Of a DNA stretch of 64,000 bases, positions 1 through 64,000 are shown piece by piece. The translations under genes were made by a program, and so were the position numbers. Source of the stretch: an uncultured archaeon (GTDB taxonomy: Archaea > Thermoproteota > Nitrososphaeria > Nitrososphaerales > Gagatemarchaeaceae). The notes under the pieces were generated by a model. That model had not been told where the DNA came from. It did not search any database and saw only the letters and a list, made by a program, of their open reading frames with translations. The stretch is taken from the NCBI GenBank assembly GCA_963799775.1, contig CAWCYD010000003.1, positions 480,001 to 544,000 on the forward strand. The letters are read 5' to 3'. How positions within the stretch are numbered: position 1 is the stretch's first letter; each line of letters opens with the position of its first letter.

Positions 1-1196
1 GCACGCGAACTCTTCCCTCGGACGCCCGACGTACTCCGTGATCAAGGTCTGCCCCTCCTGCTGGGCCTTGGCCTTCGCCTCGGCCTCCTCCTTCACGAGC
101 TCGATGGCGCTTTCGACTCCCACGCCGCTCTTCTGCATCCTAGCAAGGACGAGAGGGACGCTCGAAAGCGGGAGCTCCTTCTCGTCGACGACCTTGGATG
201 TGAGCTCCCCGACCTTGCGGGCCCTCTCCTGCCTCTCCTTCTTGTTACCTGCCTCCTTGATGAACTCGGCCGAGAGCGTCCCCATCCGCTGGTCGATGAG
301 CTTGTTTTCGAGGGCCTTCTGGAGGACCGCCGGGTTGATCAGCAGGTCGAGCCGAGCTCTCACGGTGTTTTCGGCTCTGCTGAACTTCTTTGAGATGTAC
401 GGAATGTCACCCCACCCCTTGTCGATGTAGCCCTGGTAGAAGCGCGCCTCGTCCATGGGCTCCATCATGAGCCGCTCCAGGTTGGTGAGTCCGGAGACCT
501 CGTAGGCGGTGCGGTCGTCCATGGACGGGTCGATGAGGCATGGTACCTCGGGAATCATCCCCAAGCACCTAATCGCCTGGAATCGCCTGAACCCGTCTAC
601 GATCTGGACTCTCCCATGATGCTTGCGAGCTGTAATCGGGTCCGAAGTCCGTGCTCCTGGATGGAGCCCATAAGCGAGACGATGTTTCCAGGATTCCGGA
701 TTATGAGCTCGGGCGGCTCGAGTTCAGTGACCTTGACCATGGTGGCGCCGGCAATCGGCTTCAGCGGCATTGGGCGCATGACTTGGTAGAGGACGCCACC
801 ATTAGACCTGTTGTGGGGCGAGACGTATAGGTTGGTCTTGCACTTGGGGCAGATGTTCGCTCTCGTGGGCGCGACCGAGAAGACGGTCCCGCACCCTCCG
901 GCAAACGCACGCGTCTGGCACTGCCACTCCCGAACGGTGATCAGCTTCGTTTCCGACATCTCATCGAGGACCATGCCGATGATGCGGGAGTCCTCCCCGC
1001 CCATGATCGTGACAGGGAACTCCTTCTGGTGGCGCTGCATGTGCGAACGTATCTTCCGGTAGTCGACCGTAATGTCCGAGCCTAGGCTCCCTCTCACATA
1101 GTCGCCGTAGGCAAGGATGACCCAAGGCCGTGCGTCGTCGAGGTTGTTGATGTCCTGAACTCGGGGCGGCCTCTGCTGGGTCAGTTGAGAAGTCAT
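1..1196 (-). CDS. ParB/Spo0J-domain protein with N-terminal Zn ribbon (frameshift ~640; runs off window)
   Basis: Joining frames gives SIQEHGLRDPITAR...QIVDGFRRFQAI...CLIDPSMDD...NLER, a ParB N-domain motif; GGCG...CPKC Zn ribbon upstream. Confidence 0.8.
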
Positions 1197-1228
1197 ACAG
1201 GAATCAAAAGAGCCGCCAGTAAAGTATG

Positions 1229-1681
1229 TCAGCCCGAGAGATAGCGCCCGAAGACTGCGAGGAGCTCCTCCCTGACCGCGCTGGGCTTGTTGGGACCGCC
1301 CAGCGTGACTATCGAAGACCTCACGATGTACGGGTGATGATAGATGAGTGACTCGGAGCCATATCGGGGAGTTGACATTACCAAGGCCCGAAGGAAACTC
1401 ATCTCCTCGAGGCTCAGCCGTGGATGAAAGGTCGCGGCCTCGTCCTCCCAATGACGGTCAAGGTCGAGCCTGGCGAGTCGTTTGGTCAACCGATTCACTT
1501 CGCGAAGTCTGGGGTAAAGCGGCTGCGCGCTGGCCAAGACCATGTCCGGCGCCATCACTCCCATTCGAGCCCAACTGCTCAGTTTCCCGACCTCATGAAG
1601 GATTCGGCGCCGCTCCAGGTAGAGAAGATCCTTCAGTAGACGAACCTGGCCGAAGGTGAGCTCGGGCCTTCGCGAGACCAT
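1229..1681 (-). CDS. Hypothetical protein
   Basis: 150-aa ORF co-oriented with ParB; no recognisable motif. Confidence 0.55.
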   Translation of the reverse strand: MVSRRPELTFGQVRLLKDLLYLERRRILHEVGKLSSWARMGVMAPDMVLASAQPLYPRLREVNRLTKRLARLDLDRHWEDEAATFHPRLSLEEMSFLRALVMSTPRYGSESLIYHHPYIVRSSIVTLGGPNKPSAVREELLAVFGRYLSG

Positions 1682-1737
1682 GCACTCTAAAACTCACGTT
1701 TGAATTGACGCTTGTTTGGTCGTTGGCCCCTTGCCCG

Positions 1738-2313
1738 CTATTGCGGGAAGACTATTGTTAGGTTGCCTGTCGTGGCATTCGTTTCAATAGAGAACCCAAT
1801 CGACGATGACTTGGCATTCTCCGACGTAACCCTCAAAGTTCCTGTGATTGGTGCTCCAGCGGCGCCTATCATGCGGGGAACCGCTGAGTACCCGGCCTCT
1901 GTCGGGGCCACAACCAATCCGTGACCGACAACAAGGGCGCAGAAATCAATCTCGCGCTGGTCTCCAACGTTGATGTCGACGGTCGCGTGACTCCCCACCC
2001 AAGAGAGCTGAAATCTCTCAGTGGCCCCCTCCAATTCCATCCACGCCGTACAGTTGCGCGCCGCATCGTTAAGCACCCATCTCTCTCGATTGATAACGGG
2101 AACCCTGATGGCTTGCAATATCACAGGCACGGTCCCTTGAATGACTGGACCGGGAGGCAGGAGGCCGGAGTAGAGATCGAAGTTAGGCAACAGCACCGTC
2201 GAAGAGTGACCGCGAATTCGTAGGACGGGCGACTTGAGCTGGTCGAAAAGAACTGCGAACGCGAACCCCGCTAACGCCCCCAGGAAAGCGGCGACTATCG
2301 TGAAATCTGCCAA
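1738..2313 (-). CDS. Hypothetical membrane-anchored protein
   Basis: N-terminal hydrophobic helix (IVAAFLGALAGFAFAVLF) followed by a beta-rich domain. Confidence 0.6.
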   Translation of the reverse strand: MADFTIVAAFLGALAGFAFAVLFDQLKSPVLRIRGHSSTVLLPNFDLYSGLLPPGPVIQGTVPVILQAIRVPVINRERWVLNDAARNCTAWMELEGATERFQLSWVGSHATVDINVGDQREIDFCALVVGHGLVVAPTEAGYSAVPRMIGAAGAPITGTLRVTSENAKSSSIGFSIETNATTGNLTIVFPQ

Positions 2314-2347
2314 GCCTCTCCTCGAGGGAGGTCCCTTTTACTTAACA

Positions 2348-3001
2348 ATGGCGACCACAAGGCGACCAAGACAGGACATCAAGGCAGACTCGAGGCTAGT
2401 CGAGCAGCTTGACGGCCTGAAGGAGGAGCTCGGGACGAGCTCCCGGACTTCGACGATTAGGAGGCTAGTCGTGCACTACAAGGAGAGCTCAAAGTCGAGG
2501 GAAGGCCTGCCAGTAGCCACGGCGTCGATTATGACAGATGACCGACCGGCTCTCATCACTGGATCGAGTGGAGCAGGAAAGACCACTACGATCAAGGCCC
2601 TCCTCGATGGTTGGGCCGGGCCTGTTTTCGCTTTGGACGTAAAGGGCGTCGACTATGTCGACTTCGAGAAACTCGACCTGGGAAAGGTCTCATCCTACGA
2701 GTGGGCCTCAGTGGATGGGCCTACAAGATTGCGCTTCACCCCCACCACGGAGCTCTCCGCGCAGGGGGAGTCAGAGGCGATCCTGCAGCTCCTGGCGCTG
2801 ATTCTTCACCAGGATGGGCACCCTTTGAAATCATGGGTGCTGATTCTGGAAGAGGGGCAAAGGTTCGCGAAGAACTCCAACTTCAAAGAAATCCTCTCGG
2901 AGGGACGCGTGTTCTGCAGGAAGATCCTCATCGCCTCCCAACTCTCAAGGCCGTTTCGAGAGCTGGTACCAGTGTACGTGCCTCCCCCGAGGCCTGTCTA
3001 G
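2348..3001 (+). CDS. Small FtsK/HerA-like P-loop ATPase with N-terminal ribbon-helix-helix-like segment
   Basis: Walker A GSSGAGKT, Walker B LILEEGQ, GR...IASQ motif; N-terminus DIKADSRLVEQLDGLKEELGTSSRTSTIRRLV. Confidence 0.7.
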   Translation: MATTRRPRQDIKADSRLVEQLDGLKEELGTSSRTSTIRRLVVHYKESSKSREGLPVATASIMTDDRPALITGSSGAGKTTTIKALLDGWAGPVFALDVKGVDYVDFEKLDLGKVSSYEWASVDGPTRLRFTPTTELSAQGESEAILQLLALILHQDGHPLKSWVLILEEGQRFAKNSNFKEILSEGRVFCRKILIASQLSRPFRELVPVYVPPPRPV

Positions 3002-3357
3002 GTCAGCAGGAAGTGCGCTTTTAGCAGCGTCTTCACTTCGGCAAGTTCTGTTGGGTTGAGACAACCAAACTTCTCCTTGATAAATCGGCCGTCCATCACT
3101 GTTACCTGAAAGACCAAGGCCACGGAGTCCTTGTCTAACCCGTTGACTGAGTGCTTTTTGATGGTGACAGTGAGAGGGAATCTTCTGGACTCAATGGTTT
3201 TAGTGAGCGGAATCACTGTAGCCATGTTCATCCCTGGGACCTTCGCAACTATGATCGCGGGTCGCTCTCCCGCCTGTTCGTGACCATCTCCTGAGAACTC
3301 TGCAAGCACTATATCCCCTATCGCGAAGCTGCCGACGTTGGGAGTCAGCGCTGGCAT
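2998..3357 (-). CDS. mazF: PemK/MazF family toxin
   Basis: GDIVLAEF..GHEQAGERPAIIV, VIPLT, NGLDKDSVAL motifs. Confidence 0.9.
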   Translation of the reverse strand: MPALTPNVGSFAIGDIVLAEFSGDGHEQAGERPAIIVAKVPGMNMATVIPLTKTIESRRFPLTVTIKKHSVNGLDKDSVALVFQVTVMDGRFIKEKFGCLNPTELAEVKTLLKAHFLLT

Positions 3358-3375
3358 TTTGTGTAACCGAGCTCT

Positions 3376-3912
3376 TTAGGCGGGTTGAGAGAGTATCGAG
3401 GCGGAACCGAGTCTCGTCCACGCAGAAAGCTCGTTCTTCAACTCGGGGGTGACATATTGCTCCTTGAACATCAGCTTCTTGGCGTCGTTCATGGATATGG
3501 TCAACTGCTCCTCGGAGAAGTTCTCCTTCCACAGCCTGAGTTTCTCCCTGATCCCTAACTCGTCCATCTTTGGATATGCATCGTACATCAGATAGACTGC
3601 ACTCGCAGCTCCTTCGAGCCTCGAGACCTCGATTGGCACACTCTCCTTGACGTGATTGAGGATTCTCTTCTGGGCTGCTGTGGGCTTCGGACTTTGGAGT
3701 GCCTGATATTCATCCCGATATATCCACATCTCCTTGTCGAGGTTCATGGAGTACGGGCCGCGACTGCGCCTCTCGAACTTGAAGTTGATTCCGAACCCCA
3801 GTTTCTTCAGGAGGTAGGTTATCTTCTGGATTACTATCCTGTCGTCTTGGCTGTCGATATTCGGTGCGAATCTCAGATACCCAAGTGCAGTGAGGATTTC
3901 GTCAGTTGCCAA
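3376..3912 (-). CDS. YwgA/Panacea(SocA)-like protein, probable antitoxin
   Basis: IQKITYLL and RGPYS motifs; directly upstream of mazF. Confidence 0.65.
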   Translation of the reverse strand: MATDEILTALGYLRFAPNIDSQDDRIVIQKITYLLKKLGFGINFKFERRSRGPYSMNLDKEMWIYRDEYQALQSPKPTAAQKRILNHVKESVPIEVSRLEGAASAVYLMYDAYPKMDELGIREKLRLWKENFSEEQLTISMNDAKKLMFKEQYVTPELKNELSAWTRLGSASILSQPA

Positions 3913-4510
3913 AGTAATCTTCCACGACTTCCAGCTTTTTGTATGGTTTTTACCGTATTAAGACTTTGTGAAGAAGGTGCCTCAGGTCCGGGGTTCAAAT
4001 GGTTAGGTTTTCGCCCCGAGCCCCTGGACGCCTCCTGGCTAACCTTAATACAGAATTCCCCGCACAAGGTGAGGAATGAGCAAGGAGGACTAAATTTACT
4101 ACTGTTCGAATCGTTGGTCCCCCCGAGGACGGATAGCCTGATTTCATGACTCAAGTTCGATTCTAACTGCTTGAGTTCAGATTTCCTATAAAGACCTCCG
4201 AATGACGTATAAATTGGGGAGAGCGGCGACAAAGCCGTGCCCGCCCTACGAATTCCTTGCGACGCGAGAAGAATGTCCAGGGCCTGCGAGAATGCCATTC
4301 ACGAAATCCCCGTCAGCATCGGGAATGGATCGGTTCAACAATGGGATGCCACTGCGGCGGAGATCTCGTTCTGGAGACATCTCACCAACGATCAACAGAA
4401 TGCTCTAGTTCAAAGCCAATACCAAGGGTGCTTCCTGTGCAACCTCGACTCGATGATGCCTTGAGCTGGCCTCTACAAGACTAAATAACGCGGCTGGCCG
4501 GAAACCACCG

Positions 4511-5152
4511 TTGGCGGCTCAGCAGGAACTTCTTCTCGTCGAAGTTGTCGCGGACAAGGACACTTGCACTTCGATTGAGAACGCGCTACAGAACTCGCAG
4601 TTCTTTCATTCCATCGAATCCCGCGAACCCTTGAAGTTTAGAGTGATCGCTCATCCAGTGGTTCTCGCAATGCTTCTCACTTTCCTTGAAACAAGGGCGG
4701 CAGCGATTTCTGGCAAGATTACGATGAACGATGGGACAGTCTATCAGCTGGACGCCTACGGGATGGATGAACTCAAGAAGGCGACAGCCAGAAAACTAGG
4801 GGCGACGCCATCAGCGACTCCCTCATCTCCTGGCCCTCAGACCGGTCCAAACGTCGTTGATCTATTCATGGCCGCCCTGAGCAATCCAGAGGCGACAGGG
4901 AAACTCGTGAAGGAAATCGCGAGTGCTTTGCGGGGAGATCCGGCAGTCGCGCTTGAGGAAACCAAGCAAATCTCCCGCTTCACGTTAGCGATCATGAGCC
5001 TAATGGCCGCCGTGATTATTGGGGCCTCAGTCCTGGGCTACTTTGGAAAGATCGGCGGCGACACCGTCGGCATAGTCTACGGGACAGTGATAGGCAGCTC
5101 CTTCGCGTTTCTCTACAAGTACCTTGGCGCACCTGAGGAAGGCCAATCCTAG
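4511..5152 (+). CDS. Hypothetical protein with two C-terminal TM helices
   Basis: Hydrophobic FTLAIMSLMAAVIIGASVLGYFG and VGIVYGTVIGSSFAFLY segments. Confidence 0.7.
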   Translation: MAAQQELLLVEVVADKDTCTSIENALQNSQFFHSIESREPLKFRVIAHPVVLAMLLTFLETRAAAISGKITMNDGTVYQLDAYGMDELKKATARKLGATPSATPSSPGPQTGPNVVDLFMAALSNPEATGKLVKEIASALRGDPAVALEETKQISRFTLAIMSLMAAVIIGASVLGYFGKIGGDTVGIVYGTVIGSSFAFLYKYLGAPEEGQS

Positions 5153-5157
5153 CAAAG

Positions 5158-6138
5158 TCAGGAGGCAGGCAGGGCCCGGCCGATACGTCGCTCATCGAGC
5201 TGGTACACTCCGTAGATGTCACCAAACAACGTATCACGATATTGCCAAGTGTTTGGAAGGGTCAAGGTCACGAAGAATTTCTGTCGAGTCACATGATGCA
5301 AATTGGAATACACGGCACGTCCTACTAGCACCTGATTCTTTTTTGCAATGCCGCAGATCTTGGCGGCGACGTTCATGGTGTAGCCTAGCAGATCTCTCGA
5401 ATTCTTGATGTCCTTCGACCCCAGCTCGACTATCTGGTTCTCGCCGCAATCGACACCAATTCTAAAGCCGATTTCCGGATAGCCTTGCTCGACCAGGGCC
5501 GGGATCAAGACCTCTCGCATGAACATCCAAGCGACGATAGCGCAGTCGCCTGCATTGTCAATCATTCCGGGGAAGTTCCTCTCGGCCGGGAAATACCCGA
5601 TTAATCCATCACCGGTGTACTTCAAGACATAACCTCTGTAGCCGTTTATCAGGAGAGTTATCTCGTGTGATAGGACTGTCACGATCTTGTTCATCTTTTC
5701 AGCACCTAGAGTTCTGCTCATCTCTGTCGAACCAACCAAATCGATGTAGAGAACAGCGAAGACCATCGTCTTGTCCTTGTTGAGCTCCAGGAAGTTCTCG
5801 GAAAGGTCGATTCCCCTCTCGATCTTTAATTCCTCTGACAGAAGTTGCTTGACTCTCGGCTTGGCTTCCTGAAAATACGCCGTAAGATCTTTGATGGTGG
5901 GTGGAGATTGTACGATTGGAACCTCCATTGAGCGCATCCACCCCTCGATCAATTCTTCTTCGAGTAGGACAATCTTGCTGCCCTTGTCACGCCAGGCCTT
6001 CTTGCCGTCCAAGTCAAACTGCTCGTATCTGGTCGGGTCGAGTTCGATTTCAAACCTCAACAGTCCCTTCTCTTTGTCTATGACCTCGACGTTCTTGATT
6101 TGAAGGTCGATTCGAAAGGGGCCCTTGCCGATTGGCAA
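5158..6138 (-). CDS. Class III adenylate/guanylate cyclase domain protein
   Basis: LYIDLVGST, KYTGDG, RIGVDCG, DLLGYTMNVAAK motifs. Confidence 0.9.
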   Translation of the reverse strand: MPIGKGPFRIDLQIKNVEVIDKEKGLLRFEIELDPTRYEQFDLDGKKAWRDKGSKIVLLEEELIEGWMRSMEVPIVQSPPTIKDLTAYFQEAKPRVKQLLSEELKIERGIDLSENFLELNKDKTMVFAVLYIDLVGSTEMSRTLGAEKMNKIVTVLSHEITLLINGYRGYVLKYTGDGLIGYFPAERNFPGMIDNAGDCAIVAWMFMREVLIPALVEQGYPEIGFRIGVDCGENQIVELGSKDIKNSRDLLGYTMNVAAKICGIAKKNQVLVGRAVYSNLHHVTRQKFFVTLTLPNTWQYRDTLFGDIYGVYQLDERRIGRALPAS

Positions 6139-6355
6139 CAGCTCTCATGAGATAGGGCTGATATTGAACTTTCAAATCCACAGGATTAATGACAGCGTGG
6201 ACAACCCGAAAACAGCCTAATCATGGACAAACAGAGATAGCGAGAGCGCCTTCAGAACAACGGGGGCGGAAGCTGGTTGTCCATGGCAAAACGCGCCGAA
6301 ATTGACCCATAATTGGCACAGGTTTTTAGACTCGTCTCGTCTTCTCTATTCCGCA

Positions 6356-6649
6356 ATGACGGGAAAAGTGAGCGAGAAAGAAATCATGGACAACGAATTT
6401 CAGCAGTGTCCATTCTGCGACAGACTCTTCGAGAAGTCCTACCGGATTGCGGTGACCACGGAGCTAGAGGAGCACATCAGAACACAGCACGGGAGGGTGA
6501 AGGTATGGCGGGGTCGAAACGTGCGGTGGTGCCCCGCCTCCGAAGTAAGAAAGAAAATGGCCAGGGCGCCCGACAGCGCCCAAGGCCCAGCAGAAGGTCA
6601 ACCGTTCAGGGCGGCCGATCCTTCACATGGCAAAAGCGAGCGAAGTTAG
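6356..6649 (+). CDS. C2H2 zinc-finger protein
   Basis: CPFC...EEHIRTQH. Confidence 0.7.
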   Translation: MTGKVSEKEIMDNEFQQCPFCDRLFEKSYRIAVTTELEEHIRTQHGRVKVWRGRNVRWCPASEVRKKMARAPDSAQGPAEGQPFRAADPSHGKSERS

Positions 6650-6890
6650 AGAAACGTCTTCGGAGCGTGACGAGCTCCGCGTTCGCAGGCCCTGGCCTCG
6701 CGTGCAGATAGAACTCGACGCGCACAATCAACCCTATCTCGCGCGATATCTCCACACCGAGACCGCCAAGCCGGCAGAACTCAGCGACGAAGTGCTGAGA
6801 CTCGCCAACGCATTGATGTGCCTTCGGCTCCCCAAGAGTCCGGCGAAGCGCCCAGAGGAGAGTAGCCCAGAGGAGAGTAGCCGCCCATGA
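6627..6890 (+). CDS. Hypothetical protein
   Basis: Overlapping operon-like ORF; contains a 15-bp tandem duplication (PEESS x2). Confidence 0.5.
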   Translation: MAKASEVRETSSERDELRVRRPWPRVQIELDAHNQPYLARYLHTETAKPAELSDEVLRLANALMCLRLPKSPAKRPEESSPEESSRP

Positions 6891-7084
6891 AAGGCAGAAT
6901 CTGCTTCGAAGCTGAAGCGGGCGACGTCGTAGAAGTAATGCGCCAAGGAAACGAGCTCGTTCCAGTACGCCATGAGGACTTGAAAGAGATGCGGGAACTC
7001 GCTGGCAAATACGAGACTCTGCGACAACTTCTCGGCCGGGATCCGCTCGAAACTTACCAGAAGAGGAAGTGGAGGGAGGTCTAG
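6887..7084 (+). CDS. Hypothetical protein
   Basis: ATGA overlap with the upstream ORF; directly before Rep. Confidence 0.55.
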   Translation: MKGRICFEAEAGDVVEVMRQGNELVPVRHEDLKEMRELAGKYETLRQLLGRDPLETYQKRKWREV

Positions 7085-7087
7085 CGC

Positions 7088-8863
7088 TTGACCGATGAGC
7101 CTGAGTCCAAGGCCGTGGAGCTGATTAGTATTGCAGAGGCCAGCTGCAGTTTCTTCACTGACCAGCACGGGACTCCGTACGCTTTTCGAAATAATCCTGG
7201 GCACGTCTCCGCGCTGAAGTCAAGGGAGTTCAAAGTTTGGCTAGTGGGGGAGTTCTACAAGAGGCATGAGGAGGCTGTCGGCAGCGACGCGATCTCCGCA
7301 GCGGTCAATGTGTTGGAAGCCAAGGCCAACGAATCAGCGCGCGTGACGCTGTCTACCAGGTGCGGCATGGATGGACCGAGAAGACTCCTGATCGACCTAG
7401 CCAGCAAAGACGAGCAGACGGTGGTCATTGACGCGGGTGGGCTCAGAATCGAATCCCTCGCTGAACCGAAGTTTCGAAGATACTCTCACATGGTCCCGAT
7501 GGAGGTCGCGGCGGACGCGGCTGACCTGAAAGAGTACGCGAAGTTCTGGAGGTTCAAGGATCCGGCCGATGACGTTTTGCTTGTGGGATTCATCGGTCAC
7601 GCCTTTGTAAGTGAGATTCCTCACGCAATCCTGGTCCTCATCGGTTCTAAGGGGAGCACGAAGACCACTGCGACAAGGGCGACGCGGCAGATTATCGACC
7701 CCAGCTCGGTCGCCGATCTCACGATTGGAGAGAAGGGCAAGGAGTTTGTTCAGCAGCTCGCGCACAACTACGTCCCCCTCTTCGACAACGTTTCGAAGCT
7801 GCAGCCCTGGCAGGCCGACGACCTCTGTAGAGCTTCGACCGGAGCAGGATTCTCCAAGCGCGAGCTCTACAGCGACGAAGACGATGTAATCTTCATGTTC
7901 AAGCGGGTCGTCATTGTCAACGGAATCAACACGCCGACCCAGAGGCCAGACTTCCTGGATCGAAGCATCCTAATTGAGTGTGCCAGGGTTCCGAGGGGAG
8001 AACGCCTCGAGGACAGCCAAGTCCAGGCGAAAATCTCGGAATGGATCCCTCGCCTCCGCAGGTCAATCTTCGAGGCCCTAGCAACAGCTACGCAGCTGAT
8101 TGACCAGGTCCGCGGAGAGCTGAAAGAGCTGCCCAGGATGGCGGACTTCGCGATATGGGGTGAGGCCTTCTGCAGGGCGTCCGGATACGCCCCTCTCGAG
8201 TTCTACAATCGCCTCATGGAGAAGGTCGACGAGACCAGCACTATAGCCCTCGAGAATGACGTGATCGCCGAGCTTCTCTTCAAACTCTTCGACGATCCGA
8301 AGAGTCTGACATACGGTTCCAAAGAGTTCGAGTGCACATCTAGTGAACTCCTCAAGACCCTTGTTGCCCTCAACGAGGAGCTGAAGTATGTAGGTCCGAA
8401 GGAACTTCCATCCTCACCGGATTCATTGGGTCGGCGCCTTGGGGAGCTCGCAGCCGACCTGGAGGAGGTGGGAATCAGGATCAGGCGTAACAGGTCCAGA
8501 AGGAAGCGCTCATACATCATCAGCAGGGTCTCCCCCAGAGGTAGCGAAGAAGCGTCACACGTGTCACTAGTGTCACCCACGGTGGGCCCAAACGGGGGCC
8601 AAAATGACACTTCTGTGACACGTGACGCTTCAAAACAGACTCCGATTGAAACCCCAGTGACACATGACGCTAGTGACACATGTTCGCTACCTCTAGGGGG
8701 GCAGGGGTTAGCAGCGAAGTCCAAGGCCAGCATTCCCCATTTCTTCTGCTCAGTCTGTGGCAAGGAGATAGGGACGGGCCTTGAGCTCAGCATCTACAAG
8801 ATAGGGAAGGAAAGGTTCTGCAAGGCCTGCTACCTCGAGAAGAAAGGGGAGGCCTCGGCATGA
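7088..8863 (+). CDS. Replication helicase-like P-loop ATPase (SF3-like) with C-terminal wHTH and Zn finger
   Basis: LVLIGSKGSTKT, LFDNVS, TG.GFSKRELYSD, NGI...RPDFLDRS; terminal CSVC...CKAC. Confidence 0.8.
   Translation: MTDEPESKAVELISIAEASCSFFTDQHGTPYAFRNNPGHVSALKSREFKVWLVGEFYKRHEEAVGSDAISAAVNVLEAKANESARVTLSTRCGMDGPRRLLIDLASKDEQTVVIDAGGLRIESLAEPKFRRYSHMVPMEVAADAADLKEYAKFWRFKDPADDVLLVGFIGHAFVSEIPHAILVLIGSKGSTKTTATRATRQIIDPSSVADLTIGEKGKEFVQQLAHNYVPLFDNVSKLQPWQADDLCRASTGAGFSKRELYSDEDDVIFMFKRVVIVNGINTPTQRPDFLDRSILIECARVPRGERLEDSQVQAKISEWIPRLRRSIFEALATATQLIDQVRGELKELPRMADFAIWGEAFCRASGYAPLEFYNRLMEKVDETSTIALENDVIAELLFKLFDDPKSLTYGSKEFECTSSELLKTLVALNEELKYVGPKELPSSPDSLGRRLGELAADLEEVGIRIRRNRSRRKRSYIISRVSPRGSEEASHVSLVSPTVGPNGGQNDTSVTRDASKQTPIETPVTHDASDTCSLPLGGQGLAAKSKASIPHFFCSVCGKEIGTGLELSIYKIGKERFCKACYLEKKGEASA
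8549..8680. repeat. TGAC(A/G)C iteron-like array, candidate element origin
   Basis: Three G(C/T)GTCA copies at 9-bp period (8552, 8561, 8570) face six TGAC(A/G)C copies (8605-8674); 10-bp perfect IR GAAGCGTCAC/GTGACGCTTC. Confidence 0.65.
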
Positions 8864-9051
8864 GCCTAACGAGTCCTCGAGCTGAGATCTACTACTGCGA
8901 AGGGTGCGGGTCGCCCAGTGAACCGGTAAGGTGCCTACGGAACATTCCACGAAGGGTCGTCGTCCTCGAGGCTTCGGCCAGGACGTACGGAGTCATTTGG
9001 AGCTTCTTCTGCCGCAGGTGCGAGGCGCGAGAGAGGAGCCGCAGATCATGA
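8860..9051 (+). CDS. Small Zn-binding protein
   Basis: CEGC...CRRC; ATGA overlaps on both sides. Confidence 0.55.
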   Translation: MSLTSPRAEIYYCEGCGSPSEPVRCLRNIPRRVVVLEASARTYGVIWSFFCRRCEARERSRRS

Positions 9052-9533
9052 CCGCCCAGGAATCCGTGCCGAACGCCGGTCGGTATCTTTGCCCAAAGTG
9101 CTCGGAGGTGCCCTTGAGCTCGTCCTAGAAACCGGCGAGCTTGTCTGTCCTCAGTGCGGCATTGCGTTCGAAGACCCTGGCGCGAAGATCCTGAGGTTCG
9201 TCCCAGAGGGGAGCTCGATCAACTCGCCCGGAATGGTCCACGGGCTTGGAACGGACCAGCGCGAGCTGATTCGCCAATTCCATGCGTTAGGGATGAAGAA
9301 CGGAGGCGCTGAGAGGCCGGACGGCTACATGCTCTCCATAAATGGACCTTTGGAGCGGCCACAGCGACGATTCATTTTGGATTTCCATCACGCAGAAGCT
9401 CAAGGACAGAGGAATGAGCCCCGAGAGGATTGCCCTTGTCAGCGCGGTGCTTAGGAAGGAGATCGCTCACATGAACGCCCAGAAGACCGCAGAGTTGCAA
9501 ACCTTGCTCCGACAGATGGGGATTGACCCTTGA
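9048..9533 (+). CDS. TFIIB-type Zn-ribbon protein (two frameshifts)
   Basis: CPKC...ETGELVCPQCG after joining frames; ends ...RQMGIDP. Confidence 0.6.
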
Positions 9534-10281
9534 TTCAGGAGATCTCTCTCGCTGATAGACCCGAACCCGTTTCAGTCGCGGGAGCCAGACGAGGGAGACG
9601 AGCTCCGTTCTGTGAAGGAGCTAGGCATGCTCAGAGTCGCCCTGATTGTCAGGCCGAGCTCCGTTGCTCAAGGACGTTTCCAACTGGCATTCGGACACAG
9701 GACCATCCAGACCCTCAGGAAACTAGGTCGAATCTACGTCCCCTGTGAAGTCCGATCCTTGAGCGACCGTGAGATGGCCAAGATGCTCCACGTCGAAAAC
9801 GAAGACAGGAGGGGACTCAGCGACGCAGAGCGAGGCCGATTCTATCAGCACTACATGAAGGACTTTGGCCTGTCAACCAGGGAGCTCGAGCGAGAGCTCG
9901 GCGTCGACCAAGGCAGCATCGTCAGGTGCGTCGGGATTGCCGACACCGCAAAGGCGATGGAAGGCTCCATCAGCGAGCCTCTTTCACGAGCGTTCGAGTA
10001 CGCCGTCACGGAGATCAAGTACAAGGAAGCCTCGAAGCTGAAGGACGAGGCGAAGAAGGTTCAGGTCCCTCGCCCAAGTTGCGGAGCATGACCTGAGTAG
10101 CGATCTGACGAAACTGCTGGTCGCAAAGGCCCAAGCAGGGATGACCGTGGCCGAGGCGGCGGCTGAGGTGGTAAACCTCAGGGAGGCCCGGAAATCCGAA
10201 TCGTACGCAGAGAGGAGAAGGCGGGTCGAGTGTCCCACGTGCAAGGGAGCCGGATTCATTTTGAGGGATGAGAAGGCTTGA
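9530..10281 (+). CDS. ParB/Spo0J-domain protein (frameshifted)
   Basis: SVKELGML..LIVRP..FQLAFGHR..ENEDRRGLS..HTH; C-terminal CPTCKG. Confidence 0.8.
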
Positions 10282-10323
10282 GCGAGCAGGACTACGTCAG
10301 GGTGCCGAGGTCCGAGCTCGCCG

Positions 10324-11565
10324 CTATTCTTTCTGACCTCGAGCGCCTGAGGAAGCTGGTTGAGAAGACTCAAGAGAAGCAATCCTCTTCTGAAGGCTCA
10401 CGATGAGCTCCATCATGGGCTTCAGCTCCTTGTCCTTCTCGTCCCTAGCTATCGCCTCGTTGAAATCAAGTGAGACGTGCGGCTCGATCCTGAGATAGGC
10501 CTGTCTCAGGTCTTCGGGATGGACCTGGTCTCTGTCGTCGTAGACGGCCGCGATCCCTCCTTCGTGCCCCATCATCTCCTCGACGAAAGCGGACTTCACC
10601 CCGCAGTGCTCGGCTTCGGTCTTGAAGCTGTGTCGCAGCATGTGGCTCCTCCAGCTCGAGGGTTCTCCGTTCTCGACCATCCCCTGGGCGTGCATCCTCA
10701 AGGCGATCTTCCTCATTTGCTGATTGAGCCACTTTGGGTCGACTCCGGAGCCCTGTAGCTTGCCGGCAAATACCAGGTCAGAGGGCAGGGGTTCTCGCGC
10801 CATTTCCTCCGCCCATCGCTGCCGGAGGAGCCTCAAGTGCTCGATAGAGTCGCGCCCGAGGAACGTGTACCATGGTTTCTTGTGATTCTTCCTTCCCAAG
10901 AACGAGAGCTTCAGTGGATGATCCGCCCTGCGAAGGCCCTCGTCGATGTCCTTCCAACGCAACCCGAGGATCCTGTTGACCTCGCAGCTCGACTGCCAAA
11001 CTAGAAGCAGCGGCGTCCGTATCTGCAGGGGGAGGGCCTTCAGCACCTTGCGGATGTCCTCCGAGCTCAGGGGCTTGTCTCGCGGCTCCCCGTCCGACTC
11101 CGCTATCCTCACCTCCCCGAACAAAGGGCTGTCGTTCCGCTCGTACCACTTCTTGACCGTCGACGCCGCCCCCGCCCTGTAGCTCATCGCGTACCCCTCG
11201 AGCTCCTTGTTGACGAAGGTCTCGAGCCATTCCCGGTGCTTCCTCTTCTGCGCGACGTCCTCCGCCTCCGACCGGTAGATGCACCTCAGATTGTCCGTGA
11301 TGAGCTCGTCGGGCGCCAGGTTCGTCGTCCCCGACCCCTTGAGCCACCTGAAGTACAGCAGGAGGTGGAGCGAATACACGGATTGCACCCTCACCTTCCC
11401 GTAGGAGCTGAGGAATCGCTTCACCGCCTCGCTTGGCCCTATCTTCCTTAGGTTGTTCTCGAGAGCTTTCTGGGCTCTCCGGATGACGGTCGGAGTGCTC
11501 CGACCCGCCTCGATTGCCGTTGCTTGCATGTTCCTATCAGTAAAAGCCTTCTTGGTTGTGGACAT
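10324..11565 (-). CDS. Tyrosine recombinase/integrase
   Basis: HMLRHSFKT, MMGH...Y, GLRWKDI. Confidence 0.9.
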   Translation of the reverse strand: MSTTKKAFTDRNMQATAIEAGRSTPTVIRRAQKALENNLRKIGPSEAVKRFLSSYGKVRVQSVYSLHLLLYFRWLKGSGTTNLAPDELITDNLRCIYRSEAEDVAQKRKHREWLETFVNKELEGYAMSYRAGAASTVKKWYERNDSPLFGEVRIAESDGEPRDKPLSSEDIRKVLKALPLQIRTPLLLVWQSSCEVNRILGLRWKDIDEGLRRADHPLKLSFLGRKNHKKPWYTFLGRDSIEHLRLLRQRWAEEMAREPLPSDLVFAGKLQGSGVDPKWLNQQMRKIALRMHAQGMVENGEPSSWRSHMLRHSFKTEAEHCGVKSAFVEEMMGHEGGIAAVYDDRDQVHPEDLRQAYLRIEPHVSLDFNEAIARDEKDKELKPMMELIVSLQKRIASLESSQPASSGARGQKE

Positions 11566-11616
11566 TTGCCCCCGCCACGTTTATATTGGTTCTTGCGCCA
11601 ATTGGCACTCACGGGC

Positions 11617-11907
11617 ATGAGCAGCGGCGCAGACGAAGGGGGACAAGGTTCCGGGATGGGAGAAGGCTCTCAGCCACGCCAAAAGTTCCCCGGTCAGGCC
11701 TCGAAGGAGAAGCCCGTCAAGGTTGGAGAGGAGATAGAGGTCACAGTTTCCGAAGTCAGCAGAAGGGGCGAGGGCGTCGCCCGAATCCAGGGATTCGTCA
11801 TCTTCATCCCCAACACCAAGCAGGGCACACACGCAAAGATCCGAATCAAGGAGATCCGGCCGAACTTCGCCACGGCGGAGCTGATCGAAGGCGGCACTTC
11901 TAGCTAG
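11617..11907 (+). CDS. TRAM-domain RNA-binding protein
   Basis: PVKVGEEIEV...GEGVARIQGFVIFIP...FATAE. Confidence 0.9.
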   Translation: MSSGADEGGQGSGMGEGSQPRQKFPGQASKEKPVKVGEEIEVTVSEVSRRGEGVARIQGFVIFIPNTKQGTHAKIRIKEIRPNFATAELIEGGTSS

Positions 11908-11921
11908 GATATCGTTTCCTT

Positions 11922-12485
11922 CTACGCGCGCCACCAGTCAAAGCCGAGGAAGTCCACCCTTCGGTCCTCCACGTTCACTATCGCGACTATGAACTGCTTC
12001 CTGACCGTAGTGGCCAACCTCCCGGACCTGACCATCCCAGTAGCCGTCACCTGAGCGGTGTCGTTCTCGACCTGGACGAGGTACGGGGCATGGTCGATCC
12101 CAGGCCCATGCTCATAGACCGCGAAGTCAGACCCGAACTTTATCCCAGGGCCGACGACGAAGCCAGATTCTCGCAACAGGCTGTAGACCAGATACTGCTC
12201 CCTGAAGTTAGGGTAGCCCGAGGCGCACAGGGCCTCCACCTGCTTCGCGGATAGCATCTCGCCCTGCTCGCTCTCCACCCGAAGCTTCCTCTTCTTCACG
12301 AGGTAGTAGCTCTCCATCAAGTCGAGGATGAGGGGGGCATCGAACTCGAAGTCCTTGGGCTTTGGGATTCCTAGGGGCTTCCCGTAGTAGGAGTCCTTGA
12401 AGAGCCTCCTCGAGGCCTCCACATCCCAGACCACTATCCTGTTCTCGAACAGCCTGCCGGTCGCGGTCTTTTGGGTATGGGGCAT
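11922..12485 (-). CDS. endA: tRNA-intron endonuclease
   Basis: GIKFGSDFAVYEHGPGIDHAP, GRLATTVRK. Confidence 0.95.
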   Translation of the reverse strand: MPHTQKTATGRLFENRIVVWDVEASRRLFKDSYYGKPLGIPKPKDFEFDAPLILDLMESYYLVKKRKLRVESEQGEMLSAKQVEALCASGYPNFREQYLVYSLLRESGFVVGPGIKFGSDFAVYEHGPGIDHAPYLVQVENDTAQVTATGMVRSGRLATTVRKQFIVAIVNVEDRRVDFLGFDWWRA

Positions 12486-12533
12486 GGCGCGGGCAGTCGG
12501 CCCGAACCTGGCCGCTATATCTGCGTGTCCTAG

Positions 12534-13188
12534 CTAGACACCTAGCGCGACGATTGTCGTCGCGTCAGCCGCTGTCAAGGCGGCGTCGGCAGTGTCCTCG
12601 ATCGCCTGTGCCAGGCCCCTCATCGTGATGAGGTGCCCTGTAACCCTTCACCGACTTGATCAGCTCAGTGATCAGCTCCCTGTGCTTCGCGTCGATCTCG
12701 CTCTCCAGCTTCTGGACCTGGGCCGCCATCTCTATGGACTGGTCTGGGTTGATCGAGAGCGCTCTCACGCAGTCGTTCTGCTTCGAGATGGCCTCGATCA
12801 GCGTGTTCAGGAGCTCACTATAGGCGTCCTTGTACTTCTTGAGTTTGATTACGCTCCTTCTGACCTGGGATAGCTTGAAGGCAGACCCGTTGACGTGTCC
12901 GACGACGCTCTCGATAGCGAAAGCGACTCTCAGCAGGCCCTCCTTGTTCATGAGCAGAGTCCCCACTTGGGCGAGCTCCCTGATCAAGGAGCGCCGGAGG
13001 GTGACGACGTCTTCCTCGGCCTTCTTCACGCGTTCGAGGCATGATTTCAGCGACGCCTTGTCGTTCGAGAGCACCGCCTGAAACTCTTCTCGGAGGACGC
13101 GAGCGGCGTCTGTTACCCGCCGAACTTCGTCTTCTAGGACCAGAAGCGTTCTTCTTCGGGCCTGAAGGTCAGCCTCTGAACCTGACAG
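12534..13188 (-). CDS. DUF47/PhoU-like phosphate transport regulator (frameshift near 3' end; start uncertain)
   Basis: Helical repeat with E..AD/ID motifs; alternative frame ends ...ADATTIVALGV*. Confidence 0.7.
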
Positions 13189-13311
13189 TATTTTTTCCCC
13201 GCTCAGGCTATGAATGTTGAGAATATAAAAGGGGCGGAAGGCGTCGGGCCTCCACAGCCCGAAAAGCAAGCGGCACCTAGGCTTTTATCGAAGCCACGCT
13301 AAAATCACTCC

Positions 13312-14616
13312 ATGTTGGGGGCTGGGAGACGTTCGCTTCTTGGGAGATCCCCTGCGGCGACGCTCGCGTTCTTGGTCGTCCTGATGGTCCTCGCAGTCTT
13401 CGCCCCAAGGGTCCATGCGGCAAGCGAGAACTCGAGCGTCCTCGTCGTCAACTTCGACGTCCCCGTCGACCCTGGTTCCTCCACCATGATGGCAGCGGCG
13501 GTCGCCACGGCCAAGTCCACAAACGCCTCGGCCATCGTCATCGAGATGAACACGCCCGGCGGCTACCTCAGCGACATGCTCGGCATCGTGTCGAGCATCC
13601 AGCAGGCGAACCAGTCCGGCATCCCCACCTACACCTACGTCCCTCCCGACGCCCTCGCCGCGTCGGCGGGCAGCTACATCGCCATGGCGAGCAACGGGAT
13701 CTTGATGGGTCCGGGCTCGGAGATCGGGCCGTCCACCCCGATAGTCGAGGGGGGCACCGCGCTGGAGCAGAACCACACGGAGGACGCGATGATCTCGCTG
13801 ATGGTCAGCCTCGCCGACATGTGGGGGCGGAACTCGACAGCCGCCCAGGCCATGGTGGTCTCGGACATCGCGTACTCTGCCGCACAGGCGTATCAATACC
13901 ACCTGACCGAGGGGAACGCCACCACCCTCCAGGGCGCGCTCTCGCAGTTCGGGCTCGGCCCCAGCTACACCGTCGTCCAAGAGGGCGTCTACGACCAGTT
14001 CCTCAGCGCGCTCAGCGACCCCAACCTCTACGGCATCCTGATACTCCTCGGGGCCTTCGCCATCGTCCTCGACCTCTGGCACCCGACGTTCGTCCTCTCG
14101 ATCGCGGGCGCCATCGCCCTGGTCGCGGGCCTGGTCGGAGCCGAGGTCGTTGGCTCCTCGTTGCTGGGCCTGGTCGTCATCTTCACGGGCGTTGGGCTCA
14201 TGTTCCTGGAGCTCAGGCTCGGGCACGGGTTCGCCATGATGGGCGGCGCCGTCGTCGGGGCTGTGGGCGTCTACCTCCTCTTCCAGGGGGTCCAGTACTC
14301 CTCCTCAACTATCATCGACTATACCCAGGTGGAGGCGGTCGTCTTGGGAGCCGTCGGAGTTTTAGGGGGGCTCTACATCAGGTGGGTAGTGGGGCCGTTG
14401 AGACACAGGCGGAACTTGACCGGTTCGGAGTCGCTGGTAGGGAAGCGCGGCGTCGCAATCTCGCCCACTGAGGTCAGGGTCGACGGCGTAATCTGGCGCG
14501 CGCGGATCGACTCGGGCGAGCTCAAGAAGGGGACCCAGGTGGAGGTGAAGGCGGTCGAAGCCCTGGTCCTCCGCGTGGTTCCGGTCGAAGAGAACCGCGC
14601 GCTCGATGCGCTCTAG
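13312..14616 (+). CDS. nfeD: NfeD membrane serine protease
   Basis: NTPGG, AASAGSYI, IGPSTPI, TM region, C-terminal OB (VDGVIWRA). Confidence 0.9.
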   Translation: MLGAGRRSLLGRSPAATLAFLVVLMVLAVFAPRVHAASENSSVLVVNFDVPVDPGSSTMMAAAVATAKSTNASAIVIEMNTPGGYLSDMLGIVSSIQQANQSGIPTYTYVPPDALAASAGSYIAMASNGILMGPGSEIGPSTPIVEGGTALEQNHTEDAMISLMVSLADMWGRNSTAAQAMVVSDIAYSAAQAYQYHLTEGNATTLQGALSQFGLGPSYTVVQEGVYDQFLSALSDPNLYGILILLGAFAIVLDLWHPTFVLSIAGAIALVAGLVGAEVVGSSLLGLVVIFTGVGLMFLELRLGHGFAMMGGAVVGAVGVYLLFQGVQYSSSTIIDYTQVEAVVLGAVGVLGGLYIRWVVGPLRHRRNLTGSESLVGKRGVAISPTEVRVDGVIWRARIDSGELKKGTQVEVKAVEALVLRVVPVEENRALDAL

Positions 14617-14695
14617 CTCCCTCGATTCTGGCGACCAGTAGACCGACAGAACGCCTATATGGGGCGTCGGCCTTCTGGGGTCTTGATGAATTGAT

Positions 14696-15541
14696 TTGGT
14701 GGATGTAGCTTCGCTCGCCGTAGAGGTTCTCGCTGTCCTCATCGTCTTGGGGATCCTCCTGAGCGGGGTTCGCGTGCTCCGCGAGTGGGAGAGGGCGCCG
14801 ATCCTGAGCCTCGGCAGGTACAAGGGCCTCAGGGGTCCTGGCATCATCTACGTCGTGCCGTTCATCAACAGGGTTCCTTTCGTCATATCGACCCGTCTCC
14901 AGACGGTTTCCTTCAAGACGGAGCAGACCTTCACGAAGGACAACGTCCCCGTCGTGGTCGACTCCGTGATGTACTTCCAGCCCGCTGACCTGCAAAAGGT
15001 GGTCCTTGGAGCTGAGAACTATATGGTCGCGACCCAGCTCGCGGCCCAGACCACCCTCAGAGAGGTGATAGGTCAGGTGAGCTTCGACGACCTCCTCACC
15101 GAGCGCGAGAAGATTGGGGCCAAGGCGCGAGAGGTGATAGACAGCAAGACGGAGGTGTGGGGCGTGAAGGTCACGGCCGTAGAGATAAGGGACGTCGGGA
15201 TTCCTTCCGCGCTGCAGGACGCGATGTCTAGGAACGCCCAGGCGGAGAGGGAGAGGAGGGCGAGGGTGACTCTCGCGCTCGCCGAGTTCGAGGCAGCTCA
15301 GAAGATGGTGGACGCCGCGAACCTCTACGCGAACAACGACAGGGCCTTCCAACTGAGGTGGATGAACATCATCTACGAGCTGGGACTGCAGGGAAAGAAC
15401 ACGATCCTTCTCATCCCGTCAAACATCCCCATTGCAGGGACGGTTGCAGGGACGACCGGTGGGTCGACTATCGCGCCCGTGGGCGTGCTGGGCATCCAAG
15501 AGCTGGCGAAGAAGGCACAGGCCGCTTCGGACGATAAGTAG
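14696..15541 (+). CDS. Slipin/stomatin (SPFH, band 7)
   Basis: TKDNVPVVVD, AQTTLR, QAERERRA; paired with nfeD. Confidence 0.95.
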   Translation: MVDVASLAVEVLAVLIVLGILLSGVRVLREWERAPILSLGRYKGLRGPGIIYVVPFINRVPFVISTRLQTVSFKTEQTFTKDNVPVVVDSVMYFQPADLQKVVLGAENYMVATQLAAQTTLREVIGQVSFDDLLTEREKIGAKAREVIDSKTEVWGVKVTAVEIRDVGIPSALQDAMSRNAQAERERRARVTLALAEFEAAQKMVDAANLYANNDRAFQLRWMNIIYELGLQGKNTILLIPSNIPIAGTVAGTTGGSTIAPVGVLGIQELAKKAQAASDDK

Positions 15542-15570
15542 CCTCCCAAAGGCTGTAAGCCAGCGGCTTC

Positions 15571-15612
15571 TCACGCCTTCGACTGGACGCGCTTCTGCAC
15601 CGAGTACATCTC
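15571..15612 (-). repeat. Displaced copy A of ligase 3' end (EMYSVQKRVQSKA*), probable original end
   Basis: GAG ATG TAC TCG GTG CAG AAG CGC GTC CAG TCG AAG GCG TGA; host-like GC-ending codons; about 30 bp from the convergent slipin stop. Confidence 0.9.
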
Positions 15613-15715
15613 TAGTATTGCAGAGAAGGCCGAGAGCAATCATGGCCGAGGCGGTTTCAGTAGCACCGTTACGGCGGTTTTCTCTATCAAGCTCTAAGCT
15701 TTAGGAGCATACTTG

Positions 15716-16288
15716 CTAGCTCGACAGAGTGAGAATCGTCTGAGAAGAGTATCCGCCGATGTATAGATCAAGAGTGTACTCGCCCGCCGTGATGAGAACG
15801 CCGTTTGATGTGGTAACAGCGTCCCAAGAGGTGTTCCATGAATACGACTCCCCTCGGCCTAGCGAAACCTGCGAAAGTGGGGAAATCTGCTGGTGGAAGA
15901 CAACGCTCCCTTGCTCGTTCGTGATTGTCATGTTAGAGAAGGATACCTGTGCGCGAGAAGTTGAATTGTCGTTCACGAGAATCCCCTCGAAACTCACAAC
16001 GCTGCCCACCTTCGCCACCTCTGAAAAGCACGTGATTAGAGTCAGACCTGCGGCAAAAGTGCTGGACTCGTTTTGCCCCGACGGACACGTCGGCAACCCC
16101 GTCGCCGAACCCACAGTCGCTGAAACTGTAATCGCACTGCTCGTTGCTCTAGCAGCCGAGGCACCCGTTGAGGTAGAAGCTAATGGCGTCGTTGTAAGGG
16201 ACCCTGTCGTTGTCACATCACTACCACCGCTGCCCGAAAGATTGGATAGGACGAGCACGCCAGTAGTCACAATCAGGGCAACCACCAC
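15716..16288 (-). CDS. Membrane-anchored Ser/Thr-rich protein with BsuPI/Ig-like C-terminal domain (start uncertain)
   Basis: N-terminal TM, S/T linker, LGRGESYSWNTSWD...AGEYTL. Confidence 0.6.
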   Translation of the reverse strand: MVVALIVTTGVLVLSNLSGSGGSDVTTTGSLTTTPLASTSTGASAARATSSAITVSATVGSATGLPTCPSGQNESSTFAAGLTLITCFSEVAKVGSVVSFEGILVNDNSTSRAQVSFSNMTITNEQGSVVFHQQISPLSQVSLGRGESYSWNTSWDAVTTSNGVLITAGEYTLDLYIGGYSSQTILTLSS

Positions 16289-16391
16289 AACAATGACAAT
16301 CTTGTTCAGGGTTAATCACACGCGCACCATTCTTGCGGTAGAGCCTGTGGTTGAATTGGGGAATCCTTCGGGATAAAGTCTTCGGACTTTC

Positions 16392-16436
16392 CTACTGTTG
16401 TTTGGATTGGACTCGTTTTTGTAGACCGTACATCTC
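16392..16436 (-). repeat. Ligase 3' end copy B (EMYGLQKRVQSKQQ*)
   Basis: GAG ATG TAC GGT CTA CAA AAA CGA GTC CAA TCC AAA CAA CAG TAG. Confidence 0.9.
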
Positions 16437-16464
16437 TAGCAATGCGTTCGACTGGCGGTTGATT

Positions 16465-16677
16465 CTACTTTTCCATCTTGTCTTTTGCCAAAAAGCTCCA
16501 AGACAGCAAGATTAATCCGAAAACAAGAAAAATCAAACCGGAATAAAGATAACCGTAATCATGAATGGGACCAGTGCAACGCCCCTGACAGAAAATCTCG
16601 TAGGGGTAGCCCACAATCATAATGTAAATTCCAAATAATGAAAGCAGAAGGCCGATGACTAACAATGATATTCTCAA
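16465..16677 (-). CDS. Small two-TM protein with Cys-pair loop (cargo)
   Basis: Two hydrophobic helices around CQGRC. Confidence 0.7.
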   Translation of the reverse strand: MRISLLVIGLLLSLFGIYIMIVGYPYEIFCQGRCTGPIHDYGYLYSGLIFLVFGLILLSWSFLAKDKMEK

Positions 16678-16699
16678 GATTGGCTACCTCTCGACTGTT

Positions 16700-16786
16700 C
16701 TACTCTTTGCTAGCGTTCTGAATAAGTGCTATCCACCTGTTCAAGGATTCCGGGCAGGCTATCTTCGGTCCTCAGGGCACGCTCAT
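16700..16786 (-). pseudogene. Internally deleted DDE transposase remnant
   Basis: In-frame MSVP*GPKIACPESL-NRWIALIQNASKE*; WxxLIQNA resembles the C-terminus of archaeal IS6-like DDE transposases. Confidence 0.55.
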
Positions 16787-16827
16787 TGTTGTTTTGATTG
16801 GACGCGTTTCTGTAAACAATACATCTC
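16783..16827 (-). repeat. Ligase 3' end copy C (EMYCLQKRVQSKQQ*)
   Basis: GAG ATG TAT TGT TTA CAG AAA CGC GTC CAA TCA AAA CAA CAA TGA. Confidence 0.9.
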
Positions 16828-16865
16828 TCCCTGATTCTTATGGCTGTAACATATCGGCGGAAGTC

Positions 16866-17102
16866 TCAGGGTTTTCGCCCTAACTGGACATTCTCGTCTA
16901 TAGTGAGTTCGTGTTCGTAGTCGGCATCTTCGTATCTTATCATTTGGCCTCCAACGGCAAGAATTGCACCCTGTTTGAACTGCATTCTCCTCCTGATGAC
17001 TTGTGGCTCAAGCACTTCGATCTCTGCCGGATGCTCTGCTAGGAACAGTGTCCATCCCTCGCCGAGATACTGGCCGACTTTGTGCAATGTGAGATACGTC
17101 AT
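16866..17102 (-). CDS. Hypothetical protein or gene fragment (cargo)
   Basis: 78-aa ORF; frame stays open upstream past one TGA, so it may be a remnant. Confidence 0.45.
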   Translation of the reverse strand: MTYLTLHKVGQYLGEGWTLFLAEHPAEIEVLEPQVIRRRMQFKQGAILAVGGQMIRYEDADYEHELTIDENVQLGRKP

Positions 17103-17245
17103 TCATTGCGACCGAGGATACTCAATCCAATTTGGGTCAAGCACGAGTTCCGTGAAGCTGATGAAAGTAGTCGCGCGACCCTGCATGAAGTTAAGCAATT
17201 GCGGATTGATTTAGCCTTGGTGGCCGGCTTAATCATGCGCCGGAT

Positions 17246-19015
17246 TCACTTTTGTTTTGATTGGACGCGTTTTTGTAATCCATACATCTCGACCAGCTCC
17301 TTCACGGTCGTCGCGTCTTCCGGCCCCTTCTCGTCGCGTATCTTGCCCGTGAACTTCGGGAACCTCAGGGCGAGGCCGCTCCCCTCCCTCATCTTGTTCA
17401 TCGCCGCCGGGTGGACGGGGGAGAGGGTTATCTCCGAGGCGATCGTCTCTATCACGACCTTGGGCCTGTACCAGACGTCCGGCACCAGCTTTGATTCCAC
17501 GTTCGGCGGTCTGACCAGGCTCTCGTAAGGCTTCAGCAGCTTTGGGAACCTCTCCAAGTCCGCGTCTGAGAAGCCGGTCCCTATCTTCGTGACGCTCGGG
17601 AACGTCTTCTTCTCCGAGTCGTACGCGGCGAGCAGGTAGGCACCGTAGACTCCCGCCCTCCTCCCCCTGCCGTGGAAGGCACCGATTATCGCCAAGTCTA
17701 TCGTGTCGGTGAGCTCGCTGCTGTACTCGCGCTTCAGCTTGATCCAGCCGAACTCCCTGGCCCCGGCCCGGTATGTCCCGTCGGGCTTCTTCGCCATTAT
17801 GCCCTCGCAGCCCTCGGTGATCGCAAGCTCCATGAACTTCTCCATCTCGTCGGCGGTCTCCACCATCTTCGACGGCACGGGACGCGTGAACTCCGTCACC
17901 TCGACTATCCTCTGGAGCTCCGCCCTCCGCTTCAGGTATGGGAGCGACGTGATGTCCTTCCCGTCCACGTAGAGGGCGTCGAAGAAGTTGACGGCGACGG
18001 GGTACTTCTTCATGGCCTCCTCGATGCCGTGCTTCCTCCTCCTGTGCATGAGCTCTTGAAACGGAAGGTACTCGTTGGTGTCCGGGTTGATCGCGACCAC
18101 CTCGCCTTCGAGCACGGCGCGCTTCGACTTTACGTGGTCTCTTACGAAGCGGACGACGTCCGGGTAGTTGGCGGTGATCCTCTCGAGCCTCCTTGAGAAG
18201 ACGTCGACCTTCTCCCCGTCCTTGTGCATCTGGAGCCGCTCCCCGTCCAGCTTGTACTCGACGGCCACAGGCTTGCCTATCTGGTCGAGTATCGCCTGGG
18301 CCGAAGGCAGCCTCTCGGCGAGCATGGGCCTTATCGGCTTGCCGACCTCCAGGTGGATCTTCTCGACCCCTGCCAGGCCCTCCCCTGCCGCGACCTCCAC
18401 CACGTATCCGAGGTCGGAGGTGACGTTGTACGCCCTCTCGAGCGCCTTCCTGTTTGTCTTGCCCCCGAGGTGGGCGACGGCCACAGCGTCCAGGATGGTG
18501 TAGTCCGCGACCCCGAGCCGAAGGACGCCCATCGCGGTCCTGAGGATGTACTTCGCCTCGAGCGGCGTCGCGTCGTTCAGCAGGCTCACTAGCTCTCTGA
18601 GCTTCGACTCCACCGAGCCGCCGCCGCTCGTCTTCGCTATCTTGAGCAAGGACTCGTAGACCCTTCTGAGCGTGAGCGGCTCCGCGACGAGGGGCCCCTG
18701 CCTCGCGCCGCCGCCGGAGGAGAGCAACGCCTGTCCCGCGCTACCGATGTCACCGGCCTTGATGTACGCCTCTCTCACCTTCTCAGGAGACTTTCCTGAA
18801 GCGGTCGAAAGGGCCCGGAGCGCGAACTTCTCGGCGATGCCTAGCTCTATGCCCTCGTAGTCCGGACGGAGCTTCCCCTGCATGAGGTACACGAGGGTCG
18901 GGAGCTCGGCCTTGGGGGTCTCCTTGAAGAGAGAGGCAAGGATATCGGTCATCTCCAGCCTTCCCTGCGTGCCCTCCAGCTTCTCGAAGTATTCTGCGAC
19001 GAGCGAGTACTTCAT
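17246..19015 (-). CDS. lig: ATP-dependent DNA ligase
   Basis: EYKLDGER, EGIMAK, WIKLKREY, LRFPKF; last codons (copy D, 17246-17290) switch to AT-rich usage. Confidence 0.97.
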   Translation of the reverse strand: MKYSLVAEYFEKLEGTQGRLEMTDILASLFKETPKAELPTLVYLMQGKLRPDYEGIELGIAEKFALRALSTASGKSPEKVREAYIKAGDIGSAGQALLSSGGGARQGPLVAEPLTLRRVYESLLKIAKTSGGGSVESKLRELVSLLNDATPLEAKYILRTAMGVLRLGVADYTILDAVAVAHLGGKTNRKALERAYNVTSDLGYVVEVAAGEGLAGVEKIHLEVGKPIRPMLAERLPSAQAILDQIGKPVAVEYKLDGERLQMHKDGEKVDVFSRRLERITANYPDVVRFVRDHVKSKRAVLEGEVVAINPDTNEYLPFQELMHRRRKHGIEEAMKKYPVAVNFFDALYVDGKDITSLPYLKRRAELQRIVEVTEFTRPVPSKMVETADEMEKFMELAITEGCEGIMAKKPDGTYRAGAREFGWIKLKREYSSELTDTIDLAIIGAFHGRGRRAGVYGAYLLAAYDSEKKTFPSVTKIGTGFSDADLERFPKLLKPYESLVRPPNVESKLVPDVWYRPKVVIETIASEITLSPVHPAAMNKMREGSGLALRFPKFTGKIRDEKGPEDATTVKELVEMYGLQKRVQSKQK

Positions 19016-19168
19016 CAGCGGCCGTCGTGTCGGACGGCCTGACCGTTATAACCTGTTTTGGAAATGTCGCCCCTGCCCTCCAAACTTAAAACGCCACCCT
19101 GAACGGTGTCCTGGCGTGGAATTCTCGGGCGCCGCGATCGGCGAGCGGACGACGGATTCTCGGATCAC

Positions 19169-20494
19169 GTGAAACTCAAGAAAATGGAGAAAGTCGGGAT
19201 AGAGCACGTCGGCGACGACGCGAGGCACGGAAAGACCTTCAGCGCCTTCACTCTGTGGTTCGGCGCGAACCTCACCATCGCCGACTTCGCCCTGGGGTCG
19301 CTGTTCCTCGGGCTTCCCTTCTCCAGCATCCTCCTGGCGATAATCATCGGGAACATCCTGGGGGGCCTAATGGTGGGCCTGATGGCGTCTATGGGGCCCA
19401 CCTTCGGATACCCGCAGATGATGATCTCGAGGGCGGTCATGGGCCGCTCCGGAAACGTCCCCTTCGCGCTCGCGAACTGGATAAGCACGGTGGGGTGGTT
19501 CACGGTGAACATCATCCTGGGCGGCTTCGCTCTCCACCTCGCGTTCGGGCTCCCCTTCGCCGTGGGCGCGGGGATCCTCGTCATCGTCGACGTCGTCCTC
19601 GCCATCTACGGGCACGACATCATCCACACCTTCGAGAAGGTGATGTCGATCGTCCTGGGAGTGATGTTCGCAGTGATCATCGCGGTGGCCTACACGCGGA
19701 TGGGCTCCAGCTTCTCCACCTACGAGTCAACGGCGTCTTTCAACCCCTACTTCTGGGCGCTCGTCGTCGCTGTCGTCTTCTCATACCTCATGAGCTGGTC
19801 TCCCTACGCGAGCGACTACTCGAGGTACCTGCCAAGGACCACCTCGAGGCTGAAGCTGGTGGCCTTCACCACGGCAGGGGGCGCGATCGCGAGCGCCTGG
19901 GCCGAGCTGGCGGGTTTCTTCGTGGCGGTCGCCGCGAACAATCCAAAGCTCGACATGATCTCGGCGCTGCAGGCGGTCTCCGGGAGCTACGCCGTCTTCA
20001 CCCTCACCGCGATCGTCCTAGGGGCAGTGGCCGCCGACGCCCTGAACCTCTACACGAACTCTCTCTCCGCCCTCGTGCTGTATAACAAGGCCGGTCGCGT
20101 CAAGACCGTGTTCCTCGCCGGTGCGATAGGGTTCGCCTTCGCCGTGATAGGGTCCACTGACTTCAACACCTTCTACCAGAACTTCCTCCTCACTCTGGAC
20201 TACTGGATCACGCCTTGGATCGGCGTCATCGCCGCGGCCTTCTTCGTCAAGAAGATCAGGTCAGGGGTGGAGTCTGCTCCTCCGTTCCTGAAGACGGGAC
20301 TATCGGCCTACGTCCTCGGACTGCTCGTCTCCGTGCCCTTCATGAACCTCAGCTCCTACGTCATCGGCCCCTACAGCATCAACTACGTCGGGCCTGTAGC
20401 CAACCTGATAGGGGGGGCCGACATCAGCTACTTCGTGGCCGCGATAGCCGCATTCATCTTCTACGCCCTGATATCTCGACGGGACAAGCCTTAA
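19169..20494 (+). CDS. Purine-cytosine permease (NCS1 family)
   Basis: FTLWFGAN, GYPQM, SWSPYASDYSRY, NLYTNSL; many TMs. Confidence 0.9.
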   Translation: MKLKKMEKVGIEHVGDDARHGKTFSAFTLWFGANLTIADFALGSLFLGLPFSSILLAIIIGNILGGLMVGLMASMGPTFGYPQMMISRAVMGRSGNVPFALANWISTVGWFTVNIILGGFALHLAFGLPFAVGAGILVIVDVVLAIYGHDIIHTFEKVMSIVLGVMFAVIIAVAYTRMGSSFSTYESTASFNPYFWALVVAVVFSYLMSWSPYASDYSRYLPRTTSRLKLVAFTTAGGAIASAWAELAGFFVAVAANNPKLDMISALQAVSGSYAVFTLTAIVLGAVAADALNLYTNSLSALVLYNKAGRVKTVFLAGAIGFAFAVIGSTDFNTFYQNFLLTLDYWITPWIGVIAAAFFVKKIRSGVESAPPFLKTGLSAYVLGLLVSVPFMNLSSYVIGPYSINYVGPVANLIGGADISYFVAAIAAFIFYALISRRDKP

Positions 20495-20527
20495 TTCACC
20501 CGTTCGGGCGCGGTCCCTCCGATAGAG

Positions 20528-20899
20528 ATGGGCGGAACCAAGAAGAAGACGTTGGCGTCGATGGAGAAGTCGCAAGACGACAACGCCAACGCGGCTCCCG
20601 GTGGAGAACAAAAGGGTAAGAAGACAGAGAAGGCAAAGGGGCCAGGAGAGAGAAAGAAAGTCGACGTCCTCGTCCCGCGGTCCAGCGACCAGGAGCTGCT
20701 CAAGAACCTCGCCGGTCTAAAGGCAATAACGATCTACGGCGCTGCAAGGTCGCTCTCGGTCAACGCTGCCGTGGCAAAGCTTGTCATATCGTCTCTAGAG
20801 TCAAAGGGCCTCCTGAAACGAGTCGGCGGCTTTAGCGGCCACTACATCTGGACGCCAGCCGGTGTGACCGCGCCTGCGATTCAGGCGAAGACTGCGTAG
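20528..20899 (+). CDS. rps25e: 30S ribosomal protein S25e
   Basis: MGGTKKKTLASMEK...KAITIYGAAR...LKRVGGFSGH. Confidence 0.85.
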   Translation: MGGTKKKTLASMEKSQDDNANAAPGGEQKGKKTEKAKGPGERKKVDVLVPRSSDQELLKNLAGLKAITIYGAARSLSVNAAVAKLVISSLESKGLLKRVGGFSGHYIWTPAGVTAPAIQAKTA

Positions 20900-20911
20900 T
20901 CAACGGGGTTT

Positions 20912-21172
20912 CTAACCCTCCTCGATCCTCTCTTCCGTCTTGCTGACGCTGATGATGCTGTAGGACCAGATCAGCCCTCTGTCTTTGTAGGCCCTCATCT
21001 CAAGGCGCTTTGGGGAGTAGAAGCTGGCGCGAAGCGATTCTCTCGGGATGATCACTCCCTGGCGCCCCATCTGGTTGGCGAACGTCTCCAACGTCCTGAT
21101 GTCTACTATGTACTTGAACTCGATCTCTGGTCCCTTGGGTTCTTGAGGAGAGGTGTCTGTGTGCGCGTCCAA
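20912..21172 (-). CDS. Hypothetical protein
   Basis: 86-aa ORF with host-like codon usage. Confidence 0.55.
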   Translation of the reverse strand: MDAHTDTSPQEPKGPEIEFKYIVDIRTLETFANQMGRQGVIIPRESLRASFYSPKRLEMRAYKDRGLIWSYSIISVSKTEERIEEG

Positions 21173-21251
21173 GAATGCACTTGTCGGCCGCTCGTAGCCC
21201 GGTTAATTGGGTATGGAACAATGTTCCAGAAGCTGAGGGGCCGCGGAGCTC

Positions 21252-21647
21252 TTAGACTTGCGCGCCTGTCTCCGGGACAGGGGCCCCGGCGATCTGCACC
21301 ACGTCGCCCGCGGCAATACCTAGAATGGAGTCGAGACCTTCTTCCACCTTCCCCACGGGGTTGAGTGGCCGGTCGCTCTTTGCGTTCTTCAGGAAAATGC
21401 AGATCGAGCCGTTCGCCGCGAAGAAGGCAACGTCGCCTCTGGTGTATTCCAGCCTATGCTTCTCGACTCCGGTCTTTATCTTCGTCAGCAGGGTTATCAT
21501 CCCTGGATAGATCATCACCCTAGATGCGATAGGCATCTCGTCCAGCAGCGCCGTGACCGTGACCGGAGCTAGGTGGCGATAGAGACCGATCGTGAACTTT
21601 CCCTTCCCTCTCACAGTTGCGACGCAATCCACCTTGGAGACCGACAT
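21252..21647 (-). CDS. Cyclophilin-like fold protein
   Basis: RHLAPVTV, GDVAFF..GSICIF, NPVGKV. Confidence 0.8.
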   Translation of the reverse strand: MSVSKVDCVATVRGKGKFTIGLYRHLAPVTVTALLDEMPIASRVMIYPGMITLLTKIKTGVEKHRLEYTRGDVAFFAANGSICIFLKNAKSDRPLNPVGKVEEGLDSILGIAAGDVVQIAGAPVPETGAQV

Positions 21648-21819
21648 TCTTGGTTTTCTAACCGATGCATCGCCGGCTCCCTATTTATGCCATGATGGAG
21701 GCTCGTTTGGCTCGCTCCGTGTTCGGTCGAGACCTTGACCGGCGAGCTGCGCTTATCTCGCAGAGCACAAGACTTATACCACTTCCCAAAAAGGCCCTCC
21801 GTTCTCTAGGTACTTCTTC

Positions 21820-22116
21820 TTGGTGACAGTTGCAGCCTCTAAAGATAAGAAACGTGGAAAGCGCGCCGCAGAAGAAGGCTTCGAGATACTCATCGGCCCG
21901 CAAAAGCTCACCAGGTTCGAGAAGGCGAGGATAGTCGGAGCAAGGTCCCTCCAATTGGCGATGGGCGCCCCGGCGTTCGTCCCGATCGACGAGAGCGTCA
22001 GAGACTCGATCGCGCTCGCGATGATGGAGCTGGCCAGCGACGCCCTGCCGATATCTATCCGCCGGTCGCTTCCGAACGGCAACTCGCAAGACATCCCGAT
22101 AAAATACCTGCTCTGA
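21820..22116 (+). CDS. rpoK: RNA polymerase subunit K/Rpo6
   Basis: LTRFEKARIVGARSLQLAMGAP, LPISIRR. Confidence 0.95.
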   Translation: MVTVAASKDKKRGKRAAEEGFEILIGPQKLTRFEKARIVGARSLQLAMGAPAFVPIDESVRDSIALAMMELASDALPISIRRSLPNGNSQDIPIKYLL

Positions 22117-23386
22117 GCGGCGAGACTCGGTTCCGGTCGATTTCTTCGGGCTCTGTCAACTCTTCGGCTAATGATGCCTTGGAGCCAACTTGCCTGGCAT
22201 CTGCTCCTGGGATTACCGTAGTCGCCGGGTTCCCATTCATCGCTTCACATGCAGGCCCTTTCGCCTCCTCCTGAGAAGGAGGGTGCAGGGAACTGGCAAG
22301 CCTTGACAGCCCCCTATCCGCCAGATTGGCCACCGCGTTGCCGTCACGGTGAACCCATACCTTGCACCTCCCGCACCAGAGGTGTCTCTTGTGTCTGAGG
22401 TCGCCTCTCGCCGGTCTGCGGAGCTTCTCCCCGCATGCTGAATGGATGGACGATGAGCCTCTGGTCTCCGCCTTCGTCAGCTTGATGACGGTCACTCCCC
22501 TGATTGCCGCCTTGTAGCCCAGCATCTCGTACTGTCTTCTGTGAGGCCACGCGTTCATCCTGAACCTATAATCTCGACCTTTCCCGTTCCCCTTCCGATA
22601 CATCTTGTTGATGCCTGAGATGTCCTCGAGCGCCATCGCAGCTCCAATGGACCTCGCGCTCTCGACTATCTGGTTCGTCGCAAGATGGAGTATCTGAGTC
22701 GTCTTGTCGTTCGCCCTCTTCCAGTACTTTTGCGCGAGCAGTCTCCTGATTCGCATGTCGTCCCTCTTGAACGAGCCCAGGATCTCCCTGGTCGTCTGCT
22801 TCACCTTGACTATTCGTGACAGGTCGATTTCCTCGAACCCTCCCCGATCACCATACGTGAGGTTCTTCTCGTTCCTGTCCACACCGATCACCAGCCTTGG
22901 CTCGATCGACTCGACCTCAGAGGAGTAGCATATCGCGACCCTGTCCTCAGTGAGGGTCAGGCTCCTCATCTTGACGCCGGGTTTGGAGACCTTCGAGAAG
23001 GCATACGTGTTGAGCTGCACCATCTCGAACGTGTGATGCCCGAGAGAGACGAACAGCTTGCCCGTCACGGTCACGAAGAATCCCCTGACTATGCAGGCGG
23101 CGAGCTTCAGCGGCGTTCTATGTCTGACCCTGACGCCTCTCCTGTCGCTCTTCCACCTGCTTCTGAGGACGGCGCATGCGCGAGTGATCACTGCAACCTT
23201 GAAAGACGACGGGAGGTCCACGTCGCGGATCGATCGGTAGAACCCATTCATCTGTCCCCTGTTGTTGATACGGTTGCTCTCAGCGTACTGGATCGCGTTG
23301 TATGTCAGGGGCCTACACTGAGAGAGGATATCACGAATAAGAGCGCTGTCGTGAGGCTGCCACACGGAGAGCGTCGCGAGGGACAT
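22055..23386 (-). CDS. tnpB: RNA-guided endonuclease TnpB (ORF reads through right end)
   Basis: RuvC IGVDRN, ALEDI, HRDGNA; Zn finger HSAC...CGRC. Confidence 0.9.
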   Translation of the reverse strand: MSLATLSVWQPHDSALIRDILSQCRPLTYNAIQYAESNRINNRGQMNGFYRSIRDVDLPSSFKVAVITRACAVLRSRWKSDRRGVRVRHRTPLKLAACIVRGFFVTVTGKLFVSLGHHTFEMVQLNTYAFSKVSKPGVKMRSLTLTEDRVAICYSSEVESIEPRLVIGVDRNEKNLTYGDRGGFEEIDLSRIVKVKQTTREILGSFKRDDMRIRRLLAQKYWKRANDKTTQILHLATNQIVESARSIGAAMALEDISGINKMYRKGNGKGRDYRFRMNAWPHRRQYEMLGYKAAIRGVTVIKLTKAETRGSSSIHSACGEKLRRPARGDLRHKRHLWCGRCKVWVHRDGNAVANLADRGLSRLASSLHPPSQEEAKGPACEAMNGNPATTVIPGADARQVGSKASLAEELTEPEEIDRNRVSPLRAGILSGCLASCRSEATGG

Positions 23387-23419
23387 GCGCTGAAAAGTGC
23401 CTAGAGTAAATAAGCGCCC
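22149..23419 (-). mobile_element. TnpB-only (IS1341-like) element 1
   Basis: Left end GCAT|GGGCGCTTAT and right end GACAGAGCC shared with two other loci. Confidence 0.75.
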
Positions 23420-23513
23420 ATGCTGCCTCGGGCCGCATCTTGTCCTGAGTTGAAGACTACGAAGTCTTTCTTCGGTAGGCATAAATAGCCAAAGACCGGC
23501 GAACAGCGCGACA

Positions 23514-23891
23514 ATGTCAACCAAAGTCACCGCAAAACGACAGCCCAGGTCCAAAGACGAGGAGAGGACAGAATCTCCTTCCCAAGAAGCACCCGCAATG
23601 GCACCTATGCACGAAAGGGGGCCATCGAACCACATCTACGTGGGAAAGAAGCCAGTGATGAGCTACGCGATGTCAGCGCTCATCCAGCTCTCCCAAGCCG
23701 GCGAGGTCAACATCAAGGCAAGAGGCCTCGCAATCAGCAGAGCCGTCGACGTGGCGGAGATCGTAACAAAGAGACTGGGCAATGGAACCTTCTCTGTGAA
23801 GAACATCAACATCACCACAGAGCAAGTGAAGAGCACCGAGACAGGCGAGATGAGGAACGTCTCCTCAATCGAGATCCTAGTAGGCAAGTAG
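23514..23891 (+). CDS. albA: DNA/RNA-binding protein Alba
   Basis: IYVGKKPVMSY, KARGLAISRAVDVAE, NVSSIEI. Confidence 0.95.
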   Translation: MSTKVTAKRQPRSKDEERTESPSQEAPAMAPMHERGPSNHIYVGKKPVMSYAMSALIQLSQAGEVNIKARGLAISRAVDVAEIVTKRLGNGTFSVKNINITTEQVKSTETGEMRNVSSIEILVGK

Positions 23892-24011
23892 GACCACTGT
23901 CCAGAGCTCCAGTCATCTCCAAGAGCGAACAAGAACACTTGGCAAGAGAGGCCGCGCAGCCTAACGGAGGTTATGCCGCGGATTCGGGCCTGGCCAGTCG
24001 AGGGGTTCGAC

Positions 24012-24581
24012 CTAGAGCGTCCGCGTCATTATTATCACGTCGATGCTCTTGCCGCCTCTCCGGATCTTTTTCTCTACCACGCCCGCCTTGTTGAACCCAG
24101 ATTTCGCGTAGAGCTTCATAGCTGCCGGGTTTGTCAAGAGAACGTGGAGCTCGAGGGTCTTCAAGCCCGCTTTCTTGCTGAGCTCGACCAGGCAGGACAA
24201 CATCTCTGTCCCGATCCCCATCCCCCTGTAGCCTCTAGAGACTGAGATTCCTAGCAGGCCGTGCGTCGCTGTGGTAGGCAGCTCTCCGCGCACCACCTCG
24301 GAGTTTGCGACCAGTTGCCCTCCGACCTCCGCAACGACGCTGACCTCCTTGCCGCTCTCCATTGCGACCAGCTTGTCCGCGAGCCACCGCGATTCTTTCT
24401 CTCTGGTCACCGGGCCGCCGATCAGAGTGCCGAATCCAGGGTTCTTTCGTTGCTCTTCGACGAGCCCGCTCGCGAACCTGAGCAGTCCATCCAGGTCTTC
24501 CCACCTCGCTGCGCGGAGGGTCACAGGTTTCCCGTTGGACGCTGTGAACTTCCTGTAGACGCGGCCTGCCTCGACCGGCAA
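24012..24581 (-). CDS. GNAT acetyltransferase
   Basis: YRGMGIGT, N..AMKLYAKSGF. Confidence 0.85.
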   Translation of the reverse strand: MPVEAGRVYRKFTASNGKPVTLRAARWEDLDGLLRFASGLVEEQRKNPGFGTLIGGPVTREKESRWLADKLVAMESGKEVSVVAEVGGQLVANSEVVRGELPTTATHGLLGISVSRGYRGMGIGTEMLSCLVELSKKAGLKTLELHVLLTNPAAMKLYAKSGFNKAGVVEKKIRRGGKSIDVIIMTRTL

Positions 24582-24840
24582 CGGGCCTCGAAGAAGTTCG
24601 TGAGCGACATAACTCTTTTCATGAGATGCTGCGGCGCCCGGGAGGGGATTCTTCGGGCGAGAATTTTTTCTTGGACCTCGCAAAGGAGTTTTTTCTTTCC
24701 AGATTCGAGATACTTTTTCGCGGAAAAATTTCGTGCGGGAAATTTTTTTGGGAATATGTTTTTAAATTGAATGATGAGAGGATTGCGCAACAAGAAAATT
24801 GCCTGAAAATCGGGCGCAACCGGTGTCACGCACGCGGAAT

Positions 24841-26127
24841 GTGACACCCAAATTCTCTGACCAAGAATTATTCTATCTGGCCGAGAAGTTTGGAACACCA
24901 TACTTTCTGATAGACGAGGCGGCACTACGAAGGACTGTGAGCGAGCTCGAGCAAGCGTATCAAAAGTTCAAAGGGCCCTTCCGCATGGCTTACTCGATAA
25001 AGGCCAACTACAACCCGAGCGTGATCAAGACGTTCGTCTCGGAGGGCATCATGTTCGACCTGACCGCGAGCAACGAGCTCTACTTCCTTCTAAAGTGCGG
25101 CGGGTCCCCAGAGAACGTAATCTACACTAGCATCACCGAGACGATGGCCGAGTACGAGCAGATAATGAAGCTCGGCGTGAGGAAGATAGTCGTCTCCAGC
25201 TACAACGGCCTCCTCAACCTGATCGAGGCCAGAGCGAGGGTGAGCGAGGACATCGAGGTGCTCATCCGAGTGAACCCAGAGGTCAGCGTAAAGGCCGAGC
25301 TCAGGTTCTCGATCAAGCACGGGAAATTCGGGGTGCCTCTCGACTCGGCAGACGAAGACAGCGCGATCTCGCTTCTGAGGAAGATCCTTTCCACCCCGGG
25401 GATGACCTTCGACGGGTTCCATTTCCATCTCGGGAGCCAGATCGATGACCCGTCATGCTTTGCCGTCGCGCTCGAGAAGCTCGAGAGCTTCGTGCTTGGC
25501 GCGAGGCGGGAGCTCGGCGACTTTGAGGTCCGGACGATAGACATCGGCGGTGGGCTGCCAGCGCCCTACGGCAAGAGCGTGCCAACGGCAGAGGACTTTG
25601 CCTCACAGCTCTTCGAGCAGCTCAACAGCATCATCGAGAGCCTCGGGAGCAAGTTCACGCTGATCGTCGAGAGCGGGCGGTTCCTCGCAGCAGAGTCCAC
25701 CATCATGGTCTCACGCGTAGTCAACGTCAAGAGGTTCCAGGAGACGAAGTACGTCTACATCGACGCAGGCTACCACAACCTGCTCGATTCCGCCCTGCTG
25801 AAACACGAGTATCCTGTAGAGGTGATCCCAGGAGGGTCGTCCTCCCCGCGCAAGACGGTCCTTTCCGGGAGGCTGTGCGATGCCCTCGACATCTTCCCTA
25901 TCTCGAGCAGGTCGAAGCTGGGAGGGGCGGAGCCCGGCAAGCTCGTCGTCTTCCGAGACGTGGGCGCTTACTCCTTCGTTATCGGGTCTCAGTTCCACTG
26001 CCAGCCCAAGCCCTACATCTTGATGCGGACCACGCAGGGCAATCACGTCGTGGTCCGAAAGGGACATGACCTTGACGAGCTCTTCAGCGAGGAAGGCGGC
26101 GACCTCGCCAACCTAAAGCATCAATAG
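24841..26127 (+). CDS. Fold-III PLP decarboxylase (diaminopimelate/ornithine/arginine)
   Basis: YSIKAN, HFHLGSQ, DIGGG, ESGRFL, GRLCD, GAYS. Confidence 0.9.
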   Translation: MTPKFSDQELFYLAEKFGTPYFLIDEAALRRTVSELEQAYQKFKGPFRMAYSIKANYNPSVIKTFVSEGIMFDLTASNELYFLLKCGGSPENVIYTSITETMAEYEQIMKLGVRKIVVSSYNGLLNLIEARARVSEDIEVLIRVNPEVSVKAELRFSIKHGKFGVPLDSADEDSAISLLRKILSTPGMTFDGFHFHLGSQIDDPSCFAVALEKLESFVLGARRELGDFEVRTIDIGGGLPAPYGKSVPTAEDFASQLFEQLNSIIESLGSKFTLIVESGRFLAAESTIMVSRVVNVKRFQETKYVYIDAGYHNLLDSALLKHEYPVEVIPGGSSSPRKTVLSGRLCDALDIFPISSRSKLGGAEPGKLVVFRDVGAYSFVIGSQFHCQPKPYILMRTTQGNHVVVRKGHDLDELFSEEGGDLANLKHQ

Positions 26128-26201
26128 CTCGCTCGTGCCGCCAGAGCATCGGTTGAGAGACAGAGAACCCGATAGCCTGAAGTCCTCGCCTTGCGCACAG
26201 G

Positions 26202-27575
26202 ATGGATGAGAGGCACTTGGCTAGGCGTGCGATAATAATGGGGACTGCCGGCAGAGACTTTCACAACTTCAACACATACTTCAGGGACAACCCATCTTAC
26301 GAGGTGGTGGCGTTCACGGCCGCCCAGGCCCCTTACACATCCAGCAAGGCCTATCCTGAATCACTGGCAGGCAGGCGCTACCCCAACGGAATCCCGATCC
26401 ACCCTGAGGACCAGCTGGAGAATCTCCTGCAGAGCGAAGGAGTCAACGACGTCTTCTTCTCTTACAGCGACACGTCCTACGACTACCTGATGCACAGGGC
26501 CTCGATAGCCCAGGCGAAGGGCGCCACCTTCCACCTGCTCGGCCCTGCCGACACGATGATCAAGGCGAACAAGCCGGTCATCGCGGTCGTGGCCGTCAGG
26601 ACCGGGGCAGGGAAGAGCACGATCAGCAGGAAGGTCTCGGACATCCTGGTGAAGCACGGCCTCAAGCCGGTGGTGGTTAGGCATCCGATGCCTTTCAACG
26701 ACTTTTCTGCCCCGTTCCAGCGCTTCGAAGATCCCGAGGAACCTGGACAACTATCACGTCACCGTCGAGGAGAGGGAGGAGTACGAGGGACACTTGAGCC
26801 GCAACCTAGTCGTCTTCACAGGAGTCGACTACAAGGCGATCATGACGGAGGCCGAGAAGGAAGGGGACGTGATAATCTGGGACGGGGGGAACAACGACTG
26901 GAGCTTCTACAGGCCTGACATCAACATCGTGGTCGCCGATCCCATCAGGCAGGGCCACGAGACGCGATATTATCCCGGGGAGACCAACGTCCGCATGGCC
27001 GACGTGGTGGTCGTCAACAAGGTGAACGTCGCGACCAAGGACGACGTCGACAAGACCCTGGTCTCTTGCGCCAAGCTCAACCCGCGAGCGAAACTGGTCC
27101 GGACCCGCTCAGAGGCCGTCTTGGACCACCCCGATTGGATACGAGGGAAGCGCGTAGTGGTCGTCGAGGACGCTCCCTCGGTCACTCATGGTGGGCTCTC
27201 GTACGGAGCCGGGACCGTCGCAGCGAAGAACGTCGACGCCATTCCCGTTGACCCACGCGACAGGGCGGTCGGCGGCATCCGCGCTGCCTTTGAGAAATAT
27301 CCTACTCTCGGCAAGTGGTCCTCCCGGCCCTCGGCTACACCAGCGCGCAGCTTGCCGAGCTCGAGGAGAGCATCAACGCCATAGAGTGCGACGCCGTGGT
27401 GCTAGGCACACCGGCAGACCTGACGAAGCTGATCAAGATCGGCAAGCCGGTCGCGCGGGTCGCCTTCGAGGCCTATGACGAAGGCAAGCCCACACTGGAG
27501 GAGGTGATAGCCGAGAAGATCGAGTCGTTCAAGCGCGCTCCTGTGGCGACGCCGCCTGCCCAAAGGCCGACTTGA
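26202..27575 (+). CDS. cDPG-synthetase-like NTPase (COG2403; arginine synthetase ArcE-like), frameshifted
   Basis: MGTAGRDFHNFN, VRTGAGKST, WDGGNND, YYPGETN. Confidence 0.8.
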
Positions 27576-27580
27576 GTCTC

Positions 27581-28873
27581 TCAGGACGAGAGTATGCTTC
27601 TCAGGACGTTCTTTCCCATGAGCGTCCCGAGCGAGCCGCGCTTCGCATCCTTCTCGGTGAACCTGCATGTCGTGCCTCTCCCGTCGCCGGTGACGAGCAA
27701 GGGCACCGGGTCTGCCGAGTGCATCTTGAGAACGCACGGTGTCGCGTGGTCGCACGAGACGGCAAGCGTCGCCTCGTCTCCTAGGGTCTCGGCCACAGGT
27801 CCGAAGAAGTCCCTGTCGATCCCCTCGATGTTCTTCTTCTTCCCGACGGCGTCTCCATCGTGCCCGAACTCGTCGGGGCCCTTGATGTGCGCGTAGACGA
27901 CCGTCCCGTCTCTGAGCTCTCTCTTGAACTGTCTTGCCTTCCCTGCCACGTCGGACGGGTCGTCGACCTTGACCATCTTCATCTTCAGAAGGATCGCGAT
28001 GCCCACCTCCGCCGGCATCTCGACGAGCGCGACGCCCTTGTAGTGGTGAGTCTCCTCAAAAGACGGCAGAGTCGGGATACTGGATCCTGAGTCCCGGAAT
28101 AGGATGAGGTTCGCAGGCTTCTTGCCCTCTCTCCTCCTCACTTGGTTCACCTTGGCGGAGTCGAGGATCCCCATGGCCTGCTGCGAAAAGGAGTTGACAA
28201 ACTCTGCGGCCCTCTTGGCAGCTGCCGTCCTCTCCAGAGGCTTGCAGGTCTGGATGGCTTCCACGTCCTTCGCCTCTCTCGCCGCGCCGAACCCCTTCAT
28301 CCGCACGTAGCCCGGGTCGGTGTTAGAGATCTCAGCCGAAAGAGGTTCGTCGGCCCGAATCACGAGGGCCGCACGGTGCCCGATTGTGCTGCGGAAGTCG
28401 AATTCCGCGTTCGCCAGCTTGACAGCTTTGAGCTCCTCCTGGAGGTTCTTGGCGTCGCTCGCAGTCATGTCCCTCCCCGCCCGGCGGTCGACTATCTTCC
28501 CCCCTACGGCCGTGGCGAAGTTTGCCCTCAGCGCCAGGTCGCCGTCCTTCATCTCGATCCCGGCACCGATCGACTCGATCACCCCGCGCCCCGGATATCC
28601 CTTCTCGAACCCGTATCCGAGCATGTTGAAGACCGCGATGTCCGATTCCGGCGAGATGCCCTTGCCAACTGTGATCACCTGGCCCATCTCTCCCCTTCTC
28701 GCCATCTTGTCGAGATTCGGCGTGTTAGCTACCTCGAGAGGGGTCGTGTGATTCAGCGAGGGGACGGGCCTATCGCTGCAGCCGTCCAAGAGGATGTATC
28801 CGACCTTCTTCTTCGCCTCGGGCATCTTCCGCCGAGCGCGACAATCTCTCGCATATAACCTTAGAAGCCCCAA
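27581..28873 (-). CDS. apgM: 2,3-BPG-independent phosphoglycerate mutase
   Basis: LLDGCSD, PESD, HIKGPDEFGHDG, DHATP, HSADPVP. Confidence 0.92.
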   Translation of the reverse strand: MGLLRLYARDCRARRKMPEAKKKVGYILLDGCSDRPVPSLNHTTPLEVANTPNLDKMARRGEMGQVITVGKGISPESDIAVFNMLGYGFEKGYPGRGVIESIGAGIEMKDGDLALRANFATAVGGKIVDRRAGRDMTASDAKNLQEELKAVKLANAEFDFRSTIGHRAALVIRADEPLSAEISNTDPGYVRMKGFGAAREAKDVEAIQTCKPLERTAAAKRAAEFVNSFSQQAMGILDSAKVNQVRRREGKKPANLILFRDSGSSIPTLPSFEETHHYKGVALVEMPAEVGIAILLKMKMVKVDDPSDVAGKARQFKRELRDGTVVYAHIKGPDEFGHDGDAVGKKKNIEGIDRDFFGPVAETLGDEATLAVSCDHATPCVLKMHSADPVPLLVTGDGRGTTCRFTEKDAKRGSLGTLMGKNVLRSILSS

Positions 28874-28996
28874 GGGGCCATTTGAATTTCAGAAAGAGCC
28901 TCGAACCTGACGGTCTGGGCCCGCAGAAGTCAGGTGCTAGGCCGATTTCCGCTACAGAGAGGTAATATATCGTGAAGAACAACACATACGCCATCC

Positions 28997-30035
28997 ATGG
29001 TCGAGATAAGGAAGGACTACTTTACAGACAAGCTGTCTGTAGTCACGCTAGACAGAGGCTCACGTTCCCAACTTCGGCCCTTCTCCGACCATGGCGCCAA
29101 GTGCCCGTTCTGCCCGGGCAACGAAGAGATGACACCTCAGGCGGACCTCGTCCTGGTGAAGATGGGCGACACGCTCGTGAAGCAGTCAGATTCCGAAGGC
29201 GACCCTGTGCGCGGATGGGTTGTCAGGGTCTTTCCCGACAAGTTCCCGATAGTCACACCTAACGCCGCGCCTTCATATGGCGAGGCGCCCCATTACAGCG
29301 AGCCTGCCGTGGGCTACCACTACATCATGGTCGCTACCCCAAAGCATGACATCACCTTCGCGAAGATCGACAAGGACCAGTGGACCAGCGTGCTGGCGAC
29401 GATCCAGGACAAGACTAGATGGCTCTACGCCCAGCGTGGGGTCGGGTACGTGGCGATCTTCATCAACCAAGGAAAGACCGCGGGCGCCCTGGTCGACCAC
29501 CCTCACATCCAGCTGGTGACCATACCGAGGTTACCGCCCGCCGTCGAGGCGGAGGCGGTCACGGTCCAGAATTCCCTGAACGAGCTAGGCATCTGTCCGA
29601 TGTGCCAGGTCGTGGCCTCTGAGACGGGCGGACCGAGGCAGTGCCCTCTCGACAGAGTTCTTCATCGCGTTCGCCCCCTGGGCGTCTGCCCATTCGTACG
29701 AGTTCTGGATCTACCCGAAGCGTCACCAGACCAGCCTCCTCAAGCTCTCCCAGAAGGAGCTCATGGACCTGTCCCTGATACTGAGGGCGACCCTAGGCGG
29801 GATGGCCAAGGTGCTTGGCGACTGCGGATTCAACCTCGTCGTCCACAACTCCTCCGAGAAGAAGACGACCAAGCAGATACACTGGCACGTAGAGGTCTAC
29901 CCCAGAGTCTCGACCTGGACCGGCCTGGAACTAGGGTCCGGGGTCTTCGTCAACGAGGTCTCTCCGGAGGTGGCCGCCGAGCAGCTAGGGGCTGCAAGCA
30001 GGCGAGAGCTCGCCCACCTAGTCGGGATCACCTGA
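28997..30035 (+). CDS. galT: Galactose-1-phosphate uridylyltransferase family (frameshift ~29640)
   Basis: CPFCPGNE, GALVDHPHIQ, HWHVEVYPR, GLELGSG. Confidence 0.88.
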
Positions 30036-30041
30036 GCACGG

Positions 30042-31092
30042 TCAGGGCCCGGCAACCGTCGACTTTAGTCGGTCGATCAGCTTTATGCTTGAAGGCTCCA
30101 CCCCGCGGATTATCGCTGCGTAATACGTCGCAAAGTCCACCTGGTACGCCAGGGTGACAAGCTGCGCTAGGTTCCCCTTCCCCTTGCCGTGTATCTCCAG
30201 GCTGCGTATCCCCTTCATGCCCAGGATGTCGACGAACGAGTCCAACCGCATCCTTTCGTATTTGGGCTCCGCCGTGTGCCTCAGGAATATCGGGACCATC
30301 TTCCTCTCTGGCGTCTCCCAGACCTCGACCTCGTTGTGGAAGAGCTCCGGGCCGCAGTCCCAGGAGGCGTTCATCTTCGCGTTCTCGTTGAGGCAGTCCT
30401 TGAAGCGCTCCGCGATGCTCTTCGTCACGGATGAGCCGTAGATCTTTGGAAGTGACCCCCGACGGCGCCACCAGCTGCGCGCACTGCTTCGCAGGGTTCT
30501 GCGACGTGGGAGAGTTCGACGAGAGCGAAGGCGCGACCTTCTTCATCGACTCGATCGCCTCACGGACCTCCCCCCACCTCTTCTCTCCTACGAGCCCCGC
30601 GCTGCGAAGATGGGCAATCGCGGCGAAGAGCACGTGCGGCAGTGAGTACCTCGGGGCCATCTCGATCGGGATGGTGATGTGGGTGACCTTCAGCTCCATG
30701 GCCAGCTCTTGGAGCTTGCCGCCGGAGGAGATGGCGACCATATTGGCCTTCCTCGCCGCAAGCCTCCGCATGAGCAGTATCGTCTCCTCCGTGCTGCCAG
30801 ATGTGCTGCAGACGAGCACGAACGTCCTCGAAAGGTTCACCTTGGGGAGGTAGCCCTTGAAGACGCTGACCTCGGCGCCTCCCGAAGCGAGGAACCAGTC
30901 AGCGATGATGTCGCCGGCGGAGGCCGAACCGCCGTTCGCGACGTAGATCACCCTGTCAAAGTGGCGTGGGGCGATCTCGACCTTGAGGGAGGCCTCTTGC
31001 TCGGCGAAACGCGGCCAGGCCTCGTACACTCGGTAGATGTTCTTAGGATCCGCTCGAGCGATTGCCTGGGGAGATAGTTGGTCCTGGGGCAT
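30042..31092 (-). CDS. Bifunctional phosphoglucose/phosphomannose isomerase (frameshift ~30440)
   Basis: GGSA, STSGSTEET, SSGG, ENAK, PELFHNEVE. Confidence 0.85.
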
Positions 31093-31201
31093 CGTTTGAT
31101 CGCACTTGTGTTTCCTGGGTTTCTGAGCCGTTGCCTCGAACGACGAGTATTAAATGCAGCGCCGAAGGGCCGGGTGTGAGAAGAGCGGGAAGACCCTTCT
31201 C

Positions 31202-31939
31202 TCAGGGAATCTTCCCGTAGCGCTCGATGTAGGCCTTGTCGGCCGCCTTGTGAGCGTCGATGTCACCGATGTCCGTGAACTCCCCCTTGACCTTGAGAGC
31301 ATAGAGCGCCCTGTCGTCGTCCATCGCACCTTTGAACGCCTCCTTAATCCCGTATACCTGTCTAGGCGGGATGTAGCTCAGGAACCTCTTGTCGACTACG
31401 TAGCACCCGACGTTGATCTCGCTCGTCATGACCGGCTTCTCCTTCCACTTCTCGACGCGACCTGAAGGAGTGGTCGATATCACCCCGTAGCTCATCTTGG
31501 TCTCGTAGTCCATGAGGGCCATCGTGACGAACGCTTTCTTCTTCGCGTGGAAGTCCATGAGCTTCCTGAGGTCGAAATCCAATATCGCGTCCCCGTACAG
31601 GCAGACGAACGTCTCGGGGAGGAGCTTCTGGGCGGACTTCAACTGTCCTGCGTGGCCGAGCGGCCTGTCTGACCTCGCATACTCGATCTGCACCCCAAAG
31701 TCTCCGCCGTCCCCGAAGTACTGCTCGATGAGCCTCCCCAGATATCCCGTCGCGATGACGACCTCGCTGATTCCGTTGCGCCTCAGCCAGTCGATTATGT
31801 GTTCCAGGATCGGCTTCGGGCCGACCGCGAGCATAGGTTTCGGCAGGAAGAGGGTATAGGGCCTGAGCCTTGTTCCGAGACCGCCCGCGAGGATTATGGC
31901 CTTGGTCGGCCGTTTAGGTTCTTGGTTGCGACGAGACAG
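31202..31939 (-). CDS. Sugar-phosphate nucleotidyltransferase (start uncertain)
   Basis: AIILAGGLGTRLRPYT..PKPM, YGD, EKP, DIG. Confidence 0.9.
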   Translation of the reverse strand: MSRRNQEPKRPTKAIILAGGLGTRLRPYTLFLPKPMLAVGPKPILEHIIDWLRRNGISEVVIATGYLGRLIEQYFGDGGDFGVQIEYARSDRPLGHAGQLKSAQKLLPETFVCLYGDAILDFDLRKLMDFHAKKKAFVTMALMDYETKMSYGVISTTPSGRVEKWKEKPVMTSEINVGCYVVDKRFLSYIPPRQVYGIKEAFKGAMDDDRALYALKVKGEFTDIGDIDAHKAADKAYIERYGKIP

Positions 31940-31945
31940 AAGGGG

Positions 31946-32647
31946 TCACCTGAGACCTGAAGGTCGATATCGCGTCCCTATATGCTTCAACCCCTTGCTC
32001 CAGGGAGGCCGCGTCGACGCTGATGCCCCTGGCTCCGGACCTCATGACGCTCGAGACGTCGCGGGCGTTCATCCTCTTCTGGTCCTGACGATCAGGGGCC
32101 TTGAGGAGATGCTGGCGAGGACCCCGAGTGTGGCGACGTCTAGGGCGCTGAAGATGTGGTTCCTGCCCTGAGGGGCCACTATCGCCGCCTCAAGGGCCGT
32201 GACCCCGTCAAGCTCAGACAGGCTCTTCACCTGTTCCAGCATGTATCCGGGCCCGATGGAGATCAGCTTCTCGACCCTCGTGTCCTCCAAGACGAAGGGC
32301 GGCATGTGGTGGGCGAACATGTTGACAAAGCTAAACGGCTTCGAGACGATCCTCTCCCAGTTCTCCTCGATCAAGGGCCTGGAGTCCCCGATGGAGATGC
32401 CCACGGGCACGCTCGCGGTGCCCAAGATGGAGTCGATGGAGTCCTCCATGAGGTCGAAGCTCCCGAAAAGGCCGGGAAGCGAGGTGTCTGTCTTGTCTAT
32501 GCCTAGCATGATTGCGTTGGCGCCCGCTTGAGCCGCAACATCCGCGTATTCGCCGTTGTTCTGGGGCAGCGAGGCTATCACAGCCACAGCATCCGCTCCG
32601 GAAACCAGGCTAGCAAGTGGTCTCGGCTGATGCTCGAGGCTTTCCAT
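31946..32647 (-). CDS. Conserved hypothetical protein (frameshift near 3' end)
   Basis: Host-like ORF within the sugar cluster; alpha/beta pattern. Confidence 0.6.
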
Positions 32648-32760
32648 TGCTTCGCACTCATTCCGGTGACGGCCCTTAGAAGAGGCGGGCTCAACAATTG
32701 AAGACAAGCCGATGCATCGCAATTAACTACGAGAGGATGCTCGATGCTAGTCGTTGAACC

Positions 32761-33255
32761 TCAGGGAGAATGGGATCGACTGGTTCCCAAGTGAGGGAGC
32801 GGCGGTGTCAAGGGCCCCGAGAGGGTCCAAGCGAAAGCCGGTTTGTAGGTGACGTCCAATCCCGTGTCGCTCAGCTCCGCTGTGAAGGTGTAGTTGAACA
32901 CGTGGTCCCCACCTGGGGCAATCAGGGCTTGCTGCGGGATGTAGCCCGCATCCATTTGCTCGCCGTTCCCATCGAGCGTGTAGGAGAGGTCGTGCAACGT
33001 GACCGCCTCGGTCCCATAGTTGTGCGCATCGAAGACGACCAGTATCACTATCAAGTAGACCGGAGCCCCCAGCGGCGTTGTCGAGACAATCGAGAGCTGC
33101 AGCCCCTTGGGCGGGGGGCGAGACGATCCATTGAGCGCGACGAAAGAACCCGCGACCACGACGGTGAGAATGACGATGACGAGGAGTGCCCCGACGAGCC
33201 TCCGAGAGACTCGGCCTCCTGTGGGCTCGCCCAGGTCAGCTGCTCGAAGTTTCAA
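32761..33255 (-). CDS. LEA_2-like membrane-anchored protein
   Basis: TM, then HN....VTLHDLSYTL.GNG...IAPG; 3' end probably frameshifted. Confidence 0.6.
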   Translation of the reverse strand: MKLRAADLGEPTGGRVSRRLVGALLVIVILTVVVAGSFVALNGSSRPPPKGLQLSIVSTTPLGAPVYLIVILVVFDAHNYGTEAVTLHDLSYTLDGNGEQMDAGYIPQQALIAPGGDHVFNYTFTAELSDTGLDVTYKPAFAWTLSGPLTPPLPHLGTSRSHSP

Positions 33256-33368
33256 GGCCCAATCTCACCCTTCTCCAGCGAGCCAGATTCGAAAGACTTG
33301 GTGCCAATATGCATTTGCAGAGCCGCTACGAGGAATAGCTGAAGAACCGGCGGGTTCGCGACCGGTCT

Positions 33369-34265
33369 CTACGAGAAGAACCAGATGTTCACGACTATGA
33401 CAATGAAGATGACGGTCAGGTACGGGCTGGACAGCTTGAAGAGAGTCCATGCAGTCTTCGTCGTCTTGTCGATGGCGAGCTTCACGCTGTAGCCCAAGAT
33501 CACGGCTCCCAAAGCGACTGCGGAGATGATGTAGAACGGGCTCGCGGCGTTGGGAACGAGGAGTATCGCCAAGGAGAAGACCACCAGGAGGGAGCTTGTG
33601 ACGGCTATGCAGACCGTGGCCACTCGCTCGCTGACCACCACTGGGAGCATGGGTATCTTGGCCGCCCTGTACTCTTCCCTCTCCTTGATCGCCAGGCTCC
33701 AGATATGGGTGGGAATCCAGACTATCACCAGCGCCGACATGAAGAGCGCAAGGGGGGTGATGGCGTCTGCGACCGCCGTGTACCCTACCAGGACGGGCAT
33801 CCCTCCGGAGATCCCGCCCAGGATGATGTTGAGCCAACTCCTTCTCTTGAGCCAGAGGGAGTAGACCCCCACGTTGTCGACCAGCCCGAAGAGCATGCAG
33901 CCGGCGGCGAGCGGGTTGAAGTAGAGGCAGAGCAGCACGGAGAGCACCGACGTCACCAGGCCGAAGATGAGGGCGTTGCGCGGCGAGACCCTGCCAGATG
34001 GGATCGGGCGGTTGTGAGTCCTCTTCAGCATGCTGTCGATGTCGCGGTCATGGTAGTTCGTCAAGACCTCTGCTCCCATCGAGCCGAGGAGGATCGCCAC
34101 TAGACCGACCGTCAAGGAGACGGCCATCGTGGCCGCCGTGGGGGCTGGGTGCACCTCCCTGAACGCGACAAGCATCCCGGCCATTCCGGTGAAGACCAGG
34201 AGCGTCACGATCTTCGGCTTGGAGAGCTCCCAGTAGAGTCTAACAAGACCTACGGCCGAGCTCAT
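33369..34265 (-). CDS. cyoE: Protoheme IX farnesyltransferase
   Basis: LSKPKI, DRDID..KRT..RPIPSG, YSLWLKRR, WIPTH. Confidence 0.95.
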   Translation of the reverse strand: MSSAVGLVRLYWELSKPKIVTLLVFTGMAGMLVAFREVHPAPTAATMAVSLTVGLVAILLGSMGAEVLTNYHDRDIDSMLKRTHNRPIPSGRVSPRNALIFGLVTSVLSVLLCLYFNPLAAGCMLFGLVDNVGVYSLWLKRRSWLNIILGGISGGMPVLVGYTAVADAITPLALFMSALVIVWIPTHIWSLAIKEREEYRAAKIPMLPVVVSERVATVCIAVTSSLLVVFSLAILLVPNAASPFYIISAVALGAVILGYSVKLAIDKTTKTAWTLFKLSSPYLTVIFIVIVVNIWFFS

Positions 34266-34319
34266 CCTGAGCGCAGCGTTTTTGGCGGCGTGATAAGCCT
34301 TCCGTCTGGAGATTGACTA

Positions 34320-36830
34320 TTACCGGCCGCGACGATGGCGAAAAACGGTCACCCCTGCGACGACGATGACCGCCAAGGCGACGGTCGCGAGCAGCTCGTA
34401 GGCTTGCAGGTTCCCGAAGAGCTGAGGGCCTGGACCCGTCGTTGTCGATGTGGCGGTAGTGAGAGAGGTATGAGGTGGTTGGATGGTCAAGGAGATCACG
34501 TCGCCTGGGGTCACATCGCCACGCCCGAGAGCGCCGTGCAGCCCGGCCTCCCCCAGGACGGGGTGGTTGCTCCCCCCGCTGTCGATGAGGATGTGCATGA
34601 CCCCGTTGCTGTCCGGCGCGATGCTCATCGGAGCGAGAAGAGGCACGTTGAGGTCTATTGTGTCTATGACCTGCCCCGTCGTCGACGAGAGGAATATCAT
34701 CTTGCCGTCCGGCCACTGGGTGACGACCATCCCGCCGGTCGCAATGATGCCCCCGCGGTAGTAGATCGGCCGGGTGTAGTTCCAGAGGACGTCCCCGTTC
34801 GAGGGGTCTATCTTGAGGACGGTCGCGTTCGTCGGCATCTGGCCGGAGAAGTAGAGGTTGGTCCCGAAGACGATGCCTGACTGACCCTTGTACCCTACGT
34901 CGCCGATGTAGTCCTTCTCCATCGGTCCATCCATGACGACCACGTAGAGGTATCTGCCGTCGAAGGCGTTCTCGGACTCCATGAGATACGGAGCCTCGAT
35001 GAACCCAGGCTTCCCGGTCGAGGCAAGCTGCGCGCAGAGCGTGGCGTTCGCCACCGCGCCGCAAGACTGCGCCTCGCCCACTCCCGCGAGCGCCTGACAT
35101 TGCTCATTGGTCCCCACCGGGCAGACGAACTGGTCCATCTCGGTCAGATTGAGAGGGTTGAGCTGCCCTCGCTGGCCCTGTAGGGAGCGCCCGTCACATA
35201 GCCGTGAGGGTGCGGGTTGCTCCCTTGCATCTTCAGCGTCCCTGCGTTATACATGGCGTAGATTTTGTCCCACGTCGCCCCGTAGTTGCAGCTCGAGATG
35301 TCCTGCGGCTGGCACTCGAAGGGCCTGGAGAGGGGGGAGGTGTCCGGGCCGAGAGTGCTGTAGTCAGGCATCGTCGTGTCGAGAATCCATCTCGGCTGGC
35401 CGCTGAGAGCGTCGATCCCGTAGATGACCCCGCTCTTGCAGGCTTTGAGGACCATCTTCTCACCCTGGACCGAGGCGAATATTGTGTTCAGGTTGCAGTC
35501 CTCGTCGTTGAGTGCCCCTTGCGATGCTCTTGTCAGCCCAGACTATCGCTCCGTCGGTCATGTTCACTGCGACGATCGAGTTGGCAAGGAGGTTCGGCCC
35601 CGGACGGAGCGTTGCGTTCCAGTCGGGGCCTGGCTGCGACGTCCCGATGAAGACAAGGCCGTCTTGGTCGTCGAGCGCGTACTGGCCCCACGAGTTGCTC
35701 ATCCCGGTGCTGGGAGCGATGTCGGTCCCGTTCCAGGTGCTCGATAGCGAGGGGAATTGCCAATCGTTCTGGACAAGGTCCGGCGAGAGCGCAGAACACG
35801 GGACCCTGCGACCCAGACGTTCGCGGTTTGGCAGACGGTAGATGACCACGCGGGGTCGCTTCCATCGATAGGAGGCATGAAGAAAGTTCGCCAGAGCATG
35901 CTGCTACCCGGCGAGCAGGCGCCGCCGGCCGATGTCGTGCAGGCCCCGCCGTTGGCAATGCAACCTGGGCTCTGCCCGTCCAGCGCCGCGGAGAGGCTGC
36001 AGGCCTCCACGAAGAACCTCCCTCCGCCGCTCCCTTCAGCTGACCCTCCGGCGTAGTAGAGGATCTCGTTGTGCTTCACATCGACCTGGATCGCGCTGTC
36101 GCCGAACGAATAGTATTGTCCCCACCCGCCGTATTGGCTGTAGTCGCCCGGGATGTCGTTGCACAGGCCAGTGAGGTTCGCGCGCAACGCCCCTGTGGCG
36201 GCGTCCCAGCCCTGCACCTGGCACCCGAACCCGTTCACCCATATCACGCCGTCTGCCATGTTGACCGAGTGGAGGTGGCCGGGCGCACCGGTAGGGGCCC
36301 ATGGCTCTTTGGCGTAGGCAGCCCAATCCATCGAGGGGAGGTCTTGGGTCGTCGACGACCCGGTGGCCAAGTTGAACGCATAGACCGTCAACCCATTGGT
36401 GACCACGAAGGCGGTCCCGTTCGCTGAGAGGACCGGGGCCATCGAGCCCTCAAGATTCGTCGAGTACTGAAGGCCTGGGAAGCGGCTCTGGACCGACGGG
36501 TTGGTCGAAAGTATGCTCGGCAGCGGGAACACATACGAGGCCCCGAGACTGCTGACGCTGCTGGAGTTGATCTGCGTCTGCGGCGAGTAGTTCCACCCTT
36601 GTGTGCCCGTGACCCCCGGGCCTGTGTATTCGGTCCAATCGAGCGTCGAGTAGTTGCCTCCTGAGGTCGCTAGTTGGGCCGCGCTGGCTGAGCCGGTAGA
36701 TGCCAATGCCGTCGCGGTTGAGCTCAGGGGCACTCGAGTCAACGGAAATGCGCCGATGATGAGGATGCCCAAAAGAGAGACGGCCGCCCAAGAGGGCCTT
36801 CGAGGATTTCTCGTTTCTTCCCCTTGACGG
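34320..36830 (-). CDS. Large membrane-anchored PQQ-dehydrogenase-like beta-propeller (several frameshifts, start unclear)
   Basis: WNYSPQTQIN, LWRTF, GTSQPGPDW...GPNL.ANSIVA, KACKSG, C-terminal TM. Confidence 0.8.
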
Positions 36831-36862
36831 CGAAGGCCGCGTTGGCCTTAAGAATCTATCCC

Positions 36863-36890
36863 GAAATCATGTCAATCCTGAGACGATTTC
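36863..36890. promoter_or_regulatory. Imperfect palindrome between divergent PQQ gene and tatA
   Basis: GAAATCATGTCA-ATCC-TGAGACGATTTC, 10 of 12 arm positions pair. Confidence 0.35.
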
Positions 36891-36963
36891 CATCTCTTGA
36901 GCGGGTGGCTTAGACCAATCTTTCGTAAAGCGTAAATAGGCGCTTCCTCGAAAAGGAGGCTAA

Positions 36964-37251
36964 ATGGCACTCGACAGTCCGATTGAGTTGCTTATTGTGG
37001 CGGTTGTCGTGATCGTTTTCCTATGGCAGGGGCCTCAGAAGATACCTCTGTTAGCGAGGGCACTCGGGTCTGCGAAGAAGGAGTTCAACGAGGGAGCGAA
37101 AAGCCCAGCGTCCACGAGCATGATGTCAACCCCAGACGCTCAGAACGGCGAAGACCTGATGGTGGCTGCGAGGAAGCTCGGCATCTCCACGGAAGGCAAG
37201 ACGAGGGAACAGATATCCGCCGAGATAGTCCGAAAGACCGCAGGGACCTGA
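36964..37251 (+). CDS. tatA: Twin-arginine translocase TatA
   Basis: TM + GPQKIP.LARALG.AKKEF; ARKLGISTEGKT. Confidence 0.9.
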   Translation: MALDSPIELLIVAVVVIVFLWQGPQKIPLLARALGSAKKEFNEGAKSPASTSMMSTPDAQNGEDLMVAARKLGISTEGKTREQISAEIVRKTAGT

Positions 37252-37464
37252 TTCCACCAAACGAAGCCGGCTTGCTGTCGAAAAACGTGAATAGTAGCGT
37301 GAGCGACGTCGAATCGCACTCTGCCTCTTCAATCCTTTAAATGAACAGGGTTCACAAGCCAGACCTCGGTTGAGAAAGACGACGACCTGCTGCGGCCGTC
37401 GCACGCGCGATGACGATTCCCTGGTAGTTCGTCAGCCGATTTATCACTCGCGGGTCACACGAAG

Positions 37465-38322
37465 ATGAGCTCGGACTCGCTGAACATCATGGAGCATCTC
37501 GGCGAGCTCAAGCACAGACTGAAGATAGCCTTCCTGAGCTACCTAGCAATACTGGCCGTGTTCCTTCTCGCACCGGCAGAGCCGTCGAAGGCCCTCACTT
37601 TCACAGGGACTTACGTCCCCTTCGTGGCGTTCTTCCTCGCCAGGGTGAAGCTGGACCTGCTTCCAGCGGGATGGACGCTGATGGCCAACAACCTGAGCGA
37701 GCCGCTCGAGGTATACCTGGTCGCATCCGTGATCCTGGCAGCGGTCTTCAACAGCCCGATCTTCGCCTACGAGACGATGCGTTTCGTGTCTCCGGCGCTG
37801 ACGGAGAAGGAGAAGGGGTTGCTCTACCCGTTCGTGGCCTCCTCGACCGCCCTTTTCGTCGTCGGAGTGCTCTTCGGCTACTTCCTCCTGGCCAAGTTCC
37901 TCTTCATCGCCCTGTCGCCTTTCTTCGTCACCGCCCAAGCGACCCCGATCGTGGACGTCTCTAACTTCTACTTCGTCGTCTTCCTGACGATAGGGATGAG
38001 CGGGATAGCGTTCACGACCCCGGTCTACGTCTTCATGCTCATCCGCTTCAAGGTGTTCAGCCCTCAGACCTACAGGAAGAACAGGGTGATCATCTGGGTT
38101 GTCACCTACATCGCCACCGCGTTGATCACGCCTGACGGGGGCCCCGTCCTCGACATCATCCTCTTCTTGCCGATAATCCTCTTGCTCGAGCTCGCCGTCT
38201 GGCTAGGCGGCCGCTCTATCCGGAAGCTCGAATCCCCCTCTGACCCCGACAAGTGCAGGTATTGCGGGGCTAGTCTGGGCGGGGCCACCTTCTGCCCGAG
38301 CTGCGGTCGCTCGGCCTCCTGA
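37465..38322 (+). CDS. tatC: Twin-arginine translocase TatC with C-terminal Zn ribbon
   Basis: EHLGELKHRL, FVSPAL..KE, ITPD; CRYC...CPSCG. Confidence 0.92.
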   Translation: MSSDSLNIMEHLGELKHRLKIAFLSYLAILAVFLLAPAEPSKALTFTGTYVPFVAFFLARVKLDLLPAGWTLMANNLSEPLEVYLVASVILAAVFNSPIFAYETMRFVSPALTEKEKGLLYPFVASSTALFVVGVLFGYFLLAKFLFIALSPFFVTAQATPIVDVSNFYFVVFLTIGMSGIAFTTPVYVFMLIRFKVFSPQTYRKNRVIIWVVTYIATALITPDGGPVLDIILFLPIILLLELAVWLGGRSIRKLESPSDPDKCRYCGASLGGATFCPSCGRSAS

Positions 38323-38373
38323 CGGATGGGCAGAATTCCTTATACGAGACCTTCTCTCCAATCACGACAGAGA

Positions 38374-38889
38374 ATGACCGAGATTCCAGCCATCGAGAAC
38401 AGTCAGAAGCTAGCCGAGGCTGAGGGCTTTGGCGAGGTCTTCGAGCTTGTCAAGAAAGCCGTGGACCAGGTGCTAGCCATCCATCGGGCGGGCCTGACAC
38501 TGGTGCTGGGGGACATACCCAACCAGGTCGGCGCGTATCACGAGATGGGTTCGAACGCCATAGTGATGAACAGGAACCTGATGAAGATCATCTGGCAGTC
38601 GAACAAGTCGAAGAACAGGAGGAACGCATACACGTTCATGATCTTGCTCCACGAGTATCTCCACTCTCTCGGCTTCACGGACGACGGTCAGGTGAGGGAG
38701 CTCTCAAGGAAGATCACAGACGACTACGTTGGCAAGGGGCACGTCGCCGCTGAGATGGCAGTGAGCCCGCTCGACAGGTTCTTCCCGGAGATCGTCGACT
38801 TCGCGCAGTTCAGGGACAACGGGCAGCTTCGAGACCGTGCACAAGTTCGACACGTCCAGCACCTCATACATCGCCTAGGGGCCCACTAG
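38374..38889 (+). CDS. Putative zinc metallopeptidase (HExxH)
   Basis: LLHEYLHSLG; 3' end probably frameshifted. Confidence 0.65.
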   Translation: MTEIPAIENSQKLAEAEGFGEVFELVKKAVDQVLAIHRAGLTLVLGDIPNQVGAYHEMGSNAIVMNRNLMKIIWQSNKSKNRRNAYTFMILLHEYLHSLGFTDDGQVRELSRKITDDYVGKGHVAAEMAVSPLDRFFPEIVDFAQFRDNGQLRDRAQVRHVQHLIHRLGAH

Positions 38890-38918
38890 AAACCCCTCGT
38901 CAAACACGAGCCCTGAGA

Positions 38919-39567
38919 TCAGCGACGCTCGGGGCTTGTCTTTTGCGTCAGTCGGAGTGTCCTCGCCAGGAATGTTAGGGTAGCCCCTGTCCTGCGAAAC
39001 CTGAAGAAGCGGTGCACGTCGTAGGGTTTGTCGACGTCGAACCCCACCCCCTTTGAGTAGTAGACGGCGACCCGGAGCCTTCGTGCCATCGCGCTTGCAT
39101 AGTGCTTGCGGAAGCTATCATCGTCGTAATGGAGCGGGAGGCTGACGCCCCGGGTGAAGAGCAGCATGTTCGTCCCATCGAAGTCCTCCGATGGAGAGAT
39201 CACTACCTGCGCGCCCTCCCTTGCGAGCATGGGGCCTGCCTTCAGGTCCATCGACGGCCAACAAAGGCAGGTCTGCCGGGATTATCAGCTGCCTCTCGTA
39301 CTCTGCTGTCTCTTCGAGTCCCCTGTTGACCGCCGCGTTCACCCCTGCGTCATCGGGCTCGTGTATGGTCCTTGCGCCGAACCTTCGCACAAACTCCAGC
39401 ACCTCTAGGTTCGAAGACACGACGAAGGCGTGCCCGATCATCTTCGCCTTGCTCAGCGTCTGGAGGGTGTCCTCCAGCATCGCGATCTGGAGCTGTCCCC
39501 TCTGACGTTGAGTGAGAAGAGGGCCAAGACGGGCCTTGGGGTCGTGGCCCTTGACCGGGACGATCAC
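38919..39567 (-). CDS. cofC: 2-phospho-L-lactate guanylyltransferase (frameshift)
   Basis: IVPVK...KARL, PADLPL, GTN.L, SF.KH, DVD.P.D. Confidence 0.9.
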
Positions 39568-39596
39568 GGCCGTGGAACCCCTTGGGGGAGAGACCG

Positions 39597-40536
39597 CTAT
39601 CGCACCTCCATCGCGAGCTTCGCCAGCCTCAGCTCATCGTCATGCGACTTCATTAAAGTTGAGGAGAAGCGGCAGCGGACTCCCATTCTCTCGATGGCGG
39701 CGGCTTGAGCCCTGTCCCCCTCATCGAGAATCAGCATGTTCACGAGCCCTTTGTAGAGCTCGGCGACTCCTGTCGATGTCGGTTCCAACTTCATTGCCTT
39801 CATCAGGCCTGCCGCCGGGCCTGAGAAGGGCCTGTCACCGAGCATCGGCGAGATCGCCACCTTGGTCGCCTTGCTGGCCCCCAGAGCGCTCCTCAAGCCG
39901 GGAATCGAGAGGATGGGCCTGATGCTCGTCATGGGGTTTCCCGGTGCGATGATTATCCGCTCGGCCTCTGCGATGGCCTTCAAGACCTCGCCAGTCGGCC
40001 TTGCCTTGGTTGCTCCAGCGTATCTCACTCTGAGAGGCGTCGGGAGTCCCCCGTCCCTCACCCAGAATGCCTGCAGATGAAGGTTCACCCTTCTCTCGGG
40101 TGACAACGTGTGTCTCGTAGTGGTCATCGCTCGCAGGAAGTATTTTGCAGCCTCGGACCCCCAGTCTCCTGGCCACGATTGACGTCACCTCAGTGAGGCT
40201 CCGCCCTTCTCCCAAAAGAGTCGTCCTCAGGAGATGCAGAGCGAAATCGATGTCGCCGATGTTGAACCAAGTGTCCCTCGCCCCGAGTCGTTTCAGCTGC
40301 GTGAGAGTCTTGAACTCGTCACCCTCTACTCCCCATCCCCTCGGCTGGTCCGCGATTCCCGCGAGGGTGTACGTCACGGTGTCGATGTCGGGACAGACAT
40401 ACAGCCCATGAAACCAGCCGTTGTCGGCGACGTTTACAACGGCCGAGAAGGTCGATACCTGGCTCAGGCCTCGAAGCAGCTTCGCAGATCCCGTGCCGCC
40501 CGAGATTACCACGACACCCTCCCGACTTGTTGCCAA
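39597..40536 (-). CDS. cofD: 2-phospho-L-lactate transferase (frameshift)
   Basis: GGTGSAKL, VCPDIDTV.YTL, WFNIGD.D, PGNPMTSI. Confidence 0.92.
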
Positions 40537-40545
40537 CGTCTTCTC

Positions 40546-41304
40546 TCACCTGAAGAGGTCCAGCTTGCGCTCCCGAAGCATGCTCTTTACACCAGATTCG
40601 CTCCGAGCGTATTTCACACCCCTAACGACTGCCACTGGAACGAGAGCGCTCTTCCTCATCACGAGCTCAGCAGCGGCCGCGGCCTCATCGACGATGGCTG
40701 GCCTTGTCACCCTTAGGAGGTAGCCGTAGGCGTCCTTCTTGCCTGCCATGTTCTCTGTGGGGGCGATCCCGGAACAACCTATCGCGACGTCCGTCTGTCC
40801 CTCCCTCCACGGCCGCCCAAAGGTGTCGGAGACTATCACCGCCAGTCTGCGTCCCGTGGCTCTCTCGAGCTTCTTCCTTATCCTTCGCGCGCTGAGATCG
40901 GGGTCGAGGGGCAAGAGGGCCGCGTAACCCGATTCTACGTTGGAGACGTCCACCCCAGAATTGGCGCAGACGAACCCATGTCTCGTCTCAGTGATAAGCA
41001 CCCCGTGTCCCATCCTGACGATGCGCTTTGCCTCCCGCAGGACGAGTTCGACCATCTTCGGATCCTTCCCGAGCTTCGAGGACACGGCCGTGGCCCTCCT
41101 GCCCGGCCGCACATCCTTGAGGCGAACCAGCCTCCCTTCGCTCTTCGAGACTATCTTCTGGGTGACCACGATTATGTCGTCGTCAAGGAGCTCCAGCCCT
41201 TGTGCTCGCACCGCGTCAATGATGACCCCTGCCAGTTCATCCCCTTTCTTCACCCGCCCTATCCCCTCAACAGGGAATACCGTCAGGGGAGGAGGATTGG
41301 GCAA
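40546..41304 (-). CDS. cofE: F420-0:gamma-glutamyl ligase
   Basis: TQKIVSKSEG, ANSGVD.SN, DTFGRPWREG. Confidence 0.93.
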   Translation of the reverse strand: MPNPPPLTVFPVEGIGRVKKGDELAGVIIDAVRAQGLELLDDDIIVVTQKIVSKSEGRLVRLKDVRPGRRATAVSSKLGKDPKMVELVLREAKRIVRMGHGVLITETRHGFVCANSGVDVSNVESGYAALLPLDPDLSARRIRKKLERATGRRLAVIVSDTFGRPWREGQTDVAIGCSGIAPTENMAGKKDAYGYLLRVTRPAIVDEAAAAAELVMRKSALVPVAVVRGVKYARSESGVKSMLRERKLDLFR

Positions 41305-41417
41305 GGCGGATGCGGGGCTCCTGCAGAAATTGACTGGCTTATGAAAGATGTCGCATCCGCGATAACTAGGGTTATAAGGGGCCGGCAGGTCTTGCGAGAA
41401 GAAGGGCTGTATTTCTC

Positions 41418-42496
41418 TTGGTAAGCACCGAGCAGGTGCATAGACGCCTTGAGGGTGGTCAAGGGCCAGGAGCTCAAGAGGGACGTCGTCTCTTTGGGGA
41501 TGATAGAGGGACCTTAGGGTCGACGGTGGTTCGGTGTCCTTCACGCTCAATCTCACAACCCCTGCCTGCCCTCTCCGTGCTGAGATGGAGGCGGACGTCA
41601 GGGGAGCGGTAAAGGCGATCCCCGGCGTGCAGGAGGTGAAGATGAAGACCAGCGCGCACATCTCAGCTACACGGCAAGCCGAGCAAGGTGAGCTGATGAA
41701 AGGAGTGAAGAACGTCATAGCGGTGGCCAGCGGGAAGGGAGGAGTCGGCAAGACGACGGTCGCGGTCAATCTTGCGGTCAGCCTTGCATCTTCGGGGGCG
41801 AGGGTCGGGCTCCTCGATGCCGACATCTACGGGCCGACCGTGCCAGTCATGATGGGAGTGAGAGAACGGCCTGGGGCTGTTGGCAACATGATGGTCCCCC
41901 CCGCCGCCCATGGGGTCAAAGTCATATCACTGGGCTTCTTCTACAAAGACGATACGCCTCTGGTCTGGAGAGGGCCTATGGTGGCGGGCGCCGTCAAGCA
42001 GCTCCTGACGCAAGTGGAATGGGGAGACCTTGATTATTTGATAATTGATCTTCCTCCCGGGACGGGGGACGCTTCGCTTACTCTTGCCCAGACAGTGCCC
42101 CTAGGCGGCGTGGTGATCGTGACCACCCCGCAGGAGGCGTCCCTCAACATCGCGACCAAGGCGCTGGCCATGTTCAAGAAGCTCAACGTCCCGATCCTTG
42201 GGATAGTCGAGAACATGTCATACTTCACGTGCCCGCATTGCGGGGAGAAGACCTACATCTTCTCCGAAGGCGGAGGGAAGCGCGCTGCGAGCGCTCTCGG
42301 GGTCCAGTTCCTCGGCGAGATCCCCATCTACCCGATGATCAGGGAGCAGTCCGACAAGGGCGAGCCTGTGGGCGTGGTGGCCCCCGACTCGCCGGAGAGC
42401 AAGGTCTTCAAGGACATCGCGTTCCGAGTCGCGGGAATGGTAAGCATCGTGGCTTACGAGAGCAACGTCAAATCTGATGGACGCATGGGCGATTAA
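41418..42496 (+). CDS. mrp: Mrp/NBP35 Fe-S carrier ATPase with DUF59 (frameshift ~41510)
   Basis: LTTPACP, SGKGGVGKT, DADIYGP, WRGPM, DLPPGTGD, ENMS..CPHC. Confidence 0.93.
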
Positions 42497-42697
42497 ATGG
42501 CCGCCCGGATATCTAGGAAAGGGTCATGCTCTGTAACCTTGGAAGAGCAGTCAGTCCACCTATGCCCTTTGTGGTGATGGACTCCGAGATAAGATGTCTC
42601 GCCGTGGCTCGGCGAGGAGCGGGAGACAGATGAAGCGATGGAGCCGGAGCGAAACCGGTCAGTCGATGCCTCCAAGTCCGGGGAACTGGACAGAGCC
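42487..42697 (+). mobile_element. Non-autonomous TnpB-element derivative retaining both ends and omegaRNA scaffold
   Basis: GCAT|GGGCGATTAAATGG left end, GATAAGATGTCT...GGCTCG...AGGAGCG...GATGAAGCGATG similar to the 3' region of tnpB 2, right end GACAGAGCC. Confidence 0.75.
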
Positions 42698-42722
42698 CTT
42701 ACGAGAACTCGCAGTGAAGGGT

Positions 42723-43270
42723 CTAGTTCGCGGTCCGCGAGGGCCCGTGTGCAAGGCCCACGACGTGCGGGATCTCGCCCAGGAACAGCTCGAGGGCCGT
42801 CCGGACGGCGTCGGGAGAGCCTGGGAGGCACATAGCTACTTTGCCTCTGGCGATCCCGGCAGTTGCCCTCGACAGCGCGGCGGCCGCGCCTATTTTCTGG
42901 AAGCTGACCCAGCGGAAGACCTCGCCGAAGCCCTCTATCTCCTTCCCGAAGAAAGGACGGATCGACTCGATGGTGACATCCGTGGTGGAGACGCCCGTGC
43001 CGCCGGTGAAGACGATCACGTCTATGCGCTTGTCCTCCAAAGCGCGGGCCATCGTGCTCCTCAACATCTTCTTGTCGTCCGGGATTAGTCTCCTTCCCAT
43101 CACCTCGCCATTTGCTTCCTCGACCATCCGTTGTGCGACGTCACCCGATTCGTCGCTGACGTCCTTTTCGGCTCTGGCCCTGCTCTTTTCGTATCGGCTC
43201 GTCGAGACCGTAACGATCAGGTAACCCAGCCGGCCCTTGGGGGCGTGCTTTCTGTGGGTCTCAGGGGCGC
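42723..43270 (-). CDS. moaB: Molybdenum cofactor biosynthesis MoaB/MogA (no own start; possibly fused to MoaC)
   Basis: VTVSTSR, DESG, TGGTG...DVT, SRATAG, LPGSP. Confidence 0.85.
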
Positions 43271-43709
43271 CCGCGTCTCTTCACCTTCTCGACCACCTGG
43301 ATACCTTCGATCGTCGCCGACGGATACTGACCTCCCTCATCTTTCTCGTAGGCCTTCACGACGTCCCAGATATTGAGGAGTGCGACAGACACCGCCGTCA
43401 ACGCTTCCATCTCAACGCCTGTCTTCTCGTGCGCGGAGACGGTCACCCGAACCTCGACGGAGTCCTCGAGTACCGCCTCCTCAACCTCCACGTGCTCTAT
43501 CTTGAGAGGATGGCAGAGCGCCAGCAGGTCGGGGTCGTCTTCACGGCAAGGATCGCCATCGTCTTCGATATCGCGAGCGGGTCGCCTTTCTCAAGGCCTC
43601 CGTCCTTGATGAGCTCGATCGTCTTGGGTCTGAGGAGTATCCTGCCCCGCGCCGTTGCCTGCCTGTAGACCACGGGCTTCCTTGAGATGTCGGCCTGTCT
43701 GACGCTCAT
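43261..43709 (-). CDS. moaC: Cyclic pyranopterin monophosphate synthase (frameshift)
   Basis: KGDP, AVKTTP, KTGVEMEAL, IWDVVK. Confidence 0.9.
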
Positions 43710-43924
43710 GAGATGGCCTGCCCGAAGGCTCGTGGTCGATTTAGGTCTTCTTTCTCCCGAAGTGCCTCTATGGTCAATCCCCGTAGGATTCAACGCATTT
43801 CTTCCAAGGGTGTAAGGTCATTCCTGCACTAGTGCTAGGAACCAGCTCTCAATCCTGAAAATGTCTTAAAGCAGACGCACGAATTGCATGCGGGATTCCG
43901 TTATCCAAATCCAATGAGGGTCAG

Positions 43925-44329
43925 GTGATTCGCGGTAACACGCTTAGGGTTTACCTTCACTTGCTGAAGCATGGGCCCTCAGAGCTCAGGGACGTCCAAC
44001 GCGAGGTTGGCCTTTCGACCGCATCGCTCGCCTCCTATCATCTTGGAAAGCTCGTCGATGCGAAATATGTGAAGCAGGATGAGGTAGGCAGATATGAGGT
44101 CACAGGCGAGGCGGTGGGAGATATTCTGGCCGGGTACTCAAAGTTCGGCGTCACGATCGTCCCTCAGTTGTTCTTCTTCGCCCTGCTTTTTACGATTCTT
44201 ACAGCATTCTTCTCGATAGAGTGTCCTCTTCTTTGGAAACTACGTCTTCTTCCTCGTCGCCGCATCGCTCGGGATGGTGGTGGTCCTGTGGCTGGAGACG
44301 GTGAGACTATGGAGACGGCTTGTCAATGA
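43925..44329 (+). CDS. wHTH regulator with C-terminal TM segment(s)
   Basis: GNTLRVY..LL..GP...RDVQR..GLST.SLA.YHL.KL; hydrophobic tail (frameshift likely). Confidence 0.75.
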   Translation: MIRGNTLRVYLHLLKHGPSELRDVQREVGLSTASLASYHLGKLVDAKYVKQDEVGRYEVTGEAVGDILAGYSKFGVTIVPQLFFFALLFTILTAFFSIECPLLWKLRLLPRRRIARDGGGPVAGDGETMETACQ

Positions 44330-44456
44330 CTCTGGGTAATATCTTCCACTTCTTGCACTGAACTCCCGGAATCCCAGCGAACTTTCCAATTTTCAACGTC
44401 CTTGAACGCATCTTCAGCGACATAGGATAATCAATCCAGAATACTAACCTCTAACT

Positions 44457-44861
44457 ATGTTACGAAATGCGAGTCCGGAAAACCCGGGCACCAGTTCTCG
44501 AAACGGAGGGTATCTCGGAATAATCGAACAAAGTCTGGGTTCAGCCTTCGGGCAGGCTCAGCCACTTCGAAAGTTGAGCTCGCGGCGATCCACCCTGGAA
44601 ATCAGGATGGACATCCTGACGGTCGTCAGGGACGGAGCAGAGGGGCCTACCCAGATAATGTTCAAGGCCAATCTGTCCTGGAAGCTCTTGATGCAGCACC
44701 TCAGAGACCTTGTTCAGCTGGAGATCCTGTCGGAACAGAAGGTCAAGAACCGCTTCTCGTACAGGCTGACCGACAAGGGGATAAGCATCCTTCGGTCCTA
44801 CTTCATGGTGACGGACCAGTTCCATCTCCCTGACCACTACGGAATCCGCGCGTTTCAGTAA
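44457..44861 (+). CDS. Winged-helix regulator (HTH_45-like)
   Basis: RRSTLEIRMDIL...PTQIMFKANLSW...YRLTDKG. Confidence 0.85.
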   Translation: MLRNASPENPGTSSRNGGYLGIIEQSLGSAFGQAQPLRKLSSRRSTLEIRMDILTVVRDGAEGPTQIMFKANLSWKLLMQHLRDLVQLEILSEQKVKNRFSYRLTDKGISILRSYFMVTDQFHLPDHYGIRAFQ

Positions 44862-44995
44862 GGACGGTGCGGGGCTTGTCGGATTCTCGGGGTAGCCATT
44901 TCTTGCATCTACTGATGGCCTCACCTCGAAGATTTGCATCTTTCAAGGGCTTGAAAGGCCCTTCCTCGGAGTAACTTAATCAACCTGGTATCAAA

Positions 44996-46720
44996 TTGAC
45001 ATTTAGAAAAGAGTTGGCGGCGAAGCAGTCCGTCACGTACGGATTAGCCGCTATAGCGACCGCCGTACTCATCATCGGAGGGGCTGTCGTCTCCGCGTCT
45101 CTCTCGGGTCATGGCCTTCAGTCGACCCAGACCATAACGGGAAAGTCGTCGGGGCAAACGTCGACGCAGATCACCTCGACTCAGGCCCTTACTCAGAACT
45201 CCTCGAAGCTAGTGACGACCGTCCAGCTAAATACAGCCACGACCTCTTCGACCCTAGCCACGACGGCGCAGGGTCAAAGTCCTAGCGGGAGCGGAATCCT
45301 CAGCATTTGGCTTACTGATGCCCCTGCTGCAAGCCCGAATCTGAAGTATCTTCTTGTCAATATCTCAAGCTTGGCTGCGTCGTACGAAAGCAGCGCGCCG
45401 GCGAACTCGTCGTCCTCGACGAGCGGCTCCTCGGCAGGGAACCAGGCCAGCGTCTACTTCCTCACGGTCCCTCCGACTATCGGGACTAACGTGAACCTCA
45501 CCACCCTCCAAGGCCAGTCGCTCGCGCTGGGAGGCGCAGAGCTGCCTGCGGGAAACATCAGCTCGGTGGTTGTAGATGTCACCGGCGCAAGGGCGTTCTA
45601 CACAGACGGCTCGTCGGAGCAGATCCCGGTCGTTGCCAACGGGGAGTTGCCCATCCCGATCCGGTTCGGTCTTCAGCCTAACGGCGCCACTTCCTTGACG
45701 ATCGACCTGACGCCGAGCATGGTCAGCGCAGGCGAGGGCTTTGTCATGGCGCCCGTCATTCACGCGATCGCAGTTGAGTCGGGCCTAAACGGGACCACCA
45801 CGGTCACGGTGACAGCCACCGAAAGTCAGCCACCGAGCACGACGACGGTGTTTTCCACTCAGACAATCACAGCGCCGGCGATTATCACGACGATAACCAC
45901 GCCGACCACGACGACTCAGATGGTCACGGGCCAGCCCGTGACGACAACGGTCGTTTCATCGGTCACATCGACCGTGACGCAGATAACCATCACTGGAACT
46001 GTAATAACAGAGACGACAACGTACACCTCGCCGACGACCGAGACCCAGACTGTGACTCAGACTTTGACGTCGACGACCACAGTCCCGCCCACCACGACTA
46101 CGGGAACCTCGACCACGTCCACTTCGACTTCGGCTCCGACGTCGACTGTCACCTCGACCAAGACGGTCACCAGCACGGTGACGTCCACCTCGAGCCCAAC
46201 ATCAACGAGCACGACTTCGACGACGACGCAGCCTCCGACCACAACCACGACAACAGCCACCTCCACTGTGACTCAGCCTCCCACGACTAGCACGACCACA
46301 GCAACAACGACTGTCACTCAGCCTCCCACGACTAGCACGACCACAGCGACAACCACGGTGACTCAGCCTCCGACGACGACAACGACGACAGCGACTACGA
46401 CTGTCACTCAGCCGCCTACCACTACTACGACAACGACCACCGCCACGTCGACGAAGACCTCCACGGTGACGTCGACTTCTACCCAGACGTCAACCCAGAC
46501 CCAGACTTCGACGGTCACTGTGACCAGCACCACGACCAGGACCGTCACTAAACCCCACACGAGTGAATCTCCCGCTTCGGTCGGACCGGCCGGAGCACTG
46601 GCCTCGATAGGCAGTGACGCGCCTGTATGGCTGTCACCCTCCTTCGCCCTCTGGACCCTGCTGGTCACAGCGGGGATGATACTCGCTCTGCCGAGGCTTC
46701 GGCAAGCCCCACGCGGATAG
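44996..46720 (+). CDS. DUF4382-like surface protein with Thr-rich stalk and C-terminal anchor
   Basis: N-terminal TM, LTDAP motif, LTIDL, long Thr/Ser region, terminal TM. Confidence 0.8.
   Translation: MTFRKELAAKQSVTYGLAAIATAVLIIGGAVVSASLSGHGLQSTQTITGKSSGQTSTQITSTQALTQNSSKLVTTVQLNTATTSSTLATTAQGQSPSGSGILSIWLTDAPAASPNLKYLLVNISSLAASYESSAPANSSSSTSGSSAGNQASVYFLTVPPTIGTNVNLTTLQGQSLALGGAELPAGNISSVVVDVTGARAFYTDGSSEQIPVVANGELPIPIRFGLQPNGATSLTIDLTPSMVSAGEGFVMAPVIHAIAVESGLNGTTTVTVTATESQPPSTTTVFSTQTITAPAIITTITTPTTTTQMVTGQPVTTTVVSSVTSTVTQITITGTVITETTTYTSPTTETQTVTQTLTSTTTVPPTTTTGTSTTSTSTSAPTSTVTSTKTVTSTVTSTSSPTSTSTTSTTTQPPTTTTTTATSTVTQPPTTSTTTATTTVTQPPTTSTTTATTTVTQPPTTTTTTATTTVTQPPTTTTTTTTATSTKTSTVTSTSTQTSTQTQTSTVTVTSTTTRTVTKPHTSESPASVGPAGALASIGSDAPVWLSPSFALWTLLVTAGMILALPRLRQAPRG
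46225..46440 (+). repeat. 45-bp coding tandem repeat (TQPPTTxTTTATxTV)
   Basis: About five units; near-identical copies at 46271 and 46316. Confidence 0.8.
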
Positions 46721-46737
46721 GGCCGACCTTCTGGTTC

Positions 46738-48148
46738 CTACTTGGCCCTTGTTCGCTGCGATAGCAGTTTGGCCACGAGCCCTGGCTGGGCCTTTGGCTC
46801 GGCCTTGAGGACTAGGCCTACTAGATAGCTGAAGGCCTTCTTGTCGCCACGGGCCTCCCCTAGCGCCTCTGGCCTCTCGGCGAGCACCCGGTCGATCGCG
46901 GCTCCGATGGCCTTCTCGTCCACGACCGCGGATAGGTTCTTGGCCCTTACGATGTCCGCCGGGCGGTTACCAGTGCGAAGGGCCTCTCGGAGGGCCTCCT
47001 TGGCCTGAGCGCGAGTGATCGAGCTCGATACGATCATCCCAACCAGGTCGACGAATGCCTGGGGAGGGATGGCTCGATCCCCTGTAAGCGCCGATTCGTC
47101 GAGCTCCCCAACTATCAGTCCCGCCATCTCCTGGTAGGCGTCGCTTGTGCGTGCGCATCTCTCGAAGAAGTCCGACAGGGCCTTGTGCGCCGCCAGCTCG
47201 CCCGCCAGCTGCGGGGACAGGCCGTAATCTCTGGCATATCGTGAGGCCCTGGCGTCGTTTACCTCGGGCATCCTGCTCCGCACTTCCTCAATCGCACCAG
47301 GCTCGAGCACTATCGCGTTGAGGTCGGGCTCGGGGAAGTATCGGTAGTCCTGCTCCTCCTCCTTGGAGCGGAGGGCGATGGTGATGCTCCTGCGCTCGTC
47401 CCAGTGCCTCGTCTCGCTCGTCGCGTTGCCTGAGAACGTCTTCTGCCTGAGTATCTCGTAATTGAGGGCCTTCTCCACCTCCTTGAAGGACGAGATGTTC
47501 TTCACCTCGACCCTGGCGCCCCCCTCGAGGGAGATGTTCGCGTCGCACCTCATCGCTCCCTCCAGCTCCCCGTCCGAAACTCCCAGCGACTCTATGGTCG
47601 AGCGGAGCTTCTCGAGGAACATCTTTGCCTCTCGGGCGTCCTCGATGTCCGGCTCCGTCACTATCTCTACTAGCGCGATCCCGGCCCTGTTGTAGTCCAC
47701 CAGGCTATAGGTCGACTTCTCTATCGTGCCCTCGTAGGTCAGCTTCCCCGGGTCTTCCTCGAGCTGGATCCTGGTGATTCGGACCTTCTTCCCTTCAACC
47801 TCGACGGAGCCCGAGGAGGCTATCGCCACGCCGCCGGCCTTGTCGTACTGGCTGATCTGGAACCCCTTGGGCAGGTCGGGATAGAAGTAGTTCTTCCTGT
47901 AGAAGAGCGAACGGCTCGCCACTTTGCAGCTGAGGGCGAGCGCGATCATAGTCGCGAACTCCACCGCGCGCGCGTTGAGCGTCGGCAAGGTCCCCGGGCA
48001 GTCCGAAGCAGACCGGGCAGACCTTCTCGTTCGGTTCGCATCCTCGGTAGTCCGATGAGCAAGAACAGAAGAGCTTCGTCTTGAGCGACGTGAGCTGGCA
48101 GTGCACCTCCAAGCCTATCTTGACCTTGAGCCTCATCTGTGCCTCCAT
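46738..48148 (-). CDS. gatB: Asp/Glu-tRNA amidotransferase subunit B (frameshift ~47990)
   Basis: [40 protein letters not shown]. Confidence 0.95.
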
Positions 48149-48149
48149 G

Positions 48150-49606
48150 CTATGCGCCCTCCGCCAGCTCCGGGCTCGTGAGGCCCTGTTCCCTTCCGAA
48201 GAGACGGGCGGCATCAAGGAGAGCGTCTCCCTGAAGTGGGGGGCCATGAGCTGCATGCCCACGGGGAGTCCGTCGACCAGACCGCAGGGGACGCTGATTG
48301 CGGGCATTCCTGTGAGGTTCGCGGCGACAGTGTTGATGTCGATGAGGTAGTCTTCCAGCGGCGTGACCTTCTCCCCCAACTTGGGAGGCAGGACCGGCAT
48401 GGTCGGCCCGACCAGCAGGTCGAACCTCTTGAAGGCCTTCGCGAACTCCTTCGCAAGCATGGCCCTGACCTTCTGGGCTCTCACGTAGTATGCCTCGTAG
48501 TATCCAGCAGAAAGGACGAACGTTCCTAGCAGTATCCTCCTCTTGACCTCCTCGCCGAAGCCCTCGCTCCTTGTCTTCGCGAAAGCCGCGTTCCAGTCCG
48601 CGGTCCCTGTGTCAACAGAGAGGCCGTACCTTACGCCGTCGTATCGCGAGAGGTTAGAGCTGGCCTCTGCCATGGCGATGATGTAGTAGACCGCGAGCGA
48701 GTAAGGAAGGGAAGGGATCGATGTCTCCTCGACGACGGCGCCGAGACCTTCGAGCTTGTCGCAGCCGTCCAGCACCCTTCGCTTTACCGCCTCTTGCGCT
48801 CCCTCTCCGAAGAACTCCGCCACCTTGCCGACCTTGAGGCCCTTGATGCTGCCGGCGCCTGTCCGCCTCACAGCCGCTCGCGCGGAGGTCGCATCAGATG
48901 GGTCGTGCCCTGCCACGGTCTCGAACAGCAGCGACACGCTCTCTGCGTCAGGCCCAAGCTGGCCAATCTGCTCGAGGCTGTTGGCGTACGGGATCAACCC
49001 GTACCTGCTCACGCGCCCATATGTCGGCTTGAGCCCGACGACCGAACAGAAGCTTGCAGGGCACCGCACCGAGCCTCCCGTATCTGACCCGAGGGCAACG
49101 GAGGCCATCCCCGCCGCCACGGCCGCCGCGCTCCCGCCTGAGGAGCCTCCGGGCACCCGCCGCGCGTCCCAAGGGTTGAGCGTCGGGCCATACGCAGAGC
49201 TCTGGTTCGTGTTCCCCATCGCGAACTCGTCCATGTTGGCCTTTCCGATCACTATCCCGTCTTCTTTCTCTATCCTGTCGACGACGGTCGCGCTGTATGG
49301 CGGGACGAATCCGCTCAGGATCTTCGAAGCGCACGTCGCCTGCAGCGACCTGACGCAGATGTTGTCCTTGACGGCGATCCCGAGCCCTGCGAGCCTCCCT
49401 ATCTTCTCGCCTTTCTTCACCCGACGGTCGATCTCCCTGGCCTTGAAGACCGCGCCTTCCCGGTCCAGCTGGAGGTAGGCGTGGATCTTGGCATCGAATC
49501 TCTCTATCCTGTCTAGCATCGAACCGATGTGCTCCTCGGCCGATATCTCGCCCCTGCCGACCATAGTGGGTATCAGGTGAGTGGCGGACGATGCCCGACG
49601 CTTCAA
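48150..49606 (-). CDS. gatA: Asp/Glu-tRNA amidotransferase subunit A (frameshift near 3' end)
   Basis: [40 protein letters not shown]. Confidence 0.95.
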
Positions 49607-49609
49607 CCG

Positions 49610-49933
49610 TCAGAACACCCTCGGCGCCTTGACGTATCTTCCCTTTTTTTGTGGGACGCCTTTCAATATGGCTTCAGGCTCAGACGGCATGACGACGTCC
49701 TGCCGAAGGCTTCCTCCTTCTTCCGCTGCCTCCGAGCTGATCTTTGAGACATCGATCTTGTCCAAGGTCGCGAAGTACTCGAGTATAGAGGAGAGCTCGC
49801 GTTGCAACCTGCCCTCTTCTTGGGACGTGAGCGAGAGCCGTGAGAGGTTCGCCATCCGCTCTACTTCATGCAGGTCGACTGTTGGGGCCTTCGCGGGCTT
49901 TGGTCTGCGGGTCAAGTCTTCATTTTGGGTCAC
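49610..49933 (-). CDS. gatC: Asp/Glu-tRNA amidotransferase subunit C
   Basis: MANLSRLSL, ILEYF, LRQD, YVKAPRV. Confidence 0.9.
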   Translation of the reverse strand: MTQNEDLTRRPKPAKAPTVDLHEVERMANLSRLSLTSQEEGRLQRELSSILEYFATLDKIDVSKISSEAAEEGGSLRQDVVMPSEPEAILKGVPQKKGRYVKAPRVF

Positions 49934-50257
49934 GTTTTCGACACCGATAAATGATTTACGCGGCCTGCAGTCAGACAAAGAGAGCAAACCCTAGGGCCAA
50001 ATATTACGTGCTGCAGACTTCCTGGGCATCGGGTCTTGGCTAGAGCACTCGATTCCTGGGGCGCCGACTAGGAATGAGTCCCCCCTCCGTCTCTGGCTCC
50101 ACTCGTCGAGCAGTCAACCCAATTCTCGAAATACTTGAATCGAAGTCCGAGGGACTATGGCACGAGACGCAGTTTTTCACCCATTTTTGGGTGATAAATA
50201 GGTCATTTTCCGCAGGTTTGTGGCTCTGACTTGAAATCGGCTGTGGGTGTTCCAGCC

Positions 50258-50593
50258 TTAGAGTATCCCAATATCTACAGAATCCTTTGCTTCGTTCACC
50301 GCTATGGCTAGCCTCGAAAGTGGTTCGTCTCCGGTTGCAGCCAGAAGACCAATGGCTCTGATTTCCCACAGGATTTTGCTGAATACCAATGCGCTACCTA
50401 GCCCAAACAATTCTCGAATGGCGAGGCAGAATCTCTCGGGCTCGTTTGGGACCAGCTGGTCCAGAGGGGTTCCAGTCTTCGTTTCAAGGAAGTATGCGGT
50501 CGACTGAGCTACGTCCTCCCCTAGAAAACCCAGTCCGCGCTTGACACAGGAAAGAGCCAAGTTCGTTCGGGATGACTCCTTTTGGATTTCCAT
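50258..50593 (-). CDS. Hypothetical protein (small helical Nitrososphaerota-type domain)
   Basis: LGE...YFLE...PERF..AIRELFG.GS pattern. Confidence 0.55.
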   Translation of the reverse strand: MEIQKESSRTNLALSCVKRGLGFLGEDVAQSTAYFLETKTGTPLDQLVPNEPERFCLAIRELFGLGSALVFSKILWEIRAIGLLAATGDEPLSRLAIAVNEAKDSVDIGIL

Positions 50594-50931
50594 AAATACG
50601 GCAAGTGAAGTCCGCCGTGTGGAATAAGGGTTATGAAGTTGCAAACCCACGCAGGAGGTCATTTCCTGTGCACGTTAGATTTGACTTCCCCGCACATTCG
50701 ATGTTTCGTCCTTTGGACAGGAAAGCTTTGAGCCGGATGGGTGACAGGTGAAATGGAATTGGTGGGAAGGCTGGGCTCACTTGCAGACGGCGCAGTAGAC
50801 CTTCTGGAATCGGAGGATATCGGTCCACTCGTCTTCAAAGTCCAGGTAAAGATTCCTTCACCGTTGCCGATCAAGACATGGCCAAGTGTCCAACTGCCAA
50901 TCCGCTGGACGCGACTGCGCCTCGCTTGGAA

Positions 50932-52238
50932 TCAGGGCACGAGACGCAGCTTGTCCCTGGGGAAGAGCGTGACCTCCCTTATGTTCTCCTCGCCGGCAAG
51001 CACCATGGTTAGCCTCTCCATGCCTAGCCCGAACCCGGCGTGGGGCGGCATGCCGTAGTCGAATACCTTCAGGTGGTGCTCGAAGGCCTGGGGCTTTAGC
51101 TTCTGCTCCTTTAGTCTCTTCACGAGGAGGCTCTTCGAGCTTACCCTCGACCCGCCGGACGCGAGTTCGAGCGATCCAAACATCAGGTCAAAGGCCTCGC
51201 TGAGCTTCGGCTCGTCTTCCTTGGGCTTGATGTAGAAGGGCTTCGTCTGCGTGGGCCAGTCTGTGATGAAGTAGAACGAAGGGTGGTCCTTGCCAAGCCT
51301 TTCGATGGCCTTCCCGGTGAGTTGCCCTCGCCCCAGGTGATGTCCTCTCCCACCGCCTGCAGATGCTTGACCACCTCCGTGTACGCAAGGCGTTCGAACC
51401 TCTTGGGGACGTCTTGAAGCGGGTGCCCTATCTTCTCGAGGTCACCTTGGCACTTCTCCTTCACCGACGCGAGGACGTGCTTCAAGAGCGCCTCGAGGGT
51501 GTCCATCACGTCGTTGTAGTCGACGAAGGCCTCCTCGATGTCTATTGACGTGATCTCGCTCAGGTGCCTCTGCGTCCTGGACTCCTCTGCCCTGAACGCC
51601 GGGCCTATCTCGTAGACCTTCTCGAAGGGGAGCACGAGCTCCTCCTTGTAGAGCTGGGGGCTCTGCGCTAGGAACGAAGGACGGTTGTAGTAGAGCACGG
51701 AGAAGAGCGATGCCCCGCCCTCGGTTGCAGTCGAGATGAGCTTGGGGGCCTCACCTCCAGGTACCCCCTCCCGGAAAGGAACTCCCTGACCGACGAGAGA
51801 ATCGCTCGCTGGATCTTGAAAGTCGCCTGGGCACGCTCCCTCCTGAGGTCGACGGCCCTGATGTCGAGCCGCTTGTCAAGAGAGGGCGTCTCGCCGCCAT
51901 AGACGCTGAAAGAGGGTGCCTGGGCGGCTATGCTGATGGACCCTGACCTCTTCGGGTACGACCTCGGCGCCGTTCGGCGCTTTGGCCATGGCCTTGACCA
52001 CGCCCTTCACCGCCAGGCTGCTGTGGGGCTTCAGAGCCTCAACCCTGTCGAGCGTCGCCTTGCTGGCCTTGCCCTTGTTGACCGTGACCTGGACGTTGCC
52101 GTCCCTGTCTGTGAGCATGATGAAAGTGATTCCGCCTTGGGTCCTGATGCTGCTGACCCAGCCGAAAACGGTGACCTCCTTCCCGTCAAGGTCCGGGGTG
52201 ATCTGGATGGAGTAGTGAGTCCTCCTCCACGTCCCCAT
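50932..52238 (-). CDS. aspS: Aspartyl-tRNA synthetase, probably non-discriminating (several frameshifts)
   Basis: RTHYS OB fold, LAQSPQLYK, FRAE, GMPPHAGFGLG.ER, FPRD; upstream of gatCAB. Confidence 0.93.
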
Positions 52239-52322
52239 TCCCTCTTCGATCTTTGTGAACCCCGACTCCTCCCGTTGACCGACCGCGACCGCCAAATCCT
52301 ATAAAACTCTTCGAGCGGCTCT

Positions 52323-53360
52323 AGGTGTGTCGAATAACTAATCGTTTGGTCAAGGTTCCCTCGCTCAGGTGGATGAGAGGAGAGGGAATCCTCTCATGAT
52401 GGCGTGGTCACGAAGAAGAAGCGCAACTGGAAGGAGTACAACGAGTCGCTGGTGAGGAGGGGAGAGCTCCTCTTCGATACCGATTTTTTATCTGGATGGA
52501 GCGCAGAACTAGGGAAGCTCAACGAGGAGAAGGAAGGAGCGAGATATCGCTATCCAGACTCGTTAATGAGTATGCTCGCAGCCATCCACGTCTACCTGCT
52601 CCCGTACCGGGAGCTGGAGGGGTTCCTCAGGATGTTCGCGGGACACGTGGAAGGGCTCAAGGTCCCAGACTACACCACGATGTGGTGGCGGATATCGCGA
52701 GTAAAGATAGAGCTGGACCCGAACGTAGACCCAGACGAAGACGTCACCATAGCGGTTGACTCGACCGGGATCAAGGTCTCCAACCGAGGGGAGTGGATAA
52801 GGCAGATGTGGGCGGTGAAGCGAGGCTTCATCAAGGTCCACCTGGCCGTGGACGTCAAGACCGGGAAGATACTCTCGATGGAGGTGACGAAGGACGACGT
52901 GCACGACAGGAGGATGCTCGTCCCTCTGGTGGAGGGAGCGTCGTCGAAGGCGAGCGTCACGAGGGCGATAGCGGACGGGGCGTATGACTCGAGGGAGATA
53001 TTCAGCTACCTGGACTCGAAAGGGATAGAGCCCGTGGTCAAGGTGCGAAAGGACGCCTCTGTGCACTCTCTCGGGTGCATGCCCAGGAAGCTCGTCGTGA
53101 TGGAGCAGCTGAGGGACAGGGAGCGGTGGAAGAGGAGGCACGGGTACGGTCAGCGGGCGAGGGTCGAGTCGGCGATATCCTCGTTCAAGCGTACGTTCGG
53201 GGAGCACATAACCTCGGTGAAGTGGGAGAACATGGTGAACGAGCTCCTGCTGAAGGCACAGGTCTACAACCTGTTCGTCGGGATCTCGAACCCCTAGACG
53301 AGAGGCGGGCGGAGTAGCGATGCGCGAAAGTAGCCGATCGTGAAGTTATTCGACACACCT
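52323..53360 (+). mobile_element. IS5-family insertion sequence, intact
   Basis: Perfect 17-bp TIR AGGTGTGTCGAATAACT; 8-bp TSD GCGGCTCT at 52315-52322 and 53361-53368. Confidence 0.95.
52404..53297 (+). CDS. IS5-family transposase
   Basis: NWKEYNESLVRRG, VDSTGIK, ADGAYD, YGQRARVESAIS. Confidence 0.95.
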   Translation: MVTKKKRNWKEYNESLVRRGELLFDTDFLSGWSAELGKLNEEKEGARYRYPDSLMSMLAAIHVYLLPYRELEGFLRMFAGHVEGLKVPDYTTMWWRISRVKIELDPNVDPDEDVTIAVDSTGIKVSNRGEWIRQMWAVKRGFIKVHLAVDVKTGKILSMEVTKDDVHDRRMLVPLVEGASSKASVTRAIADGAYDSREIFSYLDSKGIEPVVKVRKDASVHSLGCMPRKLVVMEQLRDRERWKRRHGYGQRARVESAISSFKRTFGEHITSVKWENMVNELLLKAQVYNLFVGISNP

Positions 53361-53410
53361 GCGGCTCTGAAACCCTTAAGAGGGCCCTGGGCCGTTTTCT
53401 GCCGAAAAGG

Positions 53411-54451
53411 ATGGGTTTTCACTCTCTTCCCGGGGATGGCGAGGAGTCCTTCCATTCAGGGAAGCTCTCAGACTCCTTTGGTAGGGTCGCAAGGAAGCTG
53501 AGGATCTCAGTGACGGACAGGTGCAACTTCCGGTGTGATTTCTGCATGCCTGAGAAGCCCGTCTGGCTCGAGCATTCCGAGGTGCTCACCTTCGAAGAGA
53601 TCACCCGCATAACGACCATACTGGCCTCGATGGGGGTCGACAGAGTCCGAGTGAGCGGAGGCGAGCCGCTCGTGAGAAAGGAGGTCGAGCGCCTAGTAGG
53701 GATGCTTTCTCAGATACCTGGGATCAGGAGCGTCGCGATGACGACAAACGGCTCGCTCTTGAAAGACAAGGCCGCTGCCCTGAAAGAAAACGGGCTGAAG
53801 GGGGTCACGATAAGCCTGCACAGCCTGAGGCCTGAGCTCTACGACCAGATCACGGGGACGAAGGACATGTTCTGGAAGGTCATGGATGGGATGGAGGAGG
53901 CGGAGAAGGTGGGGCTCATGCCCATCAAGATCAACTGCGTCGTCACGCGGGGATGCAACGAGGCGGAAATCCTGGACTTTGCGAAGATGGCACATGACGG
54001 CAACCGGACGGTGAGGTTCATAGAATACATGCCGTTCGATGGGACCAAGTTCTGGGACACTAGCTTGGTCGTCCCCGGGAGCGAGATAGTCGATACGATC
54101 TCTCGAACCTATCCTCTCGAGCCGATCCAGAGCGAGCACGGGTCTACCTCGAGCAACTACCTCTTCAAGGACGGGTCAAAGGGAGAGATAGGGACTATCA
54201 CTTCGATGACCAAGCCCTTCTGCGGCGATTGCGACCGCATCAGGCTCAAGGCGAACGGCAACCTCGTCCCTTGCCTCTTCAGCGTCGCCGAGTATGACCT
54301 GAAGCATCTGGTTAGGGGCGGAGCAAGCGACGAAGAGGTGGAGAACTCCATACGGAAGGCGTTTTGGCAGAAGTTCGAGGGCGTGGCGAGCCTCATGGAG
54401 AACAAGGTGGAGGTCAGGCACATCCGTCCGATGTACACCATAGGGGGCTGA
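53411..54451 (+). CDS. moaA: GTP 3',8-cyclase (radical SAM)
   Basis: CNFRCDFC, SGGEP, RFIEYMP, FCGDCDRIR, terminal IGG. Confidence 0.96.
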   Translation: MGFHSLPGDGEESFHSGKLSDSFGRVARKLRISVTDRCNFRCDFCMPEKPVWLEHSEVLTFEEITRITTILASMGVDRVRVSGGEPLVRKEVERLVGMLSQIPGIRSVAMTTNGSLLKDKAAALKENGLKGVTISLHSLRPELYDQITGTKDMFWKVMDGMEEAEKVGLMPIKINCVVTRGCNEAEILDFAKMAHDGNRTVRFIEYMPFDGTKFWDTSLVVPGSEIVDTISRTYPLEPIQSEHGSTSSNYLFKDGSKGEIGTITSMTKPFCGDCDRIRLKANGNLVPCLFSVAEYDLKHLVRGGASDEEVENSIRKAFWQKFEGVASLMENKVEVRHIRPMYTIGG

Positions 54452-54460
54452 GCGTGGCGC

Positions 54461-54712
54461 GTGGGCATCCGGGTCAGAGTGCTCTATTTCGGAAGCGCCC
54501 GCGATGCCGCAGGGACGAGAGAGGAGGAGGTGACCCTGTCCAAGGGCGCCACCGTCGGGTCGCTCGTGAGCCAGTCGACCGAGTCGCACGCCGAACTGGA
54601 GAGGCTCTGCGAAGGAATGCGTTTCTCCGTCAACGAGGAGATCGCGAGCAGGGACCAGGGGCTCCACGAGGGCGATGTCGTCGCGTTCCTCCCACCGGTC
54701 GCCGGAGGATGA
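54461..54712 (+). CDS. moaD: MoaD/ThiS sulfur carrier
   Basis: GDVVAFLPPVAGG. Confidence 0.93.
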   Translation: MGIRVRVLYFGSARDAAGTREEEVTLSKGATVGSLVSQSTESHAELERLCEGMRFSVNEEIASRDQGLHEGDVVAFLPPVAGG

Positions 54713-55207
54713 GCCGGCACGCCTGACCTCCCGAGGCTGACGAGGGAGAGGATAGAGCCTTCGAGCATCCTCCGCGCCGTCGAAGAACCTGGAGCCGGGG
54801 CGGTCGTCCTGTTTCTGGGGACGGTGAGAGACAACGACGACGGAAAGGAGGTGGAGGGCATCGAATACGAGGCCTACGGTCCCATGGCAGAGAAGCGGCT
54901 GGAGGCGACAGAGCGGGAGGTGAAGCGTCGATGGCCAGCCACTAAAGGCGTGAGGATACTCCACAGGCTTGGAGGCCTCGAGGTCGGCGATGTGAGCGTG
55001 GCGGTCGCGGTCTCCTCGCCTCACAGGACCGAGGCGTTCGAGGCCTGCAGATACGTCATCGAGACGATCAAGCACGACGTGCCAATATGGAAGAAGGAGA
55101 AGATGGCCGACGGGTCCGCGGCCTGGGTTGAAGGGAACCCGTTGCGCCCGGGTCTTGGCGGAGCGAGGAAACGGAGCGCTGGAACGAAGCGCGCGAAATC
55201 TAAATAA
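54709..55207 (+). CDS. moaE: Molybdopterin synthase catalytic subunit (start frameshifted)
   Basis: GAVVLFLGTVR, YEAY, HRLG, SPHR, PIWKKE. Confidence 0.92.
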
Positions 55208-55223
55208 CGGCTCGAGTTTTGAT

Positions 55224-55502
55224 GTGGACACCTTGGTCGTCTGTCCCACGTGCGGCAAGGATAACAGTCAGGCTGACGCGACCTATTGCATGTATTGCGG
55301 CTCTAGCCTTCGACAGGGGGGCCAATCGACGCCGTTCACACCAATGACAGCGCTGGGAACTCAGGGGATGGGGATGTCCACTTCTGGCGTGATGCCGACC
55401 GTCAACTCTGAGAGATATCAGAGAGCCCTGGCGAGAGTCGAGCAGATGGGCTATGCCGTACTGGGCCTTTCCATCCTTGTCCTGATACTTCTCTTCGTTT
55501 GA
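55224..55502 (+). CDS. Zn-ribbon membrane protein
   Basis: CPTCG...YCMYCG, C-terminal TM. Confidence 0.7.
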   Translation: MDTLVVCPTCGKDNSQADATYCMYCGSSLRQGGQSTPFTPMTALGTQGMGMSTSGVMPTVNSERYQRALARVEQMGYAVLGLSILVLILLFV

Positions 55503-55506
55503 ACCA

Positions 55507-55644
55507 ATGGAGAGCAAGATGGCGATGATCGACGGGGAAGAAGCAGCGGTCAAGAGGCTGGAGCGGTTGAGGCTCGTCCTCATGGGCTCCGCGGTGGTCC
55601 TGGTCGTCCTCGTCATCCTCCTCGCGATCGCCGACTTCGGATGA
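55507..55644 (+). CDS. Small membrane protein
   Basis: 45-aa ORF MESKMAMIDGEE...LVLMGSAVVLVVLVILLAIADFG. Confidence 0.5.
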   Translation: MESKMAMIDGEEAAVKRLERLRLVLMGSAVVLVVLVILLAIADFG

Positions 55645-55701
55645 AGCCCTTGGTCTGACGAATCCCCGGGCCGCATAGAGATTTAGACTGGAGGGTCTCG
55701 A

Positions 55702-56982
55702 TTGGCGCGCGAGTTGAGAGACAAGCGCGAATACACCTACCTGGTGGAGGCGGTCGAGAGGCTCACCCAAGTGGTCGGGACGAGGTCGAAGCCTGAGAGA
55801 GTAGACGTCAGAGCTGCCTTTGGGAGAGTCCTCTCTGCGGACGTAAGGGCTCCCTACGACTCACCGCCAAGAGACGTCTCTCATTTCGACGGGTTCGCGG
55901 TCAGGTCAGAAGACACCGCAAATGCGACGGAGACGCTCCCAGCAAGACTGAGGCCCCGAAGGACACTGGTGATCGAAGACACGGCACGCGCGCTCTCAGG
56001 AAGGGCGAAGCCGCCAAGGTGGTGACGGGCGGCGCTTTGCCGAGTGGAGCCGATGCGGTCGTGGCGCTCGAGGACGTCTCTTCCGGCGACGGCGAGATCG
56101 AGGTGCCCTCGACAAGTAAGGGCCGGAGAGCATGTCTTCCCACAAGGCGCCGATGTGAGGCGGCGAGAAGTCGTCTTGCCAGCGGGCAGGACTTTGATGG
56201 CTCAAGACCTTGTGCTTCTGGCTTCTCTTCACATCGGGAAAGTTTCTGTCTGGAAACGACCGCGCGTCTCGATAATTCCAACAGGTTCGGAGCTCACCGA
56301 CAGGATAACGGATGCCAGCAGCGGCAAGATTGCCGAGTCGCACAGCCTGCTCCTCGAGCGACTGGTCGAGGAGGCGGGGGGAAGGACGGAGACGTTCCCT
56401 ATCGTGCCGGACGAGGAGAAAGCGCTCTCTTCAGCGCTGAGGAAAGCGGCCCGTGACACCGACATAGTCTTCACCTTGGCTGGATCTTCTGTCGGCGCCC
56501 CCGACCTCGTCGACCCGGTGATCCGCGGCTTCGGCAAGTCCACTTCCCTTCTCATCCATGGTCTGAAGGTGAACCGGGGGCGGGTCATGGGGCTTGCTGT
56601 AGTCTACGACACACCCGTCGTCATCATGCCTGGCCCGATTCAAGGCGCGTTGAACGCTTTCATCGTGCTCGGGTACCCCCTCATCCGTCATCACCTGGGC
56701 ATGGGCTGGGAGGAACCCCCATGGGTGCCCGCGACCATGGAAGAAGAGTGGCTGGCTTCTGGCAAGTTCAGGGACTTCGACCAGGTGGTGTACTTGACAT
56801 TGAGCAAAGACCCCCACCGGCCCGGTCGGCTGGCGGCGTCTGCGTCAGGCGCCGAGACGGAGAAAGTCAGCTTCTTGGTCTCGAAAAACTCCTACACGAT
56901 CGTCACAGGAAGCGACCCGCGCTTGTCAAAGGGCAGCGTGGTGAAGGCCCACATTCTTCCGGGCTTCTCAAGACTGGAGTAG
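55702..56982 (+). CDS. moeA: Molybdopterin molybdotransferase (frameshifts)
   Basis: GRVLSADV, SHFDGFAV, TGG.LP.GADAVV, TGSEL, GSSVG. Confidence 0.9.
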
Positions 56983-57597
56983 CCGTCGGGCCGAGGCGAG
57001 CTCCTCAGGCGTGTCGACGTCTGATACCGTCCTCGCTTCCCGAATCTTGACTAGCACGAGCTTCGTTACGTGTCGTTGGATCACCGATCTTGCTCCCTCG
57101 TCGCCGCCTAGCGCTTCCAGCTCTCGGAAATACCGCCGTGCGAAGACAACCGGCGGGGAGATGACCCCTCCTGAGGAGACTGCGACTATGCGGTCTGAAC
57201 GACCTTCTTTCTCAAAGGCCTTGAGCAGCCTCGTGAGAAGAGACCGGGTGATGAAGGGCTGGTCGACAAGCAGCAGCAAGGCTCCTGAAGAGTCGCTGGG
57301 GAGGGCGCGGACCCCTGCTCTGATGGAGGTCCCGACGCCCTTTCGATAGTCCTGGTTCACCACCATGCGGACGGGGTACCTGTCGCCCAATGTCTTCGCG
57401 ATCGCGTCCGCCTCGTGACCTATCACGACCACCACGTCTTGGACCCTGCGCGAGGGTATCGCCTTGAGAGTCCTCTCGACCATTGTCAAGCCTCCTATCT
57501 TCGCAATCTGCTTTGTCTTGCCAAAGCGGGAGGACGTGCCGGCGGCCAGCACGACGACTGAAGGCGCCCTGGACACGGTCCTATGCTCCCTCTTCAT
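56968..57597 (-). CDS. MocA/MobA-like nucleotidyltransferase
   Basis: VLAAGTSSRFG..K, LVDQP, GDEGAR, DVDTPE. Confidence 0.85.
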   Translation of the reverse strand: MKREHRTVSRAPSVVVLAAGTSSRFGKTKQIAKIGGLTMVERTLKAIPSRRVQDVVVVIGHEADAIAKTLGDRYPVRMVVNQDYRKGVGTSIRAGVRALPSDSSGALLLLVDQPFITRSLLTRLLKAFEKEGRSDRIVAVSSGGVISPPVVFARRYFRELEALGGDEGARSVIQRHVTKLVLVKIREARTVSDVDTPEELASARRLLQS

Positions 57598-57675
57598 TCG
57601 GAGACCGCTGGAATGGGAGGAATAGCCCTGGCAAGGTCGACTGGACATTCGCCCCCCTCTCCAGTGCGGCGGCAT

Positions 57676-58899
57676 GGGCGCTTATATGGACAATTCAACC
57701 CATAATGCGTGAAGACCGTCAAAGGAGTCAAGTTCGCGTACCAGCCAACTCCGCAGACTCATCAACTTCTTACCGTCTTCAGAGATATGGTCAACGATGC
57801 TATTCGGGTCTGCCTAACAGACAAGATCAAAGGTAGGTTGAGGCTCAGGGACAGGATCTACAAGGAATTCCAAGAGAAGTACGGGGTCTTGTCCTGCTTT
57901 CCGTACTCCGTTGCGGAAATCGCATGGTCCATCGTGAAGAAGCACAGGCGCTGGCATGGAAGACCGTACGCGAAGCGATTGATGCTCAAGATGGATGCCG
58001 CGAGCTATTCGCTCAACTACTCGATACTTTCACTGCCTTTCAAGAGAGGCGAGGGGCGGACCCTCATCCCGTTGCGATACGGCGAATACCAGCGCTCGTT
58101 CCTGATGGACAAGAGTCTGAAGCGGGGCTCGGTCACGGTGACAGGGTCATCTATTGTAATCGCCTTCTCCAACGAGACGCCACAGGTAGAGCCTTCCCGG
58201 AAGGTCGGTTACGACCTCAACGAGAAGTCGGTCATCGGGAGTGACGGGCGACTTCGTATGATATCTCCGAGGTTGCCAGGTTGCACACGCTCTACGGGGT
58301 CAGGCGGTCCCGGTTCTATGAGAGACATCCCGATGACACGCGTCTCAAGAGGAAGTTCGCATCCTCTAGAAGAGAGAAAGAGAGGGTAAGTCAAGAGCTG
58401 CACAGGGTCTCGACGCTGATAGTCGAGAAGGCCAGGGCGAACAATCAGGCCATAGTGCTCGAGAGACTCAAAGGGATAAGGTATGCGCACAAGAAGGGGA
58501 ACGGAGAAGGAAAGGCCACGAGGCGCAGGATCGCTCTCTGGCCTTTCAGACAACTGCAATCATATATCGACTATAAGGCCCGATGGGCTGGAGTACCCAT
58601 CGAGTACGTCTCCGCGGCCTACACGTCAAAGACGTGCCACGTCTGCGGGAACATCAACAGGCAACTCAAGCTGACCGATAGGAGCTGGCTATGCCCTCAT
58701 TGTGGTGCCAAGCTCGAACGCGACCCGAACTCCTCGATCAACATCGAGCCTCGCGGCAAGATACGATGTCTGGGTGAGGCTCGCCCAGGAGCGCGAGGCA
58801 TTGATGAAGCGATGAAGGGGAACGAGACGACGACGGCTCCAATCCTCCGAGCAGAAGCCTCGAAGCTAGGTCTAGAAGTCCGGTAGACCTGACAGAGCC
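57676..58899 (+). mobile_element. TnpB-only (IS1341-like) element 2
   Basis: GCAT|GGGCGCTTAT left end, GACAGAGCC right end. Confidence 0.75.
57709..58886 (+). CDS. tnpB: RNA-guided endonuclease TnpB (frameshift ~58250)
   Basis: VGYDLN, VLERLKGI, TSKTCHVCG...CPHCG..ERDPN. Confidence 0.9.
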
Positions 58900-58948
58900 G
58901 GAGGAATAATATATCTCTCAGTTAGGGGCAACAAAAAGCGAAATAGAA

Positions 58949-59146
58949 ATGCCACTCCAAGTGCGGTCGAAGGACAAGGCTGAAGAGCTCATCGACAAGG
59001 CGTCGGAGATCAGGGTAGTGAAGGGCAAGGGGGACAGCGTGAAGCTAAAGTTCAGGACTCCCGACGCGCTCTACACCTACGTCACGACGGCTGCTGAAGC
59101 AGCAGCCATGACAAAGGGCCTGAAGACCCCGATCATCGACTTCTAG
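58949..59146 (+). CDS. rpl38e: 50S ribosomal protein L38e
   Basis: MP.QV...VKLKFRT...LYT pattern; 65 aa. Confidence 0.7.
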   Translation: MPLQVRSKDKAEELIDKASEIRVVKGKGDSVKLKFRTPDALYTYVTTAAEAAAMTKGLKTPIIDF

Positions 59147-60048
59147 TGGATGTAGTAAGCGATCAGGACGAGCAGCCCCAGGAACATGGGGATTGGGAGC
59201 CCCGGCAGCAGCCTTACCTTTCCCAACAAGTAGAGAGTTATCACCACTCCCACATCGACGGCCACGATCGCGATGAAGGCGGAGTTCAGCGTGAACTGGT
59301 AGTAGGCGAGAGCCGGGATCATGGCATAGAACACGGTGTCCCCCGTCCCTATCGAGAAGTCTCCTATCTTGGAGGAGATGGCCGTCAGGTTCTCGGCGGG
59401 CAGCGTCGTGATGAGCTGCTTGAGGGGGCCTCGGAAGACGGTATAGATGTCGTAGAGCGAGAAGGCCAGCGGTAGGAGGAGGGCTGTCAGGATGGGGATG
59501 GTGGAAGCGAAATAGCTCCCGACCTCGGCAGAGAGTATCCCTGTCAGCACGAGTGCGAACCAGGAGGGTATCTTGCGAAGCGTGACCAAGACCAGAAGGA
59601 CGACGCTCGCTCCGGCGAAGCCCAACGACAGATAGAGAGACGAGTAGGCATCCAGGTAGTTCGATGTCACGTCTATCGAGGCTAGAAGGGTCAGCAAGAA
59701 GAGAGCGAGGCCTGAGCCCACCAAGATGATCCCCATGAACACCTTCGCGCGCTTCCTCCGCGCAAGCCATACCGCAGCGAGGGTGGAGGCAAAGACGAAG
59801 ACCAGCAGGATCAGGACGTTGGTGATAGAGCCCCCAGACGATGTCCCGGCGGGGGCGTAGGTGTAGCCGCTGGCTTGCACCGCCGGCGCGTTGACCCGGG
59901 TGATGAAGATGGCGAAGATCTGTATTATGACGACGAAGATTATCGTCTTTATGGCCGCGCTAGCGCTTAGACCGGTCTCTTCGGCTTCCGGGCTCACCGG
60001 GGTGCGGGGAACCTGACTATCTGGGGCGACTGGTCCACTATCAGACAA
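59143..60048 (-). CDS. Presenilin/signal-peptide-peptidase (A22) intramembrane aspartyl protease
   Basis: YD, IGTGD, PGLP; multi-TM. Confidence 0.85.
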   Translation of the reverse strand: MSDSGPVAPDSQVPRTPVSPEAEETGLSASAAIKTIIFVVIIQIFAIFITRVNAPAVQASGYTYAPAGTSSGGSITNVLILLVFVFASTLAAVWLARRKRAKVFMGIILVGSGLALFLLTLLASIDVTSNYLDAYSSLYLSLGFAGASVVLLVLVTLRKIPSWFALVLTGILSAEVGSYFASTIPILTALLLPLAFSLYDIYTVFRGPLKQLITTLPAENLTAISSKIGDFSIGTGDTVFYAMIPALAYYQFTLNSAFIAIVAVDVGVVITLYLLGKVRLLPGLPIPMFLGLLVLIAYYIH

Positions 60049-60061
60049 CTTTCCTCACCTG

Positions 60062-61318
60062 TCAGACTTCGTAGACCTCTCCAACGTGTGGCGCTATGGC
60101 CTCCGCCCCGAGCTCGGCGGTCAAGTCCTGAGCAAGCTGGACGCAGCTTTCCTCCTCTCCGTGGACGGTCATGAACTTGGGAGAGCCCTTGATCGCCCTG
60201 AGGTCTCCGTGCAACTCCGCCTTGCCGCTGTGGGAAGAAAAGTCGAATCTCCTCACCTGCGCCTTGACTTTGACGGGCTTTCCTCCGATGAGGACCATCC
60301 CCCTGTCGATGAGCGTCCGGCCTGGCGTCCCGGGGACCTGGAAGCTTACGATGGCGATCCCGTTCTTCTCGCCCATGGCGAGCCTCTCGTTGTAGAAGAT
60401 CGAGGTGCCTCCGACGAGCATTCCTGCTGGAGCAATGACCGCGCCAGGGCTCTTGATGAAGTTCCTGCGCTGGTTCCATCCAGTTACGCGCTCGACGTGC
60501 TCGAGAGTCCGCCTGAATTCTTCCGGGTCACGCAGGAACTCCTGGTTCCTGATGAGCACCTCGTTCACCTTGAGAGCCATGCCGTCCATAGCCACCGGAT
60601 GTCGGAACCCGTGCTTGTGAAGCGTCATCGCGAGCTCTTGAGCCCTACCCACGGAGAACGCGGGCGCGAGCATCACTCCTCCGCTCTCTACGATCGAGTT
60701 GGCGAAGTCGACGAAGTCCCTCTCGACCTGGACTCTTGCCGGATGGTCGGCCGTCGCGTATGTGCTCTCGGTGATCACCATGTTCGCGTCGCCGAGCTCA
60801 CGAGAGGACGAGTTCAGGAGCTCGGTCGCTCCTCCGTTGATATCTCCCGTGTAGATCAAGCGCTTGTTGCCCGCTTCGACCGCGACCACGCAGGAGCCGG
60901 GTATGTGCCCCGCATCGTAGAAGGTCACTGTGAAGTCCTTGACCTGGAACGACTCCTTGTACTTGTGACCGACTGTCTGCTTGTTCATGGCCATCAGGTC
61001 GATGAACTCGTAGGGCAGGTAGGGGCCCGAGATCTTGATGAAATCCTCGATGAGCATGTTCGATAGCTCTGCAGTGACGGGGGTGCAGTGCATCTTCACG
61101 TTCCCGCCCAAGAAGAAGACGGGGGCCGCCCCCGTGTGGTCGAGATGGGCGTGGCTGAGGATGAGCGCGTCCACCGACTTGGGCTGGACGTGCATAGGGA
61201 ACCCGGGCTCACGCGTGGTAAGGGCACCATAGTCGAGCACTATGTTTGAGTCGCCGTGGGAGACGAGAAAGGCGGAACGTCCCACCTGGCGTGCGGCGCC
61301 TAGAACCTTTACTTGCAT
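60062..61318 (-). CDS. beta-CASP metallo-beta-lactamase ribonuclease
   Basis: HAHLDH, AGHIPGS, TESTY, FSVGRAQE, FSSH, VHGE. Confidence 0.92.
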   Translation of the reverse strand: MQVKVLGAARQVGRSAFLVSHGDSNIVLDYGALTTREPGFPMHVQPKSVDALILSHAHLDHTGAAPVFFLGGNVKMHCTPVTAELSNMLIEDFIKISGPYLPYEFIDLMAMNKQTVGHKYKESFQVKDFTVTFYDAGHIPGSCVVAVEAGNKRLIYTGDINGGATELLNSSSRELGDANMVITESTYATADHPARVQVERDFVDFANSIVESGGVMLAPAFSVGRAQELAMTLHKHGFRHPVAMDGMALKVNEVLIRNQEFLRDPEEFRRTLEHVERVTGWNQRRNFIKSPGAVIAPAGMLVGGTSIFYNERLAMGEKNGIAIVSFQVPGTPGRTLIDRGMVLIGGKPVKVKAQVRRFDFSSHSGKAELHGDLRAIKGSPKFMTVHGEEESCVQLAQDLTAELGAEAIAPHVGEVYEV

Positions 61319-61435
61319 GGGTGAAATCTGTCTAAACGGTCGGCCCGTTCGTCCCTCTTTAAGGGTTTGGAGCCAAATCGGGGGTTCCGTCCCGTTAGCG
61401 GGTGATTTCTCTCCCCGTTTCACTACGGGTGATAG

Positions 61436-61720
61436 CTAAGTAACCTGTGGCCCGCCGCAACCGAAATACAGGTTGCTCCCATTCGTCGTGACTTGGGGCG
61501 AGTATGAGTCGCCGAGAAAGAACCCGTTAGAGCTGTCTCCTGTTAGATAGCAGCTAAGCGAGATTGTAAAGTGTATCATGCCCTCTGGACACGTGCCTGC
61601 GAAGTAGCAAGGCAGTTGTATCGAACCCGGCTCTGAGCTTGGAATGAAAGGGAGAAAGAGAAAAAGCGCAAGTGCCAAAATGGCTACGGCCATGAGAGCT
61701 ACCTTCTGTCTCTGTCTCAA
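61436..61720 (-). CDS. Small membrane-anchored Cys-containing protein (cargo)
   Basis: N-terminal TM, four Cys; overlaps the transposase stop. Confidence 0.65.
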   Translation of the reverse strand: MRQRQKVALMAVAILALALFLFLPFIPSSEPGSIQLPCYFAGTCPEGMIHFTISLSCYLTGDSSNGFFLGDSYSPQVTTNGSNLYFGCGGPQVT

Positions 61721-61880
61721 GCTGATTGATTTTGCTCAAGGGATTTCTTAAGCAGTTCCATCCACTTGTCCTTGCCCTCCACGCCAACGCCTGCCGCGTC
61801 TGCGGGAGTCTGGCCCTGCAAGGCCAAGTGCGGCTTTACGAAGTTATACTGAATCCTCTGGCCTTCCGCAATCTTAGAGC
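61717..61880 (-). pseudogene. C-terminal fragment of IS6-like DDE transposase
   Basis: YNFVKPHLALQGQTPADAAGVGVEGKDKWMELL. Confidence 0.8.
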
Positions 61881-61967
61881 CCTTCACATCACCCGACCAT
61901 TGGACAGGCCACCCCGATTGAGATATCAAACTTTAAGGACTGGGTTGGAATGGCCGGGTAAATCGCG

Positions 61968-62722
61968 ATGTCCTCGGAGCCGGAATTGCCCTACTCTTCC
62001 ATCCGGATTCTACCGGACGTGATCGCCCGTGGCAGGCTGGAGGCCAGAGCACTGATCGCGGGGTTCCACGGCATCGGCGCAACGGGCTATTGGACGGTAA
62101 AGTTCCTCATCCAGGAGCTCAAGGCGAGAAGAATCTGCTACATCGACTCGGAGTTCGCCCCTGCCGTCTCATCCACGGTCAAGAACGAGATCTCTACCCC
62201 CTACGAGCTCTATGGGGCCGACGACCTGCTCTTCCTGAAGGCTGAGGCCCCCCGCTCCGGGAGAACGAGACCCGGTTCTTCCGGGAGCTCAGCATGTGGA
62301 TAATGGGCTCGGGGATAAAGGAGGTGACGCTGATCGGGGGCCTTGACGAGTCGCTCCGCGGGGACGACTCGAAGTACAGGCTCGTCCTGACGGACGCGAT
62401 GAAGAACGGCGAGCACGGTCGGGGCCTTGAGGCAGAGCCCATACTGGAAGAAGGAAGGATGATCGTCGGCCCAGTGGCCATCATGCTGAACGCCTTCCAG
62501 ATGCGTAGCTACCCTGCCGAGGCGATATTGTCCTACTCGAACACGGAGAGGATAGACCCCCGGGCTGCCGCCGCGGCAGTCGAGTTCATATCCCGCAGAT
62601 ACTCGTTGGTGGTAAACACAGAACCGCTCATCAAGGGTGCCGAGGAGCTTGAGCGGGAGTTAGTCGGCCTGGCCCAGAAGGACAAGGACAGGGGCGGTCC
62701 GTCCGGGGCTATCTACTCCTAG
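61968..62722 (+). CDS. PAC2 proteasome assembly chaperone family (frameshift)
   Basis: GFHGIGATG, LIGGLD, DPRAAA. Confidence 0.85.
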
Positions 62723-64000
62723 AAGTCCGGGCTGGTCCTCCGATTTTCCTGCGCCTTGCACGCGGTCTCGATCGACCTTGACCTGCGACTATCACACGCT
62801 TGTAGCCTAGGGCCTTCAGCTTCTTCACGGCCGAGTCGACCGAGGCCTCGGGGAAGCTTCGGTCTGAGACGGTCTGGGCGAAGGGGAAGACGAACTCGAG
62901 CTCGGCCGGATAGGGGCCGAGGACCGGGTTCATGCGGAACAACTGGGCCTCACCCAAGTCCTTGATCCTGCGCGCCCTTGCTGAGGTCTTGGTGAGAGGA
63001 GGTGCAGCAAGGCTAGGGACGAGCACAGCGGTTGTGGGCGACCCTGGAGACCTCCTGCGCGACATGACCCTCTCAAGATGCGCCTTTGCCAGGGCGATCT
63101 CAGGCCTGCGCGCGTCGTCATCGCTTCTCACCATAAGGCCCCGGAGCTTCAAGAAACGCGTGGGTTTCGTGAGCCAGTCTGCGTGGTCGCGGACCAGCGC
63201 GCGGAATGCGACCGCGGCGCTTGTGTGGGCCATGGCGCGCTCCTCCACGAGGTCCCAAAGCCTTCCCTCCAAGATGGCCTCCTTGCACCTCAGGACATCC
63301 GCGCGGAGGATATGCAGGTTGTGAAGCGCGATCTTCCTGATGCGTTCCTCTCTGGGGCTTGACCTGAGGTCGCTCAGGGAGGTGCCGTTGCAGATCGGGC
63401 AGCTGCACGGCAGATAGGACATCCTGTCCAGCTGAAGGGTGCCCCTTTCGGTCATGTAGCGCTCCTTCTTCGCGTAGAGCATGTAGCTGGCGGAGTCGAA
63501 GGTGTCGCAGCCTAGGGCGATCGAGAGGGGAAGGGTGAGGGCGTGTCCCGCTCCGAACAGGTGCAATGGCATCGAATAGGGCATCGACCTCTTCGCGTTC
63601 ACGATCATCTCCACGAGTGGGCCGAAAAGGTACCCCTCCATGAGCTCAACAGGGCTTCCCAGGGCGAGCATCTGGAAACCCGACTCGACGAGACCCCGTG
63701 CAGACGACCTGACGAGGTCGCTGAATATGCCTCCCTGGATGGGTCCGACCCAGTTTGTGTTCGAGTCGCCGAACTTCTGGATCGTCGCTTTCGCCGCTCG
63801 GAGGCTCTCTTGCATCGTGCCCCGGGCATAGGCTTTCGAGTTCGAGTAGCCCGTGGGCCTGTCGAGAGTCACGGCGAGGTCCGAGCCAATTCCAGACTGA
63901 AACTCCGCGATCTCCTCGGGGGTGAACCCCGTGTCGCCGTACTCGAGCACCTGGTAGCCTCCGGAGTCCGTCATCATCACCCCGTCGAACCCGATCAGGC
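62709..64000 (-). CDS. tgtA: Archaeosine tRNA-guanine(15) transglycosylase (5' part outside window)
   Basis: MTDSGGYQ, PIQGG, HLFGAGH, GCDTFDSASY, PCSCPIC, HNL. Confidence 0.95.
   Translation of the reverse strand, partial: LIGFDGVMMTDSGGYQVLEYGDTGFTPEEIAEFQSGIGSDLAVTLDRPTGYSNSKAYARGTMQESLRAAKATIQKFGDSNTNWVGPIQGGIFSDLVRSSARGLVESGFQMLALGSPVELMEGYLFGPLVEMIVNAKRSMPYSMPLHLFGAGHALTLPLSIALGCDTFDSASYMLYAKKERYMTERGTLQLDRMSYLPCSCPICNGTSLSDLRSSPREERIRKIALHNLHILRADVLRCKEAILEGRLWDLVEERAMAHTSAAVAFRALVRDHADWLTKPTRFLKLRGLMVRSDDDARRPEIALAKAHLERVMSRRRSPGSPTTAVLVPSLAAPPLTKTSARARRIKDLGEAQLFRMNPVLGPYPAELEFVFPFAQTVSDRSFPEASVDSAVKKLKALGYKRVIVAGQGRSRPRARRRKIGGPARTSRSR

Follow-up and report, generated by a model that had tools for sequence, protein, structure and literature searches.

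Why should the gene for an essential enzyme be followed by further copies of its own 3' end, with small genes in between? The question is raised by the window, the whole 64,000-nucleotide stretch of DNA from an uncultured soil archaeon of the Gagatemarchaeaceae that was analysed here; the genome that carries it is called G000. The ATP-dependent DNA ligase gene in the window (lig, 17246..19015, minus strand) encodes 589 aa and was identified from the ORF list and from Pfam matches to DNA_ligase_A_N (E 8e-41), DNA_ligase_A_M (E 7e-58) and DNA_ligase_A_C (E 3e-16). Its last 14 codons are of a foreign type, here called the cassette type, and this replaced tail (residues 576-589) falls after the C domain, whose end is placed by Pfam at residue 563. 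The tail in use (tail A, 17246..17290, minus strand) is the true end of the ligase ORF, EMYGLQKRVQSKQK before the stop codon, and joins the body of the gene at GAGATGTA, a core of 8 bp encoding E-M-Y. Sequence comparison revealed two displaced cassette-type tails on the same strand, tail B (16783..16827, EMYCLQKRVQSKQQ before the stop) and tail C (16392..16436, EMYGLQKRVQSKQQ before the stop). The displaced native ligase tail (tail D, 15571..15612, minus strand, EMYSVQKRVQSKA before the stop) has GC-rich codons and matches the in-use tails (EMYSMQKRVQSKA before the stop) of the empty-site relatives G011, G006 and G018. The tails lie 824, 391 and 463 bp apart from start to start, and in all four copies the homology is bounded by GAGATGTA at one side and by the stop codon at the other.

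An earlier, sequence-only reading of the window had described four tail copies that all begin with GAGATGTA and differ mostly at synonymous sites, the distal one being a GC-rich host-type tail beside the slipin stop, and this description was confirmed. Over 13 codons, tails A and C showed five synonymous and no non-synonymous differences, and tails A and D six synonymous and three non-synonymous ones. Each of the four copies matched a degenerate tail consensus at 29/29 informative positions. The cassette-type copies are 64-73% identical to the native tail at the DNA level, and the recoding between the foreign and the native type is concentrated in the 10 bases directly after the junction. In six frames of the G000 assembly (2.47 Mb, 81.67% complete) no further copy of the tail peptide was found. 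GC content was 0.43-0.49 over 16200-17200, compared with flanks of 0.60-0.67. On its far side, the insertion site is bounded by a convergent slipin gene (SPFH/Band 7; 14696..15541, plus strand; Pfam Band_7 E 2e-33), the stop of which (15541) lies 30 bp from tail D, and the synteny of nfeD-slipin facing lig was kept in 9/9 relatives compared. Because the tail copies are not identical to one another and independent assemblies show this architecture too, an assembly artefact is unlikely.

Each of the three inserts between the tails was found to carry one small gene co-oriented with lig and no recombinase, in agreement with the sequence-only reading. Cassette 1 (16828..17245, minus strand, 418 bp, GC 0.50) holds a 78-aa ORF (16866-17102) and, upstream of it in frame, a 31-aa ORF (17103-17198). 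Together, these two ORFs correspond to a 108-aa ORF of a relative, which in the window is broken by one TGA, and at least some of the cargo is therefore decaying. The cassette 1 ORF had no Pfam match; a homologue with 60% identity is located in G021, within an integrase-bearing island. Cassette 2 (16437..16782, minus strand, 346 bp, GC 0.44) encodes a hydrophobic protein of 70 aa (16465-16677), for which all Pfam matches were sub-threshold. Cassette 3 (15613..16391, minus strand, 779 bp, GC 0.53) contains a 190-aa ORF (15716-16288) with a hydrophobic N-terminal segment and a Ser/Thr-rich region. It had no Pfam match, and its homologue in G013 (32% identity) sits inside the tail array of another gene.

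The corresponding lig 3' regions were compared in a clade of nine genomes with ligases at least 78% identical. In five of them (G011, G006, G018, G008 and G019) the site is empty: the native tail stands alone, and the lig and slipin stops are ~20-70 bp apart. The site is occupied in the other four (G000, G017, G020 and G022). All metagenome contigs with a cassette-type tail (9/9) represented occupied lig sites. Eight complete arrays and two partial contigs were obtained, with one to three cassettes of unrelated content per array and unit sizes of 0.35-2.3 kb; the empty sites and variable cassette numbers that the sequence-only reading had suggested looking for in relatives are thus both present. 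When the cassettes were compared all-against-all just one was shared, which leaves 13 distinct cassettes, and the distal tail was native in 8/8 complete arrays. In a ligase tree built without the tails, occupied and empty alleles were interleaved (e.g., G018_empty with M46_occ, support 84/88). At more distant ligase loci of the genus and order (L008-L030, flanks up to 1.5 kb), a second tail was not seen by the tail pattern, whose matches on the same strand never exceeded one per locus and were absent from 11/23; the diverged tails of many lineages there do not conform to this pattern.

The position of the junctions was highly constant. Across the 8 arrays, unrelated cassette ends meet the 13 distinct displaced tails at GAGATGTA, and variants of this core were confined to its first 2-3 bases (CGG-, GGA-) or to generally decayed tails. 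Repeated insertion at one short site, as proposed from the window, is accordingly supported by 13 distinct junctions that all fall within 3 nt of GAGATGTA. The base preceding the core was A in 10/13 cassette-side junctions, and C, T or G at the in-use ligase junctions. Such constancy bears on the idea that the inserts were captured by homology from diverged relatives, through one in-gene crossover and an illegitimate join, with selection keeping the ligase whole. Several other G000 genes also show duplicated 3' ends, 40-150 nt in length, on either side of small modules that lack mobility genes, which suggests a process independent of one target sequence. At lig, however, the foreign-type sequence comprises just 37 nt and starts exactly at the duplication boundary, leaving no homology anchor; moreover, the boundary is identical in 13 distinct junctions, and an identity of 64-73% is too low for homologous exchange across a 40-nt stretch. 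We consider capture by homology highly improbable. Around a 594-aa membrane-protein gene in relatives, no arrays were found within flanks of 1.0-1.5 kb (6 loci). A transposon or casposon was also rejected, as there are no terminal inverted repeats bracketing any insert, and the variable core bases (CGG-, GGA-) favour a crossover over a duplicated target.

The tail sites themselves are conserved at the codon level, and no inverted arms were detected beyond an invariant TGTA-N5-TRCA. The 10 bases right of the core, with their strong difference between native and cassette type, are atypical for the core-binding arms of a tyrosine recombinase. Xer-dependent modules (IMEX, pdif) use a dif-like site made of two ~11-bp inverted arms around a short spacer; in the lig tail, TGTA-N5-TRCA is the one symmetric part. 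The sequence-only reading had called the array integron-like. Like integrons, lig arrays are ordered stacks of small, mostly single-gene, recombinase-less cassettes, each ending in a recombination site, and the cargo is of an adaptive kind in both (toxin-antitoxin, surface and secreted proteins). Integrons have been reported in Archaea too (10.1101/2022.02.06.479319). The likeness did not extend to the machinery: no IntI lies beside the array, and the sites are conserved coding sequence instead of folded attC hairpins, with no attC-like fold in 21 tails (RNAalifold, -1.04 kcal/mol, 4 invariant pairs without covariation). An Rfam search returned one sub-threshold, snoRNA-like match (E 0.2). The docking site also differs from attI in lying inside an essential gene, and cargo orientation is mixed, with 9/14 genes over all arrays co-oriented with lig and 5/14 opposite (3/3 co-oriented in G000). 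Expression of the cargo from the lig transcript, as put forward in the sequence-only reading, is with 5/14 genes in opposite orientation supported at most in part.

To find a mobility enzyme or a free element, the arrays, the genomes and sequence collections were searched. No cassette of the arrays contains an integrase or nuclease gene, and no fragment of an integrase or backbone gene was found in the 13 distinct cassettes. G000 encodes five tyrosine recombinases (PF00589), all outside the array, and no serine recombinase (PF00239) in its 81.67% complete assembly. With these five integrases and four LAGLIDADG proteins as tblastn queries, no match was obtained in 51 ligase loci. The nearest of the five, an integrase 4 kb off (10324-11565), was rejected as the enzyme: it belongs to a separate island, for which no att repeat was found within the window, and a homologue was present in 1/5 relatives tested, on another contig. 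A Zn-ribbon integrase family occurs in 3/4 occupied and 1/5 empty genomes of the clade, which, in genomes that are few, related and incomplete, is a lead only. Free or full-length elements with the tail, for which the sequence-only reading had suggested a search, did not turn up in any collection searched: viral contigs gave no matches to the tail, and all matches in the genome collection (4/4) and in metagenomes (9/9) were at lig. Low-depth contigs from one DNA sample, placed as seven short pieces, showed neither joints nor loose ends, a result that bears on neither circles nor excision. Second ligase-like copies in G017 and G021 were discarded as a source of the cassette-type tail, since their own tails are different.

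Could a homing endonuclease have built the arrays? It would cut the native tail near GAGATGTA, and repair would copy in a resistant, recoded tail together with cargo, the nuclease gene being lost or located elsewhere. The architecture is that of mitochondrial genes in Glomus and Allomyces (atp6, atp9, cox2 and nad3): the C-terminus brought by the insert shares 64-81% DNA identity and 94-100% protein identity with its counterpart in the related species G. irregulare 494, and the original C-terminus lies unused further downstream (PMC3630166). At lig, too, the inserted C-terminus is diverged in DNA and conserved in protein and the native one displaced, and the recoding focused after the junction is what immunity to cutting predicts. 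Furthermore, tail duplications at a radical SAM gene of the same genus are associated with LAGLIDADG endonuclease genes; the islands at this hotspot in G017, G015, G014 and G007 contain double-motif LAGLIDADG genes or fragments of them, so these organisms do have a nuclease-and-repair route. The two hotspots differ in their boundaries, which are scattered at the radical SAM gene (query residues 11 to 111 of 132) and fixed at lig, and the former fits the fungal mobile-ORF model better than the ligase arrays do. The mobile ORFs described in fungi are single and carry their own LAGLIDADG or GIY-YIG gene (PMC3630166), whereas the lig arrays are stacked and nuclease-less. No nuclease Pfam domain was found among the cassette ORFs, and tblastn of the ligase arrays with the four LAGLIDADG proteins gave only E values above 0.03. 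Successive cassette-type tails differ at few synonymous sites, which would confer no immunity, yet two or three of them are stacked. Homing, finally, copies an existing arrangement and would not repeatedly join new cargo at the same nucleotide. On this evidence, we judge a homing origin of the lig arrays to be quite improbable.

The cargo across the arrays includes an ice-binding protein, an isochorismatase, HicAB, a lectin-like protein and small membrane proteins. Cassettes are mostly single-gene, with one to three cargo genes per unit. The Pfam matches of the isochorismatase (profile positions 1-174/175), Ice_binding (1-208/208) and HTH_45 (1-75/77) genes span essentially whole profiles; further matches were to HicA/HicB, Laminin_G_3 and DUF6114. 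Turnover was evident at both proximal and distal positions of the arrays. The hosts L034 and L049, with host flanks 97.9% and 95.6% identical, have one cassette in common (cassette X, 91.5%). Proximal to it, L049 has ~1.35 kb extra compared with L034, and the cassettes distal to it (2287 bp versus 1158 bp) are unrelated. Within the first L049 cassette, no tail remnant above background was detected at the boundary between W and X. As the neighbours of cassette X differ on both sides in near-identical hosts, recombination must also occur at internal tails. The proposal that the newest insert is proximal is therefore incomplete, given the difference in the distal cassette between L034 and L049.

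These observations are also relevant to whether the cassettes are inert scars, i.e., whether full-length integrative elements (virus, plasmid or ICE-like) entered serially, lost their integrase and backbone, and left att-flanked, CIME-like remnants that are immobile now. Integration, decay to an att-flanked element and accretion of the next is the standard account of streptococcal tandem islands, in which the gene targeted at its 3' end stays whole, elements that lack integration genes still have their two att sites, and newcomers join at the same site (PMC5704250). For close relatives this account expects an empty site, as found in five of the nine clade genomes. One streptococcal example of accretion reportedly targets fda. 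Streptococcal CIME islands consist of decayed ICE sequence several kb long, and for them a cognate, integrase-bearing ICE is known, whereas no cognate element was found for the lig cassettes, which are small units of whole single genes in an archaeal host, 13 of them distinct in 8 arrays. Decay is also suggested by cassette 1, with its stop-interrupted ORF homologous to a gene of the G021 integrase-bearing island, by the HicAB and IS element in G022, which are typical leftovers, and by the mosaic in-use tails of G017 and L046, which indicate ordinary exchange between repeats. However, 0/13 cassettes keep an integrase or backbone fragment although both flanking tails always survive, and the cargo genes with Pfam matches are full length, not truncated. 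In addition, no full-length element was seen in the 8 complete arrays, the 2 partial contigs or the three collections, and a distal cassette that differs between 96-98% identical hosts requires internal-tail recombination beyond decay. We regard purely inert scars as possible and rather unlikely.

Precedents for exchange of a gene end are known. Among integrative elements of the same phylum, 14/68 have this kind of target; there, too, an element can supply a replacement gene end with its own stop codon, and arrays arise by re-use of a site (PMC6563490). The elements described there carry integrases or are casposons, in contrast to the integrase-less lig cassettes (PMC6563490); DNA ligase is not known to be among their targets, nor are stacks of small integrase-less cassettes known among them. 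In Escherichia coli, the tail of an essential gene can likewise be exchanged by phages. Prophages e14 and 21 supply icd with an alternative, mainly synonymous 3' end; these are full prophages with integrase in a single insertion, unlike the stacked lig cassettes.

We hypothesize, with confidence that is evenly balanced, that the lig tail serves as a hotspot of site-specific recombination around an 8-bp core, where integrase-less cassettes accumulate through an activity supplied in trans. The hotspot would comprise the final 14 ligase codons, with the crossover inside GAGATGTA. An incoming unit, probably circular, would bring its own AT-richer ligase tail directly right of the core and, behind that tail, one to three cargo genes. 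After insertion the ligase would still be whole, now ending in the new tail, and the earlier tail would be pushed downstream, so that repeated insertions would stack the cassettes and the native tail would end up last. A tyrosine-type recombinase encoded elsewhere, by a visiting element or by the host, may move the units in trans, and the same enzyme may act at internal tails, by which cassettes would be gained, lost and swapped. A wider and more doubtful proposal, which we make tentatively, is that Group I.1c Thaumarchaeota possess an integron-like capture system without an adjacent integrase and with its site in coding sequence. Small circular cassettes would carry recoded ends of conserved genes, here the replicative ligase, and be served by a recombinase in trans, and the arrays, with turnover inside a species, would supply niche genes, among them that for an ice-binding protein in cold-soil populations.

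Even if the cassettes are scars, the 3' end of the DNA ligase gene is a new integration target for archaeal mobile elements, and the locus offers strain-level population genomics of the group a well-defined marker that changes fast. If they are moved in trans, the locus would be an archaeal gene-capture platform built on a principle different from that of integrons. Its docking site would be safeguarded against loss by forming the 3' end of an essential gene, and a functional ligase tail would be required of each cassette. Such a platform would explain how soil Thaumarchaeota swap ice-binding, lectin-like, toxin-antitoxin and membrane-protein genes among close strains.

The ATP-dependent DNA ligase of the window (589 aa, 17246-19015, minus strand) is encoded by an ORF in which Pfam recognises all three ligase domains. 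The most C-terminal of them stops at residue 563, which leaves the final 14 residues outside it. The gene is faced by the plus-strand genes nfeD (13312-14616) and slipin/Band 7 (14696-15541), and the 1.7 kb separating the ligase and slipin stops has a GC content of 0.43-0.49, compared with 0.60-0.67 in the flanks. A repeat finder returned a single family of four direct copies, spaced by 824, 391 and 463 bp. All are ligase tails in the ligase sense: tail A (EMYGLQKRVQSKQK) ends the ligase ORF, tails B (EMYCLQKRVQSKQQ) and C (EMYGLQKRVQSKQQ) are displaced copies, and tail D (EMYSVQKRVQSKA) is a displaced copy of the native type. Their homology spans from the 8-bp core GAGATGTA to the stop codon that closes each copy. 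Tails A and C differ by five synonymous and no non-synonymous codon changes over the 13 codons compared, and A and D by six synonymous and three non-synonymous changes. The repeat finder, the boundaries and the codon comparison bear out the four stacked tails proposed in the sequence-only reading. No further copy of the tail peptide was found in the six frames of the 2.47-Mb host assembly.

Three relatives of the same genus (G011, G006 and G018; ligase 80-85% identical) carry a native tail in GC-rich codons, EMYSMQKRVQSKA followed by the stop, and close variants of it are found in G019 and G008. Tail D is of the same type as these in-use tails. The ligase and slipin stops of all five genomes are ~20-70 bp apart, indicating an empty site. 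The ligases of G017, G020 and G022 have an EMYGLQKR... type end, with gaps to slipin of 1.0, 1.3 and 3.1 kb, respectively. Each gap closes, on the slipin side, with a native-type tail that has been displaced; that of G022 is still intact, whereas those of G017 and G020 have decayed. When the cassette-type tail was sought by exact pattern, four stretches matched in the genome collection, each at the ligase locus (G006, G017, G020, G022), together with nine metagenome contigs, all of them occupied ligase sites, and there was no match in the viral contig collection. The perm-lig/slipin-nfeD neighbourhood is common to the nine contigs where their length suffices. The counts given here and below rest on metagenome-assembled genomes (54-95% complete) and on related lineages. 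In a ligase tree built without the tails, empty and occupied alleles are intermixed (e.g., G018_empty with M46_occ, support 84/88), with 5 of the 11 inner forks being poorly supported.

The arrays were then read by a mismatch-tolerant scan, which revealed one to three cassettes (inserts between two tails) per array: three in the host genome, two each in G022 and the loci L045 and L049, and one each in L047, G017 and G020. At locus L046 (equal to L048 and L051), a single cassette follows a pair of tails 56 bp apart. The distal-most copy is the native tail in all eight complete arrays. All-against-all comparison of the inserts identified a single cassette in common, which leaves 13 distinct ones, the shortest measuring 346 bp and the longest 2287 bp. 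The two close tails of L046 (7384-7494, also in L048 and L051), measured start to start, leave only ~18 nt between them, which makes a nearly empty cassette. Furthermore, 0.7-0.8 kb separates the displaced native tail from slipin at L046:8630-9383 and L047:910-1623. These segments are ~71% identical, both with a PEMT/ICMT-like methyltransferase fragment. They represent a native gene or else an earlier insertion whose distal tail has been lost.

The same junction point was observed in 13 distinct displaced tails, joined to unrelated cassette ends. The core is intact in eight of them, two have other first two or three bases with the rest intact (CGGATGTA at the end of cassette X, the shared insert, and GGAATGTA in L046), and three are decayed overall. 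The base preceding the core is A in 10 of the 13 cassette-side junctions, and C, T or G in the in-use ligase junctions. The fixed junction together with the differing base before it indicates exchange inside the 8 bp, a length that matches the overlap region of tyrosine recombinases. Site-specific recombination at this core would stack cassettes at the ligase tail. Native and cassette-type tails are 64-73% identical and, judged from sequence comparison, the tail beyond the core plays no role in homology and is conserved as protein: 10 of 11 in-use cassette-type tails encode EMYGLQKRVQSKQ. Capture of the inserts facilitated by homology is regarded as very improbable. Of the five distinct cassette-type tails that are internal and displaced, four carry between one and three amino-acid differences, which fits a release from selection after displacement. 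The in-use tails of G017 (L032:15954) and L046 (7384) are mosaic: native-like codons interrupt an otherwise cassette-type sequence midway, which points to gene conversion over short patches between tails of the same array.

Cassette X is common to L034 (the G022 locus) and L049, two loci with ligases 97.9% identical over 2155 nt and slipin sides 95.6% identical over 1814 nt, and is itself 91.5% identical between them. Proximal to X, L049 has ~1.35 kb extra, including an ORF of 334 aa. Distal to X, the cassettes of the two loci are unrelated: according to Pfam, that of L034 encodes HicB, HicA and an IS whose DDE transposase is split, along with a 110-aa ORF, whereas that of L049 encodes a concanavalin-like lectin domain protein. 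Since the same X has different distal neighbours, addition next to the ligase alone is insufficient, and recombination occurred at internal tails too, or X entered twice. The earlier proposal that the newest insert is the proximal one therefore does not hold as a sole rule. Three features, namely the constant 8-bp junction, the stacked cassettes and the turnover seen at internal tails, speak for site-specific recombination.

Each cassette holds one to three ORFs, which occupy most of its length, and cargo with Pfam matches is complete. The isochorismatase of the G017 cassette covers profile positions 1-174 of 175, and the ice-binding-like protein of the metagenome contig L045 (8408-9439; PF11999, E 5e-77) covers 1-208 of 208, with a Ser/Thr-rich leader in front. 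The latter is plausibly a niche gene for cold soils. Pfam also assigned a winged-helix protein (L045) and a DUF6114 membrane protein (L047). In the window, the proteins encoded by the three cassettes measure 78 aa, 70 aa (hydrophobic) and 190 aa (N-terminal hydrophobic segment and Ser/Thr-rich), and none of them matched a Pfam family. A 31-aa ORF and the following 78-aa ORF jointly match a 108-aa ORF of G021 (60% identity), the window counterpart being split by one in-frame TGA; the G021 ORF sits in an island with a tyrosine integrase. No integrase or nuclease is encoded in any cassette, and five host integrases and four LAGLIDADG proteins used as tblastn queries gave nothing in 51 ligase loci. 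The cassettes could be scars of decayed elements, but their cargo genes are whole, backbone genes are absent from all 13, and no full-length element was found at the ligase-tail site in three collections. We consider scars doubtful on these grounds, which favour small units moved in trans. To the reading that the cassettes are site-specifically recombined units, small by nature and moved in trans, we give about an even chance. Such units would be moved by an enzyme and through an intermediate that we infer, and their genes would presumably be expressed.

A scan for displaced C-terminal peptides across the host genome identified the ligase array and three more loci. The gene of a 594-aa membrane protein (L059, C3:967157-971457) has two displaced tails at +573 and +2516, and these flank antitoxin/PIN-like modules, which are RHH/PIN- and AbrB/PIN-like pairs assigned by eye. 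A small module of two genes precedes the 29-aa displaced tail, at +1068, of a KaiC-like gene (L061, C1:4261-6105). No mobility genes were found in the modules of these two loci. The third is a radical-SAM gene of about 560-570 aa with a displaced C-terminal part (L060, C2:284446-290284; also L083 of G013, and L084-L088). Its 3' end is a hotspot throughout the genus, with five tail copies in G013 and islands of up to about 25 kb. Displaced 3' fragments occur in many genomes, and the position of their left ends varies widely, between residues 11 and 111 of the 132-aa query. The islands of G017, G015 and G014 code for double-motif LAGLIDADG proteins (about 395 aa), and that of G007 has a fragment of such a protein. 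Passages of PMC3630166 describe mobile endonuclease ORFs of fungal mitochondria that import a C-terminus of foreign origin and push the native copy downstream. The radical-SAM hotspot has the same architecture, so tail replacement by nuclease cutting and repair probably takes place in these organisms, which lends some weight to a homing-endonuclease origin of the ligase cassettes as well. In contrast to the hotspot, however, the ligase arrays have a fixed boundary, no nuclease and stacked near-identical tails, which would not protect from re-cutting, and we regard homing as unlikely here.

As to enzymes that could move the cassettes site-specifically, the host genome encodes five PF00589 proteins, and no serine recombinase was found in it. 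One, a tyrosine integrase of 413 aa (minus strand, 10324-11565), is encoded 4 kb away from the array on an island distinct from it; a homologue was found in only one of five relatives, on another contig. This lower-GC island (about 3000-11565) also encodes proteins of 591 aa (7088-8863) and 159 aa (9612-10091). It is probably an integrated element and may extend beyond the start of the window, inside which a search for flanking att repeats gave none. Two paralogous modules (C3:120904-122570 and C3:1384721-1386351) carry another two of the five, Zn-ribbon tyrosine integrases 70% identical to each other, each followed by a J-domain-like protein, with downstream genes in common, and look like a resident family of integrated elements. 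This integrase family is present in three of four occupied and one of five empty genomes of the clade, these genomes being few, related and incomplete. The G021 island with the homologue of the first cassette's ORF also encodes a homologue of the Zn-ribbon family, which we treat as a lead for the enzyme.

The sequence-only reading had called the array integron-like. By definition it is not an integron, as it has no adjacent integrase gene, and 21 ligase tails showed no attC-like fold (4 invariant pairs, -1.04 kcal/mol). No terminal inverted repeats were found around the inserts, and Rfam gave nothing meaningful. Parts of the literature describe related arrangements: integrons have been reported in Archaea (10.1101/2022.02.06.479319), islands flanked by att sites but devoid of an integrase are documented to accrete in streptococci (PMC5704250), and in Thaumarchaeota 14 of 68 elements integrate into 3' ends of protein genes and supply a new end (PMC6563490). 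DNA ligase is not named as a target in the passages of the latter that we consulted, and a literature search on ligase genes as attB sites in Archaea brought up only an unrelated review. The ligase array is a variation on these known arrangements: stacked mini-cassettes that lack a recombinase, inserted at the coding end of an essential gene in an archaeon.

Follow-up and report, generated by a model that had tools for sequence, protein, structure and literature searches.

Att-type site-specific recombination has likely placed three small, nonautonomous cassettes in succession in the 3' end of a gene for an ATP-dependent DNA ligase, and the piece of an IS6-family transposase gene carried by one of them would then be a passenger. 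The gene belongs to an uncultured archaeon of the Nitrososphaerales (Gagatemarchaeaceae) and lies in the window, the whole stretch of 64,000 nucleotides (nt) that was analyzed.

Ligase gene, tail copies, and cassettes

The ligase gene (17246-19015, minus strand) encodes 589 amino acids with the Pfam domains DNA_ligase_A_N, DNA_ligase_A_M, and DNA_ligase_A_C (E values of 8e-41, 7e-58, and 3e-16, respectively), and at its 3' end the final stretch of ~45 nt occurs four times in direct orientation. A degenerate 35-nt pattern of this tail matched the minus strand of the window at 15578, 16402, 16793, and 17256, with no match expected in 100 shuffles, and a search of the 2.47-Mb genome with the tail pattern gave no fifth match elsewhere. 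Tail copy A (17246-17290, minus strand; pattern match, repeat families, and alignments) is attL-like and comprises the core GAGATGTA and, after it, a tail of the element type with the codons for YGLQKRVQSKQK and a stop codon; read in the ligase sense (17290-17246), the encoded end is EMYGLQKRVQSKQK, closed by the stop. Copies B (16783-16827) and C (16392-16436), both on the minus strand and recognized by repeats, pattern, and alignments, are internal att-like sites that encode EMYCLQKRVQSKQQ and EMYGLQKRVQSKQQ, each with a stop codon, and the attR-like copy D (15571-15612, minus strand; pattern, alignments, and synteny) encodes EMYSVQKRVQSKA and a stop codon. The repeats are 64 to 82% alike, with synonymous differences; codon use is GC rich and host-like in copy D and AT rich in copies A to C, and the synteny of the host with its relatives resumes at copy D. 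Copy D is the displaced native tail of the ligase gene, and the last 13 codons and the stop codon that the gene now possesses come from cassette 1. The suggestion of the first-pass annotation that the inserted DNA repairs its target gene was sound, in that each cassette brings the last 12 to 13 ligase codons and a stop codon.

Between the outer tail copies A and D, the GC content falls from about 0.62 to 0.40 to 0.55, and the array is flanked by the ligase gene on one side and by a stomatin/NfeD pair on the other. The four tail copies bound three low-GC cassettes of 349 to 782 bp, each with one plausible open reading frame (ORF) on the strand of the ligase gene, the minus strand. Cassette 1 (16828-17245; GC content, 0.50), defined by repeats, composition, and Pfam, contains an ORF of 78 amino acids to which Pfam assigns no known family (16866-17102). 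Cassette 3 (15613-16391; GC content, 0.53), delimited on the same grounds, contains a Ser/Thr-rich ORF of 190 amino acids with an N-terminal hydrophobic segment (15716-16288; Pfam scan), and a search of the array DNA against 401 genomes of the class matched this cassette near 16078-16107 to one foreign genome, G557 (30 nt; 90% identity). Cassette 2, the middle cassette (16437-16782; GC content, 0.44; repeats and composition), has a 70-amino-acid ORF from the ORF list, with a TTG start and two hydrophobic stretches (16465-16677). This ORF is an orphan whose status as a gene is uncertain: Pfam gave just subthreshold matches to membrane proteins, and a comparison with 5.8 billion proteins returned one near-identical sequence of 51 amino acids and nothing more. 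The 9-bp sequence TTCGACTGG, which occurs in cassette 2 (16447-16455, plus strand) and in the native tail (15578-15586) and had been put forward as a match to the original target, does exist, but at least one such match arises in 1,393 of 5,000 shuffles of the array, and it is at chance level.

Related arrays and the point of crossover

Among 401 genomes of the order, the tail pattern is confined to this genus. A stricter, element-type pattern was found in the genomes G017 and G022 and on four metagenome contigs, all four of which are arrays. Six arrays with ten cassettes (3, 2, 2, 1, 1, and 1) were counted; the five beyond the window hold two cassettes each in G022 and on metagenome contig L031 and one each in G017 and on L032 and L033. 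A seventh locus, in G020, was left out of the cassette counts and inspected for size and synteny only; an element-like tail is followed there by about 1.3 kb of extra DNA of normal GC content and then by the stomatin synteny, with no second tail-like copy seen at the locus. Three relatives (G011, G018, and G006) have an empty site, and the one in G011 is what results when copy A contributes the left half and copy D the right. The element-type tail appears to be fixed and altered in G017 (L015 11865-11951), where it reads through to an end in KQPNEADKGAGRISSPKS and the native copy has decayed, and in G020 (L090 near 7182), where it reads GLQKRSQSVQR and a stop and the native copy was not found.

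Cargo differs in every array, and the tails alone match between arrays. The cassettes measure 0.35 to 2.3 kb and are mostly filled by intact-looking ORFs, with 4 of 12 cargo ORFs in the opposite orientation. A Pfam scan of 131 six-frame pieces of at least 45 amino acids from the six arrays identified HicB/HicA, a winged-helix protein, a DUF6114 membrane protein, an IS5-like transposase, an ice-binding-like protein (E value, 5e-77), and an isochorismatase (E value, 1e-43), in addition to orphans. The ice-binding-like domain is part of a secreted-looking protein of 351 amino acids in a cassette on L031 (8408-9460, minus strand), and the neighboring cassette encodes an HTH_45 winged-helix protein. 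The IS5-like transposase, the sole cassette transposase apart from the IS6 sequence in the window, lies in the second cassette of the G022 array (L014 4927-7216), where an element of about 1.07 kb interrupts hicA in a hicB-hicA pair. This element has 16-bp inverted repeats (TAGCCTGTAGCTTAAT), a 9-bp duplication (CCGAGACAT), and a frameshifted transposase gene, and two dispersed copies of it are present in the genome studied here; it is plainly a secondary insertion. The window itself contains an intact IS5-like transposase gene (52404-53294, plus strand; DDE_Tnp_1 and DDE_Tnp_1_5), an element with four copies in this genome and about 85% identity to a copy in G017, which adjoins fragments of an aspartyl/asparaginyl-tRNA synthetase-like gene (51186-52295). 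Two further ORFs in the window with a Cas12f1-like TNB domain (22058-23635, minus strand, and 58281-58883, plus strand) look like TnpB-type transposon-associated nucleases.

The only sequence common to the ten cassettes is the tail mimic, which encodes the same 12 residues, MYGLQKRVQSKQ, in nine of them. The ten element-type tails vary at 9 sites, of which seven are third codon positions and none is a second position; with changes mostly in third positions and the same residues in 9 of 10 cassettes, the mimic has therefore been kept under selection as the coding end of the ligase. Six fixed differences separate element-type from native tails, none of which comes earlier than nt 8 after the ATG, and in all five arrays for which both ends are available, the ligase-proximal tail is wholly element type and the last tail is wholly native. 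Because the tails are unmixed and their differences begin at nt 8, every crossover must lie in or just beside GAGATGTA. In their left arms, the cassettes have only (A)G in front of ATGTA in common, and each distal junction likewise ends at this boundary between (A)G and ATGTA. Direct repeats derived from the target are thus present at both ends, the empty site is a hybrid, and the crossover falls within a short common core; the cassette junctions are imperfect direct repeats of ~45 nt, not short identical target duplications beside inverted repeats. Junctions of this pattern are characteristic of att-type site-specific recombination with a short overlap. DDE transposition of the cassettes would have given short identical duplications and inverted ends, unlike the junctions here, and homologous recombination would have scattered the crossovers along 45 nt, unlike those seen.

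A version of the latter process, in which no dedicated recombinase took part and DNA of relatives entered by homologous or microhomology-mediated recombination at the conserved 3' end of the ligase gene, finds a possible foothold in the GAGATGTAC codons (E-M-Y), which almost every genus member examined has kept in its ligase gene and which could act as a short homology patch. It is nevertheless quite improbable, given that the crossovers all fall within the same stretch of at most 10 nt despite a similarity of about 70% over 45 nt and that the distal junctions keep to the same boundary; moreover, the element-type tail is the native tail of no other genus among the 401 order-level genomes, and the ten genomes of the genus with other tail types hold a single tail copy each.

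By att-type recombination, each cassette would contribute one recombination site, composed of the core GAGATGTA (with GATGTA common to all) and the tail mimic of about 37 nt, which corresponds to the last 12 to 13 codons of the ligase gene plus the stop codon. Strand exchange in the core would join the ligase body to the tail of the cassette, so that the enzyme would stay whole, and the previous tail would be pushed downstream and remain as the next repeat as the array grows. From this comparative anatomy, we infer that single cassettes would be mobile.

The IS6-family remnant in cassette 2

On the minus strand, an ATG at 16786-16784 overlaps the TGA at 16785-16783 that ends tail copy B; the frame that it opens reads MSVP and a stop and continues as GPKIACPESLNRWIALIQNASKE (16771-16703) to a further stop at 16702-16700, after which comes the 70-amino-acid cargo ORF (16677-16465). 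These features are as the first-pass annotation had described them, and the resemblance of the peptide to IS6-like DDE transposases that it pointed out is true, since three foreign IS6 genes match by their 3' ends at the DNA level. The search of the array DNA against the 401 class-level genomes gave four foreign matches in all, three of which cover window positions 16703-16742 with 84 to 86% identity over 35 to 39 nt, come from genomes that are all low in GC (locus GC content, 0.37 to 0.40), and sit without exception at the 3' ends of IS6-family transposase genes. The three genes matched an IS6 HMM of our own building (E values of 5e-69, 6e-71, and 2e-43) and the Pfam family DDE_Tnp_IS240 (PF13610; E values of 4e-18 to 3e-15), and their products have the C termini NKWITVIQNASKE, NKWVAVIQNASK, and NKWITIIQNASN (in longer form, GITIEGNNKWITVIQNASKEVIS with the stop, ITIEGQNKWVAVIQNASKV, and GIEVKGDNKWITIIQNASNK). 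When one of these transposases was compared with the array by tblastn, PSEACGITIEGNNKWITVIQNASKE paired with PKIACP, three gap positions, and ESLNRWIALIQNASKE at 56% identity over 25 amino acids. The 3'-terminal remnant of an IS6-family transposase gene, with an encoded end in PKIACPESLNRWIALIQNASK, accordingly spans 16707-16771 (minus strand; DNA search and tblastn), and its homology may reach 16783 when read across a frameshift.

The genome has two IS6 copies of its own, found with PF13610. By Smith-Waterman alignment, the peptide falls on the GWKALVENATRKE motif in their C termini, with scores reached by 12 and 25 of 5,000 shuffles. Against a profile of 120 relatives of these more distant copies, the peptide scored 0.9 bits, ranking 14th among 2,276 six-frame pieces, and its frameshift-joined form (with X) scored 3.0 bits, about 58th among 121,284 joined pieces. 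By the own-copy alignment and the profile alone, the match is not distinguishable from chance; the homology is clear because the closer, low-GC IS6 genes were used. On the basis of these DNA and protein alignments, the putative remnant is a true one, left by the gene of an archaeal IS6-like DDE transposase. The stretch KIACPE, previously read as the start of a CPxC finger, aligns with a C-terminal PSEACGI stretch and not with the N-terminal zinc-finger region, and the supposed translational coupling to the ligase stop was not borne out, in that the ATG opens a frame of just 4 codons.

About the last 22 to 25 codons of the IS6 gene survive, possibly about 36 across the frameshift, and a deletion has therefore removed most of that gene; its truncation is proof that cassette 2 lost about 1 kb or more by deletion, and in this the earlier idea of collapse by internal deletion was right. 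We suggest that the ancestor of cassette 2 contained an IS6 element, of whose gene a later deletion, reaching as far as the stop codon that ends tail B, would have spared only the last ~65 to 77 nt. The left end of this IS6 copy is gone. The remnant abuts the stop codon of tail B exactly and has the orientation of the ligase gene; such exact abutment is not predicted by random deletion, and it could be explained by selection against deletions that harmed the then-active tail or by a short similarity between the tail end and transposase codons, a putative one seen in a single alignment. The homology to IS6 copies ends at 16707, and that among 13 related IS6 copies ends at the equivalent point. 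In the low-GC IS6 genes (L055, L056, and L058) and in window positions 16707-16724, the 17 to 18 nt of DNA that encode the terminal IQNASK are nearly invariant; the rest of those elements is 66 to 71% identical, far below this stretch, and homology stops right after it, and this DNA may act in cis as an IS end overlapping the gene. A second, clearer remnant of an IS6 transposase C terminus lies in the window at 61720-61932 (minus strand; profile positions 233 to 278; E value, 2e-10).

According to the first-pass annotation, the cassettes are the work of a target-specific transposon whose IS6-like DDE transposase starts at the ligase stop codon (ATGA), which repairs the ligase gene and which later collapsed. 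A real IS6 3' remnant directly after the tail B stop codon, in ligase orientation, speaks for this, and the survival of the gene end alone means that a deletion did occur. IS6-family elements, moreover, build arrays of units next to existing copies, as in the translocatable units of IS26, and this array-building habit is a further point in its favor. IS6 sequence, however, is found in 1 of the 10 cassettes of the six arrays and is not repeated within the array of the window; the bounding repeat is the ligase tail and not an IS end, and in neither the window nor the left ends of the related copies was an inverted copy of the conserved 18-mer IS6 end found at up to 4 mismatches. The target-site duplication of the IS6 family is short and identical, at 8 bp. 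The repeats here share 64 to 82% of their positions, and no identical short duplication accompanies them. No ligase gene or tail is nearby at the 13 related IS6 loci in the three low-GC genomes (37.9 kb), and the two own IS6 copies sit away from the ligase gene. Cassette 2 thus resembles IS6/IS26 elements in holding a homologue of the last codons of Nitrososphaeria IS6 transposases, but the DDE_Tnp_IS240 catalytic domain is absent from it, and a DDE domain was found by neither Pfam nor the IS6 profile in any six-frame piece of the window's array. With the four-codon frame and the C-terminal position of KIACPE also against it, mobilization by the DDE transposase is barely credible, and the IS6 piece is probably a truncated secondary insertion, carried by one of the cassettes and not their mover. 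The resemblance over 23 residues was true homology, yet the transposase is not thereby the mobilizer. The first-pass annotation had itself named what would speak against its proposal, and of this the origin of the peptide in a secondary IS is what was found; full-length ligase-inserted elements encoding only a tyrosine or serine integrase were not, no full-length element having come to light.

Candidate recombinases and known mobile systems

Since the cassettes have no recombinase gene, one would have to act in trans, and the common core of 6 to 8 bp makes a tyrosine recombinase probably the most likely kind. A recombinase was recognized in none of the ten cassettes, nor was any fragment of one among the 131 six-frame pieces scanned with Pfam, and the element-encoded integrase that belongs to att-type elements is to this extent lacking. 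The genome encodes five tyrosine recombinases, and no link to the site could be made for any of them. The closest integrase, the tyrosine integrase at 10327-11565, lies 4 kb from the array and was not accepted as part of it, as it belongs to a separate insertion of 26.6 kb with its own short junctions. This insertion (G000 C3:464945-491576), present relative to G022 and G017, has its right part at window positions 1-11576, encodes the 413-amino-acid integrase at its right end (minus strand) and a MazF/PemK-like toxin gene at 3001-3357, and has short junction repeats, if any. In G022, two ORFs of the tyrosine recombinase region are without a close homologue here, and one neighboring ORF has a match; they too were set aside. 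The public sequencing data consist of low-depth short contigs from one soil run, in which the cassettes are mostly uncovered and joints are absent; neither a circularized, excised cassette nor an array variant short of a cassette came to light.

A Xer/dif-like site was not supported, as no dyad of the 11-6-11 type exceeded shuffles in the att region. The lack of dyad symmetry is unusual for the core sites of tyrosine recombinases. The archaeal dif paper (PMC2958812), in the part drawn on here, gives no thaumarchaeal site. Integron-like hairpins fared no better, all eight internal-site strands folding no better than shuffles (z scores of -0.30 to +1.64). The array is akin to integron cassettes in that its units are small, mostly of one gene, and without a recombinase of their own, with one recombination site per unit, and in that arrays occupy one chromosomal site and carry cargo that is unrelated from array to array. 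It differs from them in that no integrase gene with an attI site adjoins the array, the sites do not fold as attC hairpins, the site lies within the coding end of an essential gene, and cargo ORFs are in part reversed.

Closer parallels exist within the phylum. As described in the portion of Krupovic et al. 2019 (PMC6563490) used here, integrated elements of Thaumarchaeota with tyrosine recombinases enter the 3'-distal part of protein-coding genes, which holds for 14 of 68 elements, with the element supplying a new stop codon, and tandem reuse of an integration site is known. In that portion, the DNA ligase gene is missing from the named targets and the only ligase is phosphoribosylamine-glycine ligase; a literature search gave no paper on integration into the DNA ligase gene of an archaeon. 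The array thus shares with these elements the phylum, the 3' end of a protein gene, the new stop codon, the direct repeats at the ends, and possible tandem reuse; in contrast, the elements in that portion of the study have their own integrase and are much larger, whereas the cassettes are of 0.35 to 2.3 kb, lack a recombinase, and end in imperfect tail mimics. The same portion reports that the 3' end of ef-2 in Nitrosopumilus has received casposons in tandem. These belong to the same phylum and, like the cassettes, are tandem insertions into the 3' end of an essential gene; they differ in having Cas1, a polymerase, terminal inverted repeats, and true target duplications, the Pfam scan having detected no Cas1, polymerase, or recombinase family in the cassettes, whose repeats are nonidentical.

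Bacterial CIMEs offer a further comparison. In the section of the review of streptococcal ICE/IME systems drawn on here (PMC5704250), CIMEs and site-specific accretion occur at the 3' end of target genes, and the definition given there, retention of attL and attR with no integration or transfer genes, describes the cassettes. Both are att-flanked units that form tandem stacks at the end of a target gene; CIMEs, according to that section, are bacterial and have a documented decay from ICEs, whereas the cassettes are without a known parent and each restores a coding tail. The same att-type recombination could accordingly have acted on larger integrase-bearing elements, of which the cassettes would be collapsed remnants produced by CIME-like decay and subsequent accretion. 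That is the standard bacterial route to tandem att-flanked remnants in the section cited, thaumarchaeal elements with an integrase that insert at the 3' ends of protein genes, also in tandem, are at hand (PMC6563490, in the portion used), and the truncated IS6 gene shows that cassette 2 suffered a large deletion. The decay origin nonetheless has rather less than even chances when set against the lack of a recognizable recombinase fragment, the small size of all cassettes with their mostly intact-looking ORFs, and the lack of any large member of the cassette family in 23 genomes of the genus or in the collection scans. Among viral contigs, two scans found no match to the tail mimic, genome contigs matched in G017 and G022 only, and phage and plasmid collections contained no tail-bearing phage or plasmid; viral, genome, and metagenome contigs and these collections yielded no tail mimic on an element that was free or had an integrase.

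We give only a slight edge, at likewise less than even chances, to an origin in which the cassettes were born small, a host or helper recombinase moving units of 0.35 to 2.3 kb in and out of the ligase gene in an archaeal system in trans, because recombinase debris is absent and the units are uniformly small and ORF filled. If they were born small, one clade of a soil Nitrososphaerales genus would maintain a variable array of accessory genes. If serial att-type insertion is correct, an essential replication gene in relatives of ammonia oxidizers would serve as a docking site for the swapping of accessory genes, among which a toxin-antitoxin pair, an ice-binding-like protein, an isochorismatase, and small membrane proteins have been seen. 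The mobile units would keep the enzyme intact through a selected replacement C terminus without encoding a recombinase, and the idea of cassettes moved in trans, as in integrons, CIMEs, and Xer-exploiting elements, would extend to archaea and to a coding attachment site.
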